A program made the position numbers and the translations under genes. Below the pieces are notes generated by a model. It saw only the letters and a list, made by a program, of their open reading frames with translations, was not told where the DNA came from and ran no database searches. A stretch of 62,441 bases of DNA from an uncultured Collinsella sp. (GTDB lineage: Bacteria; Actinomycetota; Coriobacteriia; Coriobacteriales; Coriobacteriaceae), in the NCBI GenBank assembly GCA_965141565.1, contig CBCSNQ010000001.1:1-62441 (forward strand). The letters run 5' to 3'. Position 1 is the stretch's first letter. Every line of letters begins with the position of its first letter. This document shows positions 1 to 62,441 of this stretch, one piece after another.

Positions 1-526
<526 letters not shown>

Positions 527-1426
527 TTAGTACTCGCGCGGGCTGTTGACGATCTCGCCGGCGGCGACCTTCTTGAGGTGCTGCCCGTAGACCGACTTGC
601 CGTAGGCCTTCGCGGCCTGCCTGAGCCCCTCGGTCGTGATCCAGCCGTTCTCCCAGGCGATCTCCTCGGGGACCGAGACCGGCAGGTCCTGGGAGTGCTC
701 CACGGCGCGGACGAACTCCGCGGCCTCGTGCAGGCTCTCCATGGTGCCGGTGTCCAGCCACGCGTAGCCGCGGCCGAGGGTCACCACGGACAGCGTCCCC
801 TCCTCCAGGTACATCCGGTTGAGGTCGGTGATCTCCAGCTCGCCGCGGGCCGAGGGCCTCACCTCGTGCGCCTTGGCGGCGACGTCGCCCGGGTAGAAGT
901 ACAGGCCGGTGACGGCGTAGGAGCTCTTGGGCTCGGCGGGCTTCTCCTCGATGGAGACGGCCCTCCCCTGCGCATCGAACTCCACGACGCCGAAGCGCTC
1001 GGGGTCGTCCACGTGGTAGCCGAAGACCGTGGCCCTACCGGACTCTGCGTTCTGGACGGCGCGCGTCAGGTGGCGCGACAGGCCGTTGCCGTAGAAGATG
1101 TTGTCGCCCAGCACCAGGGCGCAAGGCTCGCCGGCGATGAACTCCTCGCCGATGGTGAAGGCCTGCGCCAGGCCGTCGGGGCTCGGCTGCTCGGCGTAGG
1201 AGAGGTTCACGCCGTAGCGCGACCCGTCCCCGAGCAGGCGCTCGAAGTTGGGCAGGTCGGTCGGCGTGGAGATGACCAGGATGTCCCGGATGCCCGCCAG
1301 CATGAGGGTGGACAGCGGGTAGTAGATCATGGGCTTGTCGTAGACCGGCAGCAGCTGCTTGGAGGTCACGAGCGTGAGCGGGTACAGGCGGGTGCCGGAC
1401 CCGCCGGCGAGGATGATGCCTTTCAT
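527..1426 (-). CDS. rfbA: glucose-1-phosphate thymidylyltransferase
   Basis: [18 protein letters not shown]...[33 protein letters not shown] and WLDTGT motifs. Confidence 0.97.
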
Positions 1427-1450
1427 ATAAATACCTCCACTGGAACGACT

Positions 1451-2269
1451 TTATAAAGTATTACTATTTTGGCCTCTCGAGTATAAAACATTGATTAAAC
1501 GCGCGATCTTATCTGGCCAAAACTTTCGAAGCATCAAGTAATCTTCCGTAGTGCGCGTATTATCTTTAATAAGTGCAGACGTTTCAGATTCAGAATGAAT
1601 TCTATGCTTTGTTAGTTTTTCTGAACAATAGCAGAAGTCTCCATCCAGTTGAGAAATATGCTCCCAAGCTTCCCAATCCAAATTCGATTTAAAGCCTTCC
1701 TTAAAAATCGGAGTTTTTAAATTGGGCAGAACTAAGGTCACCGACGGACAACAGATTGATGACCCAAAAGAAAGAGAAAGGCGTTTTACAAATTTTTTCG
1801 AAGATAATTGTTTACTTTTCAGGGGAAACAATAAAATCCTTTTTATGTTTAGGAGCAAACTCGACGAGCAGACCGAGCCATCGCGAAGCTCCTCATAATC
1901 CGTAAAGAAAATCAAAGGTTTGCGGCTCTGATTCACTCGCTCGAGCATACTTTCGACATATGAGCCGGAGTAAACATCATCTTGATGCGCAATAGTAATT
2001 AGCTCAGTTGAACAATGATTGACAGCGCAATTCCAGTCATGAGCTATACCCGCAGGACCTTCATTGATAAACAAAGGCAAATCGTAACGATCAGCGACCG
2101 ATGCGATTAGATCGTTAGAAGTGCTTGTCGAGATAATGACATTAGATTTTATGGATTGATTTAAAAGTGATTCAACACAGTCAATCAAATAAGGCGATTT
2201 TCCATACGCGCAAACAACAAAGGTATGATTGTATTTGCTATACAATTCCGCTCCCTGAAAGTCTATCAA
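1451..2269 (-). CDS. glycosyltransferase family 2
   Basis: FVVCAYG...AHQDD (DxD-like)...ICCPSV...LDWEAW; low-GC block; start codon uncertain. Confidence 0.85.
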   Translation of the reverse strand: MIDFQGAELYSKYNHTFVVCAYGKSPYLIDCVESLLNQSIKSNVIISTSTSNDLIASVADRYDLPLFINEGPAGIAHDWNCAVNHCSTELITIAHQDDVYSGSYVESMLERVNQSRKPLIFFTDYEELRDGSVCSSSLLLNIKRILLFPLKSKQLSSKKFVKRLSLSFGSSICCPSVTLVLPNLKTPIFKEGFKSNLDWEAWEHISQLDGDFCYCSEKLTKHRIHSESETSALIKDNTRTTEDYLMLRKFWPDKIARLINVLYSRGQNSNTL

Positions 2270-2318
2270 CTGTAAAATATTCTAAAACAACTATACAAGT
2301 GTTATAGGAGATAACTCA

Positions 2319-3305
2319 ATGAATCTCGTTTATACGATTGATAACAATTTTGTTCCTCAATTGGCCGCGAATATTCAATCGGTAAAACAAAACAACCCTA
2401 ATACCCATTTGAATTTCTATATATTATCGATGGGTTTAAGTAAAGCAAATGTTGACAATTTAACAGGTTTTTTCTCAGATGAGCTATGCGATGTAATCAT
2501 CATTGACATCAGCGATTTTAAAGACAGGATTGCATTTGAATTCGACACAACGGGATGGAATGAGATTGTCCTTGCACGACTCCTGCTAGACAATTATCTT
2601 CCGAATAAAATTGAAAGAGTCATTTACTTAGACGCTGACACAATTTGCAGGTCATCTTTAAGGGGACTCTGGCAAGCTGACCTAGATGGAAAGACTATTG
2701 CCATGGCGCCGGAGCCCACAGCAGACAGAAATAGAAGAACAAGCCTCGGCATTGGCTCCTATCCATATTGCAATGCCGGTGTCGTTCTCTTTAATTTGAA
2801 AAAATGGAGGGATAACGACATGGAGAAAGGAATACTAAATTTCTGCAAACGGAATAAAGAGAAGTTGTTCGCAAACGATCAGGATGCCTTAAACGTCTAT
2901 CTCAAGGACGACATCAAAGTAATGTCAATTTCTTATAATTATTCAAATATATTCGATTACTATCCATTTGAATATTTAAATAAACTTATGCCAAACTTCT
3001 GCAGCAAAATAGCATTCGAACATGCAAGAGCAAATCCGGCTATAGTTCATTTTCTCGGAGAAGATCGTCCTTGGCGAGCTGGAAACACCCATAGGTTCTC
3101 TTCAGACTATTTCTATTATCTTAGACAAACCCCTTGGTCTGAAGCTCCAATCGAATATGGCTGGGAGCAGTACTACAAGGCATGGGGTTTGTTCAATACA
3201 ATTACTTCGCCCTTTCCTTCCGCAAGATACAAAGCCATCACCTCGCTTATTCCTTTATTTATGAAAGTTCGAGCAAAGAAAAGGAAGCAAGATGAATCCC
3301 GATAA
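2319..3305 (+). CDS. glycosyltransferase family 8
   Basis: VIYLDAD, NAGVVLFNL, NDQDALN and IVHFLG..RPW GT8 motifs; GGAG RBS upstream. Confidence 0.92.
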   Translation: MNLVYTIDNNFVPQLAANIQSVKQNNPNTHLNFYILSMGLSKANVDNLTGFFSDELCDVIIIDISDFKDRIAFEFDTTGWNEIVLARLLLDNYLPNKIERVIYLDADTICRSSLRGLWQADLDGKTIAMAPEPTADRNRRTSLGIGSYPYCNAGVVLFNLKKWRDNDMEKGILNFCKRNKEKLFANDQDALNVYLKDDIKVMSISYNYSNIFDYYPFEYLNKLMPNFCSKIAFEHARANPAIVHFLGEDRPWRAGNTHRFSSDYFYYLRQTPWSEAPIEYGWEQYYKAWGLFNTITSPFPSARYKAITSLIPLFMKVRAKKRKQDESR

Positions 3306-4218
3306 GAACAAGGCTTGCGTCATTTTACCAACCTATAACGGGGCTAAGTTTATCAATGAGACTCTAGTCTCGATTAACAATCAGTCCTACAACAATATAG
3401 AAGTATTTATCAGAGATGACGGCTCCACGGATAGCACCGTTGAAATGATTAAGTCTTTTATTAAAGACAAAGATAACTTTACATTACTAGAAAGCGACAA
3501 TCAAAATCTTGGAGTCCCCGGCAGCTTCTATGAGATTTTGCGGAGGATTCCGTCTACTTATGGCTATTATTTCTATGCTGATCAGGACGATTACTGGGAG
3601 AAACAAAAAATAGAGTATGCCATCAAGTTATTAAATGATCAGCATAATGGTATTCCTAAGGTGTACTTCTCTTCTTTTGAGTATTGCGACTCCAACTTAA
3701 ATCACATCCGCTATTCTTCCGACCAAACTAAGAACTGCGATTTTTATCACAGCTTGTTTTACACACTAGGACTTGGTTTCACTATCGCATTTAACCGTGA
3801 AGCATTTAACCAGTTTATTAAAAATGTTAATCCAGGCGACGAAATGCACGACAGATGGATAATACGCTGTGCCTGCGCACTAGGCCAGCTGGTTTACGAT
3901 AAAAGACCTACAGCAAAGCATATCAGGCATGACGCAGCCGTAACCGCTTCTGATAACCACATGATTGATTTATTCAAGTATTTTATTAAAGAGGAGTTGT
4001 TTGGCACAAAGGCACAGATTGAAGCAGAAAAACTTTCACATTTTAAGAATTGTTTTAACGATAAATTAAATAACGATGAATTGGAAGCACTAAACCTGTT
4101 CACTGAAGCAAAAGGCATACCCAGCCAGCTCAAAAAAGCGCTGTTCCCACATCGACTAAGACCAACTTATATAAGTGAATTTTGCCTCAGGTTCCTATTT
4201 TTGATTGGAAAAATTTAA
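3292..4218 (+). CDS. glycosyltransferase family 2 (RgpB-like, putative rhamnosyltransferase)
   Basis: ILPTYNG...IRDDGSTD...YADQDDYW...MHDRW. Confidence 0.88.
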   Translation: MNPDKNKACVILPTYNGAKFINETLVSINNQSYNNIEVFIRDDGSTDSTVEMIKSFIKDKDNFTLLESDNQNLGVPGSFYEILRRIPSTYGYYFYADQDDYWEKQKIEYAIKLLNDQHNGIPKVYFSSFEYCDSNLNHIRYSSDQTKNCDFYHSLFYTLGLGFTIAFNREAFNQFIKNVNPGDEMHDRWIIRCACALGQLVYDKRPTAKHIRHDAAVTASDNHMIDLFKYFIKEELFGTKAQIEAEKLSHFKNCFNDKLNNDELEALNLFTEAKGIPSQLKKALFPHRLRPTYISEFCLRFLFLIGKI

Positions 4219-5182
4219 GTTGCAAATACAAAATCCCCCCCAAGTTCAAATCGTAATGGCCGTTTATAACGGATCTCTCTATTTGAAAGAACAAATAGAA
4301 TCGATTATCAACCAGGATTATAAAAACTGGCAACTACTCATTTCGGATGATAATTCAAATGATGACAGCGTAGAGATCATCAATCGCTACGCTGCTAAAG
4401 ATAATAGAATCAAGGTTGTATTAAAAGATTCAACCTTCGGTAATGCGGGCACACATTTCTTATCGCTATTAAAGATAACTACCAGCAAATACGTCATGTG
4501 TTCCGATCAAGATGACGTGTGGGATTCAGATAAAATAACCACATGCCTCAGCGCTATGATACAAGAAGAGGCGATGTCCCCTGATACCCCGATCCTCATT
4601 CATACTGATTTAAGAGTGGTTGACAGTAAATTAAATCGCATTGCCGATTCTTTCTATAAGTATTCAGGTATTAATCCAAACACCTCAACCTTCGAATTTC
4701 ATATTGCAACGGCAAATGTTACTGGATGCACTATGCTAATTAATGACAGTCTAAGAGACCTGATCAAATTAACGAATGATGATCGCTACATTTGCATGCA
4801 TGATTGGTGGTGCTCGTTAATCGCATCGGCATTTGGACGTATCGGCTTTATAGACAATCAAACAATTTGTTATCGTCAACACGAAAACAATACTCTTGGT
4901 GCACAAGAAAAATCTTTATGGAATTCTATACATCAGATAGAAAAGCTAAAAGCCGATACGATTAAAACTATTGAGCAGGCTGAGTCTTTCAAAGAAGTTT
5001 ATGGCTCCATGTTAAGTAAAAAACAAATAACTCATCTCGATAGCTACATTCAATTAAAAAGTTGCAACACCATTCAAGTGCCAATAAATTTAAACAAGGC
5101 AAGGGTATGGAGACACAACCTGCGCGGTAATCTTGGGCTCTTAGGGACCTTTATCTTAATATCAGTAAAAGGTCTGAAATAG
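4205..5182 (+). CDS. glycosyltransferase family 2 (RgpB-like, putative rhamnosyltransferase)
   Basis: VMAVYNG...SDQDDVW...VTGCTM...MHDWW...YRQHENN; overlaps the previous gene; start uncertain. Confidence 0.88.
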   Translation: MEKFKLQIQNPPQVQIVMAVYNGSLYLKEQIESIINQDYKNWQLLISDDNSNDDSVEIINRYAAKDNRIKVVLKDSTFGNAGTHFLSLLKITTSKYVMCSDQDDVWDSDKITTCLSAMIQEEAMSPDTPILIHTDLRVVDSKLNRIADSFYKYSGINPNTSTFEFHIATANVTGCTMLINDSLRDLIKLTNDDRYICMHDWWCSLIASAFGRIGFIDNQTICYRQHENNTLGAQEKSLWNSIHQIEKLKADTIKTIEQAESFKEVYGSMLSKKQITHLDSYIQLKSCNTIQVPINLNKARVWRHNLRGNLGLLGTFILISVKGLK

Positions 5183-5209
5183 ATTCATAGTGAATCAAAA
5201 AATGAGCAG

Positions 5210-6010
5210 TTATTTAGTTTTTAACCAATCAGGAGTATAGGGCATATTATATTTCCCCTGCTTAATATGCCTCAATACTTTTAATGCGCTTGGCTCCTCC
5301 GTATTGATCATGGGAAACGTTTTGACGGTATTCTGATTTTTAATTAGCCAGACATTCAATAAAATCTCTGAGACATACCCAAAAATACGTTTTTGTGACT
5401 TAGAATAATCACTAAGATCAACAATATTCTCGAATTCAAAGAGAATCTTAAATAGCCATTCGCAGTACGAGTCAAATAATTGCTTAGAACAAATCAACAT
5501 ATTGCAATAATAAGCTGATCCAGAATTTAGAACAGCATCATATGTTTCAACATACTCCTTCGATATATTAGATATCGTGTCTCGCAAAACACCTAAATCA
5601 GTCTCATGACCGACACTAAGTGCATAATTTGAAAATACAGTTCTATTTTTCCAAATATACTGCTCAGGCAAAACAAAATCGCAATAACTTAGCGCAGAGA
5701 GAATATCATCTTCCTTTAAAAAATACTTATAGCTATTCGAATATCTATTAGTGGATAAGTACCTACGGTAATGTTCAATGCCGATAAAGCCATTAGAAGC
5801 TATATTCTTCCATAACCAATAAACGGCAGTTAATTCACAGAAGGTACTATTTTTAGCAGAAATGTTGTCACCGCTATTATCCCTAATTATTGGAGCATTG
5901 TTCCATAAAAGCTCATTTCCAAAACCAACCTGAATAGGGCAATAGAGCGGATCGCAGGGAAACTCTGCCTGTTTATGCGTTACGACATAGACTTTATTGT
6001 TCACGAACAT
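5210..6010 (-). CDS. DUF4422 domain protein (putative galactofuranosyl/glycosyltransferase)
   Basis: VVTHK...GDNISAKNSTFCELTAVYWLWKN...GIEHYRRY...RIFGYVSE motifs. Confidence 0.85.
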   Translation of the reverse strand: MFVNNKVYVVTHKQAEFPCDPLYCPIQVGFGNELLWNNAPIIRDNSGDNISAKNSTFCELTAVYWLWKNIASNGFIGIEHYRRYLSTNRYSNSYKYFLKEDDILSALSYCDFVLPEQYIWKNRTVFSNYALSVGHETDLGVLRDTISNISKEYVETYDAVLNSGSAYYCNMLICSKQLFDSYCEWLFKILFEFENIVDLSDYSKSQKRIFGYVSEILLNVWLIKNQNTVKTFPMINTEEPSALKVLRHIKQGKYNMPYTPDWLKTK

Positions 6011-7445
6011 CCCCTAAAACAAGAAACCGAACTGTTTTATAGTACAGAACACTGAAGAATAAATAAATGAAAGCGCCGAAGAGAATCAGACTGAATAAAT
6101 AGACCCACGAATAACCCAAATACGTGATGAATACAGGAGAAATAATTGCAACCAAAATAAGCATTAATACACCGATGATCACATAGGGAAGAGCACTAAC
6201 AACCATACGGGATAAATTAAGCTGCTTTTTTACGTAAACGCCCTGAACAAACAGGACGGTAAGTTCCGTGAGAACAGTGGCGATTCCAGCACCAATGGAG
6301 CCATAAGGTTTTAATAACAAACAGCATAGTAATATATTTGCAATTGCTCCGAAAACAACAGACTTAGTATATTGTTTGTCCATGTTCTTAGGCAGCATAT
6401 ATTGAACACCCAGTACGTTGCTTGCGGCAATGATTGGGATCATAATTGCTACGATAGGGAGAACAATGGAACACTTTCCAAAGCCTGGCCCAAAATAGAT
6501 ATCAGCAATCGGCTTGGCAACCGCAACAATCCCAAAAGCAAGTCCAAGAGAAATAAACTGCATTATTTCAAAAGAGCTCTGGAGAAGAGATTCAGACTCT
6601 TTCCCATTATTTGAGCAACTCATAGATTCAGTCATATGAGGAAGCATCACGGTACCCAATGCAGTAACAACAGCCAGAGGCATTCTTGCCACTTTGTCGC
6701 TGTATTCAAACAGCCCAGCCTCATTCATACCAGAAACCAAACCTAAAAGAATCTTATCGAAAGACGAATAGAGCGATATAGCGATTACAGGTGCAAATAA
6801 CCTGAGATTCGGAACAAAATGTCGCTTAATCTCTGCCCAGGGGCAGCTAATGAAATCAACATATCGATTTACGAATGGGAACAGCATGAGGGCATTCAGG
6901 AAAAAGGGGAGTGAAATTCCCAATACGTATGCCCACAAATCATCAGAAGTTCTACAAAAAACAAAAATGATAAAGGTACCAACTAGTTTCGTGATAACAC
7001 TTCTAACGGTTGGGACAGCGAACTCCTCCACCCCAAAGTACAGCCAAGAAATATCAAGTGAGCTAGACACCACCCAAAATAGCCATATAAATGAGCTGAC
7101 AATATAAGCTCTATTGCTGAAAGCAATTATATAAACTAGATATATACATAAAACCGGAAGGGAGACTAAAACTTGTGCGGCCCACGCGGAACAAAATACC
7201 TTCGATCTCCGCTCTCTGTTATCACCACATTTAGCAATCTCTCGAACTCCATATTGAGCCATTCCAAGCGTGGCAAACAATACAAAGTAGTTTGCTATCG
7301 AGTATGTATATGAATATACTCCAACACCGTCCGTTCCAAGCACACGCGAGACATAAGGAATGGTAAGTAAAGGAATTAGTAAAGATAAAACCTGATACGT
7401 GGTATTCCACACCATGTTTTTTACTAATTTATTGCGAGACGACAC
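5994..7445 (-). CDS. Wzx-type polysaccharide flippase
   Basis: Multi-TM; KNMVWNTTYQVLSLLIPLLTIPYVSRVLG...G.YSYTYSIANYF; GTG start at 7445 chosen because GGAG lies 7 nt upstream. Confidence 0.9.
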   Translation of the reverse strand: MSSRNKLVKNMVWNTTYQVLSLLIPLLTIPYVSRVLGTDGVGVYSYTYSIANYFVLFATLGMAQYGVREIAKCGDNRERRSKVFCSAWAAQVLVSLPVLCIYLVYIIAFSNRAYIVSSFIWLFWVVSSSLDISWLYFGVEEFAVPTVRSVITKLVGTFIIFVFCRTSDDLWAYVLGISLPFFLNALMLFPFVNRYVDFISCPWAEIKRHFVPNLRLFAPVIAISLYSSFDKILLGLVSGMNEAGLFEYSDKVARMPLAVVTALGTVMLPHMTESMSCSNNGKESESLLQSSFEIMQFISLGLAFGIVAVAKPIADIYFGPGFGKCSIVLPIVAIMIPIIAASNVLGVQYMLPKNMDKQYTKSVVFGAIANILLCCLLLKPYGSIGAGIATVLTELTVLFVQGVYVKKQLNLSRMVVSALPYVIIGVLMLILVAIISPVFITYLGYSWVYLFSLILFGAFIYLFFSVLYYKTVRFLVLGDVREQ

Positions 7446-7465
7446 TCCGAAACTCCAATTAATAC

Positions 7466-10273
7466 CTAGCCAACATAACAAGACAGCTCTCTCGCAATTG
7501 AGGCTATATGCTCACCATAACCTTCACCAGGAACAGCCCATTTCCCATTCAACTTTGTTAGACATTGAGCTGAACCTCTTTTAACCATAGAAAATCTTGG
7601 ATCCACGCAATCCCCACGAAGTGGATCCGTTGATGCATATGCTTTCAGATGCTGGGTCTGGGCCCGTAAACCAATACCCACCGAATCAAAAGAAGCACCG
7701 GCTACACCGCTATCAGTTGACCCCAAGCCTCCAAAATTGCACTGTCCCGCGGAAACATTGCCTCCGAATCGAAGCCACCCAGTTTCAATCATAACTTGTG
7801 CAAAAAGCACTTCAGGACGAACTCCCTCAAAAGACGCTTCGGATATCAAGGTTTTACAGAATTCATCGATGGAACAGGCACCCTTATCTTTATAAATATC
7901 AGAAGGGTAAACACCCATGCCAACCTTAGACAGATAATAACCTGCCATTTGATCATAATTTACAAAAGAGACCCCCATAATCAGCTCGTCATTTGAAAAG
8001 GGAGCGCCGGATCGGCCTTCATAAAATCCGAAAGTAAGGTAATGCAAATAATACGAATCGAGTCGATTTCCATATGCAATTTGCAAATCAGTATATCGAT
8101 TTTTATAGCTCTGCACGTCGAACGCCTCGTTGCCGCGGCGGCCCTCGGCCATGCCGCAGCCGACGAAGTGGCGCAGGACGGCGGCGTCGTCAATGAGGGA
8201 CAAGGCGCCCACCTTCTTGGTGTAGCAGCCCTTGACGTCGGCGTTGTGCTCGAGATAGTACTCCGGGTCGTAGACGGCAGAGTAGTCCGTGCCGCCGAGG
8301 GACGTCCGCATACCCTTGATCGACGCGCAGCCGGACGGGTGGCGGCCCTCCCCCTTGCCGAAGGTCGCGTAGTGCTCGTAGTACCTGACGATGTCGGTGC
8401 CGAAGGCGGCCCTCAGGTCTGGGTACTCGTTGTAGTAGCTCTGGACGTCGAACGCCTCGTTGCCGCGGCGGCCCTCGGCCATGCCGCAGCCGACGAAGTG
8501 GCGCAGGACGGCGGCGTCGTCAATGAGGGACAAGGCGCCCACCTTCTTGGTGTAGCAGCCCTTGACGTCGGCGTTGTGCTCGAGATAGTACTCCGGGTCG
8601 TAGACGGCAGAGTAGTCCGTGCCGCCGAGGGACGTCCGCATACCCTTGATCGACGCGCAGCCGGACGGGTGGCGGCCCTCCCCCTTGCCGAAGGTCGCGT
8701 AGTGCTCGTAGTACCTGACGATGTCGGTGCCGAAGGCGGCCCTCAGGTCTGGGTACTCGTTGTAGTAGCTCTGGACGTCGAACGCCTCGTTGCCGCGGCG
8801 GCCCTCGGCCATGCCGCAGTTAATGAAGTGTTGGAGGGCCTTTTCCTTATCGTTGTTGGCCCATTTAGCAACATCAGGATTATTCTTCAAGTAATAGTCC
8901 GCATCAAATACAGCGGAGTAATCCATCCAACTAGAGCGCGGGAATTGAGCAATGATCGCGTCGGCGTCCGCTTCACCCAGACGCTTGCAGCCGGGATCGC
9001 TAAAGTAATTCCAAACATCACCCGAATTTGAAATAAAGCCATGCTCAATCAAAATACCGGGGATTCCCTGCTCGCGAGCACAACGAATAACTGCGAACTC
9101 ATCACCGAGCTCCATTTGAAACACTCCGCGATAGCTAAGGCCAAGAGCATGTAAGTTATTCATTACTTTCTGAGCAAGTTCAACGGATGCCTGGGTATAG
9201 TCAGAACCGTTTGCCGTGGGGGCATATACCTCAGCTCCGTGCGCACCGGATCCACCTGAGTTGATATGAAAACTAACAAATGCCCGAGCGCCCTGGCTCA
9301 CACAGCGCTGAACACGGTACAGGAAGTCGTTGCCACTATATGAGCCATATTGATCGCGTGACATAACCACTTTAAAGCCGTACCGCTCAAGCTTCGCCTT
9401 ACAAGCGACCGCGATCTTCCAAGTTAAGTCGGCCTCACTTTTTCCATTGCCCTGCGCACCAGGATCCATACCGCCGTGCCCGGGATCAAGAGCAATCACA
9501 TAAGCACCGTTGACGGCGGTGTTTGAAAGCGAAAGCGACTGCTCCCCATTTGCGGCAGCAAGCGCGTCACCAATCGAGGTAGTCTGAATCGCGTTGCCAG
9601 AATCGTCTGAATAGTAGACAGATGCATTGGTGTCGCCTTCAACAAGACCGTCGTCTGCGGCGGCATTCGCATCGATGTCGAACGCATATCCGCATTGCAT
9701 CAAATCGATATTGTGCGCCGTATCGTCGCCCTGCAAATGATAGGCGATCGAAATCAAATCATACCCACACTCGGCATAATCCTTGCCAAACTGAAAGGCA
9801 GCCGTGTTGGCATTAATCGCAGAAGCTACAACGAAAAAGGTGTGACCAGTTGTAGATTCAAGCTCGAGAGTTGCGTCGGCAATAACATCAGAATCACTTG
9901 GGGTGGCGAAAGCAATCACCTGGTCTACGCCGACCGGCAGCTGAGGGTAAGCGATATAGAGATACTGATACGAGTCCGCTGAAACGTCACTGCCCCCATC
10001 GGATATAACGGAAGAATCAATTTCTTCTTCCGCAAGATTGTCAGACTCGTTCCAGCTCCCAACTGAGACAGAGGAGTCGGAGGCGCTAGCCAAGTCTGCA
10101 TTGTTCGCGGAATCCGCAACCTCAGCAGACGAATCCTGTTGAGCAAGTTCCTCATTGATTGCATAGGCAGTAGCAACCGGCCCAATCAATGGATTAAGTC
10201 CAATAACTAACGCCGCAACGAATGTCGCAAGTAGTTGCAGATGACGTTTCATACCAATCCCCATCAGATACAA
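7466..10273 (-). CDS. secreted cell-wall hydrolase: N-acetylmuramoyl-L-alanine amidase (Amidase_3) + YPD/EGR repeats + C-terminal glucosaminidase-like domain
   Basis: Signal peptide; IALDPGHGG.DPGA..E, FVSFHINS, ILIEHGFISN; C-terminal AQVMIETG..F...NFGGLG...KWA. Confidence 0.88.
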   Translation of the reverse strand: MYLMGIGMKRHLQLLATFVAALVIGLNPLIGPVATAYAINEELAQQDSSAEVADSANNADLASASDSSVSVGSWNESDNLAEEEIDSSVISDGGSDVSADSYQYLYIAYPQLPVGVDQVIAFATPSDSDVIADATLELESTTGHTFFVVASAINANTAAFQFGKDYAECGYDLISIAYHLQGDDTAHNIDLMQCGYAFDIDANAAADDGLVEGDTNASVYYSDDSGNAIQTTSIGDALAAANGEQSLSLSNTAVNGAYVIALDPGHGGMDPGAQGNGKSEADLTWKIAVACKAKLERYGFKVVMSRDQYGSYSGNDFLYRVQRCVSQGARAFVSFHINSGGSGAHGAEVYAPTANGSDYTQASVELAQKVMNNLHALGLSYRGVFQMELGDEFAVIRCAREQGIPGILIEHGFISNSGDVWNYFSDPGCKRLGEADADAIIAQFPRSSWMDYSAVFDADYYLKNNPDVAKWANNDKEKALQHFINCGMAEGRRGNEAFDVQSYYNEYPDLRAAFGTDIVRYYEHYATFGKGEGRHPSGCASIKGMRTSLGGTDYSAVYDPEYYLEHNADVKGCYTKKVGALSLIDDAAVLRHFVGCGMAEGRRGNEAFDVQSYYNEYPDLRAAFGTDIVRYYEHYATFGKGEGRHPSGCASIKGMRTSLGGTDYSAVYDPEYYLEHNADVKGCYTKKVGALSLIDDAAVLRHFVGCGMAEGRRGNEAFDVQSYKNRYTDLQIAYGNRLDSYYLHYLTFGFYEGRSGAPFSNDELIMGVSFVNYDQMAGYYLSKVGMGVYPSDIYKDKGACSIDEFCKTLISEASFEGVRPEVLFAQVMIETGWLRFGGNVSAGQCNFGGLGSTDSGVAGASFDSVGIGLRAQTQHLKAYASTDPLRGDCVDPRFSMVKRGSAQCLTKLNGKWAVPGEGYGEHIASIARELSCYVG
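8115..8819. repeat. in-frame tandem repeat with a 330-bp period (about 2.1 copies), GC-rich, inside the amidase gene
   Basis: acgtcgaacgcctcgttgccgcggcggccctcggccatgccgcag begins at 8115, 8445 and 8775; the intervening sequence appears identical. Confidence 0.95.
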
Positions 10274-10442
10274 GTACAGATGATGCTCTCGAAATTATAA
10301 GGCAGGTGAAGCCCATAATAATCGCATGAGTCAAGTCCCCATCTAATGATGGCTTTCAAAGCAGCGATAATGCCGTGACTCAGAAACTACTGTTTAATGA
10401 CACACATTTAAAATAACGATTATACGAAGGGCAACTCATCTT

Positions 10443-11054
10443 ATGCTCTCACAAGTAAATACCATAGCATTTGCAAGTACAGAAGTGACAAATGGCATAG
10501 CAATCAAAGGGAGAACCCATGAGCAGCAAGCCAACCGCAAAAGCACTACCCGGAAAACCGATCGAAGCAAATACCGTATCGTCCATGGAACTGAACTACA
10601 CAAGGGATTCTATTGCGATGACAATAATTTTGCGAACCTCAGAGAGATTGACTACGATGGCCATCTGACTCAAATTAACGACGAGGAGCACCTAACATCA
10701 GCGGAATGTCTTCTCCGGGGGTCATGCCAGGCATTCGCCTTGAAAGTCGAAGCGATTCTCGGATACAGGGCATTCATTATTGAAGCATGCGACGGGAAGG
10801 GTCAACATGTATTTTGTCAAGCTACTTTAAATGGCAAAAATGCGTTTATCGATGCCCGAGGGGTGACAACAAGCTTCGACGAATTCATGGAGGTGGCCGC
10901 GGAGTTTGTCAAAGGGCCTTTTGTCATAAGACTCATAGATAAAGATGACGCCGCCGAATGGCAGAGAAACTCGGACACTAATTCGCACGAAGAGTACCTC
11001 GCACTTGCTGAAGCAGTAATCAAAGCAAATATAGAGTGTTACAAGTTAGATTGA
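10443..11054 (+). CDS. hypothetical protein with a possible Cys-His-Asp (transglutaminase/papain-like) triad
   Basis: 203-aa ORF with GSCQAFAL...GQHVFC...FIDARG; 5' end uncertain. Confidence 0.55.
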   Translation: MLSQVNTIAFASTEVTNGIAIKGRTHEQQANRKSTTRKTDRSKYRIVHGTELHKGFYCDDNNFANLREIDYDGHLTQINDEEHLTSAECLLRGSCQAFALKVEAILGYRAFIIEACDGKGQHVFCQATLNGKNAFIDARGVTTSFDEFMEVAAEFVKGPFVIRLIDKDDAAEWQRNSDTNSHEEYLALAEAVIKANIECYKLD

Positions 11055-11266
11055 TTTACATGTATATTGGCCCACGCAATCCATCAGGCCATAAATCAAA
11101 ACAAAGAAACTGCATTCGAAGTCAGCCACTTTTTTTGACCTGATTTATGCGAGGCCACGGCGAAGAACAACGCAACGGTTTTGGCTGTTTTCACTCATAT
11201 GCAACTAAAACCGTTGCAAATGCAATTAGGTATAATTCTTCCAAATCGCCTAGAGAAAGTGTTTGA

Positions 11267-12367
11267 ATGCTGACCGTAATCGTGCCCACTTACAATGCCG
11301 AGCCGTATCTTTCTCAGGCTATAGGCAGCCTATTAAGCGAAAACAAAATTGAGCTGGAAATCCTCGCCATCAACGACGGATCCACCGACTACTCGCTCGC
11401 CATTATGCAAGATTTCGCTGCGCGCAACTCGCGCGTTCGAGTGGTCGATAAGGCAAACCAGGGTTACGGCGCAACCTGCAATCTGGGCATTCGCGAGGCA
11501 AAGGGCGACTGGATTGCCATCCTCGAGCCCGATGACTGGATCGAGCCCGGAATGTACTCCGATGTGCTTGCCTTTGCCAAGCGCGAATTTGTCGATCCGA
11601 ACAAGCTCGATATTATCGAGACCCCGTATTGGATCATTCGCAACCCCGATACCCCCCAAGAGGTCAAACTACATTGCGCATATCGCGGTCGCATTAAACC
11701 GCCTCGGCAACCGTTCACCATTCACGACGCTCCACACCTGCTGGCCCATCATCCGTCCATTTGGTCGGCAATCTATCGTCGCGACTTCCTGATGCAAAAC
11801 AATATCTGGTTTAAGGAAATCCCCGGTGCGGGCTGGGCCGACAATCCATTCCTTATCGAAACGCTCTGCCAGGCAAAGGCGATCGCTTACTGGCCCAAGC
11901 CGTATTACTGCTACCGCGAGGAAACACCCGAAAAGGCAGCCGCCCTGGCCAAGCGTGATCCCCTGATGCCGTTTAATCGCTGGAACGACATGGTTGATAT
12001 CCTTGAGCGGCTCAACGTCACCGACCCCGCCGTTTGGACACCGCAAATCACACGCGGCTTCACCTATATGGGCATCATGATTGAGCACACCGGAATTGAG
12101 GGGCACCCCGAAATCGAGCGGGCGATCCACAAGATGTTCGAACGCATGCCGCAAGAGCTGGTATTTGCCAATCCTCGCGTTACCCCCGCGGCCAAAAAGC
12201 TCTATGCCGAGTATATGGGCATTGCCAATCCTAAAATCAGTTACTGCGCGTACGCCAAGGACCTCGTGGGCGAGGGCTTGTATAACGTATGGAACAAGGG
12301 CCCCAAGCAGACTCTAAAAATGATCACATCGCACTTTGGTTCATACAACGCACGCGCTGGAAAATAG
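11267..12367 (+). CDS. glycosyltransferase family 2
   Basis: VIVPTYNAE...INDGSTD...NQGYG...ILEPDDW; TATAAT upstream at about 11231. Confidence 0.9.
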   Translation: MLTVIVPTYNAEPYLSQAIGSLLSENKIELEILAINDGSTDYSLAIMQDFAARNSRVRVVDKANQGYGATCNLGIREAKGDWIAILEPDDWIEPGMYSDVLAFAKREFVDPNKLDIIETPYWIIRNPDTPQEVKLHCAYRGRIKPPRQPFTIHDAPHLLAHHPSIWSAIYRRDFLMQNNIWFKEIPGAGWADNPFLIETLCQAKAIAYWPKPYYCYREETPEKAAALAKRDPLMPFNRWNDMVDILERLNVTDPAVWTPQITRGFTYMGIMIEHTGIEGHPEIERAIHKMFERMPQELVFANPRVTPAAKKLYAEYMGIANPKISYCAYAKDLVGEGLYNVWNKGPKQTLKMITSHFGSYNARAGK

Positions 12368-12371
12368 TCTG

Positions 12372-13517
12372 ATGGGCAGAAAAGCAAGCAGAAATACCTC
12401 CATCGAAGCGCTGCGCTTGGTCGCGGTCGCCGGGATTGCCATATTCCACACGTTTCAGTGGACCTTCCAAGCCGCCTGTATCGGCGTGCCGGAATACGTA
12501 TCGCTTGCGGCTTTCCCCTATTCGGGACTGCTGGGGTTCATCAACCAACTCGGCTGCTGGGCCAACGAGGTCTTCTTTATGATCTCGGGGTACTTCCTTA
12601 TTCCCTCGGCGGTACACGCCCTCCAAAACGGGTCATCCGCGCAGCACCTCACGCTCAAATCGCTTGAGCGCCTCAAGAAGATCGTCTTGCCAACGCTCTT
12701 TTATTGCGCTGCCTGCCTGCTTGTCTCGATGTACGTCTATCCCTTGCCCGAAATCTCGCTACACGAGATTGGCTGGCTAACGTTGGGTATCGAGTTTATC
12801 TGGGTCTACGCGGCATCCGTATTGCTCGTCCCAGTGATTGCGCTGATACGACAGCAGATCGGCAGCAAAAGGGCCCCGTTTGTCGCAGCGCTCCTCGTGT
12901 TCACAACATTTGGAATCAACTGCTACATCGCGGCGACGGCGAACGAAGCTGCCGGTATCGTTTTGTGGCGCAAGCTCATGAGCGCCGTTACCTACCTGGT
13001 CGCGTTTATTGCGGCTGGAGAAATGCGCTTTGTCCTCGAACACCACGGCAACGCATCCGGCGCTCAAAAATCCAAGATCGCACTCATCGGACTCGTTACC
13101 GCCCCCATCGCGCTCGAGCTTCTGCTATCGGCAAATAGCCAGTACGACGCGCTCTGGAAGCTCTCCTACAAGTCCACTTCCGTCATATCCTTTATCTTGG
13201 CCGCCGCATCCGTTGCCGCCGCAGCGCTCCATCAGCCGCGCCACAAAGTCACTGCTGCAGACAAGACAATCATGTCCCTCGCCGCAGGAACGCTCGCTTT
13301 CTACGCCGTGCAGTCGTTTACCTGCAATGTCTGGCGGCCCATCTTCGACAAAGCGATCTACACCATGGCGACAGGTATCCAAACAGGAGAGCCCCGTCCA
13401 GCCGCCGCCATTTTGCTCGGAGTCCTTATGAGCCTTTGCCTCGCGCTTGCCCTGCTCCTGACGGATATCGTACGCAGGGCCGTAGTCGAGGCCATCAAGG
13501 CCCATATGAACAGCTAG
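12372..13517 (+). CDS. acyltransferase family 3 (putative polysaccharide O-acyltransferase)
   Basis: RNTSIEALRLVA...IFH and FFMISGYF motifs; about 10 TM segments. Confidence 0.8.
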   Translation: MGRKASRNTSIEALRLVAVAGIAIFHTFQWTFQAACIGVPEYVSLAAFPYSGLLGFINQLGCWANEVFFMISGYFLIPSAVHALQNGSSAQHLTLKSLERLKKIVLPTLFYCAACLLVSMYVYPLPEISLHEIGWLTLGIEFIWVYAASVLLVPVIALIRQQIGSKRAPFVAALLVFTTFGINCYIAATANEAAGIVLWRKLMSAVTYLVAFIAAGEMRFVLEHHGNASGAQKSKIALIGLVTAPIALELLLSANSQYDALWKLSYKSTSVISFILAAASVAAAALHQPRHKVTAADKTIMSLAAGTLAFYAVQSFTCNVWRPIFDKAIYTMATGIQTGEPRPAAAILLGVLMSLCLALALLLTDIVRRAVVEAIKAHMNS

Positions 13518-14854
13518 ACGTCCTTCTGACCCTGAAGGCCACGAAGCGCGCTAACACCCGAAGCAAATAAAATCGCAAAGACAATCGCCCAGTTCTTGCA
13601 GCCAAATACCGGAATATGAACGATTGCATGGTCATGCATAACAACGAAATAACCCAAAACAACAACCAGAGGCAGCGCCATGAGCAGCGACTGGATCAAT
13701 ACCTTTCGACGACGACCACCTTGCGCACCGCCCCGTATCGAAAATACGAGCACGGCAATCCAAATCGCCAATACAGCAGCAAACGAAACAAGGCAAACGA
13801 CGTTCGAGATCATCGCATAACCAGCAGTTGAGCAAATAGCGAACAGCTGCGGACTCATGCAATAAAACTCCTTCAAAATCTGAGGCCAGTCAGCCTGGGG
13901 CAACAGTGACGAAGTCCCATGCGCAGACCAAAGGCCCATCTCGCCCAGAACGTTCGAAAAGACCTCATCCCAGCCCAGCACAAATGCCGCGACAACCCAT
14001 TTCATCGCCCAGGTAAACACAAACGAAAGCCCAAACCCAAAGAGTGCCCGCAGCATCGTAACGAGACAGCGCTTGGATCTCTCACCTTCGGGCAGCGCAA
14101 TAAACGCGAAAAAGCAATGCAGGGCGACAACTGCGGCAGGAATCGTTAAAAAGTCAAGAAACGAAAACACGGCACCCGTCGCAATCGACCAAAGGACAAG
14201 ACGGCTTGTAAAAGCCCGTGCGTTCGGAGCCGACCCCAAACGAAGACTCATGCAAGACATCATGATGAGCGCAACAAAGAACGAGATGCACAGCAGCAGA
14301 TCACCGATAAAATTGAGAAACAGATTGGTCGAGAACAACAGGATTGCAAGGAAACCCAACGTCAATGGTTTTGAAAACCGCTTCCGCAAGGCAACGTAAG
14401 CGCAAGCGGAGCCGGCAATCGCCAGAGCAGCTGCGGGCGCCACGACAACGTCGATACCGCCAATAAGCAGGCAGACATTCGTAAGGAGCTGCCATCCGTG
14501 CCAATACCGGTAGTACTGCTGGTGCGTAATCCCGCCGGCTTTCGTAACGTCATCAATCTCGGCAACAGCCATCGTCTTAAACGGAGAACCTTGGTCCTTT
14601 TGCTGTGCGACTTCAATAATAAAGCGATTGTTGTCAAAGCAAACAGGACCAGCTGCAACACGGTGGTCGTAGACATACATGTCGGACAACAGGGCCGAGG
14701 ACTCCGAACCCTGCGCATGCGACTCGATAACGGGCCTCGGTAGGCAATTCGCCGCGGTATTGCTCAGGACAAATGCGACCTGAAGAACCAAAAACAGCAA
14801 CATGACCTTGACGGAAAGGCTATCGGCAAGGGAGGCTAAACGAGTTTTATTCAC
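13514..14854 (-). CDS. polytopic membrane protein with YYRYWHGW motif, function unknown
   Basis: 446-aa ORF with many hydrophobic segments and YRYWHG, DFLT.P, W.MKW motifs. Confidence 0.7.
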   Translation of the reverse strand: MNKTRLASLADSLSVKVMLLFLVLQVAFVLSNTAANCLPRPVIESHAQGSESSALLSDMYVYDHRVAAGPVCFDNNRFIIEVAQQKDQGSPFKTMAVAEIDDVTKAGGITHQQYYRYWHGWQLLTNVCLLIGGIDVVVAPAAALAIAGSACAYVALRKRFSKPLTLGFLAILLFSTNLFLNFIGDLLLCISFFVALIMMSCMSLRLGSAPNARAFTSRLVLWSIATGAVFSFLDFLTIPAAVVALHCFFAFIALPEGERSKRCLVTMLRALFGFGLSFVFTWAMKWVVAAFVLGWDEVFSNVLGEMGLWSAHGTSSLLPQADWPQILKEFYCMSPQLFAICSTAGYAMISNVVCLVSFAAVLAIWIAVLVFSIRGGAQGGRRRKVLIQSLLMALPLVVVLGYFVVMHDHAIVHIPVFGCKNWAIVFAILFASGVSALRGLQGQKDV

Positions 14855-15091
14855 AGGTCATCCAAACAGAAAGATCGCGTCCACAAGAATCGGCACCTAT
14901 GTAATACCACAATGCGTGCTTGCAATCTCGCCACGCACACACGTCAACCAGGCTTGTAGCAAACGTTCTTGGTGATTAGCGGAACATTACCCGCGGGCGC
15001 CCGCCTACGCTTACAATAGTCGTGTCCTATGGGACACGTTGTTAATTCCGCAGGGCCGATATACTGCCCACGCGAAAGGATATTCTCGTTC

Positions 15092-16111
15092 ATGACTTCC
15101 ACCCTTCCCGCCCCCATCGATAAGCTCGCCATCGTCGTCGTTACGTACAAGCGCCAGGAACTCCTGGCAAATTTGTTCGACTCCATGACCGAGCTCACGG
15201 CAACGCCCTGGCGCATCGTGATTGTCGATAACGAGAATTCGCGCGAGACCGAGGCCATGTGCACCGCATTCAACGAGCGCCTGGCCAACCTGTGGGGCAT
15301 CGACACCGAGCAGCCTGACGCGCAGGGCGGCACCGACCGTGTCATCTACGCCCCGCAGCTCGAAAACGGCGGCGGTGCGGGCGGCTTCTCCGCCGGCACT
15401 AAATGCGCCTACGACCTGGGCGCCCAGTGGTTCTGGGTGATGGACGACGACGTGCTCGTCATCCCCGAAGGCATCGAGCGTCTTGCCAAGTGGACCGACC
15501 GCTACGATGTCATCCAGGGTTCGCGCCTAGACTTTGACGGCGGCGCCTTCTTTTGGCAATACCAACTCATCCTTTCGCTCGGCATTCCCAACCCAGTCGC
15601 CAAGTGGGACTTGGGTCCAGAGGGTTATCGCGCCATGAACCAGCTGTGCTTTGAGGGCGGCATGTTCTCGCGCCGCGTGGTCGACAAGATTGGCCTGCCC
15701 GACGCGCGCTTCTTTATCTACGGCGACGATGCCTGCTACGGCTACGTAGCCAGCCAGCACTTCCCCGCCGCCGTGGTCGCCGACGTGGTGCTCAAGCGCG
15801 CCCGCGCCGTCTCCAACTGGGATATCGCCGGCAAGCGCCAGCTCAACTCCACGAGCGACACCAACCGCTACTACATCATGCGCAACCGCGGTTATCTGGC
15901 CCGCTACATGCAGATCTATGGCGACTATCACCCCATGCTGTTCCGTCTGGGCAACGCCGCGACCTTCTGCAAGGAGTTCATTCGCCTGGCCGCCGTTGAC
16001 AAGTGCTTTAAGACCGGTATTCCGGCGCTGCGCCGTGGCATGAAGGACGCCCGCAAGATCGTCAAGGATCCTAACTGGAAGCCCATGCCGCCTATGAAGA
16101 ACACCGAGTAA
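15092..16111 (+). CDS. glycosyltransferase family 2 (GlfT1-like putative galactofuranosyltransferase)
   Basis: VVVTYKR...VDNE...NGGGAGGF...WVMDDD...GLPDARFFIYGDD...YYIMRN. Confidence 0.85.
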   Translation: MTSTLPAPIDKLAIVVVTYKRQELLANLFDSMTELTATPWRIVIVDNENSRETEAMCTAFNERLANLWGIDTEQPDAQGGTDRVIYAPQLENGGGAGGFSAGTKCAYDLGAQWFWVMDDDVLVIPEGIERLAKWTDRYDVIQGSRLDFDGGAFFWQYQLILSLGIPNPVAKWDLGPEGYRAMNQLCFEGGMFSRRVVDKIGLPDARFFIYGDDACYGYVASQHFPAAVVADVVLKRARAVSNWDIAGKRQLNSTSDTNRYYIMRNRGYLARYMQIYGDYHPMLFRLGNAATFCKEFIRLAAVDKCFKTGIPALRRGMKDARKIVKDPNWKPMPPMKNTE

Positions 16112-16135
16112 CGGAAGCCGGAAACACCTCGGCGC

Positions 16136-17932
16136 TTAAAGCCGCTGGCACACCGCCGTCACGCGCCGCCCATCAAAACCGAACCCCCAGCGCATGCGAC
16201 CCACGCCGGGGCGCGGCACACGGATATCGTCGATGCCGTCGCGCTCTATGTCGAGTAGCGACTGCACGGCCAGCAATTCCAACCCCAGCGCATCCACATC
16301 GGGGTCATACATCATATTGATCGTTATAAGCGGGCGCTCGTCCAGCATGCCAATCGTGTCTGCTACGTCGAGCACAGTGCCCGTAGGGAAAACCTGGATG
16401 TCCCAGCGACTCGCGCCACACTTTCGCCTCGAGGCAGGATTGGCATAGCCCGGCAAGCCAAAGCAGAGCCCCTGCAAGAGCAGATGATATGGCAGCGGCG
16501 CATCTGGGTCGGTCGCACCGATTCCCGCTTCTCCCAGGATGCGGCTTAGCGCCCGCCTCACCGTATCCTCGTCCCCACGGCACAACCCGTCGCGAAACGC
16601 ATCGACGTCTCGAATGTCTTCGGCAGCACACTCAAACCACTCAATAATCACTAGACGCAAGGCCTGGCGAAGCTCGTTATTGGGCAATCGCAAAGCACGG
16701 AGGCGATCGTCATGCTCTGGCTTCTCAGTCATATCCGTCGTGAGAAAACCGGACAGATACAGCGCTGTCCACATGCCATCGTCAGGCGAGACATCTGGCT
16801 CTGCAGTGCTCAAACAAAGCGGGACCTCAGCGCACCCATGGGCCTCGAGCAAATCGAACAAGACCGAAAGGCGGTCGAGATTCCACCCGGCAACTACCCT
16901 ACTCAGGCAATCGGCATATCCATACAGATCGGCACGCACGGGCGCCGTGCAGCCTCGGCCCAGAAAACCGATCACACGCTCTGGACTCGAGCAATAGGCC
17001 CTGCCAAACCGATACCCCTCGAGCCATTCACGCGCATCATTCAGGTATTCCTCGCGCCCAGCATGATTCAAAAGAGCCTCGACCTCGGCATCCGAAAAAC
17101 CGAACCAACGGTCACACCACGCCGACAGCGGCGTCGTCAGACAATACGAGCAGCCGCGCGAAGAAAGCGCCGCTTCGGCAGGACCGGGACACTCCCCCAT
17201 CAGACACGTCAGCCGCAACGAATCGCGCGCAGTGGCAATGGCGTCAAACAGCGCACGGTCAAGTAGTTCTGCCGGATCGGCGTCGGAAGCGTCCCTCGCG
17301 CTCGCACGGCGAGACCACGCCGCATCGTACCCATCAACGAGCAATACAACCTGCTCATCGCAGGCAATCTCCAGCAGCTCTATGAGCACACCGAGCACCG
17401 AGTCAACCTCGTCCGCGCTCGCCACGCCACGCGCGACACGTTCGATGTGACGCACCTTATCTCGAGCTAAATCCGGAGCCTCCAAGAGCGCCAACAAGCG
17501 AGCGCACTCGCCCGAAAGGGCATCGCGCACGACGCCGGCAACAGCGGGGCCACGCCTCCCAGCGCCAGAAAAGTCCAGCGATATCACCGGATAGCAAGCA
17601 TACTCATCCCGATAGCGCCCGCCGTTCGCATCCCAAATCTGAGCATCGGCAAACGAGATCCGACCGGCGCGACCGACCGCCGGACGCTCCAGAAAAGCCC
17701 TGAGCATCGACAAGTTCATGCTCTTGCCAAAACCCTCGGGTCGACAGCACACCACAACGGACGCGTCGCAGTCCAACACATCGGCAATAAACATGGTCTT
17801 GTCGACCAGCATGCAACGACCAATGGCATCGGCAAAATCATGCACACCGACCGGCAAAACCGCATCATCGACATGGTTGACAAGCCGTACGCCAAAAGTA
17901 TCGTCACTGTTGCAATACTCCTGTTCAGACAC
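16136..17932 (-). CDS. AAA-ATPase-like + PD-(D/E)XK nuclease family protein, degenerate
   Basis: LPVGVHDF..VDKT, RPEGFGKSMNLSML, YPVISLDFS, FGFSDAEV, WLEGYRFG, LPNNE; catalytic motifs altered. Confidence 0.8.
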   Translation of the reverse strand: MSEQEYCNSDDTFGVRLVNHVDDAVLPVGVHDFADAIGRCMLVDKTMFIADVLDCDASVVVCCRPEGFGKSMNLSMLRAFLERPAVGRAGRISFADAQIWDANGGRYRDEYACYPVISLDFSGAGRRGPAVAGVVRDALSGECARLLALLEAPDLARDKVRHIERVARGVASADEVDSVLGVLIELLEIACDEQVVLLVDGYDAAWSRRASARDASDADPAELLDRALFDAIATARDSLRLTCLMGECPGPAEAALSSRGCSYCLTTPLSAWCDRWFGFSDAEVEALLNHAGREEYLNDAREWLEGYRFGRAYCSSPERVIGFLGRGCTAPVRADLYGYADCLSRVVAGWNLDRLSVLFDLLEAHGCAEVPLCLSTAEPDVSPDDGMWTALYLSGFLTTDMTEKPEHDDRLRALRLPNNELRQALRLVIIEWFECAAEDIRDVDAFRDGLCRGDEDTVRRALSRILGEAGIGATDPDAPLPYHLLLQGLCFGLPGYANPASRRKCGASRWDIQVFPTGTVLDVADTIGMLDERPLITINMMYDPDVDALGLELLAVQSLLDIERDGIDDIRVPRPGVGRMRWGFGFDGRRVTAVCQRL

Positions 17933-18066
17933 CGTAACTTCTCCCTAAAACGCAGCACGAAGCCCATTGTAGCGAGCAGTTCAAGTGCAACGCTGGATCC
18001 GTGCAAAGGCATCGGGCAACGGTAGGAACAAAGGCCTTGAGGGGGCATAACAAATCGTTGTGCAAC

Positions 18067-18102
18067 AAAATGGGGCCCGATGCAACTGCACCGGCCCCCA
18101 TT
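18067..18102 (-). terminator. probable intrinsic terminator of the LPXTG-type protein gene
   Basis: aatggggcccg...ccggcccccatt hairpin with an A-tract on the + strand. Confidence 0.55.
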
Positions 18103-18135
18103 GCGAATCTTTAGTTGTCGGGCAACCGAAAGGGA

Positions 18136-19914
18136 CTACTCCTCGGAGTCGTTCTGCCCAGCAGCCTTCTTTTGCTGATCGAGCTTATGCTTGCCACTCA
18201 CAATAGACGTGGCACCCAGCGTGGCCAAGCTTGCACTGGCAAGGCTCGCCATAACGATAAGGTCGCCCGTCTTGGGCATGTTACCGCCAGATGACTTGGT
18301 CGTTGTAGTCGTCGTGGTTGTAGTGGTCACCGTCTTGGAGTCATTTTGCTCTTGGACTTGGTTGTCAGCACCGCTCTTGTCGTCGTCTTCGGGCTGTTTC
18401 TTTTCGCCCTCGGTCTTGCTCTCGTCCTTCTTCTGACCGGACTTGTCGCCCTTCTCATCAGAGCTAGGACCCTTATCGGATTCAGCCTTCTCGGAAGCCT
18501 TGTCCTTGGAGTCGCCCTTTGCGGCTTCGGTCTTTTCCGTGGAAACCTGATCAGAGTTGTCCTTGTTCTGGGCCGAGCCGTTATTGACGCCAGCCATCAG
18601 CGAAGAACCCAGCGTAGAACCAAGCTGCTCGGAGAAAGAAGGCTTCTTGTCCGGCGAAGCAACGGGAGCGTCCGGCGCCTTATTCGAGTCGTCCTTGGAA
18701 GCATCGGAATCAGGGGTCGTGTCAGAGCCGGAGCCGTTGTTAGAGCCGGTGTCAACGGACGAATCGCTCGAGCCGGTAGATGAGTTAGAGGTGCCAGCGT
18801 CGGTCGAACCAGAAGCGTCGCTGTCCGTATTGCCGGCAGAGCTTGAAGGCGAATCGCTCGCAGCAGAGCCGTTCGAATCGGAGCCGTTCGAGGTAGAGCC
18901 GTCGTTGGTAGTGCCACCAGCAGAGCCATTACCGTCAGCATCGGTCGAGGGCGCATCCATCCTGTCATCGTTGACATCGTCACTCGAGCCGTCATTCGAA
19001 TCAGGTGTCGGTGAGGGCGCCGGCGTAGGCTCGGGCTGCACGGGCGTCGCAGCGGCAGCCTCATCCTCGGCGATATAAACCAAGCAGTCCTTCAGCTCAT
19101 TCTTATAACGATTCTTCCAGCCCTCATGATACTGGGGCTGACTCGAAAACTTGGTGGCGACATTGTTGACCACGCTATTGGAGAGCGCCGTCACAAACTC
19201 TCGGTCGGACATATCGTTGGAAAGATTCGCCCAGCGGAAAAAGTCCCTGCAGCCACCAGTGCCGCACATGTTGGTAATGCTCCACACCATGCCCTTGACG
19301 CAATCGGCGCGGCCCGAAATATCAATACCCAGGCCGCTCTTGAGCCACGCCTCGGTCACCGCATAGTACGAGTTGTACGCATAGGCATCTTGAAGTGCAG
19401 AGAACTCAACAGGATCGGTGTTGTAAGCACCCTGGAAAGCCTCCTGCGCGATACGGCCCAGCTCGGTGAGCTGACCGTTCTCGGACATGGGATTGTTCGC
19501 GTTGGTAATCTCGCTGCCGCGATCAATCGCAGCTTTAAGCATGCCGTACTTAGCAGAATCGTAGTTGTAGACCTGCTTCATAAACGGAATGAGCGACCAA
19601 CGACGGTCGAACTGGTAATAGCCCAGCGCGTTGTAGCCGTCACCATACGAAAAGCCCTGGTTATAGTTGCCATGGCTCTCATATTTGGTGAAGTACTTCA
19701 TCTCGGGAGTCACGTTGACAAACGAAACGCCCTGGACCGACCTCAGCACGCCCGAGAAGGACTGTTGGGTGTAAAGGCCCTTATCGATATCGGTGGCATC
19801 CGAGGCAACGCCCGGCGTGGGCTCCTCGGCAGCGGCGGGTGCCGGCGCGGAAACGGCGCCAAACGAAAGCGCCAGCGTCAGGCCCGCGACAATAGCAGAA
19901 TGCTTGGGCTGCAT
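18136..19914 (-). CDS. sortase-anchored surface protein with a lysozyme-like (VgrG3 C-terminal-like) domain and an acidic Ser/Asp/Gly-rich stalk
   Basis: Signal peptide; KYESHGNY...GDGYNALGYYQF...NRYKNE; low-complexity linker; MPKTG followed by a hydrophobic segment and charged tail. Confidence 0.7.
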   Translation of the reverse strand: MQPKHSAIVAGLTLALSFGAVSAPAPAAAEEPTPGVASDATDIDKGLYTQQSFSGVLRSVQGVSFVNVTPEMKYFTKYESHGNYNQGFSYGDGYNALGYYQFDRRWSLIPFMKQVYNYDSAKYGMLKAAIDRGSEITNANNPMSENGQLTELGRIAQEAFQGAYNTDPVEFSALQDAYAYNSYYAVTEAWLKSGLGIDISGRADCVKGMVWSITNMCGTGGCRDFFRWANLSNDMSDREFVTALSNSVVNNVATKFSSQPQYHEGWKNRYKNELKDCLVYIAEDEAAAATPVQPEPTPAPSPTPDSNDGSSDDVNDDRMDAPSTDADGNGSAGGTTNDGSTSNGSDSNGSAASDSPSSSAGNTDSDASGSTDAGTSNSSTGSSDSSVDTGSNNGSGSDTTPDSDASKDDSNKAPDAPVASPDKKPSFSEQLGSTLGSSLMAGVNNGSAQNKDNSDQVSTEKTEAAKGDSKDKASEKAESDKGPSSDEKGDKSGQKKDESKTEGEKKQPEDDDKSGADNQVQEQNDSKTVTTTTTTTTTTKSSGGNMPKTGDLIVMASLASASLATLGATSIVSGKHKLDQQKKAAGQNDSEE

Positions 19915-20042
19915 AAGATCCTCCCTGCATTGGTGTAGTTAAAGTTCAGTTTGCAAAGATAAAAATAAGTATTGCAGCTCGCCCGTTGTTGCACAACAAC
20001 CCCTCGGTAAACGGCAACAACCCTCCGCGAAATCTTAAGGAA

Positions 20043-20462
20043 TTAAACAAACTGGTCGTCGGGCGCCATCAGAAGCTCGCCGTATCGCTCCATCAGCCCG
20101 TCCCTCAACTGACAGAAAGCGGGGATATAGACGTTCAAGATGCGCTGAATCAAATCTTGAGCGAGCTTGTTGTCGTAGATATGGACGTTCGTATTGCGGT
20201 CTCTGAGCATGTCTAGCCAGGCCGCCTCATCAATAAAGTCGTAGAATCGGTACGACTCCTTCAAGATGGCACGAGGAGACCCCGACGCGGCAAGCGTGGC
20301 GCCCTCATACTCGAGCAGACGCTTAAGGAGCGTAATTGAGAGACCGAAAACCTGCTCATAGATATATGCACATCCGGAGACAACATAGTCGTTATCGAAA
20401 TCTTGGAATCGAGCTGTCTCTAGAAGTGCCAACCGCAAATCAAAGGCTTCGTACGACTTCAC
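20043..20462 (-). CDS. HI0074-family HEPN (nucleotidyltransferase substrate-binding) protein
   Basis: GSPRAILKE...WLDMLRDRNTNVHIYD with R-X4-H-X-Y motif; GTG start. Confidence 0.8.
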   Translation of the reverse strand: MKSYEAFDLRLALLETARFQDFDNDYVVSGCAYIYEQVFGLSITLLKRLLEYEGATLAASGSPRAILKESYRFYDFIDEAAWLDMLRDRNTNVHIYDNKLAQDLIQRILNVYIPAFCQLRDGLMERYGELLMAPDDQFV

Positions 20463-20474
20463 GAAAGCCAGCCC

Positions 20475-20906
20475 CTACAGCTTAATGTCAAAGTTGATCT
20501 CGGGGACGGCGGCCAGGTCGGCCAACGTCACGCCGTCGACGTACTTTTCGATCACGTCGTCCAGGCCGCGCCAGAACTTGACGGTCGAGCACAAATCGCT
20601 GCGGGTGCAGCTGTTGTCGATGCCGTCGCACGCCACGGGCGCCGTGCTGCCCTCGACAGCGCGCAGGATGTCGCCAGCACGCACCTCGGCCGGGTCCTTG
20701 GCCATCATGTAGCCGCCGCCCTTGCCGCGCACGCTCTTAAGCAAGCCAGCCTTCATAAGCGGACGCACCAGCTGCTCCAAATACTTTTGCGAGATATGCT
20801 CGCGGTCGGCAACCTCGCGCAGAGCAATCTTGCCCTCGGCGTCACCGAGCGCCGCGATATAGATCATCAGCCGGAGGGCATAGCGGCCCTTGGAAGAAAT
20901 GAGCAT
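20475..20906 (-). CDS. Rrf2-family (IscR-like) transcriptional regulator
   Basis: MLISSKGRYALR...ISQKYLEQL...SVRGKGGGY; three Cys (C-X6-C-X5-C); divergent from the suf operon. Confidence 0.92.
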   Translation of the reverse strand: MLISSKGRYALRLMIYIAALGDAEGKIALREVADREHISQKYLEQLVRPLMKAGLLKSVRGKGGGYMMAKDPAEVRAGDILRAVEGSTAPVACDGIDNSCTRSDLCSTVKFWRGLDDVIEKYVDGVTLADLAAVPEINFDIKL

Positions 20907-20926
20907 ACCTACCCTCCCATCGCATC

Positions 20927-21001
20927 TGGGACAACATAACCAGGTTTGTTTGTCCCAAATCTTAAGTAAGTGGGACAAACACAACAGGTTATTTTGTCCC
21001 A
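20927..21001. repeat. two tandem palindromes tgggacaa-N15-ttgtccca (44-bp period)
   Basis: Copies at 20927-20957 and 20971-21001. Confidence 0.8.
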
Positions 21002-21008
21002 GAATTTG

Positions 21009-21092
21009 AAAAGTCGAGTGGATTAGTCGGGTTTTCCCTTGACTAACGCCGAACCCATAGTAACTTTATTCCGAGAAGATTCCTAGGGTTTA
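21009..21092 (+). promoter_or_regulatory. putative suf promoter with Rrf2/IscR-like operator(s)
   Basis: Imperfect palindrome aaaagtcgagtggattagtcgggtttt (21009-21035) next to TTGACT (21039-21044); a second similar site at about 21066-21092. Confidence 0.5.
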
Positions 21093-21130
21093 GTACACCT
21101 ATGAGTACACCATATACAGAGAGGGACAGC

Positions 21131-21931
21131 ATGAGCGCAAATCCGCTGCTTTCCATCGAAGGTCTGACCGCCTCCGTGGACGAGAAGACCATCCTCCACA
21201 ACGTCAACCTTAACGTCGCCGCCGGCGAGACCCACGTGCTGATGGGACCCAACGGCGCCGGCAAGTCCACCCTCGGCCACCTGGTCATGGGCGACCCCGT
21301 TTACACGGTCAACGACGGCCGCATCGTCTTTGACGGCCAGGACATCACCGAGCTCACCACCGACAAGCGCTCGCGCGCCGGCCTGTTCCTGAGCTTCCAG
21401 GCCCCGGTCGAGATCCCCGGCGTGCCGCTGTCAAGCTTTTTGCGCGCCAGCATCGCCGGCCGCCCTGGCCTGGAGATGAAGGGCAAGGAATTCCGCCGTC
21501 GCGTGAAGGAGCTCGCGGCCGAGCTCAACATGGATACCGCCTACCTCAACCGCGAGCTGGGCGTAGGTTTCTCGGGCGGCGAGAAAAAGAAGGTCGAGAT
21601 GCTCCAGCTCCTGCTGCTGCAGCCCAAGCTTGCCATCCTGGACGAAACCGACTCCGGCCTGGACGTCGACGCCCTGTCCACCGTCAGCCACGGCATGGAC
21701 GCGTATCGCAAGAGCTGCGACGGCTCCATGCTCATCATCACGCACAACACGCGCATTTTGGAGCACCTGGATGTCGACCGCGTCCACGTTATGGTCAAGG
21801 GCCACATCGTGCGCGAGGACGACGCCTCGCTCATCCCCTGGATCGACAAGAACGGCTTTGAGACCTTCGAGCGCGAGGCCGCCGAGCAGCGCGCCCAGGC
21901 CGAGTCTGCCGCTGCCGAGCAGCAGGCGTAA
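21131..21931 (+). CDS. sufC: Fe-S cluster assembly ATPase
   Basis: MGPNGAGKST, GFSGGEKKK and ILDETDSGLDVD motifs. Confidence 0.96.
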   Translation: MSANPLLSIEGLTASVDEKTILHNVNLNVAAGETHVLMGPNGAGKSTLGHLVMGDPVYTVNDGRIVFDGQDITELTTDKRSRAGLFLSFQAPVEIPGVPLSSFLRASIAGRPGLEMKGKEFRRRVKELAAELNMDTAYLNRELGVGFSGGEKKKVEMLQLLLLQPKLAILDETDSGLDVDALSTVSHGMDAYRKSCDGSMLIITHNTRILEHLDVDRVHVMVKGHIVREDDASLIPWIDKNGFETFEREAAEQRAQAESAAAEQQA

Positions 21932-21943
21932 AGGGGCGACGCA

Positions 21944-23356
21944 ATGACCAAGAACCGCACCGAGGTCGCGGACATCGACCGCAGCCTCTACGACTTCACC
22001 TATGGCGAGGAGGGATTCGAGCGCCTCGACGCCGGCATCACGCCCGACATCGTGCGCGAGATCAGCGCCAAAAAGGACGAGCCGCAGTGGATGCTCGACC
22101 TGCGCTTAAAGTCCCTCGAAATCTTCAACCGCTTCCCGGATCCGACGTGGGGCCCCTCCATCGAGGGCCTGGACATGGACAACATCGTCACCTACGTCAA
22201 GCCCAACACCGACCAAAAGCACGACTGGCAGTCGGTGCCCGACGACATCAAGAACACCTTTGAGCGCCTAGGCATCCCCGAGGCCGAGCGTAGCTACCTG
22301 GCGGGTGTCGGCGCGCAGTACGACTCCGAGCTCGTCTACCACAACATGCAGGACACCGCGTCCAAGATGGGCATCGTCTACTCCGGTATTGAGGAAGCCC
22401 TGCACGATCCGCAGTGGGAACCGCTCATCCACGAGAAGTTTATGACACTCATCCCGCCCACCGACCACAAGTTTGCGGCCCTGCACGGCGCCGTATGGTC
22501 CGGCGGCTCGTTTGTCTACGTGCCCAAGGGCACCAAGCTCGATTTCCCGCTGCAGAGCTACTTCCGCCTCAACGCCAAGGGTGCCGGCCAGTTTGAACAC
22601 ACGCTCATCATTGTCGAGGACGATGCCGACCTGCACTTTATCGAGGGCTGCTCCGCACCCAAGTACAACGTGGCCAACCTCCACGCCGGTGCTGTCGAGC
22701 TCTTTGTGGGCAAGCGTGCACACCTGCGCTACTCGACCATCGAGAACTGGTCCAAGAACATGTACAACCTCAACACCAAGCGTGCGCGCGTGGACGAGGA
22801 CGGCGACATCGAGTGGATCAGTGGCTCCTTCGGCAGCCATGTGGGTTATCTCTACCCCATGAGCGTGCTCAACGGCCGCGGCGCCCGCTCGAGCTTTACC
22901 GGCATCACCTTTGCCGGCGCCGGCCAGAACCTCGATACCGGCTGTAAGGTCGTACTCAACGCGCCCGAGACCTCGGCAACCGTCGAGACCAAGGGCATCT
23001 CCAAGAGCGGCGGCATCCAGACCTTCCGTAGCTCTATCGTGGCCACGCCCAAGGCCGAGGGCTCCAAGGCAACCGTGAGCTGCCAGTCGCTCATGCTCGA
23101 CGACCAGAGCCGCTCCGACACTATTCCGGCCATGGACATCCGCGCCAAGAACGTCGACATCGGCCACGAGGCCACCATCGGCCGCATCGGCGACGATAAG
23201 GTGTTCTACCTGATGAGCCGCGGTATCTCGGAGGAAGAGGCCCGTACCATGATCGTCAACGGCTTTGCCAACCCGGTCTCCAAGGAGCTGCCGCTGGAGT
23301 ACGCCGTCGAGATGAACAACCTGATCAAGCTCGAGATGGAAGGAGCGATCGGATAA
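21944..23356 (+). CDS. sufB: Fe-S cluster assembly protein SufB
   Basis: AVWSGGSFVYVPKG, GQFEHTLII, EGCSAP, HEATIG, YLMSRGISEEEA. Confidence 0.96.
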   Translation: MTKNRTEVADIDRSLYDFTYGEEGFERLDAGITPDIVREISAKKDEPQWMLDLRLKSLEIFNRFPDPTWGPSIEGLDMDNIVTYVKPNTDQKHDWQSVPDDIKNTFERLGIPEAERSYLAGVGAQYDSELVYHNMQDTASKMGIVYSGIEEALHDPQWEPLIHEKFMTLIPPTDHKFAALHGAVWSGGSFVYVPKGTKLDFPLQSYFRLNAKGAGQFEHTLIIVEDDADLHFIEGCSAPKYNVANLHAGAVELFVGKRAHLRYSTIENWSKNMYNLNTKRARVDEDGDIEWISGSFGSHVGYLYPMSVLNGRGARSSFTGITFAGAGQNLDTGCKVVLNAPETSATVETKGISKSGGIQTFRSSIVATPKAEGSKATVSCQSLMLDDQSRSDTIPAMDIRAKNVDIGHEATIGRIGDDKVFYLMSRGISEEEARTMIVNGFANPVSKELPLEYAVEMNNLIKLEMEGAIG

Positions 23357-24627
23357 TGAAACAGACCACCAACACCGCTGCTACCATCCTTGAGCAGGTT
23401 AATGCGATGCCGGCTGCCACTTGGGGTTGGCTCAAGATGAACCAGACCAAGCTCGAGCTCTCTGACGAGCTTGCCGCCGCTCCCACCGAGGCCGTTGAGG
23501 TCGAGGGCTTGGACGAGCAGTTTACCGGCGTGGCAGACGCGTTTGAAGCCGCCATGGACGCTATGGCCGAGCGTTTCCCCGAGCGCCGCGCCTCCGCCCC
23601 CGGCGATGCCGCCGACCGCGCCCGTATCACGCCCGAGACCGAGCTCGACGTGCCTGCGACCTCCGTCTACCAGGCCGGCGCCATCAAGCTCGAGGAGGAG
23701 CTCTCCCCTGCCGAGGCCTTCGAGACTGGCATGGGCGAGGCTGCCTACACCTACCTGGCCGACCACGCTACCAAGCGCATCGTCATCGATGTGCCCGCAT
23801 ACAAGCACGCCACGGTTACCGTGCGCGTGAGCGCTGTCGATGCCGCCGCGGCCATCGCCGCCATCGACGTCGTCGCCCGTCCCCAGTCGACGCTCGATCT
23901 ACATATTGCCCTAGACTCCCCCGTTACCGGCGAGGGTGTCGTGGGCTCCGTGCTACGCGTGTGCGCCCACGAGTACGCCACCGTCAACGTGACCTGCACG
24001 CAGACGCTCGACGATAGCTGGATCGCGCTCGACGACACCGGCCTGTTCCTGGACGAGAGCGCGCGCGTCAACGTGCAGCACACCGTCCTGGGTGCCGGCG
24101 CCAGCGCCACCGGCCTTGCCGGCGACCTGCTGGGCGATACCGCCAAGGTCACCATCGATACTGACTACCTTGGCGCCCGAGAGCAGGTGCGCGACTTTAA
24201 CTACGAGCTGCGCCACCGCGGTCGCAAGACCGAGTGCGAGATCGACGCCAACGGTGTGCTGACCGGCACGTCCAAGAAGGTCTACCGCGGCACCATCGAC
24301 CTCGTGCACGGCTGCAAGGGTGCAACCGGCACCGAGCGCGAGACGGTGCTTTTGGCCAACAAGGGCGTCGACAACAAGACCGTTCCCGTCATTCTCTGCG
24401 ACGAGGACGACGTCGCCGGCAACCACGGCGCCACCATCGGTCACGTCCGCGACGAGCAGCTGTTCTACCTCGCCTGCCGCGGCCTTGACCAAAACGCCGC
24501 CGAGGACTTGTTCATCCGCGCCAAGCTGGAGGACGCCGCGCTTTCCGCGACCGACAAGCGCACCCGCGCCGCCGTCGTCCGCCTGGGCAACAACCTGATC
24601 GACAACTTTGAAGAGGAGCTCGCATGA
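23356..24627 (+). CDS. sufD: Fe-S cluster assembly protein SufD
   Basis: PVILCDEDDVAGNHGATIGHV..EQLFYL..RGL; position in the operon. Confidence 0.9.
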   Translation: MKQTTNTAATILEQVNAMPAATWGWLKMNQTKLELSDELAAAPTEAVEVEGLDEQFTGVADAFEAAMDAMAERFPERRASAPGDAADRARITPETELDVPATSVYQAGAIKLEEELSPAEAFETGMGEAAYTYLADHATKRIVIDVPAYKHATVTVRVSAVDAAAAIAAIDVVARPQSTLDLHIALDSPVTGEGVVGSVLRVCAHEYATVNVTCTQTLDDSWIALDDTGLFLDESARVNVQHTVLGAGASATGLAGDLLGDTAKVTIDTDYLGAREQVRDFNYELRHRGRKTECEIDANGVLTGTSKKVYRGTIDLVHGCKGATGTERETVLLANKGVDNKTVPVILCDEDDVAGNHGATIGHVRDEQLFYLACRGLDQNAAEDLFIRAKLEDAALSATDKRTRAAVVRLGNNLIDNFEEELA

Positions 24628-25949
24628 TCGACACCGAGCACGTTAAATGCGACACCTGTACCGCCCCCGAGCCCATGGAGCTCGACGCCAGCGACGAGGC
24701 TTCGCGCGGCTGGCCTACCGTAGATATCGAGACCAACCCCTACAAGGGCCAGTTCCCGCTGTTTCAGCAGCACCCCGAGATCGCCTTCCTCGATAGCGCC
24801 GCCACCGCGCAGCGCCCTGCCTGTGTGCTCGACGCCGAGCGTGACTTCTACCAGTGTATGAACGCCAACCCCCTGCGCGGACTGTACTCGCTGTCCGTCG
24901 AGGCCACCGACGCCATCGCGAAGGTCCGCCAGCAGATCGCCGACCTCATCGGCGCTTCCCAGGCCAACGAGGTCGTCTTCACCCGCAACACGAGCGAGTC
25001 GCTCAACCTGGTCGCCAAGAGCTTTGCACCCACGGTGCTCGAGCCCGGTGACGAGGTCGTCATCACCATCATGGAGCACCACTCCAACCTAATCCCGTGG
25101 CAGCAGGTCTGCCGCGAAACCGGCGCCAAGCTCGTCTACCTCTACCCCACCAAGACCGGCCAGCTCACCACCGAGGAGGTTCTTGCCAAGGTTGGTCCCA
25201 AGACCAAGATTCTGGCCGTGGGTCAGGTCTCCAACGTGTTGGGAGTCGAGAACCCAGTCAAGAACCTCGGCAAGCTCGTGCACAAGTATGGCGGCTACCT
25301 GGTCGTCGACGGTGCGCAGTCGCTGCCGCACATGCCGGTCGATGTGGCCGACCTGGGCGCCGACTTCTTTGCCTTTAGCGCACACAAGGCTATGGGCCCC
25401 ATGGGCATCGGCGTGCTGTGGGGCAAGATGGACCTGCTCAACGCCATGCCGCCCATGCTCACCGGCGGCGAGATGATCGACTCTGTTACCGAGCAGGACG
25501 CCGTCTGGGCGCCCGTTCCCGAGAAATTCGAGGCCGGCACACAGGACGCCGCCGGCATCTTCGCCACAGGCGCAGCACTCGACTACCTGGTCAACACGGT
25601 GGGTTACGAGAACATCCAGGCACGCGAGCAGGCACTCGTCCACTACCTGATGGGCGAGCTCATGCAGCTCGACTTTGTCCAGATCATCGGCTCCATCTAT
25701 TGGGACAACCACCACGGCGTTGTGAGCTTTAACGTCCGCGGCATCCACCCGCACGACGTCGCGAGCATCATGGACATGGACGGCGTGTGCATCCGTGCCG
25801 GTCACCACTGCGCGCAGCCGCTGCTTACCTGGCTGGGCGTCGAGAACCTCGCCTGCTGCCGCGCCAGCGTGGCCTTCTACAACGACAAGGCCGACATCGA
25901 TAAGTTCATCGCCGGCCTGCATCACGTTTGGAGCACGTTCAATGGGTAA
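24624..25949 (+). CDS. sufS: cysteine desulfurase SufS
   Basis: FLDSAATAQRP, MEHHSNLIPWQ, FSAHKAMGPMG, IRAGHHCAQPL. Confidence 0.96.
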   Translation: MIDTEHVKCDTCTAPEPMELDASDEASRGWPTVDIETNPYKGQFPLFQQHPEIAFLDSAATAQRPACVLDAERDFYQCMNANPLRGLYSLSVEATDAIAKVRQQIADLIGASQANEVVFTRNTSESLNLVAKSFAPTVLEPGDEVVITIMEHHSNLIPWQQVCRETGAKLVYLYPTKTGQLTTEEVLAKVGPKTKILAVGQVSNVLGVENPVKNLGKLVHKYGGYLVVDGAQSLPHMPVDVADLGADFFAFSAHKAMGPMGIGVLWGKMDLLNAMPPMLTGGEMIDSVTEQDAVWAPVPEKFEAGTQDAAGIFATGAALDYLVNTVGYENIQAREQALVHYLMGELMQLDFVQIIGSIYWDNHHGVVSFNVRGIHPHDVASIMDMDGVCIRAGHHCAQPLLTWLGVENLACCRASVAFYNDKADIDKFIAGLHHVWSTFNG

Positions 25950-26376
25950 TCTGTACACCTCCACCACGTTTATGGAGCACAACTCGCACCCCGACTACAA
26001 GTACGAGATGGATGCCCCCACGCACGAGCACGACGGCATCAACCCCAGCTGCGGCGACGAGCTCACCTTGCAGCTGCGCGTCGAGAACAACGTGATCGAG
26101 GAGGCCTCCTTTACCGGCCACGGCTGCGCCATCAGCCAGGCCAGTGCCGACATCATGGCCGACCTCATCACGGGCGAGACGGTCGAGGAAGCTCGCCGCC
26201 TGGCAGAGCTCTTCCTCGCCATGATCCGTGGCGAGAAGCTCTCCGAGGAGGACCTGGAAGACCTGGACGAAGCCGCCCAGCTCCAGGACATCTCGCACAT
26301 GCCCGCCCGCGTCAAATGCGCCGAGCTCGCCTGGCGCACCCTCGACGGCATGCTCGAGGGGCAAACAAACCAGTAG
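25942..26376 (+). CDS. sufU: SUF system NifU-family protein SufU
   Basis: NPSCGD, GHGCAISQASA, ARVKCAELAW; ATG at 25942 overlaps the sufS stop. Confidence 0.93.
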   Translation: MGNLYTSTTFMEHNSHPDYKYEMDAPTHEHDGINPSCGDELTLQLRVENNVIEEASFTGHGCAISQASADIMADLITGETVEEARRLAELFLAMIRGEKLSEEDLEDLDEAAQLQDISHMPARVKCAELAWRTLDGMLEGQTNQ

Positions 26377-26408
26377 TTTATGCCCCGAATCCAAGGTTTT
26401 TGATTGCC

Positions 26409-26438
26409 GAGCCGCCCGATACGGGCGGCTCTGTTTTT
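26409..26438 (+). terminator. intrinsic terminator of the suf operon
   Basis: gagccgcccg-ata-cgggcggctc followed by tgttttt. Confidence 0.8.
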
Positions 26439-27036
26439 ACCTAATGAGCGCGAACGCACAAAGTCCGCGCGTCCGGCGCCCCGTCTGACATTTGCCACAC
26501 AGCCAGACGCGAGCACGGGCGTTTTCCACAGCACCAAAGGCCTGCGGCAGGGCCCCGGGCCCGCCAAGCAATGCGCCAAGCCCCGTTCTGCTGAGCTCCG
26601 ACTCGCTTCGCGCCCGCCGCAGACGGGTCCCATAGGGTGCGACGTGCATTTTTGCGAGTATTCAGCACGCCAAGCTGTATGTATACGCATCGAAAGCGTT
26701 AATCAACGTCTCCAGGCGCATATATATTGTGTTTTAGAACAAGCATCGCGGTCTCAGGGATCACATACATGCGCTTCGGAGGCGCATCGGAAGGCATAAA
26801 TAGCTTCGGGACCCGTATGTTGCAAGATTGCGGCAGTGCCGACAGCACCACGATGCTGAAAACTCCGTTTTTTGCACGGCGCAGACGGGGGTAGGCACGG
26901 GCAAACCCGGACTGAGCTGTTATTTTATGCAAGATGACGATTGTTCTATGCATATTAAGAAGTGCAGTTACCGTACCAAGCTTTTGAACGCTGGTTGCGG
27001 CGTATGGACGACCCCAACTGCGGTGAACAGGCGACC

Positions 27037-27849
27037 TTACATCACGTTTCCGCCAGCCCGCATCGCCGTTCGCGCGCGGGCGCGCACGATACGAGAGACG
27101 GTACTTTTGCCAATCCCGGTATACCGCTCAATCTGGCGCACCGTAAAACCGGCATCGTGCAATCCAAAAATAACGGTATCGCGCTGCGCCGGCGGTGCGG
27201 CTTTAACCCCGCGAAGCGGAACCCCGAGTTCCTTCGCCAACTTGTCGGCAAAGGCGTGGTGTTCCCACTCTGTCTCTTTCATATCGCACAGCGCCGGCTC
27301 GCTGCCGTCGGGCGTCGAAAGCGAATAGGCAATAAAGCCCTCGGCAGAACCAAAAAGTTCAAGCACGCAAGAAGGATCAGAAAATCCCCTCGCGGCATCG
27401 GCCGCATCACAGTCGTAAGAGCGTAGATGTTCCGCAAAGCTGCTCCAGGGATAACGCTCAATGAGACTGATGCCCACCTCCTGCGGATCGGCGTGTACGG
27501 AGCGAATAGCCTCCATCACCTGCCAATCGGTATCGAGCGAACGCCGGTCAAAACGGTTCTGGAACAGATGGCCTGTGCGCCCCGTGCGTTTATTGAACCG
27601 CCGCGCGTACGTCAAAAGCAACCGGTGCATCGCCGCGCTCATCCTGTCCTCGTAATCTGCAAGCACCAAATGCACGTGATTGCCCATAAGGCACCAAGCG
27701 ATAACCGTCACGCCCGCCCCCCGGCAGAAGTCGCGCATCAGCTCCAAAAACTCCCACCGGTCTTCATCGCTCTCAAAGATGAGCTGTTTGCCCACACCGC
27801 GAGCACAGACATGGTAAAAGCCAGTAACCGTTCTCCAAACGCGCTGCAT
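27037..27849 (-). mobile_element. REP-associated tyrosine transposase (RAYT/Y1 HUH)-like protein with C-terminal HTH; catalytic Tyr replaced by Ser
   Basis: YHVCARG..KQLIF, AWCLMGNHVHL, GHLFQNRF, YPWSS; expected RYIHxNP reads RSVHADP; HTH TVRQIERYTGIGKSTVSRI. Confidence 0.85.
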
Positions 27850-28252
27850 GGCGCTCCCTTCGCCGGGATCTGCTTACCATCCAATACAGCACGATTGAAG
27901 CGTGCCATCAAAACATTCACGCAAAACAATACGCTCGCGCAGCCAAAGGCAGCAAACAGGCGGCGAACGGCACCGTTGCAACAGGTCAACCACTGCAACG
28001 CTTGCAAGAGCGGACCAAAAGCTTGCCCAAGACGGACCCCCTCTACGGAAGTTCGCGACCACAGACCATAGAGTTAAACCGTTTCAATTAAAACTTCCGG
28101 ACTTCTCGCTACGAAAACTGAGCCGTTCGCCGAATATTCCGTGCATTTCGCGGTATTATAGGGGCTGCATGTCATGTCCCTTTCGAAGGGTCGCCCGGCA
28201 ATCGCCAGCCACGACCCCCAGACGGGACGCCAACACGATAGAGAGGAGAGGC

Positions 28253-28987
28253 ATGCAGTACTCACAGGAAGTGGAGAACATGTGCCCCGTTGCCAAGGGT
28301 GCATACCACGGCCCCGCACCCATCCCCGAGGAGGGCAAGTGGGTCCAGGCTAAGGAGATTTCCGACATCTCCGGTCTTACGCACGGTGTGGGTTGGTGCG
28401 CACCTCAGCAGGGCGCCTGCAAGCTCACGCTGAACGTCAAGGACGGCATCATCGAGGAGGCCCTCGTTGAGACCATCGGCTGCTCGGGTATGACCCACTC
28501 TGCCGCCATGGCTTCCGAGATCCTTCCCGGTAAGACCATCCTCGAGGCCCTCAACACCGACCTCGTCTGCGACGCCATCAACGTTGCTATGCGCGAGATC
28601 TTCCTGCAGATCGTTTACGGCCGCAGCCAGACCGCGTTCTCCGAGGGCGGCCTGCCCGTGGGCGCCTCCCTCGACGACCTCGGCAAGGGCCTTCGCTCTC
28701 AGGTCGGCACCATGTTCGGCACCAAGGCCAAGGGCGCTCGTTACCTCGAGCTCGCTCAGGGCTACGTCACCCGCATGGCTCTCAACGACAAGAACGAGAT
28801 CATCGCATTCGAGTTCCTGAACCTCGGCAAGTTCACCGACGCCGTCAAGGCCGGCAAGACCCCCGAGGAGGCCATCGCTGGCGCTATGGGCCACTATGGT
28901 CAGTGGGAGAACGCTGCCAAGTACATCGACCCGCGCACCGACGAGGAGACTCACTCCGTCGCCAGCGTGTTCCCGGTTCACGAGTAG
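28253..28987 (+). CDS. NifU/IscU-like protein (partner of GGGtGRT protein)
   Basis: MQYSQEVENMCPV...GWCAPQQGACKLTLNVKDGIIEEALVETIGCSGMTHSAAMA; GAGGAG RBS. Confidence 0.85.
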   Translation: MQYSQEVENMCPVAKGAYHGPAPIPEEGKWVQAKEISDISGLTHGVGWCAPQQGACKLTLNVKDGIIEEALVETIGCSGMTHSAAMASEILPGKTILEALNTDLVCDAINVAMREIFLQIVYGRSQTAFSEGGLPVGASLDDLGKGLRSQVGTMFGTKAKGARYLELAQGYVTRMALNDKNEIIAFEFLNLGKFTDAVKAGKTPEEAIAGAMGHYGQWENAAKYIDPRTDEETHSVASVFPVHE

Positions 28988-29005
28988 AAAGGGAGGGAAA
29001 TAACT

Positions 29006-30010
29006 ATGACTGTTACGTTCGAAGGTTACGAGCGCCGCGCTGACAAGATCAACAAGTGCCTCGCCGACAACGGCATCGCCTCCCTCGAGGAAGCTCTGCA
29101 GATCTGCACCGACAAGGGCTTCAACCCGCGTGAGATCGTCAACAACACCCAGTCCATCGCCTTCCAGAACGCCGAGTGGGCCTACACCCTCGGATGCGCT
29201 CTCGCTGTCAAGCGTGGCGCCAAGTCCGCTTCTGAGGCTGCCGCTATCATCGGCGAGGGCATCCAGGCCTTCACCGTTCCCGGCTCCGTCGCCGAGGACC
29301 GCAAGGTCGGTCTGGGCCACGGCAACCTGGGCGCTATGCTACTCTCCGACGACACCGAGTGCTTCGCCTTCCTGGCCGGTCACGAGTCCTTCGCTGCCGC
29401 TGAGGGTGCTATCGGCCTGGCTCTGAACGCCAACAAGGCTCGCAAGAAGCCGCTGCGCGTCATCCTCAACGGTCTGGGCAAGGACGCTGCTCAGATCATC
29501 GCCCGCATCAACGGCTTCACCTACGTGAAGACCCAGTTCGACTACTTCACGGGCGAGCTCAAGGTCGTCGAGACCATCCCCTACTCCGATGGTCCCCGCG
29601 CCGCCGTCAACTGCTACGGCGCCGACGACGTCCGCGAGGGCGTTGCCATCATGTGGCACGAGAACGTCGACATCTCGATCACCGGTAACTCCACCAACCC
29701 CACGCGCTTCCAGCACCCCGTCGCTGGCACCTACAAGAAGGAGCGCCTCGAGGCTGGCAAGAAGTACTTCTCTGTCGCTTCTGGTGGCGGCACTGGCCGT
29801 ACCCTGCACCCGGACAACATGGGCGCCGGCCCTGCCTCTTACGGCATGACCGACACCATGGGCCGCATGCACTCCGACGCCCAGTTCGCCGGTTCTTCCT
29901 CCGTGCCTGCGCACGTCGACATGATGGGTCTCATCGGCATGGGCAACAACCCCATGGTCGGTGCCACCGTCGCCTGCGCTGTCGCCGTCGAGGAGGCCCT
30001 CAAGGCCTAA
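29006..30010 (+). CDS. GGGtGRT protein (function unknown)
   Basis: SVASGGGTGRTLHPDNM signature; FLAGHESFAAAEGAI. Confidence 0.92.
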   Translation: MTVTFEGYERRADKINKCLADNGIASLEEALQICTDKGFNPREIVNNTQSIAFQNAEWAYTLGCALAVKRGAKSASEAAAIIGEGIQAFTVPGSVAEDRKVGLGHGNLGAMLLSDDTECFAFLAGHESFAAAEGAIGLALNANKARKKPLRVILNGLGKDAAQIIARINGFTYVKTQFDYFTGELKVVETIPYSDGPRAAVNCYGADDVREGVAIMWHENVDISITGNSTNPTRFQHPVAGTYKKERLEAGKKYFSVASGGGTGRTLHPDNMGAGPASYGMTDTMGRMHSDAQFAGSSSVPAHVDMMGLIGMGNNPMVGATVACAVAVEEALKA

Positions 30011-30046
30011 TCGCGCCCGCGCGATGCTCATATAGCTGAGCTTTGG

Positions 30047-30078
30047 AGCCGCTACCCACCCGGGTAGCGGCTCTTTTT
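30047..30078 (+). terminator. intrinsic terminator
   Basis: gagccgctaccc...gggtagcggctc followed by ttttt. Confidence 0.85.
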
Positions 30079-30266
30079 GTTTGCGCTGTCGCAGGGTAGC
30101 TAATGCCGATATATCAGTTGGGGCGAAATACTAGATGTGATGAGATGGAGCGTCAGAGCGTCCATGACGCCCACCTGCCATATTTGCCCTTTACCGATTT
30201 GCCGGGTCTTTGCGGCCCCATTGCCGATCACCCGTGCGACAATGCGCCGGACGAGAAAGGAATCCG

Positions 30267-31793
30267 ATGGAATCGACTGATGTACTGGTAATTGGATCTG
30301 GCATTGCGGGCCTTTGCGCCGCCATCGAAGCGGCACGCACGGGTGCAACCGTCACTGTGGCAAGCGCCGGCAAGACTATGAGTGGATCGAGCTTCTTCCC
30401 CGGAACCTGGGGCCTAGGGCTTATCGGACCCGTTAACGAAGACGACGAGCAGGACCTCATCGACACCATCCTGGCCGTCGGCGGCGGCGTTGCCGACCCC
30501 GAACTCGTCCAAGCGTTCGTCCACGGCATTCCCCAAGCGATTGACTGGCTCGAGCAAGACCTGGGCGTTGAGCTCCAGCGTCCGCAAAGCGCCAAGAGTG
30601 CTCAACAAAAGCAATTTATCCCCTGCTTTGACCACAAGACGCGCATGTGGCGCGGCCTCACCCGCAAGCCCCTTGAGGACGCTCTGACGACCTGGATCGA
30701 GTCGCTCGGCATTCGCCTGCTCCCCCGCCATGAGCTTATCGACCTTGTTGAGGACACGAACGGCAGAATAACCGGAACCGTGCTCTACGACCTCACCGAA
30801 AATCGAATCGTGCCCTTTGCTGCCAAGGCCACGATCATCGCAGCCGGTGGCACAGGCGGCCTGTTTGAGCGCAGCCTTACGTCGGCCGATGTGCTCAGCT
30901 CCTCGCAGGCCATCGCACTCGCGCACGGCGCATCGCTTACTAATATAGAGTTCATGCAGATGATGCCCGGCTTCATCGAGCCCAAGCGCAACCTGGTCTT
31001 CAACGAGAAAACCTGGCGCTACGTACATGTAGACCAGCCGGCAGATATTGCCGACGACAAGCTGGACGACCTGCTCGAGCAGCGCTCTGGATATGGTCCC
31101 TTCACGTCACGCTTGGCCTCCCGCGCTATCGATCTCGTCATCGATCAGGCAGGTGTCAAAGGCCTGGCACTCCACTACGACTTCCCCCGCGAGGATGTCC
31201 CAGAGTTTGTGCAGACCTTTGCCACCTGGCTGCAAGACGAGCACGGCATCGCGCCGACCGACGAGATGCGCGTTGCGATGTATGCCCACGCCGCTAACGG
31301 CGGCATCAAGATCGATAAGACCGCGCACACGGGCGTTGAGGGCCTCTACGCTTGCGGCGAGGCGACAGGCGGCATGCACGGCGCCGACCGCATTGGTGGC
31401 TTGTCAAGCGCCAACGGCATCGTATTCGGACGTATCGCGGGCGCATCGGCAGCCCTCACAGCGCAGAAAGAGCCTGAAGTGGCCCTGAAGGCGGATATCA
31501 CCCTCCCCCAGTGCGGCATTGCCACAACAGATGCCGATCGCCTGACACACAGCCTTAGGCACACGATGAGCACCTTTTGCATGATCAACAGGACCGAAAC
31601 AGGCCTATCCGAGGCCCTGCAACAGCTTGAAAGTCTGCAAGACAAGACCATGGCGCTGAGCAAGCCGCATGCCGATGACAGCGAGATCGCAGCCCTCGCC
31701 CGCCTACAGTCGCAGATTCGACTAGCACAGGAAATGGTCAAAGCCATGCGCAAGCGAACTGAAAGCTTAGGTTCGCACTATCGAGCAGACTAA
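30267..31793 (+). CDS. FAD-binding oxidoreductase (NadB/SdhA/FrdA flavoprotein family)
   Basis: DVLVIGSGIAG, AAGGTGG, HAANGG, ACGEATGGMHGADRIGGLS, ESLGSHYRAD. Confidence 0.85.
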   Translation: MESTDVLVIGSGIAGLCAAIEAARTGATVTVASAGKTMSGSSFFPGTWGLGLIGPVNEDDEQDLIDTILAVGGGVADPELVQAFVHGIPQAIDWLEQDLGVELQRPQSAKSAQQKQFIPCFDHKTRMWRGLTRKPLEDALTTWIESLGIRLLPRHELIDLVEDTNGRITGTVLYDLTENRIVPFAAKATIIAAGGTGGLFERSLTSADVLSSSQAIALAHGASLTNIEFMQMMPGFIEPKRNLVFNEKTWRYVHVDQPADIADDKLDDLLEQRSGYGPFTSRLASRAIDLVIDQAGVKGLALHYDFPREDVPEFVQTFATWLQDEHGIAPTDEMRVAMYAHAANGGIKIDKTAHTGVEGLYACGEATGGMHGADRIGGLSSANGIVFGRIAGASAALTAQKEPEVALKADITLPQCGIATTDADRLTHSLRHTMSTFCMINRTETGLSEALQQLESLQDKTMALSKPHADDSEIAALARLQSQIRLAQEMVKAMRKRTESLGSHYRAD

Positions 31794-31923
31794 ATCGATT
31801 CTCACTTTGAGTTTGATCACAACTTCTCAACATGCATCGAGCCCCGTAAGCATGATTCCCCTAAGGAGAACACGCCTACGGGGCTTTAGCCGTGTTTCCC
31901 TAAGGGAATCACGGTGCAGATTA

Positions 31924-32205
31924 CTCAGCTCCGCGCCCCGACGGGTTCGACCCCATGCGAGGTCAACAAAAAAGCAACCAGCCTAAGCCAGTCGCTTTAA
32001 CAATCTTTGGGTGGGCCGTCAGGGGGTCAGCCTGCTGCGCAGGCGGTCGCTGCGGCGTTTCGCGCCTTGCGCGCTGCGCTGGCAAATGCTTACGCATTTC
32101 CTCAGCTCCGCGCCCCGACGGGTTCGACCCCATGTGAGGTTAACAAAAAAGCGACCAGCCTAAGCCAGTCGCTTTAACATGCTTTGGGTGGGCCGTCAGG
32201 GGGTC
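31924..32205. repeat. tRNA-linked direct repeat with a 177-bp period, containing the tRNA-Lys 3' end
   Basis: ctcagctccgcgccccgacgggttcgaccccatg...tgggccgtcagggggtc at 31924-32028 and 32101-32205. Confidence 0.9.
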
Positions 32206-32261
32206 GAACCCTGGACCTTGGGATTAAGAGTCCCCTGCTCTACCAACTGAGCTAACGACCC
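32189..32261 (-). tRNA. tRNA-Lys(CTT)
   Basis: GGGTCGTTAGCTCAGTTGGTAGAGCAGGGGACTCTTAATCCCAAGGTCCAGGGTTCGACCCCCTGACGGCCCA folds as a cloverleaf; CCA not encoded. Confidence 0.95.
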
Positions 32262-32283
32262 GATATCAACACGAAGCAAGAAC

Positions 32284-32361
32284 TGGGGTGGGTAAAGGGA
32301 CTCGAACCCTCGACCTACGGGACCACAACCCGTCGCTCTAGCCAACTGAGCTACACCCACC
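32284..32361 (-). tRNA. tRNA-His(GTG)
   Basis: G-1 plus GTGGGTGTAGCTCAGTTGG...GGGTTGTGGTCCCG...GGTTCGAGTCCC...ACCCACCCCA. Confidence 0.95.
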
Positions 32362-32526
32362 GTGTCCTGTGCGCTTCGCGCTCGACTATTATTGCAAGGA
32401 ACGCCACGCGATGCAAGCCCCAATTTTCAAGAATTTTGAAAAGAGTTTTTCGAGACCATTTCGAGCAAATCCCACCGGTTTCATAGGAGTAAACTTGCCC
32501 CACTGCAAATCCTCGAAAGGACCGTC

Positions 32527-33708
32527 ATGAAAGAACTCTCCAACCGCACGGCAAGATTTACCGATTCGGTCATCCGCCGCATGACACGCATCTCCAATAA
32601 GTACGGAGCTGTCAATCTCTCGCAGGGCTTCCCCGACTTCGATCCCCCGGCGCAGCTGCTCAACAGCCTGAGCGCCATCGCCAGCGACCCCAAGCCGCTC
32701 TATCACCAGTACTCCATCACCTGGGGCTCCCAGGCCATGCGCGAGGCGCTCGCAGCAAAGCAGGAGCACTTTATGGGCATGCCGGTCGACCCCAACCAGA
32801 ATATCGTGGTCACCTGCGGCTCCACCGAGGCCATGATGGCCGCCATGATGACGGTCACGAACCCCGGCGACAAGGTCGTCATCTTCTCGCCGTTCTACGA
32901 GAACTACGGCGCCGACACGATCCTTTCGGGTGCCGAGCCCATCTACGTGCCGCTCAACCCACCCACATTCGACTTTGACCGCAAGACACTCGAGGCGGCC
33001 TTCCGCGACAACGACCCCAAGGCCATCGTCCTGTGCAACCCGTCCAACCCCTGTGGCAAGGTCTTTACGCGCGAGGAGCTCACCTTTATCGCTGACCTCT
33101 GCAAAAAGTACGACGCCTACTGCATTACCGACGAAGTCTATGAGCACATCGTCTATGCGCCCCACGAGCATGTCTATATGGCCACGCTGCCCGGCATGTT
33201 CGAGCGAACCATCAGCTGCAGCTCGTTGTCCAAGACCTACTCCATCACCGGTTGGCGCCTGGGCTACACCATCGCTCCCGCCGAAATCACCGAGCGCATT
33301 AAAAAGGTCCACGACTTCCTCACCGTGGGCGCCGCCGCTCCCCTGCAAGAGGCCGTCGTTACCGCCCTCAACTTCGATGACAGCTATTACGATGAGGTCC
33401 TTGACCTCTATACCGCCAAACGCGACCTGTTCTGCCAGGGACTCGACAGCATCGGTCTTGAGCATAACGTGCCGCAGGGCGCCTACTACGTGATGATGGA
33501 TATCTCTGAGTTTGGCTACGACAGCGACCTCGAGTTCTGCGAGGACCTGGCCTCAAAGGTGGGCGTGGGCGCAGTGCCCGGCTCGAGCTTCTTCCGCGAG
33601 CCCGTCAACCATCTGATTCGTTTCCACTTTGCCAAGCGTGACGAGACGCTTAACGCGGCGCTGGAGAACCTCAAGTCGCTACGTGATAAAATCAAGCCGC
33701 GCGGGTAA
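32527..33708 (+). CDS. PLP-dependent class I/II aminotransferase
   Basis: NLSQGFPDF, CNPSNPCGK, DEVYEH, SLSKTYSITGWRLGY. Confidence 0.93.
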   Translation: MKELSNRTARFTDSVIRRMTRISNKYGAVNLSQGFPDFDPPAQLLNSLSAIASDPKPLYHQYSITWGSQAMREALAAKQEHFMGMPVDPNQNIVVTCGSTEAMMAAMMTVTNPGDKVVIFSPFYENYGADTILSGAEPIYVPLNPPTFDFDRKTLEAAFRDNDPKAIVLCNPSNPCGKVFTREELTFIADLCKKYDAYCITDEVYEHIVYAPHEHVYMATLPGMFERTISCSSLSKTYSITGWRLGYTIAPAEITERIKKVHDFLTVGAAAPLQEAVVTALNFDDSYYDEVLDLYTAKRDLFCQGLDSIGLEHNVPQGAYYVMMDISEFGYDSDLEFCEDLASKVGVGAVPGSSFFREPVNHLIRFHFAKRDETLNAALENLKSLRDKIKPRG

Positions 33709-33734
33709 GGACGGCCCGGCAACTAAAGTAACCA

Positions 33735-33775
33735 AAGAAGCCCCGCACCGCCCGCCGAGTTGCGGGGCTTCTTTC
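33735..33775 (+). terminator. intrinsic terminator
   Basis: aagaagccccgca...tgcggggcttcttt. Confidence 0.7.
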
Positions 33776-33849
33776 TATAGCGCTTTCTTAAATGGTTTAG
33801 AGCTCTATACTTTAGTCACGGAGCAACTCGTCCCAGAGAGAGGAATACT

Positions 33850-34740
33850 ATGGCAGAGCAGCAGCTTATCGGAGCGCTCGAGGCCGGTGGCACCAAGATG
33901 GTCTGCGCCACGGGCTATGCGGACGGCACGGTCCTGGAGCGTGAGCAGATCGCGACCACGACCCCGCAGGAGACCGTCGAGGCCGTCAACGCGTGGTTTG
34001 CCGACAAGGGCATCGCCGCGCTGGGCATTGGCGCCTTTGGCCCTACCGCAGTCAACCCCGCCTCGCCCCAATACGGCAAGATCCTGGAGACGCCCAAAAC
34101 GGCATGGCGCTACTTTGACCTGCTGGGCACTATCCAAAACGAGCTCAATATCCCCTGCGGCTACGATACCGACGTCAACGTCGCCTGCCTAGGCGAGGTC
34201 ACGTTTGGTTGCGCCAAGGGCCTTACCGATGTGGTCTACCTGACCATCGGCACCGGCGTGGGCGCCGGCGTGCTCTCGGGCGGTAAGCTCGTGCACGGCA
34301 TGATGCATCCCGAGGCCGGCCACATCCTGGTCACGCGCGACCCGCGCGACACCATCGGCGAGCATAGCGCCTGCCCCTTCCACGACAACTGCCTCGAGGG
34401 CCTCATCGCCGGCCCCGGCGTTAAAAAGCGCTGGGATGGCAAGAGCGCCGGAGACATGGCCGATGACCCGGAGGCCATGGACCTGCTCGCCGGCTATCTG
34501 GCACAGGCGCTCATGACCTACACGCTGTGCTACGCGCCGCAAAAGATCATCATCGGCGGCGGCGTGGCCGACCACACCCCCATCGTGCCGCTCGCGCGCA
34601 AGAAGTGCGCCGAGATGCTCAACGGCTATATCGTCACGCCCGAGATCAACGACATCGATAACTACATCGTCAACAACAGCCTCGAGGGCAAGCAGGGCAT
34701 CATGGGCTGCCTGGCCCTGGGCGCACAGGCGCTTCAGTAG
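33850..34740 (+). CDS. ROK-family sugar kinase (fructokinase-like)
   Basis: LEAGGTKMVC, DTDVN, YLTIGTGVGAG, HPEAGH, CPFHDNCLEG. Confidence 0.9.
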   Translation: MAEQQLIGALEAGGTKMVCATGYADGTVLEREQIATTTPQETVEAVNAWFADKGIAALGIGAFGPTAVNPASPQYGKILETPKTAWRYFDLLGTIQNELNIPCGYDTDVNVACLGEVTFGCAKGLTDVVYLTIGTGVGAGVLSGGKLVHGMMHPEAGHILVTRDPRDTIGEHSACPFHDNCLEGLIAGPGVKKRWDGKSAGDMADDPEAMDLLAGYLAQALMTYTLCYAPQKIIIGGGVADHTPIVPLARKKCAEMLNGYIVTPEINDIDNYIVNNSLEGKQGIMGCLALGAQALQ

Positions 34741-34853
34741 CAGACGCACCCACAGGGCGTGGCGCGCTCGGCAAATCCAACCTACGGAACGACGCCACCA
34801 CGCCTCATATAAGCCCTCAAATAAAAAAGCCGCCTAGGACCAAACAATACGTC

Positions 34854-35303
34854 CTAGGCGGCCTTTTTGGCGCACATCAGCGACCGTAAGAGATATCGGA
34901 GCACAACGCCCGTTGCCGCTCCACAGCAGTCGATCATCACATCGGTGATCATGCCGGCGCGTCCCGGCACAAAGAGCTGAATCGTCTCGTCGATCGAGGG
35001 AATCAGCAGCAGGAACACCGCCGTGGGCAGCAGCACGTCAAAGGTGCGCCGGCCCTCAAAATCAAAGGCGTGCGTTGCCAAGATGCCGAGCACCATATAC
35101 TCGGTAAAATGCGCGCACTTGCGAACAACAAAGTTGGTCACCCATTCATATGGAAGTCCCACGCCGTGCAGGAAACCGCGGATAGCTTCCATGACCGTCA
35201 GGCTCAGCGAGCCCGACCCCGAGCCGGGAACCAGCGAATTGCCCCAGATCAAGAGCGCCATCAGGCAGGTTACAACCGCCCATTTTCGATTGATCTTAAC
35301 CAT
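34854..35303 (-). CDS. VanZ family membrane protein
   Basis: RKCAHFTEYMVLG, DETIQLFVPGR, DVMID. Confidence 0.9.
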   Translation of the reverse strand: MVKINRKWAVVTCLMALLIWGNSLVPGSGSGSLSLTVMEAIRGFLHGVGLPYEWVTNFVVRKCAHFTEYMVLGILATHAFDFEGRRTFDVLLPTAVFLLLIPSIDETIQLFVPGRAGMITDVMIDCCGAATGVVLRYLLRSLMCAKKAA

Positions 35304-35310
35304 GCAGAAG

Positions 35311-36711
35311 TTATGCCTCCGCGCGGAGCGGCGCGAAGCTGGCGGTACCGCCCTCGATAACGCTCAGATAGGCACGGCCCGTACGCTTGGCGGTAGAGGA
35401 CTGCAGGCGCTCGATCTCTTCCTCGAGAATCTGATTGACGCGCTCGTGACGACGATTTTCCATAATGCCGGCGGCAATAGCCTCGGCTCGCTCAATGCTC
35501 TCGCGCGAGATACGGGCGGTATCCTCGGGGAACACAGCGCTGTGACGGCCGACATAAGCGGGGGCAGCAGGCTGAGGGGCAGCGACGGGAGCGGGGGCTG
35601 CAACAGGAGCGGGCTCGTCAATCTCATCCAGAATCGCGGTGGCGGCGGCCCACATGTCCTCGTGGCCCGAGTAATCGGCCATAGGGACATCAACCTCGAG
35701 CGAGGCGTCCGGAAGGTCGCCGGTGTCGATGCGATCTTGGGCTTCAATAGATGCGGTGATGGCTGCGGGTTCATCGAGGTCGTCAAGATCGATGTCCGCG
35801 GCACCGGAGATGATAGGCATGCTGGCGAGGTTTGCATTGTACGGCGCAGCCTCAGCCGCCCGCTGCCGGGCAGGAGCGCCCCAAAGCGAGCTTTCGGCGG
35901 CACGGCGGGCGGCAACGGCCTCCTCGTCCGCAGTAATGGCTTCATCAACGTACGAATTATCGGCAGAAGCGTCCACGTCCGCCGAGGTAGCGCTGTAGGC
36001 GTTATTGGCTGCCGCGTTAGCAACGAGTGCCACGAAAGCCGCCGTGCTGCCCGCAGGGGCGGCCTGGGAGCCAGACACGGCACGTGCCGCGGCGGCGATG
36101 TCGTCACGATTGAAGGAGCCTGTCTGCCCGCCGTTGGTGAGCTCGTCGATGGCGACTTGATAGACGTCGCGCGAGTGTGCAGGGTCGCAGCTCACCGGCG
36201 AATCGTCGTCGAGCATACTGTCGATCATGGACCAAGCCTCGTCCTCGTCCATAGCATCTGCGGCTCGAGCGATGGTAGGGACACCATCATCGGCATGACG
36301 GCGCTGGAACGCACCAGTCAGGCCGGAAAGGAATGCCGAGGTAGACTGTTCCGGCTGAGTCTGAGAAGCAGAAGCCGCAGTGAAAGGAGTAGCATCCTGC
36401 TGCTGAGCTGGAATCGAGGCGGTCTTGAACTCGCTTTGATGCTGATTGAGATTGGCGGCACCGCCCATGGCATCAGGCTGGAACAGACGCTCTTCACGCT
36501 GCGCACGGTACTCGGAGATACCCAGCGAGGCGGCATAGATACCCACGCCCGCCACCGCGCCCACGGCGAAGGGAACCGCACCCGCCACGACCGTCTCGTT
36601 CACCGACGAAAACGGTAGCGTCGCGGCATACATAACCACGGGAGCGGCAAGGCCGATCCCGCACGAAAGTCCGGCAAGGACTGCTCGTTGTGTTGCATCA
36701 GAAGAAGCCAT
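35311..36711 (-). CDS. hypothetical membrane-anchored acidic Ala-rich protein
   Basis: Two N-terminal TM segments followed by a long D/E/A-rich region; GGAG RBS; 7 bp upstream of the VanZ gene. Confidence 0.7.
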   Translation of the reverse strand: MASSDATQRAVLAGLSCGIGLAAPVVMYAATLPFSSVNETVVAGAVPFAVGAVAGVGIYAASLGISEYRAQREERLFQPDAMGGAANLNQHQSEFKTASIPAQQQDATPFTAASASQTQPEQSTSAFLSGLTGAFQRRHADDGVPTIARAADAMDEDEAWSMIDSMLDDDSPVSCDPAHSRDVYQVAIDELTNGGQTGSFNRDDIAAAARAVSGSQAAPAGSTAAFVALVANAAANNAYSATSADVDASADNSYVDEAITADEEAVAARRAAESSLWGAPARQRAAEAAPYNANLASMPIISGAADIDLDDLDEPAAITASIEAQDRIDTGDLPDASLEVDVPMADYSGHEDMWAAATAILDEIDEPAPVAAPAPVAAPQPAAPAYVGRHSAVFPEDTARISRESIERAEAIAAGIMENRRHERVNQILEEEIERLQSSTAKRTGRAYLSVIEGGTASFAPLRAEA

Positions 36712-36956
36712 GAGCTCTCCCCATCTTCCAGCACCCAAATCGCATCATTCAGTTGGCTGCGCGAGAGAAGATGAAGCGGGGCTATGCCCCAAAGCAACGG
36801 TATATGGTTCGTTTCATCTGCGTTTTCCGTCGCGAAGCTTAAAAGCTATTATGCGAAACCGCCCTGTCGATTGCAAGCGACGATGTCGGATTGAAACGGG
36901 AAACCTGCTGCTCGTCGTTCTTATGGTTAAAAATAAGCGCGGAGCGGCGATATGGA

Positions 36957-36986
36957 AAAGGGCCGAGGCTCAAAGCCCCGACCCTT
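36957..36986 (-). terminator. probable intrinsic terminator after rho
   Basis: aaagggccgaggct...agccccgacccttt hairpin. Confidence 0.5.
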
Positions 36987-37024
36987 TATCGCATTGATGA
37001 CTATCGCTGCGCGTGGATGACAAC

Positions 37025-39580
37025 CTAGAACGTCTGCTCGTAGTCGCTGTGTTTTTTAGCCGAACGCACCAGGAACTCCTGGTTGGTGTTGGTGCCCTTA
37101 AGACCCTTGATAAACGATGCGGCTGCGCGCTCGGTGTTGTTCATGCCGGCAAGAATGCGACGCAGACCAAAGACAAACGGACGCATCTGCTCGTCGACCA
37201 ACAGGTCCTCATTACGCGTACCGGAGGCAACGGGGTCGATAGCCGGGAAGATGCGACGGTCGGCCAGGTCGCGGTCGAGCTTAAGCTCCATGTTGCCGGT
37301 GCCCTTGAACTCCTCAAAGATGACCTCGTCCATCTTGGAACCGGTGTCGATGAGGGCAGAGGCCAGGATGGTGAGCGAGCCACCGTTCTCGATATTACGG
37401 GCTGCGCCCAGGAAGCGCTTGGGAGGATACAGGGCCGCCGAATCGACGCCGCCCGAAAGGATGCGGCCCGAGGCGGGCGCCGCCAAGTTGTAGGCGCGGG
37501 CAAGACGCGTAATGGAGTCGAGCACCACCACAACATCGCCGCCCAGTTCCACGATGCGCTTGGCGCGCTCGATGACGAGCTCTGCCACGCGAGTGTGGTT
37601 GTCGGCGGGCATATCGAAGGTCGACGCCACAACCTCGCCCTTGATGGAACGCTGCATATCAGTGACCTCTTCGGGGCGCTCGTCGACGAGCAGGCAGATG
37701 AGGTGCACCTCGGGGTTGTTAATCGAGATAGACTGGCAGATTTTCTTGAGGATCGTGGTCTTGCCGGCCTTGGGCGGGGACACGATCAAACCACGCTGAC
37801 CCTTGCCGATCGGCGACACGATGTCGATGGCGCGACCGGTAATGGAGTCCTTGCCGTGCTCCATGCGCAGCGGCTCATTGGGATAGACCGGGGTGAGGTC
37901 GCCGAATTTGGGACGGTTGCGAATCTGCTCGGGGTCCAGACCGTTGACGGTCGTGATTTTGGCGAGGCCGGCGCGCTTGTCGCCGCCGCGCGAAGGGCGC
38001 AGCGAGCCCTCGATGACGTCGCCCGTGCGCAGGCGCGCGGAGCGGATGAGATAGGCGGGCACGAAGGCATCGTCGTTGGACTTCATGTAGCCATGGGCGT
38101 GGATGATGCCGGAGCTGTCCGGGCGAATCTGCAGAATGCCCTTGATGTCGCGGAAGCCCTCGGCCTTCGCGGCGGTGGTGTAGATCTCCTCGACGAGCTC
38201 GGCTTTCTTCTTGCCGGTCGTCTCGATCTCGAACTCCTTGGCCTTCTCGCGCAGTTCGGCGACCTTCATGGCAGCGAGCTCCTCACGCGAAAGCGTGGGC
38301 TCGGTGGGGGCGGCGTTGCGCTCCTTGTTGCGCTGTTTGCGATCGCGCTGACGGTTGCGACGGTCGTTGTTGCGTTCGTCCTTGCGATCGTTGCGCTCCT
38401 CGTTGCGCTTGTGCTGGCGACGGTTGGAACGAGTGCCGTCTTCGGCCTCGGCGGGCGCGGCACCATCGGTTGTGGCGGCGTCGGCATTGGCCGCAGCGGC
38501 TTCATTGGCCTCGGCGCCGGAATCAATCTGCGCTTCGACATCAGCCTGATGCTCGGACGCCTTGGCCTTAGCGGACTTCTTACGACCGCGCTTGGGCTTC
38601 TCGGACGCAGGCTGTTCGACGTCTTGGGGCTCGGCGGCATCAGTCGATGCATCGGCGGTCGTCTCGTCGGAATCCTCGGACGTACCCTTCTTGGCAGCCT
38701 TAGCCTTGGACGTGTGCTTAGCAGCAGTGCGACGGCTGCGACCGGGGCGGACGTCGGCGGGCTCGGCATCGGCGGGAGCGGCCTCGGAAGTCGTAGCATC
38801 CTGAACGGGTGCATCGGCAGCGGTTGCAGACTCGGCGGTCGCCGCAGCATCCCGAGCAGCTGCGGCTGCGGCTGCGGCCTTCTCTGCCTCGACGAAGGCC
38901 TTGGGCTTGCGACCGCGACGGTGCGGGCGCAAAGCCGGATCGACAACGGGAACTTCGCTGGCCTCGACAGGCGCAGCGGGCTCAGCTGGCGATGCGCCCT
39001 CCCCTGCCGCGGAACGGACCGAAGCCTCAGTGAGCTCGGGGGTTACCTGATCGGCAACCTGCTCGGCCTTAGCAGCCGTGCGACGGCGTGTGCGCGGTGC
39101 CGGCTTCTCGGTCGGTTGGTCGGCGGCAGGGGTCTCGGGCACAGACGGGGCTGCAAGCTCGGTCAGAGTCGCGGCCTCACGCTCGGCAGCACGACGGCGG
39201 GCGCGCACCACCTGAGCCTCGCTAATCTGCGCCAACGCACGTGCCTGCGCGACCTCATCGGAAATCGGCGCCGAGGAGTCAGCTGCAACGGTGCGCTTGG
39301 CGCGCGTCGTGCGCGTGGTACGGCGCTTGGGCTTGGTGACCTCCTCGCCGTCAGCGGCAGGCTTGGCCGTGCGGCGCGTGCGCTTGGGCTTTGCCGGAGC
39401 AGCCTCCTCACCAGTTGCAGGCACGGCCTTCTCAGCCGCTACAGGCGTAGGCGTCGAAGCAGCCTTAGGCGTCTCAGGAGCCGAGGCTTGCGCGGGTGCC
39501 GCGACCTGGTCCGACGCAACCGGTGCAGCGGGAGCGGCCTGCGTCGTCGTTATTTCGTTTTCTTGCTGTTGATCAGACAC
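37025..39580 (-). CDS. rho: transcription termination factor Rho with a very long low-complexity N-terminal extension
   Basis: PIGKGQRGLIVSPPKAGKT, LLVDERPEEVTDM, LDSITRLARAYN, EEFKGTGNMEL. Confidence 0.97.
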   Translation of the reverse strand: MSDQQQENEITTTQAAPAAPVASDQVAAPAQASAPETPKAASTPTPVAAEKAVPATGEEAAPAKPKRTRRTAKPAADGEEVTKPKRRTTRTTRAKRTVAADSSAPISDEVAQARALAQISEAQVVRARRRAAEREAATLTELAAPSVPETPAADQPTEKPAPRTRRRTAAKAEQVADQVTPELTEASVRSAAGEGASPAEPAAPVEASEVPVVDPALRPHRRGRKPKAFVEAEKAAAAAAAARDAAATAESATAADAPVQDATTSEAAPADAEPADVRPGRSRRTAAKHTSKAKAAKKGTSEDSDETTADASTDAAEPQDVEQPASEKPKRGRKKSAKAKASEHQADVEAQIDSGAEANEAAAANADAATTDGAAPAEAEDGTRSNRRQHKRNEERNDRKDERNNDRRNRQRDRKQRNKERNAAPTEPTLSREELAAMKVAELREKAKEFEIETTGKKKAELVEEIYTTAAKAEGFRDIKGILQIRPDSSGIIHAHGYMKSNDDAFVPAYLIRSARLRTGDVIEGSLRPSRGGDKRAGLAKITTVNGLDPEQIRNRPKFGDLTPVYPNEPLRMEHGKDSITGRAIDIVSPIGKGQRGLIVSPPKAGKTTILKKICQSISINNPEVHLICLLVDERPEEVTDMQRSIKGEVVASTFDMPADNHTRVAELVIERAKRIVELGGDVVVVLDSITRLARAYNLAAPASGRILSGGVDSAALYPPKRFLGAARNIENGGSLTILASALIDTGSKMDEVIFEEFKGTGNMELKLDRDLADRRIFPAIDPVASGTRNEDLLVDEQMRPFVFGLRRILAGMNNTERAAASFIKGLKGTNTNQEFLVRSAKKHSDYEQTF

Positions 39581-39754
39581 AGTGTTTGCTCAACTTTCTT
39601 TTCAAGCCCTGTGATCACATGCTCCCTGCATAAACCTTCAGGGCGGCTAAACAGTCTAGCTCCGTCAAATACCGACGGACATCATTGATCTGTATCGAGA
39701 TATTTGCGTCATATACGCAGCGTTAGTGTAACACAACCGCAACCACCTGCAACT

Positions 39755-39800
39755 TAGTCATTGGGGACGTTCTTAAACGACTATTCAAAAGGGACACTCT
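39755..39800. repeat. GGGAC-core REP-like element (tagtcattggggacgtt..taaacgacta), near-identical to 59165-59193
   Basis: Direct sequence match between the two loci. Confidence 0.75.
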
Positions 39801-39836
39801 TTGGTTTACCGCCCACAAATCTGACTGCCTCCGCCA

Positions 39837-39986
39837 AAACTATGGCGGTTTACTACGATGAATCGCTCAACCGCGACCACTCCGAAACTTGTTGAACTAA
39901 AACCGCAGGTAGATGCCTTGCACTTTTTAGCGAAAAGCCGGCGTGGTTGGCATTTCTCAATTCATCGTAGTAAACCGGCATAGTTT
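39837..39986. repeat. 150-bp element with 27-bp inverted arms and an internal AAAACCGCAGGTAGA motif
   Basis: aaactatggcggtttactacgatgaat versus attcatcgtagtaaaccggcatagttt (1 mismatch). Confidence 0.85.
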
Positions 39987-40032
39987 CGTATTTCCAGCAG
40001 CCCCAAATTCGTCAATACGCCGGCGTTTATGC

Positions 40033-40066
40033 AAAAAGCCCGACCTCCGCATGGAGATCGGGCTTA
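40033..40066 (-). terminator. intrinsic terminator of argS
   Basis: aaaaagcccgacctcc...ggagatcgggctt. Confidence 0.7.
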
Positions 40067-40111
40067 TAGGGCTCAGCAAAGCCGAACTTACACGGTCAAA
40101 CGACCCGTAGA

Positions 40112-41965
40112 TTACATCTGCTCGGGGGCAGTCACGCCAACGAGGGTAAGCACCAGGGCGAGCGTCACGCGGACGGCGTCGCAAGCGGCCAGACGGGCGC
40201 GCGAAAGCTCGGGGTCGACGGGACGGCCCTCGCTCGGCAGAACCTGGCAGGCAGCGTAGAAGCTGTGGAAGTCGCCGGCGAGCTCCTCGGCAAAGTGAGT
40301 CAGACGGAACGGGGCGCGGTCGCGAGCGCAGCTGGCGATAAGGTCAGTGAGTTCGTTGAGCTTGCGCGACAGGGCGAGCTCGGTCGGGTCGGTCAGCAGC
40401 GAGTAATCGACGTTCTCACCGATAGCCTTGGCGGCGACGGCCTTCATGCCCATCTCGTCAGCCTGCTCGGGCGTAACGTCGGCGGCACGGCGCAGAATGG
40501 AGCACACGCGGGCGTGAGCGTACTGCACGTAGTACACCGGGTTGGAGTTGTCGCGCTTCTTGACGGCCTCGATATCGAAGTCGACCATCTGGTTGGAGCT
40601 CTTGGAGATGAGCGTGTAACGGGCAGCGTCGGAGCCGACCTCGTCGACGAGCTCCTGCAGGGTCACCATGGTGCCCTTGCGCTTGGACATACGGACGGGC
40701 TTGCCGTTGCGCAGCAGGTTGACGAGCTGGCCCAGCAGAACCTCAAACTTGCCGGGGTAACCCAGAGCGTCGCAGACGCAGCGGACGCGCTCGATGTAGC
40801 CGTGGTGGTCGGCGCCCCAGACGTCGATGACGTGGTCGACGCGCTGGAACTTATCCCAGTGATAGGCGACGTCGGAGGCAAAGTAGGTGTACTCGCCGTC
40901 GGACTTGATCAGCACGCGGTCCTTGTCGTCGCCCAGATCGGTGGAACGGAACCACAGAGCGCCGTCCTTGGTGTAGAGGTAGCCCATCTTGTCGAGCTTC
41001 TCAAAAGCGCGGTCGACGGCAGAGGTGCCGGCGGTCTCGCCCTCGGTGTCCTTCACGTACAGCGAACGCTCGGAGTACCAACGATCGAAGTCGCAATTGA
41101 CGGCGTGGCAGAGGTCGCGCATGTTGTCGACCATCTTTACGTAGCCGCGCTCGCGGAAGCTCTCCATGCGCTCCTGCGGATCGGCGTCGACCCACTTGTC
41201 GCCGTCGGTGCGCCAGAACTCGGCAGCCTCGTCGATGATGTAGTCGCCGCCGTAGGAGTCCTTGCCCAGAGTCTCGGCAAAGTTGTCCTGATACGGATGG
41301 GTCTCGGGATGCTCGTCATTCTCGTCGGCAACAAAGGCGTCGCGGTCGGCGATCAGCAGCTTGTGAGCCTCGTCGATATCCACGCCCTGCTTGGCGATGA
41401 TGTCGGCAAGCTGCATATAGCGCGTGCTGATGGAGTTGCCGAAGGTGTTCATCTGAGAGCCGTGGTCGTTGATGTAGAACTCACGCTGGATGTCGTAACC
41501 GGCGTGGTCCATAACACGGCAGAGTGAGTCGCCCAGCGCGGCCCAGCGGCCGTGGCCGATGTGCATGGGGCCGACGGGGTTAGCGGAAACGAACTCGACC
41601 TGGGTCTTCAGGCCACCACCGACGTTGGACTTAGCGAAGTCCATACCCTTCTCGCGAGCCTCGCCAAAGATGGCATTCTTGACGGCAACGGAGAGGTAGA
41701 AGTTGATGAAGCCGGGGCCTGCGATCTCGACCTTCTCGATCGCGGGGTCCTCGGGCATATGGGCAACGATGGCCTCGGCGATCTTGCGCGGGGCGCAGTG
41801 GGCCAGCTTGGCGGACTTCAGGGCCATGGTAGAGGTCCACTCGCCATGAGAAGTGTCAGCCGGTCGCTCGATAGCGCAATCGTCAAGTTCAAATGCGGAA
41901 AGGTCGCCGGCCTCCTGGGCCGCAGCAAGCGCAGCGCGTACCAGCTCTTCAATCTTCTCGGGCAT
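40112..41965 (-). CDS. argS: arginine--tRNA ligase
   Basis: VEFVSANPVGPMHIGHGR, WGADHHGY, MSKRKG, YYVQYAHAR, C-terminal APEQM; AGGAGG RBS. Confidence 0.97.
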   Translation of the reverse strand: MPEKIEELVRAALAAAQEAGDLSAFELDDCAIERPADTSHGEWTSTMALKSAKLAHCAPRKIAEAIVAHMPEDPAIEKVEIAGPGFINFYLSVAVKNAIFGEAREKGMDFAKSNVGGGLKTQVEFVSANPVGPMHIGHGRWAALGDSLCRVMDHAGYDIQREFYINDHGSQMNTFGNSISTRYMQLADIIAKQGVDIDEAHKLLIADRDAFVADENDEHPETHPYQDNFAETLGKDSYGGDYIIDEAAEFWRTDGDKWVDADPQERMESFRERGYVKMVDNMRDLCHAVNCDFDRWYSERSLYVKDTEGETAGTSAVDRAFEKLDKMGYLYTKDGALWFRSTDLGDDKDRVLIKSDGEYTYFASDVAYHWDKFQRVDHVIDVWGADHHGYIERVRCVCDALGYPGKFEVLLGQLVNLLRNGKPVRMSKRKGTMVTLQELVDEVGSDAARYTLISKSSNQMVDFDIEAVKKRDNSNPVYYVQYAHARVCSILRRAADVTPEQADEMGMKAVAAKAIGENVDYSLLTDPTELALSRKLNELTDLIASCARDRAPFRLTHFAEELAGDFHSFYAACQVLPSEGRPVDPELSRARLAACDAVRVTLALVLTLVGVTAPEQM

Positions 41966-42307
41966 AGATCCTCCTTGTGTTAAAGCCCCCGAGCTCTTGG
42001 TCACTCGTAGGGCAAAAGCCAGAGTTTGTAGCACTCTATCACAAGCGACGGGCACTGTCGCAGGGTAAAGCTAATAGATATTGCATATGCACAAAAATGA
42101 CTACAGCTTGTATGGAGTCACTCAAAGATGCCGGTCTGCCTGCAGATTATGCAGGCGTTGAAAATGTATAAAGGTGTGAATGAGCTGCGTCTGTTATCGA
42201 ATACTCTTACCTATCAGAGTTGTGTGCTTTTCCTGCATAAAGTAAGGGTTTGCGCACGTCAGCGTGTTATTCTAGACATACGTAAATTCGTATAAGTTGG
42301 AGGTAGC

Positions 42308-42793
42308 ATGTTCTCAATCGGTCAACACGTCATTCATCCGGGCCAGGGAGTCTGCACCGTCGTCGGTTTTAGGGACGACACACCGCAGCCCATGCTGCTG
42401 CTCGAGACCAAGCAGGGACATGCGCAGACGATCCTCATGTACCCCGTGGCGCAGGCCGACCGTTTGCACGCCGCCATCTCGCAGCAAGATGCCGAGCATT
42501 TGCTGAGCCACTATGACGAGCTGGAGTGCGACACCTTTACCGAGCGCAACAGCTCGCTTGAGGAGACGCACTTTAAGCAGCAGCTCAAGCTGGGCGCACC
42601 CGAGACGGTCCGCGTGGCAAAGACCATGATGCACCGCATTCGCCAGGCCGAGGAAGCTGATAAAAAGCCCAGCTCCTACTACATGCGCGTACTCAAGGAA
42701 GCCAAGCGCCGCTCCATCGAGGAGTTCGCCGTGGCCTTGGGCGTCACCGAGGAGGCCGCCGAAGCTCGCCTAGCCCAAGCCGCCCTCAACTAA
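42308..42793 (+). CDS. CarD/TRCF-RID family transcriptional regulator
   Basis: MFSIGQHVIHPGQGVC N-terminus; GGAGG RBS. Confidence 0.8.
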   Translation: MFSIGQHVIHPGQGVCTVVGFRDDTPQPMLLLETKQGHAQTILMYPVAQADRLHAAISQQDAEHLLSHYDELECDTFTERNSSLEETHFKQQLKLGAPETVRVAKTMMHRIRQAEEADKKPSSYYMRVLKEAKRRSIEEFAVALGVTEEAAEARLAQAALN

Positions 42794-42806
42794 CCCATCC
42801 GCGCCA

Positions 42807-42847
42807 AAAACCACCACAAAGGGGACAGGCACCTTTGTGGTGGTTTT
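42807..42847 (+). repeat. 41-bp palindromic REP-like element, copy 1
   Basis: aaaaccaccacaaagg-ggacaggca-cctttgtggtggtttt. Confidence 0.92.
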
Positions 42848-42901
42848 CTTGTTCTAGTAGTATTCATTCTTATCGATACCCACGAGCACAAGGAGTCTGT
42901 T

Positions 42902-43501
42902 ATGGCAGAGCCGCTTACCGCCGGAATCACCCGCGACCGCGCGTTCGAACTGCTCAACGAGCACAACAAGGACCCGTTCCACATCACCCATGGCGAGACG
43001 GTCGAGGGCACTATGCGCTACTTTGCACGCGAGTTCGACCCCGAGAACGAGGAGTTTTGGGGCATCGTCGGTCTGCTGCACGACCTGGATTGGGAGGAGC
43101 ATGAGGACGACCCCATGAACCACACCATCTATGCTGCCGAGATTCTTGAGGGCGAAGGTGCGTCTCCCGAGCTCATTCGCGCCATCCAGACGCACACGTC
43201 GGACTTCAACACCTCGCTGCCCAAACCCGAGCTGCAGATGGAAAAGATCCTGTTTGCCTGCGATGAGCTCACCGGCCTGATCGGCGCTGCAGTCATCATG
43301 CGCCCGAGCAAGAGCGTTATGGACTTTACGACCAAGTCGCTCAAGAAGAAGTTCAAGGACAAACGCTTTGCCGCCGGCTGCTCGCGCGACGTGATTTCGC
43401 AGGGCGCCGAGATGTTGGGCTGGGAGCTCCCCGAGCTCTTTGACCGCACCATCGCGGCCATGCAGTCCTTCGCCCCCGACCGCGATACCTTCCAGGCCTA
43501 A
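42902..43501 (+). CDS. HD-domain hydrolase (HDIG-like)
   Basis: HGETVE...GLLHDLDWE...DELTGLI...KKKFKDKRFAAG. Confidence 0.88.
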   Translation: MAEPLTAGITRDRAFELLNEHNKDPFHITHGETVEGTMRYFAREFDPENEEFWGIVGLLHDLDWEEHEDDPMNHTIYAAEILEGEGASPELIRAIQTHTSDFNTSLPKPELQMEKILFACDELTGLIGAAVIMRPSKSVMDFTTKSLKKKFKDKRFAAGCSRDVISQGAEMLGWELPELFDRTIAAMQSFAPDRDTFQA

Positions 43502-43516
43502 CCGCCCACGCCACCT

Positions 43517-43557
43517 AAAACCACCACAAAGGAGACAGGCGCCTTTGTGGTGGTTTT
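43517..43557 (+). repeat. 41-bp palindromic REP-like element, copy 2
   Basis: aaaaccaccacaaagg-agacaggcg-cctttgtggtggtttt. Confidence 0.92.
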
Positions 43558-43571
43558 CGTTTACGAGGGCG

Positions 43572-44858
43572 TTAGGGACGGACCTGGCCGGTGCCGCGGA
43601 GCTTGTATTTGTAGGTGGTGAGGGCCTCGGCGGCAAAGGGGCCGCGGGCGTGGAGCTTTTGGGTCGAGATGCCGATCTCGGCACCCAGCCCAAACTCGCC
43701 GCCGTCGGTAAAGCGCGTGCTGGCGTTGGCGTACACGGCCGAGGCATCGACTGCATCCAAGAAGCGCTCGCAGGCGTCCGCGTCCTCGGCGATGATGGCC
43801 TCGGAGTGCATGGTGCCATAGCGGTTGATGTGCGCGATGGTCTCGTCCTCGTTCGCCACGACCTTCACGCTCATCTCGAGCGCCAGGTACTCACGGCCCC
43901 AATCCTCCTCAGTCGCGGCAACATAGTCGTCGCCCTCGGCAAGCCCAGCGTCGGCGCATGCAGCGCACGTGGCCTCGTCACCGTGAATCAGCACGCCGTG
44001 GTCGTGCAGCACGGCAACGACTGCGGGCAGGAAGCGATCAGCAACGGCACGGTCGACCAGCAGCGACTCGGCGGCATTGCACACGCCCACGCGCTGGGTC
44101 TTGGCATTGACGATAATGTTGAGCGCTTTATCGAAGTCGGCGGATTCATGCACGTAGATGTGACAGTTGCCCGTACCCGTCTCGATCACCGGCACAAGCG
44201 ACTCGCGCACGCAGCGCTGGATCAGGCCCGCACCGCCACGCGGAATGAGCACGTCGACGATGCCGCGGAGCTTCATGAGCTCACCGGTGGCCTCGCGGTC
44301 GGTGGACTCGATCATCGAGATAGCCTCGCGCGGGAAACCCTTGGCCTCGAGCGCATCGGCCAGCAACTCGGAAATCATGGCGCACGAGTGATAGGCCAGC
44401 GAACCGCCGCGCAGGATGCAGGAGTTGCCGGTGCGGATGCAGATGCCCGCGGCGTCGGCCGTCACATTGGGGCGCGCCTCGTAGACCATGGCGACCAGGC
44501 CCAGCGGCACACTCACACGGGTCAGGTCCACGCCGCTTGTAAGCACGCGGTGGTCGAGCACGCGGCCCACGGGATCGGGCAGCTCGGCGAGCTTTTCCAG
44601 GCCGGCGGCCATGCCCTCGACACGCTCGGGCGTCAGCAGCAGACGGTCGAGGAGCCCCGCCGAAGTGCCCGCATCGCGCGCGGCGGACATATCGAGCTCG
44701 TTGGCGGCGACGATGGAGTCGACACCGTTGCGCAGTGCTGCGGCCATGGCGCGCACGGCCTCCTGGCGCTGCTCATCGCTCGCCGTGGCAAGCGAGGCCG
44801 ACGCTGCCTTGGCGGCAACGGCAAGATCGTGGACATACGTGGCTATATCGACCGACAT
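43572..44858 (-). CDS. proA: glutamate-5-semialdehyde dehydrogenase
   Basis: YEARPNVT, IPRGGAGLI, NASTRFTDGGEFGLGAEIGISTQKLHARGP. Confidence 0.97.
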   Translation of the reverse strand: MSVDIATYVHDLAVAAKAASASLATASDEQRQEAVRAMAAALRNGVDSIVAANELDMSAARDAGTSAGLLDRLLLTPERVEGMAAGLEKLAELPDPVGRVLDHRVLTSGVDLTRVSVPLGLVAMVYEARPNVTADAAGICIRTGNSCILRGGSLAYHSCAMISELLADALEAKGFPREAISMIESTDREATGELMKLRGIVDVLIPRGGAGLIQRCVRESLVPVIETGTGNCHIYVHESADFDKALNIIVNAKTQRVGVCNAAESLLVDRAVADRFLPAVVAVLHDHGVLIHGDEATCAACADAGLAEGDDYVAATEEDWGREYLALEMSVKVVANEDETIAHINRYGTMHSEAIIAEDADACERFLDAVDASAVYANASTRFTDGGEFGLGAEIGISTQKLHARGPFAAEALTTYKYKLRGTGQVRP

Positions 44859-44970
44859 GGGCGGCCCTTTCTCCTAGAAGTTTGCAACCATGGTAGCCGA
44901 TTTGCGCATGGCCTCGACCGCGGCGGTAGAATTGGTCAACCCGAAACACCGCAACGAACGGAAGACTCAC

Positions 44971-46389
44971 ATGGCCCTCATCACTTCGTACCACGTCCCC
45001 GGCCTTTATGTCGAGGACCACAGCATCGACGTCCCCCTTGACTGGCGCGGCCTGGAGCCGATGCTTTTGGCCGTCGGCAGCACCATGCGCCGCGGCGCTA
45101 TGCCGGCACCCATCGCCGGCGCGCCCGAGAGCATCAAGCTCTTCTACCGCGTGGTTTGCGCGCCCGGCCGCATCAACGACGATCTGCCACTGCTCCTGTT
45201 TTTGCAGGGCGGCCCCGGCGGCGAGAGCCCGCGTCCGCTGTCGCCCACAAGCGACGGTTGGATCGAGGAGGCCGTCAAGCACTTCCGCGTGGTCCTTCCC
45301 GACCAGCGCGGCACCGGACGCAGTAGCTGTGTGGACGGACGCACGATCAAGGCACTGGGTGATCGCGCAACGGCCGCCGGCGCCGATACAGCACGCTCGC
45401 AGGCGGACTTCCTCAAGCGCCACCTCGCCAGCTCCATCGTGCGCGATTTTGAGTACCTGCGCCTAGTGGGCTTTGGCGGCAAGCCGTGGGTCACGCTCGG
45501 CCAAAGCTACGGCGGTTTTTTGACGCTGAGCTACCTGTCGCTCTTCCCCGAGGGCGTGGCGGCAAGCTTTACCTGCGGCGGCATCCCCCACGTGCCGGCG
45601 AGCGCCAGCGAGGTCTACGCGCACACCTTCCCGCGCATGGCCGCCAAGACGCAGCAGTATTACGACCGCTACCCCGCCGACGTCGAGCGCGTGGCAGCCC
45701 TGGCCGATGCGCTTGAGGCACAGAAGCCCGTGCTGCCCGACGGCTCGCCAATGACGGTCGAGCGCCTACAGCTCATGGGCAGCGACTTTGGCATGAAGCC
45801 GAGCTTTGAACGCATGCATTGGATTATCGATCACGCTTTTGTTGGTGGCGACGGCACGCTGACCTGCGGCGCCTCGGTATCTGACAGCTTTTTGATGCGC
45901 GCCTTCGAGCGCACCAACACGCGCACGAATCCGCTGTACTGGACGCTGCAGGAGTTCATATACGCCGACGGTGACACTATGCCCATTGGCTGGGCCGCGG
46001 CTGAAGAGAAGGCTCACCGCGCCGAGTTCGACACCCTCGCGCGCCCGCTCATGTTTACCGGCGAGGCCATGTTCCCGTGGATGTTCGAGCAGATGCCCGA
46101 GCTCAAGCCCTTCAAGCCCGCCATGGACCTGCTGATGGAAGACACCAGCTGGGACAAGATCTACGACCCGCAGCGACTGGCGTGCAACGAGGTGCCCCTG
46201 CAGGCCGCGGTGTATTTCGACGACATGTACGTGGATTCGGGCCTGCAGCTTGATACGCTCAGCCGCGTGGGCAACTCGCATGCCTGGGTGACCAACGAGT
46301 TCGAGCACGACGGTCTGCACGGCAGCGTGGTATTCAAGCACCTCTTCGACGAAGCCCTCAACCGCGGAGACCTGCGTCAGATCTTCTAA
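44971..46389 (+). CDS. proline iminopeptidase (alpha/beta hydrolase, S33)
   Basis: FLQGGPG, DQRGTGRS, GQSYGG, YFDDMYV, NEFEHDGL. Confidence 0.88.
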   Translation: MALITSYHVPGLYVEDHSIDVPLDWRGLEPMLLAVGSTMRRGAMPAPIAGAPESIKLFYRVVCAPGRINDDLPLLLFLQGGPGGESPRPLSPTSDGWIEEAVKHFRVVLPDQRGTGRSSCVDGRTIKALGDRATAAGADTARSQADFLKRHLASSIVRDFEYLRLVGFGGKPWVTLGQSYGGFLTLSYLSLFPEGVAASFTCGGIPHVPASASEVYAHTFPRMAAKTQQYYDRYPADVERVAALADALEAQKPVLPDGSPMTVERLQLMGSDFGMKPSFERMHWIIDHAFVGGDGTLTCGASVSDSFLMRAFERTNTRTNPLYWTLQEFIYADGDTMPIGWAAAEEKAHRAEFDTLARPLMFTGEAMFPWMFEQMPELKPFKPAMDLLMEDTSWDKIYDPQRLACNEVPLQAAVYFDDMYVDSGLQLDTLSRVGNSHAWVTNEFEHDGLHGSVVFKHLFDEALNRGDLRQIF

Positions 46390-46391
46390 CA

Positions 46392-46584
46392 AAGGAGTGT
46401 CTCCGCCTGCCAGCACAAAAGGAACGTCCCCAAGTGCCGAACAAGTGCCGGCAACGACAATGCCGCAGGTAGAGGACGGAAAGCGAAAACGCCCCTAAGC
46501 GAGCAAGGTGACGTGAAAGAGGAGGGCATTGACCTTTTGGTCATGCCCGACGATTGAACGTCAGATTGCCGCTTAGGGGCGTTT
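46392..46584. repeat. composite intergenic repeat: GGGAC-core motifs, CCGCAGGTAGA motif and a 15-bp perfect inverted-arm element
   Basis: aaggagtgtc and aaggaacgtccccaagtgccg (shared with 59164-59302); ccgcaggtaga at 46463; aaacgcccctaagcg (46487) / cgcttaggggcgttt (46570). Confidence 0.75.
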
Positions 46585-46598
46585 GCAGCGTCAATTGG

Positions 46599-47726
46599 TT
46601 ATGCAAATACGATCAAGTTATCCCTGTGTATCGCCGGCTTCTCGGCCAGGTTAGCGAGCAGGCGGTTGCTGGCGATCTGGTCCTGGCGGCGGCCGGCGGC
46701 AAGTTCCAGCACGTCCGAATCGGCCTCGGCGATACCGCGGGCGACAACCATGCCGCTCGGGTCGCACACGTCGAGCACATCGCCCTCGGCAAACTGGCCA
46801 TCGACCTCGCGAATACCCACCGCAAGCAAGGAAGAGCCACGGCTGACCAGCGCCTTCGCAGCACCATCATCGACCGTCACCGAGCCATGCGCCTTGTCGC
46901 CCAGTGCGATCCACAGCTTGCGGGGTGCGATGTCCAGACGCTCCGCCGGCGGATCGAACAGCGTGCCCACGCTCTCGCCGCGGGCGAGGCGCACGAGCGC
47001 ATCGGGTTCCTCGCCCGAGCAAATCACGCTCTGAATGCCCGCCGTCATCAGGATGCGGCTCGCGCGGATCTTGGTAATCATGCCGCCCGTTCCCACCGAT
47101 GTGGAAGAATCGCCCGCCGAGGCAATAATCTTGGCATCGATCTTATGCACGACAGGAACAAACTCGGCCGTGAGGTCCTCATGCGGATTGGCAGTATAGA
47201 GACCATCGATGTCCGAAAGCGTCACGCACAGATCGGCAGAAACCAGGCAGCTCACGAGCGCCGCCAGCGTGTCGTTGTCGCCAAACTTGATCTCATCGAC
47301 AGTAACGGTATCGTTCTCGTTGACGACCGGCACCACGCCAAGCTCCACCAGGCACAGCAGGGCGTCGCGCGCGTGCAGGTAGGACGTACGGCGCGCCGTG
47401 TCGTGACGCGTGAGCAGCACGAGCGAGGTGAGCAGGTCGCGCGCATGAAACTCCTCGTCGTAGGCCGACGAGATGATGCACTGGCCGGCCGAAGCGCAGG
47501 CCTGCAGGCTCGGCAGGTCGCCGACCGGCTTACGGTCGAAGCCCAGCACGGGATAGCCACAGGCGATAGCGCCCGAGCTCACCACGACCAGACGCCAGCC
47601 GAGCTTGCGCAGCGCTGCGGCCTGATCGGCAAGCCCGCCGATAAAGGCGCGGTTGACCTTGCCGTCGGCGCCCACCACCGTGGACGAGCCGATCTTTACC
47701 ACCATCGTTTTATAAGAAGTCGTCAT
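46599..47726 (-). CDS. proB: glutamate 5-kinase (with PUA domain)
   Basis: VVKIGSS, VSSGAI, NENDTV, FGDNDTLAA, GTGGMITK. Confidence 0.97.
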   Translation of the reverse strand: MTTSYKTMVVKIGSSTVVGADGKVNRAFIGGLADQAAALRKLGWRLVVVSSGAIACGYPVLGFDRKPVGDLPSLQACASAGQCIISSAYDEEFHARDLLTSLVLLTRHDTARRTSYLHARDALLCLVELGVVPVVNENDTVTVDEIKFGDNDTLAALVSCLVSADLCVTLSDIDGLYTANPHEDLTAEFVPVVHKIDAKIIASAGDSSTSVGTGGMITKIRASRILMTAGIQSVICSGEEPDALVRLARGESVGTLFDPPAERLDIAPRKLWIALGDKAHGSVTVDDGAAKALVSRGSSLLAVGIREVDGQFAEGDVLDVCDPSGMVVARGIAEADSDVLELAAGRRQDQIASNRLLANLAEKPAIHRDNLIVFA

Positions 47727-47805
47727 ACGTCAAACCAATCAACTGTTCAGCGAACGGCCGAGCCGGCGGCCAAGGAAGCGTGACTCGCCCCTACCGCCCA
47801 AGGAA

Positions 47806-49311
47806 TTAGTGAGCCCAAGGAAAGGCAGAGGCCGCGGCCATGTTCTTGCGCACGAGCTCGTCGCGCACCTGAGCCAGGCCCTGCTCCATGCCCACCACAT
47901 AGGTCTGCGGGTACAGGAAGCGCTTGAAAGCTGCGTCCAGATGATCGAGCGCCCAAGCACAGCGCTCGCGCGCGTCCTGGATGCTCTCACGCGGAGCCAC
48001 CGCGCTGCCATCGCGCACGATCGGCACCAGCAGCTCGCGATACTCAAGTTCGGACACGTCGGTCACCAGGGCGGCATCATTCACGGCCACGAGGGTATTG
48101 CCGCGCGCGGCGCCCTCCCCCGCCAGATGGTCCTCGTCGTAGATCATGTCGCAGACCGGGCCGCCAAAGCCGTCGTAATAACGACGCACGCGTTGCACAC
48201 CCGGGATCGTGCGCTTGTAGGGCTGCTCGGAGAGCTTGACCACCGGAGTCCATGGATCTGCCTCGCTCGCACGGCGGGCGGAAAGCTTGTACACGCCGCC
48301 CAGCGCCGGCTGGTCATAGCAGGTCGCGAGCTTGGTACCCACGCCAAAGCTGTCGATGGGCGCGCCCTGGTCGAGCAGCGACTGAATCGTGTACTCATCC
48401 AGATCGTTGGAAACCGAGATCCCCACATAGGGCAGGCCCTCGGCATCAAAACGGTCGCGAACATACTTGGAGAGCTTGGCGAGGTCGCCAGAGTCGATGC
48501 GAATGGCCGACAGGCGCTCGCCCACCGCTTCCATCTCCTTGGCAACCGTAATGGCATGTTCACAGCCCTCGCGCACGTCATAGGTGTCGATGAGCAGCGT
48601 ACAGTTCTTGGGGCTCGACTTGGCAAAGGCGCGGAAGGCCTCGAGCTCGGAATCGAAGCTCATCACCCAGCTGTGCGCATGCGTGCCAAAGACGGGAATA
48701 CCGTAGCGGCGGCCGGCGAGCACATTGGACGTAGAGGAGCAGCCGGCAACGTAGCTCGCGCGCGCAACGGCCAGGCCGCCATCGGGACCCTGGGCTCGGC
48801 GCAGGCCAAACTCCGCCACGGGGCGACCGTCGGCGGCGAGCACCACGCGCGCCGTCTTGGTGGCGACAAGCGTCTGGAACCCGACGATGTTGAGCAGCGC
48901 CGTCTCGAGCAGCTGGCACTCCAGCGCGGGGCCGGTGACGCGCACCATGGGCTCGCGCGGAAAGACGAGCTCGCCCTCGGGCACGGCGTCGATGTTTACA
49001 TGCGCACGAAAATCGCGCAGGTAGTCGAGGAATCCAGGCTTGAACATCGCGCCGCCGGCAGGGGCCTGGAGCGAGGCGAGGTAGTCGATGTCCTCGGGCG
49101 TAAAGCGCAGATTCTCGACCAGCTCGGGCAGTTCGGCGGTGCCGCACATGACGGCATAGGCGCTGCCAAAGGGATGGTCGCGGTAAAACGCGGTAAAACA
49201 ACCCTGCTCATTGGCCTTGCCGCTCTCCCACAGGCCCTGGGCCATAGTGAGCTCGTACAGATCGGTGAGCATTGCAATGTCTGTGGGATGCGAGATGTCG
49301 GTCAAAGCCAT
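47806..49311 (-). CDS. pncB: nicotinate phosphoribosyltransferase
   Basis: LTDLYELTM, EFGLRRAQG, GTHAHSWV, IRIDSGDL, FGVGT. Confidence 0.95.
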   Translation of the reverse strand: MALTDISHPTDIAMLTDLYELTMAQGLWESGKANEQGCFTAFYRDHPFGSAYAVMCGTAELPELVENLRFTPEDIDYLASLQAPAGGAMFKPGFLDYLRDFRAHVNIDAVPEGELVFPREPMVRVTGPALECQLLETALLNIVGFQTLVATKTARVVLAADGRPVAEFGLRRAQGPDGGLAVARASYVAGCSSTSNVLAGRRYGIPVFGTHAHSWVMSFDSELEAFRAFAKSSPKNCTLLIDTYDVREGCEHAITVAKEMEAVGERLSAIRIDSGDLAKLSKYVRDRFDAEGLPYVGISVSNDLDEYTIQSLLDQGAPIDSFGVGTKLATCYDQPALGGVYKLSARRASEADPWTPVVKLSEQPYKRTIPGVQRVRRYYDGFGGPVCDMIYDEDHLAGEGAARGNTLVAVNDAALVTDVSELEYRELLVPIVRDGSAVAPRESIQDARERCAWALDHLDAAFKRFLYPQTYVVGMEQGLAQVRDELVRKNMAAASAFPWAH

Positions 49312-49395
49312 GGGGCGACCTTTCGGATGTGTGGTGCAGAATTTGAGGGTTGGACGAGAGCAGAGCATGCGGACATGACGCCCGATGCAAATCGG

Positions 49396-49854
49396 TTAGA
49401 GCAGGCCCATGCTGGTCAGGATCGTGTAGCCCATAAAGATGACGAACGCGATGAGGGCAAGGACAATGATGATTTTTTGAGCCGGCGCCATGCCAGGGAT
49501 CTCGTTCTCGCCCGTAGGCTCCTTGGAGGTGACCATGCGCTGGGCAAAGGTCATCTCGTCACGGCTCGGCGCGGGCTCGGCGGACTTGGGACGAGCGGCC
49601 TTTTTAGGCTGAGGTTTGGGCGCGGCAGGTGCAGGCTTCGCAGCAGCGGGCTTGGGTGCGGGCGCGGGCGCCGGTGCGGATGCGGCGTTCACGGCGACCT
49701 CCTCGGCCTTCGCACGCTCGGCACGCAGGGCAGCCAGCTCCTCACGCTCGCGACGGGCCTCTTCCCGAGCCTCGCGGCGGGCCTTCTCGGCGCGGAGCTC
49801 TTCCAACTCGGTGCGCTCCTCGTCGGACAATGGTTGGGACTCAAGCTCGGCCAT
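49396..49854 (-). CDS. hypothetical protein (coiled coil, Pro/Ala linker, C-terminal TM)
   Basis: Charged helical N-terminus, PAPAPK linker and a hydrophobic tail; GAAAGG RBS. Confidence 0.7.
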   Translation of the reverse strand: MAELESQPLSDEERTELEELRAEKARREAREEARREREELAALRAERAKAEEVAVNAASAPAPAPAPKPAAAKPAPAAPKPQPKKAARPKSAEPAPSRDEMTFAQRMVTSKEPTGENEIPGMAPAQKIIIVLALIAFVIFMGYTILTSMGLL

Positions 49855-49918
49855 GGTGCAGCCCTTTCTTTCAAAAAAAGCCGCCGACACAATGTCAGCG
49901 GCTTATCAAATCCAAGGG

Positions 49919-49991
49919 TGGAGACGAAGGGAGTCGAACCCTCGGCCTCTGCCATGCGACGGCAGCGCTCTCCCAACTGAGCTACGTCCCC
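49919..49991 (-). tRNA. tRNA-Ala(CGC)
   Basis: GGGGACGTAGCTCAGTTGGGAGAGCGCTGCCGTCGCATGGCAGAGGCCGAGGGTTCGACTCCCTTCGTCTCCA; terminator hairpin at about 49873-49904. Confidence 0.95.
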
Positions 49992-50097
49992 AGGACAAGT
50001 CGATATTTTACCTACGGCTCGCCAACTGTCAACGCCCAATAACCAGTCTTTTTGGAGCGCGGCTATTTTGACAACCTTTCGAGCAAGCGATTCTCTC

Positions 50098-50131
50098 GAT
50101 GATTTTTAATCCCCGTCCCAGAAAAATCATC
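50098..50131. repeat. GGGAC-core palindrome variant
   Basis: gatgattttt-aatccccgtcccag-aaaaatcatc; similar core at 61325-61357. Confidence 0.6.
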
Positions 50132-50141
50132 CGTGTGCGCA

Positions 50142-51080
50142 CTACTTTGCGCTGGTGAGGACACCAGTGGTGTCGAAGGCCGGGGTGAAGCTCTCGTCTA
50201 CCGCGCCGCCCTCTTGCCAGAACATCGTCGTAAAGCCCAGGTCGTCGGCATGGTCGAGCACCTGCTCGTACTCCTCGCGCGTCACGGCGCGCGCCAGGTC
50301 GCCGCCTTGTTCGCGCATGAGGGCATTAGGCGTGTATTGGTTCATGACCGAGATCGGCACGTCGCCCACCGTCTGCCACACCAGGTCTAGCACACGGCAC
50401 GAGTCATCCGCATGCCCCGGCAGCACCAGGTGGCGCACGATGATGCCGCGCTTCATGAGCCCGCCCTCATCCACCAGCTCTCCCCCGCGGCGATCGATCT
50501 CGCGCGCCATCTGGGCCAGACCCGACACGGCCACGCGCGGGTAGTCCTTAATATGAGAAAGCGACTGCGCAAGCCCGGCATCGGCATATTTAAAGTCAGT
50601 GAGCCACACATCGACCAGGTCGCCCAGCGCCGCCACGGCACTCGCGCGCTCATAACCGCTCGTGTTGTAGACGATTGGGATGACCAGCCCGCGCGCCCGT
50701 GCCGCGGCAATCGCGGCAGGCAACAGGTGCGCATAGTGCGTCGCCGTCACCAAATTGATGTTGTTGGCACCCTGGTCCTGCAGTTCCAGCATAATCTCGA
50801 CCAGGCGCTCAGGCGAAATCTCAAGGCCAAAATTGCCGGTCGAGATCTCGTGGTTCTGACAGTAGATACATTTAAGCGAACAGCCGCTAAAGAAGATCGT
50901 GCCCGAACCGGCCTCGCCCGAGATAGGCGGCTCCTCCCACATATGAAGCGCCGCGCGGGCCACCCTGAGCGTGTCGTTAGCACCGCATACGCCGCGCGCG
51001 CCCTCATCGCGCGCCGCACCGCAACGGCGCGGACACAAATGGCAGGCGGACGAAAAAAGTTCGGTCAACGACGTCGGCAT
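50142..51080 (-). CDS. radical SAM protein (PflX-like)
   Basis: CHLCPRRC, GSGTIFFSGCSLKCIYCQN, YNTSGYE, IVRHLVLPGH. Confidence 0.9.
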   Translation of the reverse strand: MPTSLTELFSSACHLCPRRCGAARDEGARGVCGANDTLRVARAALHMWEEPPISGEAGSGTIFFSGCSLKCIYCQNHEISTGNFGLEISPERLVEIMLELQDQGANNINLVTATHYAHLLPAAIAAARARGLVIPIVYNTSGYERASAVAALGDLVDVWLTDFKYADAGLAQSLSHIKDYPRVAVSGLAQMAREIDRRGGELVDEGGLMKRGIIVRHLVLPGHADDSCRVLDLVWQTVGDVPISVMNQYTPNALMREQGGDLARAVTREEYEQVLDHADDLGFTTMFWQEGGAVDESFTPAFDTTGVLTSAK

Positions 51081-51230
51081 AAAAACATGCTCCAAAACAA
51101 CGATTCAGCAGCTCAAACGTAAAGGGCCAGACCGCGTAGACGGCTCCGTCCCTAAGGCGCCGTAATCGTCCGACACGATTTTTGTAATGTCAAGACTGGA
51201 ATCGATAAAGTGCCGCTTTATGATGTAGGT

Positions 51231-51396
51231 ATTCCGCCCCCCGCGGAGCAACTGGGTGAACCGTCGCGTTTATTTAGGGAGCCCACACAGTCGTACCTAG
51301 TACAGGTATCCTTCGTTGTTAAGGACGCTGGAACAGTCGATGAGGGCACCCACCTGTTTTAGGTGGGTTCATTTTCGTAACGTGGGGGGTGGTTTT
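51231..51396 (+). ncRNA. ssrS: 6S RNA
   Basis: Closing stem ccgccccccgcg/cgtggggggtgg; tgaacc/ggttca; GGGAGCCC and GAGGGCACCCACCTG motifs as recalled for Bacillus-type 6S; TATGAT -10 at 51219. Confidence 0.8.
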
Positions 51397-51606
51397 CTTT
51401 TGCCGAAAATCACCATTACAGTCCATATGGATTCCCGCTGGCATCCCGACAAGCCATCGACAACATCCCAATATCTGGTAAGCGCGTGATTATCGCTGCG
51501 TGCAATTACATGCACCCCCCTTTGTCGAGTATTATGGTTCGGCTATGCCCTTTGCGCATGGCGTTCTTCTGACCTTTTCCTTCGACGCTTGGCGGTTTTT
51601 AGATTC

Positions 51607-52806
51607 ATGGCTTCATCCCCGAGCTACATACCGTACCTATGCGTGGCAGCGGCGGCCTTTATCACGACCTTCCTCACGGTCCCCCTGGTCAAGCGCCTGG
51701 CAATCAAGCTCGACGCCGTCGACTATCCTTCCAAGCGCCGCATCAACACGAAGCCCATCCCGCGCATGGGCGGCACGGCGGTCTTTTTGGGCCTCGTCGT
51801 CGCCTGCATTGTTCACATCCTAGGCACCTGGTACCTGGGCTGGCCGCCCGTTTTGGTGCCTCATCCCCTCTTGCACATCAGCTACCCCATACTTGCGCTT
51901 TCTTTTACCGTTATCTTTGCGACCGGCGCGATCGACGACGTCTTTCAGCTCAAGCCCAAGCAAAAGCTGGCCGGCCAGGTCCTCGCCGCGCTCATCGCCT
52001 GCGTGGGCGGCCTAAAAATCGGCGTCATCGTCAACCCGTTTGCCCCCGGCGAGATCATGCTCGGCTGGCTCGCTTACCCCATCACCGTGGTCTACCTGGT
52101 GGCGTTCACCAACATTATCAACCTCATCGACGGCCTTGACGGCCTGGCGACGGGTATCTGTGGCATCGCATCGTTCACGATGTTCTCGATGGCCGTTCTC
52201 TCGGGCCGCATCGATGCCGCCGCGCTCTCCATCGCGTTGTTTGGCGCCTGCTTGGCCTTTTTGCGGTACAACTTCAACCCCGCGAGTATCTTCTTGGGCG
52301 ACTCGGGTTCGCTGCTGCTGGGCTTTGCGCTCGGCTCCATATCGCTGCTCAACGTGAGCCGCACCGCCGCGCTCACATCGCTCATCATCCCGCTCATCGT
52401 GGCCGGCGTGCCCATCATCGACACGTTTAGCGCCATCGTGCGCCGCAAGCGCGCCCACATTAGCATTGGGCAGGCCGACAAGGGCCACATTCACCACCGC
52501 CTGATTCAAGAGGGTTACAACCAAAAGCAGGCCGTGCTGCTCATCTACGCCTGGTGCATCATGCTTTCGGCCGGCGCCGCCGCCATCAATCAGGTCGAGG
52601 TTCCCATGCGCGTGCTCATCTTTACCGTGCTCGCCATTGGCTCGGCGGCCTTCGCCAAGCACCTGCACCTGTTTGAGCCCGTGCTGCGCCACCATTACAA
52701 CAAGCGCACGCACGAAGACGAGCTGGTAACCCCCGACGACCCCGCCTTTAAGCAGGAGGAGCAGGCAGCCGAGGAACGTAAGGAAGAGCGCCACCACAAG
52801 CTCTAG
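51607..52806 (+). CDS. undecaprenyl-phosphate N-acetylglucosaminyl-1-phosphate transferase (WecA/TagO family)
   Basis: PIPRMGG, GAIDD, NIINLIDGLDGLA, IFLGDSGS, ADKGHIHHRL; start uncertain. Confidence 0.9.
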   Translation: MASSPSYIPYLCVAAAAFITTFLTVPLVKRLAIKLDAVDYPSKRRINTKPIPRMGGTAVFLGLVVACIVHILGTWYLGWPPVLVPHPLLHISYPILALSFTVIFATGAIDDVFQLKPKQKLAGQVLAALIACVGGLKIGVIVNPFAPGEIMLGWLAYPITVVYLVAFTNIINLIDGLDGLATGICGIASFTMFSMAVLSGRIDAAALSIALFGACLAFLRYNFNPASIFLGDSGSLLLGFALGSISLLNVSRTAALTSLIIPLIVAGVPIIDTFSAIVRRKRAHISIGQADKGHIHHRLIQEGYNQKQAVLLIYAWCIMLSAGAAAINQVEVPMRVLIFTVLAIGSAAFAKHLHLFEPVLRHHYNKRTHEDELVTPDDPAFKQEEQAAEERKEERHHKL

Positions 52807-52965
52807 GGTAAGCTGCCGAGGATGTGCCCAGGCACCGTTGGCCAAGCGCAGCCGCGCCGCGCCCATCGCGCAAGCCGCCTCTCTCCCGCCACTCGCCTGC
52901 TTACGCCCCGCCCCTCCAATAAACGCGTTATCATCTTGACCCATGAACATACGTTAGGAGCAATC

Positions 52966-54015
52966 ATGCCAAACGAGAACAGCTACGAAGTCGCGTTGCA
53001 AAAGAGCAACGCCATTCGCGAGGGCCTGGCAAAGACGCCCGAGAAGTTCACCATGCTTACCGGTGACCGCCCCACCGGCCGTCTGCACCTGGGCCACTAC
53101 TTTGGCACCCTCAAGGGCCGCGTTGAATTGCAGAACATGGGCGCCAAGACCAACGTGCTCATCGCCGACTACCAGGTCATCACCGACCGCGACACCACCG
53201 AGCACATCCAGGACAACGTGTACAACATGGTCATGGACTACCTTGCCTGCGGTATCGACCCCGACAAGACCATGATCTATGCGCACTCCGCCGTGCCCGC
53301 CGCCAACCAGCTCATGCTGCCGTTCCTGTCGCTGGTGTCCGAGGCCGAGCTGGCACGCAACCCCACCGTCAAGGCCGAGATGGAGGCCTCGGGCCATGAG
53401 CTTACCGGCCTTCTGCTCACCTACCCGGTGCACCAGGCCTGCGACATCCTGTTCTGCAAGGGCAACGTGGTGCCGGTCGGTCGCGACCAGCTGCCGCACA
53501 TCGAGCTCACCCGCACCATCGCCCGCCGCTTTAACAACCGCTACGGCAAGGTATTCCCCGAAGTCGACGCGCTGCTGTCCGAGACCCCGCTGCTGCCCGG
53601 CCTAGACGGTCGCAAGATGAGCAAGAGCTACGGCAACGCCATCAATATTTCGATGACCGCCGAGGAGACGGCCAAACGCATCAAGAAGAGCCAGACCGAC
53701 TCCGAGCGCATGATCACGTTCGATCCCGAGAACCGCCCCGGCGTGTCTGGCCTGCTTTCGACAGCCGCCATCTGCACCGGTCGCTCCGAGGTCGAGATTG
53801 CCGAGGAGATCGGCATGGGCGGCTCCGGCCAGCTCAAGAAGTACGTGACCGAGGCCGTCAACGAGTACTTCGCACCGATCCGCGAGCGTCGCCAGCGCTA
53901 CGAGAACGATCTGGACTATGTGAAGGACGTCCTGCATGAGGGCAACCGTCGCGCCAACGAGATTGCCGAGCAGACCCTGGCCGAGGTTCAGGACGCCATG
54001 GGCATGGTGTACTAG
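52966..54015 (+). CDS. trpS: tryptophan--tRNA ligase
   Basis: TGDRPTGRLHLGH, VPVGRDQLPH, KMSKS; AGGAG RBS. Confidence 0.97.
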   Translation: MPNENSYEVALQKSNAIREGLAKTPEKFTMLTGDRPTGRLHLGHYFGTLKGRVELQNMGAKTNVLIADYQVITDRDTTEHIQDNVYNMVMDYLACGIDPDKTMIYAHSAVPAANQLMLPFLSLVSEAELARNPTVKAEMEASGHELTGLLLTYPVHQACDILFCKGNVVPVGRDQLPHIELTRTIARRFNNRYGKVFPEVDALLSETPLLPGLDGRKMSKSYGNAINISMTAEETAKRIKKSQTDSERMITFDPENRPGVSGLLSTAAICTGRSEVEIAEEIGMGGSGQLKKYVTEAVNEYFAPIRERRQRYENDLDYVKDVLHEGNRRANEIAEQTLAEVQDAMGMVY

Positions 54016-54047
54016 ACCGATTTGCTGGTTTGAGCTTTCGATTGCTA

Positions 54048-54078
54048 TAGGGCGGGCGCTACGGCGTCCGCCCTTTTT
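54048..54078 (+). terminator. intrinsic terminator of trpS
   Basis: agggcgggcgc..gcgtccgccct followed by tttt. Confidence 0.75.
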
Positions 54079-54351
54079 GGTGCCCGACCTGTTCGGCTCC
54101 GCCCATCGCACTCCCCCGACAAACAGGAACAGGCCCGCCGGCAGTTAGTTGCCAGCGGGCCTGTTCCCGAAGTACACCGTTGAATCGCACAGAGGGGAGG
54201 AATGCGAATCAAACTCAACAGGGCAGGCTTTTTCATCGCCTATTGCCTGCTCCGTTGCTGAAACCAATATAGTTCACCGTGGTTTACTTTCTAGCATCAA
54301 TATGCGCCGCCATACCTTCTCCATAAGTTAGCTCCGGTAAACCTGCAACGG

Positions 54352-54392
54352 AAAACCGCCACGAAGGGGACAGGCACCTTTGTGGTGGTTTT
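54352..54392 (+). repeat. 41-bp palindromic REP-like element, copy 3
   Basis: aaaaccgccacgaagg-ggacaggca-cctttgtggtggtttt. Confidence 0.9.
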
Positions 54393-54408
54393 GGCCACGG
54401 CAGAGCCG

Positions 54409-54729
54409 CTAGAATCCGGCAGGCCAGCGACAGGCGGCCAAGTCGACGTGCATGTCGTCCTTAAACGCCACACCCTCCCCTAGCAAAAGCTCACGTTGAG
54501 CATCAGGGCCGCCAAAGGCAAAGCCTTCGCAAATGCGGCCGTCGGCAAACACCACACGATGGCAGGGAATCTGGCCGGGGCGCGGATTACTATGCAGGGC
54601 ATACCCCACGTACCGCGCACTTCGTGGGCGACCGGCGAGCAGCGCCACCTGACCGTAGGTGGCGACCATCCCCTCGGGAATCTGCTCGACCACCTCGTAC
54701 ACCCGTTCAAAAAAGCCCTCAGACGCCAT
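54409..54729 (-). CDS. MGMT/alkyltransferase family protein (single domain)
   Basis: IPEGMVATYGQVA...ARYVGYAL...IPCHRVV. Confidence 0.9.
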   Translation of the reverse strand: MASEGFFERVYEVVEQIPEGMVATYGQVALLAGRPRSARYVGYALHSNPRPGQIPCHRVVFADGRICEGFAFGGPDAQRELLLGEGVAFKDDMHVDLAACRWPAGF

Positions 54730-54755
54730 TGCTCGCTCCCTTCCACCCGGAAAAG

Positions 54756-54800
54756 CATAAACCACCACAAAGGTGCCTGCCCCCTTTGTGGTGGTTTATG
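54756..54800 (-). repeat. 41-bp palindromic REP-like element, copy 4 (core reversed, arms extended)
   Basis: cataaaccaccacaaagg-tgcctgccc-cctttgtggtggtttatg. Confidence 0.9.
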
Positions 54801-54809
54801 GCAGGTCGG

Positions 54810-55664
54810 TTAGTTGGCGGGCTGGAAGAAGGCTACGGCTACGGCGCCGGGGCCAACGTGGGTACCGATGGTGGCGCCGATGGTGTGAACGGGCAACTCG
54901 CCCTCGGTGTGGCCAGCCCACAGTGCCGCGCTGTCCTCGACATACTTCTTGAGCACCGCATCCGAAAGGCCTGTATAGCCCAGCGCCAGCGGCATGGAAA
55001 AGTCGATGCCGCCTGACTTTTCGACCTTTTGGTTCAGCAGGTTGCGGCCGTTCTTGGAACCGCGCGCCTTGCCCAGCTGCACGATAAGGCCGTCCTCGAC
55101 AGCCACCACGGGCTTCACGTTGAGCAGCGTGCCCACGGCGCCGGCCGCAGCAGATAGACGACCGCCGCGAACCAGGTACTCCAGCGTCTCGAGCAGGCCG
55201 ATGACGACCACGCGGTCACGGACGGCCTCGACGGCCGCCGCGATCTGGGCCGCACTACGGCCCTCGTCCACCAGGCGCAGGGCATACTCGACCAGGACAC
55301 GCTCACCCAGAGTGACGTTGTTGCTATCCACCACGTACACGTCGCCGCCCGGCGCCTCGGCAAGTGCGGTACGGGCACTCTGATTGGTGCCCGAAAGCTT
55401 AGCGCCCACGGTAATAATCACAGCCTCATCGCCGGCCTCACGCGCCTCGGCAATAGCCTGCGAAAACGCGTACGGGTTGACCTGGCCGGTCTTGGGCAGC
55501 TCATCGCGCTCCACGAGCATCTCGTAAAAGCGCTGGTGATCGATGTCGACACCATCCATGTACACATCGGTGCCAAAGGTGACGGACAGCGGCAGAACAC
55601 GCAGAGCGGGGTGCTCAGCCGGCGACATATCGCTCGCGGAATCGGTAATAATACGAATGGACAT
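54810..55664 (-). CDS. DegV family fatty-acid-binding protein
   Basis: IITDSASD, PKTGQ, LSGT, TLEYLVRGGR, IGTHVGPG. Confidence 0.93.
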   Translation of the reverse strand: MSIRIITDSASDMSPAEHPALRVLPLSVTFGTDVYMDGVDIDHQRFYEMLVERDELPKTGQVNPYAFSQAIAEAREAGDEAVIITVGAKLSGTNQSARTALAEAPGGDVYVVDSNNVTLGERVLVEYALRLVDEGRSAAQIAAAVEAVRDRVVVIGLLETLEYLVRGGRLSAAAGAVGTLLNVKPVVAVEDGLIVQLGKARGSKNGRNLLNQKVEKSGGIDFSMPLALGYTGLSDAVLKKYVEDSAALWAGHTEGELPVHTIGATIGTHVGPGAVAVAFFQPAN

Positions 55665-55783
55665 AGCGAATCCTTTCTTGCGCGGACCTCGCGCGGGGAA
55701 TTTTGACAGCAATGCCCCGGCACGGTATACGCGCTCAAACGGGACTATGCAGTTGTTAATTGGAAGCAAATGCCTTGGCGGCC

Positions 55784-56233
55784 TTAGATCTCGCGCAGGG
55801 TGTTGAGAATCGTGCGCAGCGACGCATACATCTGCTCGCGCTGCTCCACACCCATAGCCTTTCCGGTGGTATCGAGCACCTCGCGAATGATGCGGTCCGC
55901 CTCGCTCATGCTCTCGCCGCCCAGAGCGGTCAGGCGCACCGGAGCACGATACTTAACGGCGGCATCGCCCGAATCATCGACCTCGACGTAGCCACCCTCC
56001 TCCAGATGCGCGAGCGTACGCGAGACGGCGGCGCGGGTCACGCCTGCCATGCGAGCCAGGTCGGCGCCAGTCAGGCCGTCCTTGCTGCGCTCAAGATAGT
56101 ACAGGCACATAACGTCGGAGCCCTTGAGACCCAGCCTTGCGCCCTCAGACGTCTTAATGCGCTGGATCTCCTTGTAGAGTCCGCTGATCAGTCCGACAAA
56201 GTCCTCGAAACGTGTCTCGTCGCTCTGCTGCAT
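55784..56233 (-). CDS. MarR-family transcriptional regulator
   Basis: wHTH LTGADLARMAGVTRAAVSRTLAHLEEGGYV...LTALG; upstream of degV. Confidence 0.88.
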   Translation of the reverse strand: MQQSDETRFEDFVGLISGLYKEIQRIKTSEGARLGLKGSDVMCLYYLERSKDGLTGADLARMAGVTRAAVSRTLAHLEEGGYVEVDDSGDAAVKYRAPVRLTALGGESMSEADRIIREVLDTTGKAMGVEQREQMYASLRTILNTLREI

Positions 56234-56337
56234 GGGAGACGACCGCCTTTCGCTTGCATAATGCTAACGGGTAAACATCTTAGTCGCATAAGGCGACACC
56301 CGTACCCAAATACCCCATTTGTTAACCCATCAACATA

Positions 56338-56378
56338 AAAACCACCACAAAGGGGACAGGCACCTTTGTGGTGGTTTT
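56338..56378 (+). repeat. 41-bp palindromic REP-like element, copy 5
   Basis: aaaaccaccacaaagg-ggacaggca-cctttgtggtggtttt. Confidence 0.92.
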
Positions 56379-56406
56379 GACCGGCGAACATGATCCGCAG
56401 ACGCCG

Positions 56407-57126
56407 CTACAGCTCCACACAGGGATTGTCGCGGGTCACAAGCGTCTTAACGACAACCGTCGCTCCCAGATAACGCTCGAGCAACTCGGCGAGACGATCA
56501 ACGGCAGCCTGGCATTCCCCCATCCGCTCGGGCTCCACGCACTCAATCGCCAGGAACGCATCGGCCGAATCATCGGACAGGGCCGTTCGAACGCCGTCGC
56601 GCCAGTTCCAGCAGCGGCACACGGCGCCCGCATCATCGATGTAGGCGAGCTCGCCGGGCAGCGTCGGATCGTCCGTCTCCTCGCCAAGCGGCAAAAACGC
56701 ATCGCCACCGTCGGTCACCTTCAGGCGAAGGTCTCCCTCGATCGCATGCAGATCCTCGCCTCCCACGGGCAGCGCGTAGGTCAGCGACACCGTGTTGTAA
56801 ATATCCACCGCGGGCGTAATGTGGCCCACCGGCTTGCCTTTGAGCACGCGTTTGAGCAAGTTCTCGATCGAGCAGCGCGCGCCTTTCTTGGTCTTGAACA
56901 GACGATAGGCCTCGCGCCATGCCTTGACCGGTGCGTTCTCGCTGATAGTGTCGCTGGTCAGATGACGCTCCGCATCGATATTGGCGCGGTCGAGCAACGC
57001 CGCAATCGCATCCACGTCCTCTTGAGGAATCTGAGCCGTGGGCTTCATGCCCTCCACGACCACAACACCGACCGCTGCCTGCGGAAACAGCTCCCAGAAT
57101 GAATCCTCGGCAATAAAGCTCTTCAT
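56407..57126 (-). CDS. stand-alone B3/4 domain protein (candidate canavanyl-tRNA-Arg deacylase)
   Basis: WREAY..F, RCSIENLLKR, VDIYNTVSL, GGED, CRCWNWRD; AAGGGAG RBS. Confidence 0.88.
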   Translation of the reverse strand: MKSFIAEDSFWELFPQAAVGVVVVEGMKPTAQIPQEDVDAIAALLDRANIDAERHLTSDTISENAPVKAWREAYRLFKTKKGARCSIENLLKRVLKGKPVGHITPAVDIYNTVSLTYALPVGGEDLHAIEGDLRLKVTDGGDAFLPLGEETDDPTLPGELAYIDDAGAVCRCWNWRDGVRTALSDDSADAFLAIECVEPERMGECQAAVDRLAELLERYLGATVVVKTLVTRDNPCVEL

Positions 57127-57166
57127 ACGCTCTCCCTTCATTGTGCGCGCCCGAGCGAGGGCGCCT

Positions 57167-57262
57167 AAACAAAAAGCGCCCTTACAACGGCCACCTTCAA
57201 AGTCCTACGGTGCCGTCACAAGAACGCTTGCGCTGTCCCCATCCGGAGAAGGGGACGATATG
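57167..57262 (-). promoter_or_regulatory. probable guanidine-IV riboswitch
   Basis: P1 gtcccc/ggggac with loop UUCUCCGGAU; long terminator hairpin containing GUAGGA followed by UUUUU; TACAAT -10 at 57271-57276; B3/4 gene downstream. Confidence 0.65.
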
Positions 57263-57297
57263 TCAGGCGTATTGTAACCCGAGTCATCCACGCGAGC

Positions 57298-57334
57298 AAA
57301 ACCACCACAAAGGTGCCTGTCCCCTTTGTGGTGG
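57298..57334 (-). repeat. 41-bp palindromic REP-like element, copy 6 (core reversed, one arm truncated)
   Basis: aaaaccaccacaaagg-tgcctgtcc-cctttgtggtgg. Confidence 0.9.
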
Positions 57335-57353
57335 ATATGGACTCACGGCGACG

Positions 57354-59024
57354 CTAGTGGCGGAGTCCCAGCAGGCCGCGGCCGCGATGACGGGCCTCGG
57401 CGGACACCTGGGCGTGCGGGCCGGCGGCTTTGACGGACTCGGGCAGGTGAGAGTACTTCTTCTCGAAGTTCTCCTCAAACATCACCGCCAGGTTGTGCGC
57501 GGCCTCGTCGTAGCGCGCGGTGCTCTGCCAGTATTGGCGCGGCACCAGGATGCCATCGGGCACGCCGTGGCACGTCGTGGGAATGTCGACGTTAAAGATG
57601 TCGTCGTGAACGAACTCGCTGTCCTCGATGGTGCCGTCGAGGGCGCGCGCAACCAGCGAGCGCGTGTAGGCCAGCTCGATGCGATGACCCACGCCGTAGC
57701 CGCCGCCGATCCAGCCGGTGTTGACCAGGTAGACGCGCGTGCGGCCGTCGGCGATGCGCTCGCCGAGCATCTTGGCGTAAACCATGGGGTCGAGTGGCAT
57801 AAACGGCTCGCCGAACAGCGAAGAGAACGTGGGCGTGGGCTCGGTGACGCCGACCTCGGTGCCGGGAATCTTAGCCGTAAAGCCCGTCACAAAGTGGTAC
57901 ATGGCGGCGTCGGCCGTCAGACGCGAGATGGGCGGCAGCACGCCAAAAGCGTCGCAAGTCAGGAACAGCACGACACTCGGAGTGGTGCCCATGCCCTTAG
58001 TCCACGCGTTAGGAATGTGCTCCACGGGATAGGCCACGCGCGTGTTGTGCGTGATCGAGATGTCATCGTAGTTGGGCTTGCGGTTCTCGTCGAGCACCAC
58101 GTTTTCGCAGATCGCGCCAAAGCGGACGGCGTTGAAGATCTCGGGCTCGTGGAAGGCGTCCAGGCCCTCGCATTTGGCGTAGCAGCCACCCTCGATGTTG
58201 AAGATGCCCATGTCGGACCAACCGTGCTCGTCGTCGCCAATCAGCAGGCGCGTGGGATTGGCCGAAAGCGTGGTCTTGCCGGTGCCGGACAGACCAAAGA
58301 ACACGGCGGTCTCGTGCGTGACGGGATCCATGCTGGCCGAGCAGTGCATGGGCAGCACGTCGTCCTCGACGGGCAGCAGATAGTTCATGACGCTAAAGAT
58401 CGACTTTTTAATCTCGCCGGAGTAGCCGGTGCCGGCGACCAGAATCACGCGTTCCTGGAAGTTGATGACCACGGCAGCGCTGGAGTTGAGGCCCTTGATG
58501 GCGGGATCGCACTGGTAGCCAGGTGCGGCGAGCACGCAAAAGTCCGGCTCGCCGGTGCGCGCGATTTCGCGGGCAAGCGGGCGGGCGAGCATCTGCTTAA
58601 TAAAGAGCGCCTGGCTGGCACGCTCGCAGGCAACGAGCAATCGACGCGTGTGGTTGCGGTCGGCGCCTGCCATGCCGCGGGTGACGAACACGTCGCGCTC
58701 GTTGAGATAGTCGACGATGCCGGCCTTGATGGCCTCATAGCTCTCGACGGACAGCGGGCGATTGACGGCGCCCCAGGCAATCTTGTCGTGAACATCGGGG
58801 GTGTCAACGATAAAGCGATCGTTGGGAGAACGACCAGTGCGCTCCCCCGTCTCAATCACCAGCGCGCCGTTGGATGCCATGCGGCCTTCTTCGCGGCGGA
58901 TAGCGTGCTCGACGAGCTCCGCGGCGGGTAGATCGACCAGCAGACGGGGCTGATTCTCGGCGGGATCTTCAACGAGCGTAATACCAAAGTTGGACAAAAC
59001 TTCTGCAGGGGTAACACCAGGCAT
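57354..59024 (-). CDS. pckA: phosphoenolpyruvate carboxykinase (ATP)
   Basis: TGRSPNDRF, YSGEIKK, FFGLSGTGKTTLS, LIGDDEHGW, NIEGGCYAK; AGGAGG RBS. Confidence 0.97.
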   Translation of the reverse strand: MPGVTPAEVLSNFGITLVEDPAENQPRLLVDLPAAELVEHAIRREEGRMASNGALVIETGERTGRSPNDRFIVDTPDVHDKIAWGAVNRPLSVESYEAIKAGIVDYLNERDVFVTRGMAGADRNHTRRLLVACERASQALFIKQMLARPLAREIARTGEPDFCVLAAPGYQCDPAIKGLNSSAAVVINFQERVILVAGTGYSGEIKKSIFSVMNYLLPVEDDVLPMHCSASMDPVTHETAVFFGLSGTGKTTLSANPTRLLIGDDEHGWSDMGIFNIEGGCYAKCEGLDAFHEPEIFNAVRFGAICENVVLDENRKPNYDDISITHNTRVAYPVEHIPNAWTKGMGTTPSVVLFLTCDAFGVLPPISRLTADAAMYHFVTGFTAKIPGTEVGVTEPTPTFSSLFGEPFMPLDPMVYAKMLGERIADGRTRVYLVNTGWIGGGYGVGHRIELAYTRSLVARALDGTIEDSEFVHDDIFNVDIPTTCHGVPDGILVPRQYWQSTARYDEAAHNLAVMFEENFEKKYSHLPESVKAAGPHAQVSAEARHRGRGLLGLRH

Positions 59025-59163
59025 GGGGCCTCCTTTAAAAACGCGACACATGGACGCGGCGCGCACTTTACTCACGTAAAGCCCGTTGTACCCGATATGC
59101 AAAAACGTTTTTGCGGCAAGGGTGGCAAGCCCGCCCAACGGTCAAAAATCGCAGGCAAGCGGC

Positions 59164-59302
59164 CTAGTCATTGGGGACGTTTTTAAACGACTAGTCATTG
59201 GGGACACTCTTGAACAGGCAATATTCAAGGAGTGTCCTCGGATGCCGGCACTTAGGGACGTTCCCAAAGTGCCGGCACATAAGGAACGTCCCTAAGTGCC
59301 GA
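59164..59302. repeat. cluster of about 5 GGGAC-core palindromic REP-like units
   Basis: ctagtcattggggacgtttttaaacgactag; ggggacactcttgaa...ttcaaggagtgtcctc; ccggcacttagggacgttcccaaagtgccgg; aaggaacgtccctaagtgccg. Confidence 0.8.
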
Positions 59303-59401
59303 CTACTGAATGGCGCCGCCATTTATTGAACAACCTGTTCAAAAACACGAATGGATACCACCGCGACTATACTAGAGCGCAGCAATAGAAAGGACCCCGC
59401 T

Positions 59402-60982
59402 TTGAGCATCACGCCCCTCGATAGCATTCGCCGCGCCATCGCCCGCCGCAACGGCATCTCCAACCCCGCTGCATCGAAAGACGGCGCCGCGAAGGCCCAG
59501 GGCGGCCGCATCGAGAACGGCCTCTTCCCTGCCTCCCACACGGCCGAAGAGCTCGCACGCATCCAGGAGCTGAGTCAGCGCAACGCCGACGGGCCCGATA
59601 GCAGCCAGGCCACGCGCCGTCGCCGCGAGCGCGATCGCCAGCCCGGCCCCGTCCGCCGCATGGTCAACGCTTGGTGGAACCGCCTGCTCGGCGCCGTCTA
59701 CGGCGGCGGCTTCTCCATGCAGGAAGCGGAATACGAGGAGCACGCCACCAGTCGCGACTATCTTTGGAACACCCTCGGTACCGCCGTGTGGGGCTTGGCG
59801 TTTCCGCTGCTCACCATCGTGTCTACGCAGCTCGTGGGCGCCGAAGAAGCCGGCAAGTTCTCCATCGCCTTTGTCACCGGCACGCTCATCATGATCGCAT
59901 GCAACTACGGCGTGCGCAATTTCCAGGTCTCAGACATCGACGAAAAGACGTCCTTTGCCTCCTACCAGCTCAACCGCTGGCTTTGTGGAGCGCTCGCCCT
60001 AGGCTGCGGCTTCATGTACAGCAGCGCCCGCGGCTATGATGCGCAGATGGCGACGATCGGCCTGGGCGTCTACCTGTATAAGGTCATCGACGGCGTCGCC
60101 GACGTGTACGAAGGCCGCCTGCAGCAGGCCGACAAACTCTACTTGGCTGGAATGAGCCAAACGCTACGCTCCGTCGGCGTCATCGCGGTCTTTAGCGTGG
60201 CGCTGTTCCTCACGCGCAGCATGCCCATCGCGGCCATGGCCATGGGTGTCACCGCGATCGCCTCGCTCGTGCTGGTCACCGCGCCGCTCGCCCTGCTCGA
60301 GACCGAAAAATCGCGCCACGTGAGCCTGCGCGAGGTCGGCCACCTGTTTGTCCAGTGCGCCCCGCTCTTTGGTGCACTGTTCCTGTTCAACCTTATTGAG
60401 AGCATGCCCAAGTTTGTGATGGAAGGCACGCTGGCATACAAATATCAGCTGTACTTTAATGCCCTGTTCTTTCCGGCGCAGGCTATTTTGCTGAGCATTG
60501 GATTTATCTATAAACCGCAGCTCCTGCGCTTGTCGAGCATTTGGGCTAATCCTCGCAAGCGTCGTCGCTTTGACCTGATTATTGTTGCCGTTATGGCGCT
60601 GATCGTGGTCATCACCGGCGTGTGCGCCGTATTTATGGCAGGTCCCGGTATTCCCCTCATGAGCTTTATGTACGGCCTCAGCTTTGAGCGCTACCGTACG
60701 CTGGCGTTGCTGATGGTCGTCGCCGGCGGCGTCACCGCGGCCATCGACTTTATCTACGCCATCATCACGGTGCTGCGCCATGCCGGCGACGTCACCAAGA
60801 TCTACCTGATTTGCTTCGCCGTAAGCGTGGTGCTGCCGGTGATCCTGATTAAGCTGCTGGGTCTGATGGGCGCTGTGGTGAGCTACCTAGCCATCATGGT
60901 CCTACTCCTGGTGCTGCTGATAATCGAGTACGCCCACATCCGCCAACGCATCGAACGCGACCGCAACCCATACGGCGCCTAA
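59402..60982 (+). CDS. MOP-superfamily polysaccharide transporter/flippase-like membrane protein
   Basis: About 12 TM segments; WNTLGT, YGVRNFQVSD, MPKF; TTG start chosen from an AAAGGA RBS. Confidence 0.8.
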   Translation: MSITPLDSIRRAIARRNGISNPAASKDGAAKAQGGRIENGLFPASHTAEELARIQELSQRNADGPDSSQATRRRRERDRQPGPVRRMVNAWWNRLLGAVYGGGFSMQEAEYEEHATSRDYLWNTLGTAVWGLAFPLLTIVSTQLVGAEEAGKFSIAFVTGTLIMIACNYGVRNFQVSDIDEKTSFASYQLNRWLCGALALGCGFMYSSARGYDAQMATIGLGVYLYKVIDGVADVYEGRLQQADKLYLAGMSQTLRSVGVIAVFSVALFLTRSMPIAAMAMGVTAIASLVLVTAPLALLETEKSRHVSLREVGHLFVQCAPLFGALFLFNLIESMPKFVMEGTLAYKYQLYFNALFFPAQAILLSIGFIYKPQLLRLSSIWANPRKRRRFDLIIVAVMALIVVITGVCAVFMAGPGIPLMSFMYGLSFERYRTLALLMVVAGGVTAAIDFIYAIITVLRHAGDVTKIYLICFAVSVVLPVILIKLLGLMGAVVSYLAIMVLLLVLLIIEYAHIRQRIERDRNPYGA

Positions 60983-61061
60983 TTAGCTGCCCGGTCACCG
61001 GAATTTGCGATGGAATCACCCCGTCTGGGGTCTCGTTGCGGACAATATTCATCACGCAAAA

Positions 61062-61184
61062 CTAAGTGAGTAGACTTTTACCGAATCCCCGACCACACCA
61101 ACAGAGCACAAGTCTGTGACCTGCGGTTTTATTGAGGCAAATATGTTGGGTGCTCGGCATTTCCAAAAAAGTCTACTCACTTAG
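61062..61184. repeat. 123-bp element with perfect 18-bp inverted arms and an internal TGACCTGCGGTTTT motif
   Basis: ctaagtgagtagactttt / aaaagtctactcacttag. Confidence 0.85.
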
Positions 61185-61377
61185 CCAGCGGGCAGCCAAA
61201 AAAGAACCGCCGCGACGTCGTTTGACTCCGCTGCGACGGTTTTTCGAGCATTTTCGCGCTGTCGAGGACGCAGACGCTCCTCATTTCTAGCGCTTACCGA
61301 GCAAGAAGGCGCTACTCTCCGAAAGTAGTCAAAAAAGCCCCGTCCCAAATTAGCTACGGTAGATCGGCGGAACAAGG

Positions 61378-62217
61378 TTATTCGCCCGGGTTGATGTTCG
61401 CGTAGAACTCCGCCCCATCATCGAGCCGCAGGATGCCCACGCGACCGAACTCGGAGCCGGTGGCGGCGGCGCAGTCGATGTCGATGCGATCGGGCACACC
61501 GGCAGTGTCCTCGCCGCCCAAGCGCACGATCTGCCCTCGTCCCGATTCCTCATCGAGCCCCGCAAGACCACCGACCTCGCAATAACGCCCGAGCGACACC
61601 GTTGGCGTGTGGCCACTCACCACGACCGGACCCTTGCCCTCGGCAGAAAGCAGCCCCGTCGGGGCATCCCAATAGCCATGGCGAATCCAGAGCAAGTCAT
61701 CGGACGACTGTACGGCGAGCATTTGCTGCAGCAGCTCGCGATCGGCATCGACCGCTCCCCTGCCGTCGCCGCAATCGACACCATGCTCAAGCAAAAACGC
61801 ACGCGCCGCCTCGGTCTGAATGCCGGCGTGCACCAGCAGGTACGGCCGCTCGGCAGTCTCGACCACCGCGTAGAGCGGCAGCGCGGCCATCCATCGCACG
61901 AGCTCCTCGTATGCCTCAAATTCCATGTCGTTGAGCTGCTCGCGCGTCGTCCAGCCACCGTTGATATCCCAGGTCTCGGCATCGAGCGGATCCTGGCCAA
62001 TGATGGCATCGAGCATGATCTGCTCGTGATTACCCTTGAGCACGTGGGCGTTGGGCAGCGAACGCACGAGCTTAATAACGCCGACCGGATCGGGCCCGCG
62101 ATCGATCATGTCGCCCAGCACGTACAGCGTGTCGTCGGACGTCAACGAGATCTTAGACAGGGCCTCGTCAAGCGCACGCACGTGCCCGTGAGCATCAGAT
62201 GTCACATAGATCGCCAT
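61378..62217 (-). CDS. calcineurin-like metallophosphoesterase (PphA-like Ser/Thr phosphatase)
   Basis: SDAHG, LGDMIDRGP, KGNHE, VHAG, SGHTP. Confidence 0.92.
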   Translation of the reverse strand: MAIYVTSDAHGHVRALDEALSKISLTSDDTLYVLGDMIDRGPDPVGVIKLVRSLPNAHVLKGNHEQIMLDAIIGQDPLDAETWDINGGWTTREQLNDMEFEAYEELVRWMAALPLYAVVETAERPYLLVHAGIQTEAARAFLLEHGVDCGDGRGAVDADRELLQQMLAVQSSDDLLWIRHGYWDAPTGLLSAEGKGPVVVSGHTPTVSLGRYCEVGGLAGLDEESGRGQIVRLGGEDTAGVPDRIDIDCAAATGSEFGRVGILRLDDGAEFYANINPGE

Positions 62218-62441
62218 GGTACGCCTCTCCTTGCATTGCGGCCTAAGCCCGGCGCCGCAACTAAAACTTCAAGTTGAACTTAAACGTTACCCATTGTACT
62301 CCGTTGCAATAAAGCTGGAAAGGGTTTCCGTGCAGAGGCAAAGACGGCAGCCGTCTATGACGGTATCGCGCATGCCCGCAATCCAACCCCATAAACCCAC
62401 CATCTTTGGGTACAAATAACCGCAGACAACTGACCGTGCCA

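Follow-up and report, generated by a model that had tools for sequence, protein, structure and literature searches.

REP/RAYT systems have been studied in Proteobacteria (PMC8266576, PMC5581495). In these papers, a REPtron is a tnpA-REP gene flanked by REPs, reported for groups 2 and 3 in Proteobacteria (PMC8266576, PMC5581495). RAYT genes "almost always" have REPINs beside them, and REPINs contain abundant 16-mers (PMC5581495). The REPs of group 3 form perfect palindromes that are read strand-specifically, as hairpins of single-stranded DNA, and REPs may be densest around the tnpA gene to which they belong (PMC8266576). Our literature search found no description of a REP family in Collinsella, and no pairing of "REP-associated tyrosine transposase" with Actinobacteria.

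We analyzed a stretch of 62,441 nt from an uncultured Collinsella sp. (the window). A search for a 16-N9-16 palindrome with at most three mismatches returned exactly six matches, all of them intergenic and within 14.5 kb (Table 1), while none of 100 dinucleotide-preserving shuffles contained a match. We refer to this repeat as family A. The original prediction had described the six copies as three pairs, each bracketing one gene. Five of its six start positions hold, with the fourth copy beginning at 54758 and not at 54756, and it was right that the genes inside the pairs encode HD, MGMT and B3/4 proteins, as Pfam confirms. It was also right about core orientation, direct in pair 1 and inverted in pairs 2 and 3: loops resembling GGACAGGCA are read on the + strand in copies 1, 2, 3 and 5, and the reverse complement in copies 4 and 6. 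The interval between copies 4 and 5 holds two further genes, DegV and MarR, and is likewise bounded by copies, so the last four copies can be read as a run that delimits three units.

Table 1 Family A copies and related genes in the window.
Feature	Position	Strand	Details
A copy 1	42807..42847	+	Loop GGACAGGCA on + strand; 14 nt 3' of the stop of a CarD-like gene, 5' of the HD gene
A copy 2	43517..43557	+	Loop AGACAGGCG on + strand; between convergent HD and aldehyde-dehydrogenase-family (ProA-like) genes
A copy 3	54352..54392	+	17 nt past the stop of the MGMT-like gene
A copy 4	54758..54798	-	Loop GGGCAGGCA on - strand; 12 nt past the DegV stop
A copy 5	56338..56378	+	Between MarR start and B3_4 stop; loop antisense to the B3_4 transcript
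A copy 6	57298..57338	-	Right arm decayed to ...GGTGGATAT; 16 nt past the PEPCK stop
HD-domain gene	42902..43501	+	Inside pair 1; Pfam HD, 26.7 bits
MGMT-type DNA_binding_1 gene	54409..54768	-	Inside pair 2; Pfam, 96 bits
B3_4-domain gene	56407..57141	-	Inside pair 3; Pfam
RAYT-like paralogue	27037..27849		Ser replaces the Tyr of the catalytic motif

Copy 1 forms an RNA hairpin of -25.9 kcal/mol (z -4.3), and the two arm mismatches of copy 3 are both G.U on the + strand. Copy 4 overlaps the MGMT gene only at the GTG start of its longest ORF. A promoter and a riboswitch had also been placed within the B3/4 bracket. The promoter fits the data: RNA reads from a related strain give a transcript 5' end at 57238, inside the bracket, which is compatible with a promoter there. 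The riboswitch was not recovered, as Rfam models matched nothing in 40000-62441 at the gathering score, and 57100-57345 gave no Rfam match even at E <= 1.

A count across the whole genome, which had been put forward as a check, gave 36 copies of family A. All of them lie outside called genes and none inside any Pfam-supported gene. The end they adjoin is the 3' one: the 3' end of a called gene lies at most 30 nt away for 26 of the 36 copies and at most 100 nt away for 33, whereas 14% of random intergenic points lie within 50 nt of a gene 3' end. Convergent intergenic regions, which make up 15% of all intergenic regions, hold 13 of the 36. The copies are also clustered locally beyond chance: Ten same-contig gaps between copies are shorter than 3 kb, whereas 5000 random placements at gene 3' ends gave an expectation of 1.29 and never more than 7. 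The enclosure of exactly one gene, however, is not a rule, since only four of these ten close pairs enclose one called gene, three enclosing two and three none (rough gene finder). Dispersed copies share an identical 9-nt loop, in which GGACAG is the conserved non-stem motif of the family.

Family A is confined to Collinsella. It was found in 22 of 24 other genomes of the genus, with 12-41 copies each. The 16 genomes that represented other genera of the order had none, and a reversed-pattern control gave no matches. Among the exact 33-mer matches listed, all named records belong to Collinsella or to unnamed Coriobacteriaceae isolates from the gut, and a few further records bear just the label "uncultured bacterium". 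Family A copies are old and inherited, and different Collinsella species mostly have them at the same sites. Contigs of several metagenome-assembled genomes end at A repeats.

The hairpin stem is under constraint. In an alignment of 29 species, column identity is 0.969 in the arm cores (12 nt), compared with 0.884 in the loop, 0.899 in other intergenic sequence and 0.84 at codon position 3. Double-sided compensatory changes occur in 21 cells, spread over 9 of the 16 stem pairs; shuffles gave 7.7, with 21 reached in 0 of 500, and slid controls gave 0-6. A symmetric 16-9-16 layout with strongly conserved arms at some 30 copies per genome could also describe palindromic sites for a dimeric protein, such as operator, nucleoid or segregation sites. 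This reading is extremely unlikely: The copies mark gene 3' ends and not promoters (divergent promoter regions hold 2 of 36), the paired changes keep base pairing and not a fixed half-site, some loops have shrunk to 3-4 nt with the arms retained, and the copies of the complete genome G021 are scattered from 0.42 to 2.23 Mb.

The decisive evidence comes from the pair-1 site, which provides a connection to a transposase, as the original prediction had proposed in naming HUH enzymes and RAYTs. In 16 other Collinsella species this site carries a RAYT-like Y1/HUH gene (RAYT-A; proteins 84-89% identical to that of genome G054) which directly adjoins the site of A copy 2 and is flanked by family A. 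One A copy lies 109-134 nt upstream of the gene at all 16 loci and another 22-29 nt downstream at 13, two of the three misses being contig ends. The upstream loop reads on the + strand in 15 of 16 loci and the downstream loop on the - strand in 13 of 13, and the two are thus inverted; in G054 they form a 41-nt inverted repeat with 98% complementarity. At the same locus in other species lies a 45%-identical paralogue, RAYT-E. The palindrome beside it is another one, family E, which is present upstream at 61 of the 64 RAYT-E loci examined and on both sides at 46 of them. The two units do not mix, with family E found at none of the 16 RAYT-A loci and family A at none of the 64 RAYT-E loci.

Further paralogues follow the same arrangement. 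A RAYT-like gene on contig C21 of this genome lies between 51-nt repeats with 94% complementarity, G014 has two RAYT-like genes, each with another flanking palindrome family, and all but one of the other RAYT-like paralogues examined have an inverted palindrome family of their own. GGGGAC or GGGACA is present in all the families examined that flank RAYT paralogues. All four proteins scored exceed the Pfam Y1_Tnp cut-off of 23 bits (RAYT-A 47.2, RAYT-E 34.4, the C21 gene 34.4 and the paralogue in the window 37.3), and none reaches the cut-off of 80 for NCBIfam NF047646 REP_Tyr_transpos (68.7, 70.1, 57 and 38.6, respectively). The motif N-H-x-H-L is invariant in the compared proteins. RAYT-A and RAYT-E also have R-Y-(V/I)-H-x-N-P, the Tyr of which is kept in the C21 protein (D-Y-I-H-L-N-P).

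Neither RAYT-A nor RAYT-E is encoded in this genome: The best tblastn matches to RAYT-A are 35%-identical paralogues, and none reaches E <= 1e-60. With RAYT-A gone, family A is here an orphan of about 36 inherited copies. The strength of the association should be read with the number of events in mind. RAYT-A with family A and RAYT-E with family E each represent one orthologous locus, and so two evolutionary events and not 80 independent ones. Exact A copies at 120 loci (870 kb) in other Collinsella genomes had no RAYT-like gene nearby, so the link between RAYT-A and family A rests on one locus. Genomes with RAYT-A carry 22, 31, 34 and 30 A copies, and 20 in a half-complete assembly, while those lacking it carry 12-41; A copy number is thus not higher where RAYT-A is present, which counts against a transposition reading, as does the failure to find a clean empty site matching any single A insertion.

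Compared with REP/RAYT systems as these papers portray them, the resemblance is extensive. Short extragenic palindromes number in the tens per genome, and a single-copy, vertically inherited Y1/HUH gene has inverted flanking repeats. A genome holds several RAYT paralogues, each paired with a repeat family of its own, the copies are dense near the gene, and IS elements are inserted in repeats. The stem, as in group 3 REPs, is a perfect palindrome. Set against the REPtron definition, the flanking arrangement exists at the RAYT-A loci of other Collinsella species and not here, where RAYT-A is missing; the repeats are abundant and extragenic, both here and in genomes with RAYT-A (22-34 copies); and RAYT-A and RAYT-E carry the H-U-H and Tyr catalytic motifs. 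There are also clear differences. The GTAG tetranucleotide that defines studied REPs is not found beside the hairpin (4 of the 36 copies have GTAG or CTAC no more than 14 nt from an end, where the null is 9.7%), and the stem is long (16 bp), with a 9-nt loop carrying the conserved GGACAG. Copies number about 20-40 and not hundreds, and are mostly singlets and not doublets. The Collinsella RAYT-like proteins, of about 270 aa, have a C-terminal extension of about 110 aa with no Pfam match, in addition to their sub-cut-off NCBIfam scores. Finally, the host is a gut actinobacterium and the cognate gene is missing in most species.

We consider it probable that family A consists of REP-type palindromes which were spread by their cognate RAYT-A and are orphaned in this genome, and that no new gene-cassette system is involved. 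The simpler option that the original prediction had itself offered, a locally dense REP family, is thereby essentially right. RAYT-A, as a Y1/HUH enzyme, would have mobilized the hairpins as single-stranded DNA. Its absence here would reflect loss, probably by deletion between flanking copies, in which the gene and one flanking A copy would have disappeared from the pair-1 site, and the six-copy run in 14.5 kb would be the REP cluster that surrounded the transposase gene when it was still there. The copies may have been retained because strong hairpins at gene 3' ends help to end or stabilize transcripts.

A role of the A copies as terminators or transcript stabilizers is plausible. A stronger form of this idea holds that they are nothing other than intrinsic (bidirectional) terminators which share sequence through duplication or gene conversion, the RAYT-like gene simply lying between two of them with no link. 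The copies do lie 3-30 nt past stops, with the enrichment between convergent genes described above, and fold into strong hairpins (-24 to -33 kcal/mol) that are flanked by a run of A on one side and of T on the other and whose stem is conserved with compensatory changes. In tandem-gene context the loop is in the sense of the upstream-ending gene in 12 of 15 oriented copies, and other hairpin families occupy the same sites in other species, which suggests interchangeable function. However, a consensus scan, in which a G+C-rich stem with a short loop must be followed by 8 nt containing 5 or more T, listed 18 sites, including classical terminators nearby, and none of the six A copies, whose element has a 9-nt loop and only 4 T, predicted to pair with 4 A. 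RNA reads from a related strain, in 184-nt bins and with multi-mapping at the repeats that hides any step, show no resolvable drop: Depth goes from ~100 to ~48 after 54352 and from ~300 to ~188 at 57298, with no clear fall at 54758 and 56338. Stranded reads from the related strain run through other A copies, and G.U wobbles show no preference for the loop-sense strand (19 versus 13 on the other strand, p = 0.38). Terminators as such would also leave unaccounted for the identical 9-nt loop in dispersed copies and the association of two paralogous genes at one locus, and of further paralogues, with different palindrome families. We therefore judge the terminator-only explanation unlikely.

The alternative at the heart of the original prediction was that the copies are borders of gene cassettes, moved or inverted by a site-specific recombinase or HUH enzyme acting through the asymmetric 9-nt core. 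Segments bounded by copies do differ between species. G019 precisely lacks the B3_4 segment, with one element remaining at the junction; G021 has a 14.6-kb island between two A copies where this genome has one; contig C10 of this genome carries a 1.4-kb ATPase unit; and G054 and G052 have insertions of 1-3.9 kb beside A copy 2. Other species differ at the site of copy 4: The loop is flipped or carries an inserted IS3-family element, or the site is occupied by a 95-nt palindrome from a different family. The A copies thus do mark break points, as the B3/4 deletion, the inverted HD gene, the islands and the IS matches illustrate.

The details of these variants nevertheless do not fit exchange within the core, none of which was seen. 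The B3_4 deletion joins copies with inverted cores, where exchange in an asymmetric core would invert and not delete, and the G021 island is likewise bounded by inverted-core copies. The 247-nt direct repeat flanking the C10 unit includes coding sequence, which points to homologous recombination. Alignment across strains, as had been suggested, bore out absent or flipped genes in part: The B3/4 gene can be missing, and 16 of 80 genomes of the genus have an inverted HD gene, whereas the MGMT, DegV-MarR and B3/4 segments are inverted in none of the 79 genomes with a match to 53900-57500. Moreover, the genomes with inverted HD have family E flanks and no A element at the locus, and their breakpoints are the ORF ends, where homology stops, all surrounding intergenic DNA having been replaced. 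We found no recombinase gene in the window brackets or the variable segments examined, and joints in RNA reads that appear to skip segments are explained by cross-mapping between A copies. With bracketing of one gene not general either, cassettes moved through the core are very unlikely. The resemblance to cassette borders has a passive source: Since the copies are near-perfect palindromes, any two of them are both direct and inverted repeats, and so can passively provide the break points of deletions and insertions, and possibly of inversions.

Loops flipped in place were observed at 4 of 37 loci at 54758 and at one at 56338. In plastid DNA, small hairpin-loop inversions are flanked by short inverted repeats, and the Collinsella flips resemble these in that a 9-nt loop is reversed at orthologous sites with the arms unchanged; here, conversion from one of the ~30 copies of opposite orientation is an equally good cause. 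Integron attC and lox/dif sites share with family A an imperfect or perfect palindrome around an asymmetric center, 3' of single genes. We rejected this identification, as there is no recombinase nearby, the genes are housekeeping genes of mixed orientation with synteny between species, and deletions join inverted cores. In Neisseria and Haemophilus, paired DNA-uptake sequences form repeated terminator hairpins, and uptake sequences are mostly single, with hundreds to thousands of copies. Family A shares with these hairpins an identical inverted repeat just past stops, often between convergent genes. It was rejected as an uptake sequence because its loop is shared too and its arm is almost never single: The 13-nt arm has 38 exact occurrences in the genome on both strands, about the number expected from the palindromes alone.

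A wider reading is possible, though we hold it to be doubtful: Collinsella may harbor a divergent, GTAG-less branch of REP/RAYT systems in which each of several paralogues has its own hairpin family, recognized via a GGGAC(A) motif common to them in or next to the loop, in which the CarD-HD-proA locus is a swap site and in which the enzymes may overwrite 3' hairpins already present with those of their own family. At the swap site, RAYT-A with A, RAYT-E with E, or empty alleles would replace each other and re-orient the neighboring gene. Such overwriting may have substituted A for C at 54758 and for E at pair 1. If this is true, domesticated transposases would continually re-issue terminator-like hairpins genome-wide, and orphan families would persist only through host dependence.

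For practical purposes, A repeats break assemblies and can mimic cassette borders or junctions of horizontal gene transfer. For the biology of the genus, Collinsella is useful in that it offers hundreds of close genomes, one locus with either type of unit or none, and several orphan families. It thereby provides a natural experiment on the fate of a REP population after loss of its transposase, on host selection of hairpins, and on how an abundant gut commensal acquires small deletions, inversions and inserted islands through such palindromes.

A search of the window for a 41-nt palindrome with the layout 16-N9-16 (family A) returned six matches, and a repeat finder grouped the same six copies as one family. 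As a control, we searched 100 shuffled sequences: None of them contained any match. The six palindromes of the original prediction are thus real, and the loop orientations and enclosed genes that it gave for the three pairs, around HD, MGMT-type and B3_4 genes, are likewise borne out. Upstream of copy 54352 lies the tyrosyl/tryptophanyl-tRNA synthetase gene with a classical terminator of its own; a 270-nt gap (54080-54351) separates this terminator from the copy. The gap holds a second strong hairpin and a promoter-like site; RNA-read depth in it is low on both strands, and molecules begin at 54179.

Coordinates of family A copies, RAYT-like genes, other palindrome families and neighbouring features
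Feature	Location	Strand	Details
Family A copies 1 and 2 (pair 1)	window 42807, 43517		CarD-like / A / HD / A / ProA-like; HD and ProA-like convergent
Family A copies 3-6 (pairs 2 and 3)	window 54352, 54758, 56338, 57298		A / MGMT-type / A / DegV-MarR / A / B3_4 / A / PEPCK
tRNA synthetase terminator	window 54049-54074		
Second hairpin in gap	window 54126-54167		
Promoter-like site in gap	window 54293-54266	-	
Window RAYT-like gene	window 27037-27849	-	270 aa; Y1_Tnp 37 bits
RAYT-like gene of contig C21	L003:1432-2241		269 aa; Tyr kept
Flanks of C21 gene (family F)	L003:1285-1335, 2282-2332		51-nt inverted repeats, 94% complementary; ATTGGGGACAGAC twice
Family E	G000 e.g. C34:11375, C205:809, C22:10990		~50 nt, oriented; CGTTTGCCCAGATAAAA, then hairpin AACCTGCCAAAA / loop TAAACCTGTCCC / TTTTGGCAGGTT
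Family B	G000 C6:22106-38151, C10:25265-26809, C5:29070-29271 and others		93 arm hits, 16 contigs
Family D palindromes (GGCACTTAGGGACGTTCC type)	window 46392-46439, 59227-59301		genome-wide in G000, 33 arm hits, 22 contigs

The 2.25-Mb draft assembly of this genome (G000, 209 contigs, of which the window is contig C1) contains 31, 33 or 36 family A copies, depending on stringency. The arm almost never occurs singly, which rules out an uptake sequence. Genes were called with a rough, self-trained codon-usage ORF picker (~77% coding coverage, ORFs cut by contig ends missed), so the context counts are approximate: for 26 of the 36 copies a called gene 3' end is found within 30 nt, and for 33 within 100 nt, compared with 14% of random intergenic points within 50 nt, and 13 copies are in convergent, 16 in tandem and 2 in divergent contexts. 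The copies are also clustered, with 10 same-contig gaps of <3 kb observed versus 1.29 expected, a number reached in 0 of 5000 permutations. The bracketing of single genes holds at the window pairs but does not extend genome-wide, where only 4 of 10 close pairs enclose exactly one called gene.

Of 24 other genomes in the genus, 22 contain the family A pattern, with 12-41 copies apiece; all 16 genomes searched from other genera of the order lack it. Among the exact 33-mer matches listed, all named records belong to Collinsella or to an unnamed gut isolate of the Coriobacteriaceae, and a few bear only the label "uncultured bacterium". The complete genome G021 has 33 copies, most of them at sites that are occupied in G000 too, including all six window sites. 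An alignment of 29 species over 53900-57500 gives the arm cores a mean column identity of 0.969 and the loop one of 0.884, compared with 0.899 for other intergenic DNA and 0.84 for third codon positions. Across 82 distinct copies, compensatory double changes occur in 9 of the 16 stem pairs, giving 21 compensatory cells versus 7.7 in shuffles and 0-6 in slid controls. Together, column identities and compensatory changes indicate constraint on the hairpin; the loop changes at roughly the rate of the DNA around it.

The original prediction took A copies to be the borders of mobile or invertible gene cassettes, and variable segments bounded by A copies do exist. The B3_4 segment is missing from G019, which has a single A element at the junction, and G021 carries a 14.6-kb island, encoding a LuxR-type regulator and a BspA-type surface protein, between two A copies at a site where G000 has one. 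On contig C10 of G000, a 1.4-kb ATPase unit lies between 247-nt direct repeats that take in the end of a gene. We nevertheless consider a cassette system very improbable: the deletion seen is between A copies with inverted cores, the C10 unit has long homologous flanks, no recombinase is found in the G021 island or the other variable segments, and all 79 matching genus genomes are colinear over 53900-57500, with no inverted piece. These features fit passive recombination at palindromic repeats; any two A copies form direct and inverted repeats at the same time. The excision junctions envisaged in reads are best explained by cross-mapping and give no evidence of excision: joints 56379>57349 and 54394>57349 are seen in 2-17 reads per run with 8-9 extra letters between the sides, and a related-strain read over 57298 aligns to 56338 or 54352 because the flipped loops share 4 of 9 letters, passing the 88% threshold.

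Individual copies vary as well. Copy 54758 is replaced by a 95-nt palindrome of another family in four genomes (G002, G006, G069 and G054), and its loop is flipped in place at 4 of 37 loci, as is that of copy 56338 at one locus. Two unrelated insertion sequences, of the Mutator and IS3 families, have inserted into A copies, either in the loop or where arm and loop meet (L226:1740-3096 in G063, also in G056 and G041; L078:1597-3052 in G093), the G093 IS3-family element lying inside the loop of copy 54758 with a 3-bp duplication. IS elements are known to target REPs, and these insertions fit that behaviour.

A genus scan of the pair-1 site, with 42250-43900 as query, found 43 genomes colinear with the window. 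The HD gene is inverted in 16 others; this and the G019 locus without B3_4 are what comparison of orthologous loci yielded of the expected flipped or empty cassettes, although no flipped unit occurs over 53900-57500. Adjoining the inverted HD gene is ~1.28 kb of extra DNA that encodes a RAYT-like protein (Pfam Y1_Tnp), and all three intergenic positions of the locus are occupied by palindromes of a different family, E, with no copy of family A. Four outgroups (G014, G015, G085 and G050) have CarD and HD oriented as in the window. In G054, a different RAYT-like gene (RAYT-A) adjoins copy 2, and in G012 a RAYT-A-type gene is present beside copy 2 as a pseudogene; both have A copies on both sides. 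Searches of one genome per species returned 16 more RAYT-A loci and 64 loci of RAYT-E, the paralogue paired with family E. Family A lies upstream at 16/16 and downstream at 13/16 RAYT-A loci, with inverted loops, and family E at 0/16; family E lies upstream at 61/64 and on both sides at 46/64 RAYT-E loci, and family A at 0/64. G000 has neither RAYT-A nor RAYT-E, and A copy number shows no difference between genomes according to RAYT-A presence.

Two paralogues in G014 and the second RAYT-like paralogue of G000, on contig C21, are also flanked by inverted palindromes of their own. Together with its repeats, the C21 gene forms an intact REPtron-like unit, which belongs to a further family, F. 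The RAYT-like gene in the window keeps its synteny across the clade, with 77-96% identity, and has Ser for the catalytic Tyr of its paralogues (R-S-V-H-A-D-P versus R-Y-V/I-H-x-N-P). No canonical REP flanks or palindromes were found around it, and the gene may have been domesticated and be catalytically dead. Family E, with 38 copies in G000, has GGGACAGG in common with the family A loop. Family B consists of arrays of two to four ~80-nt hairpins (TCTCGATCTGTAACA ... TGTTACAGATCGAGA), in which the arms alternate every 40 nt; the arrays often directly adjoin an A copy. They were ruled out as tRNA arrays, as ARAGORN found none there and Rfam gave no match of any kind in six such loci. Family D resembles repeats flanking a RAYT-like gene in G014 (GGGGACGTGTTCC).

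As RNA, A copies have predicted folding energies of -24 to -33 kcal/mol. A terminator scan did not flag them, G.U wobble strand asymmetry, used as a test of an RNA-level role, was not significant, and stranded RNA reads, which come from a related strain, are in 184-nt bins and confounded by multi-mapping at A copies. These reads place a transcript 5' end at 57238, giving B3_4 a 5' UTR of ~97 nt; the riboswitch proposed ahead of B3_4 has no Rfam match in the leader (57142-57297, - strand). The 250 palindromic candidate RNA structures from human microbiomes presented in PMC8040213 are described there as mostly terminator-like. Position, hairpin strength and stem conservation in genomes without RAYT-A suggest a possible role for A copies at 3' ends, in termination or mRNA protection.

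REPINs are described as flanking RAYT genes and as abundant elsewhere in the genome (PMC5581495). A text search of PMC5581495 for the GGGG of the REP motif named in the original prediction, GGGG(A/T)(C/G)A(C/G), gave no hit. In PMC8266576, Group 3 REPs are described as perfectly palindromic and as being read in the form of strand-specific ssDNA hairpins; REPs are also said there to concentrate, in some cases, near their own tnpA gene. The match of family A and RAYT-A to a known REP/RAYT family is incomplete: family A is without GTAG and has a low copy number that is independent of RAYT-A, and the Collinsella RAYT-like proteins fall under the NCBIfam cut-off. Our literature search found no description of the family A element, nor of REP-associated tyrosine transposases in Actinobacteria. 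No transposition event of family A was caught in the genomes compared; candidate clean empty sites for single insertions proved to be a shortened-loop copy (contig C47) or rearranged regions. Because its arrangement matches that described for REP/RAYT systems, family A is best interpreted as a REP family for which G000 lacks the transposase gene. Pair 1 would be the former site of a RAYT-A gene, and the run of six copies in the window would represent a local REP cluster.
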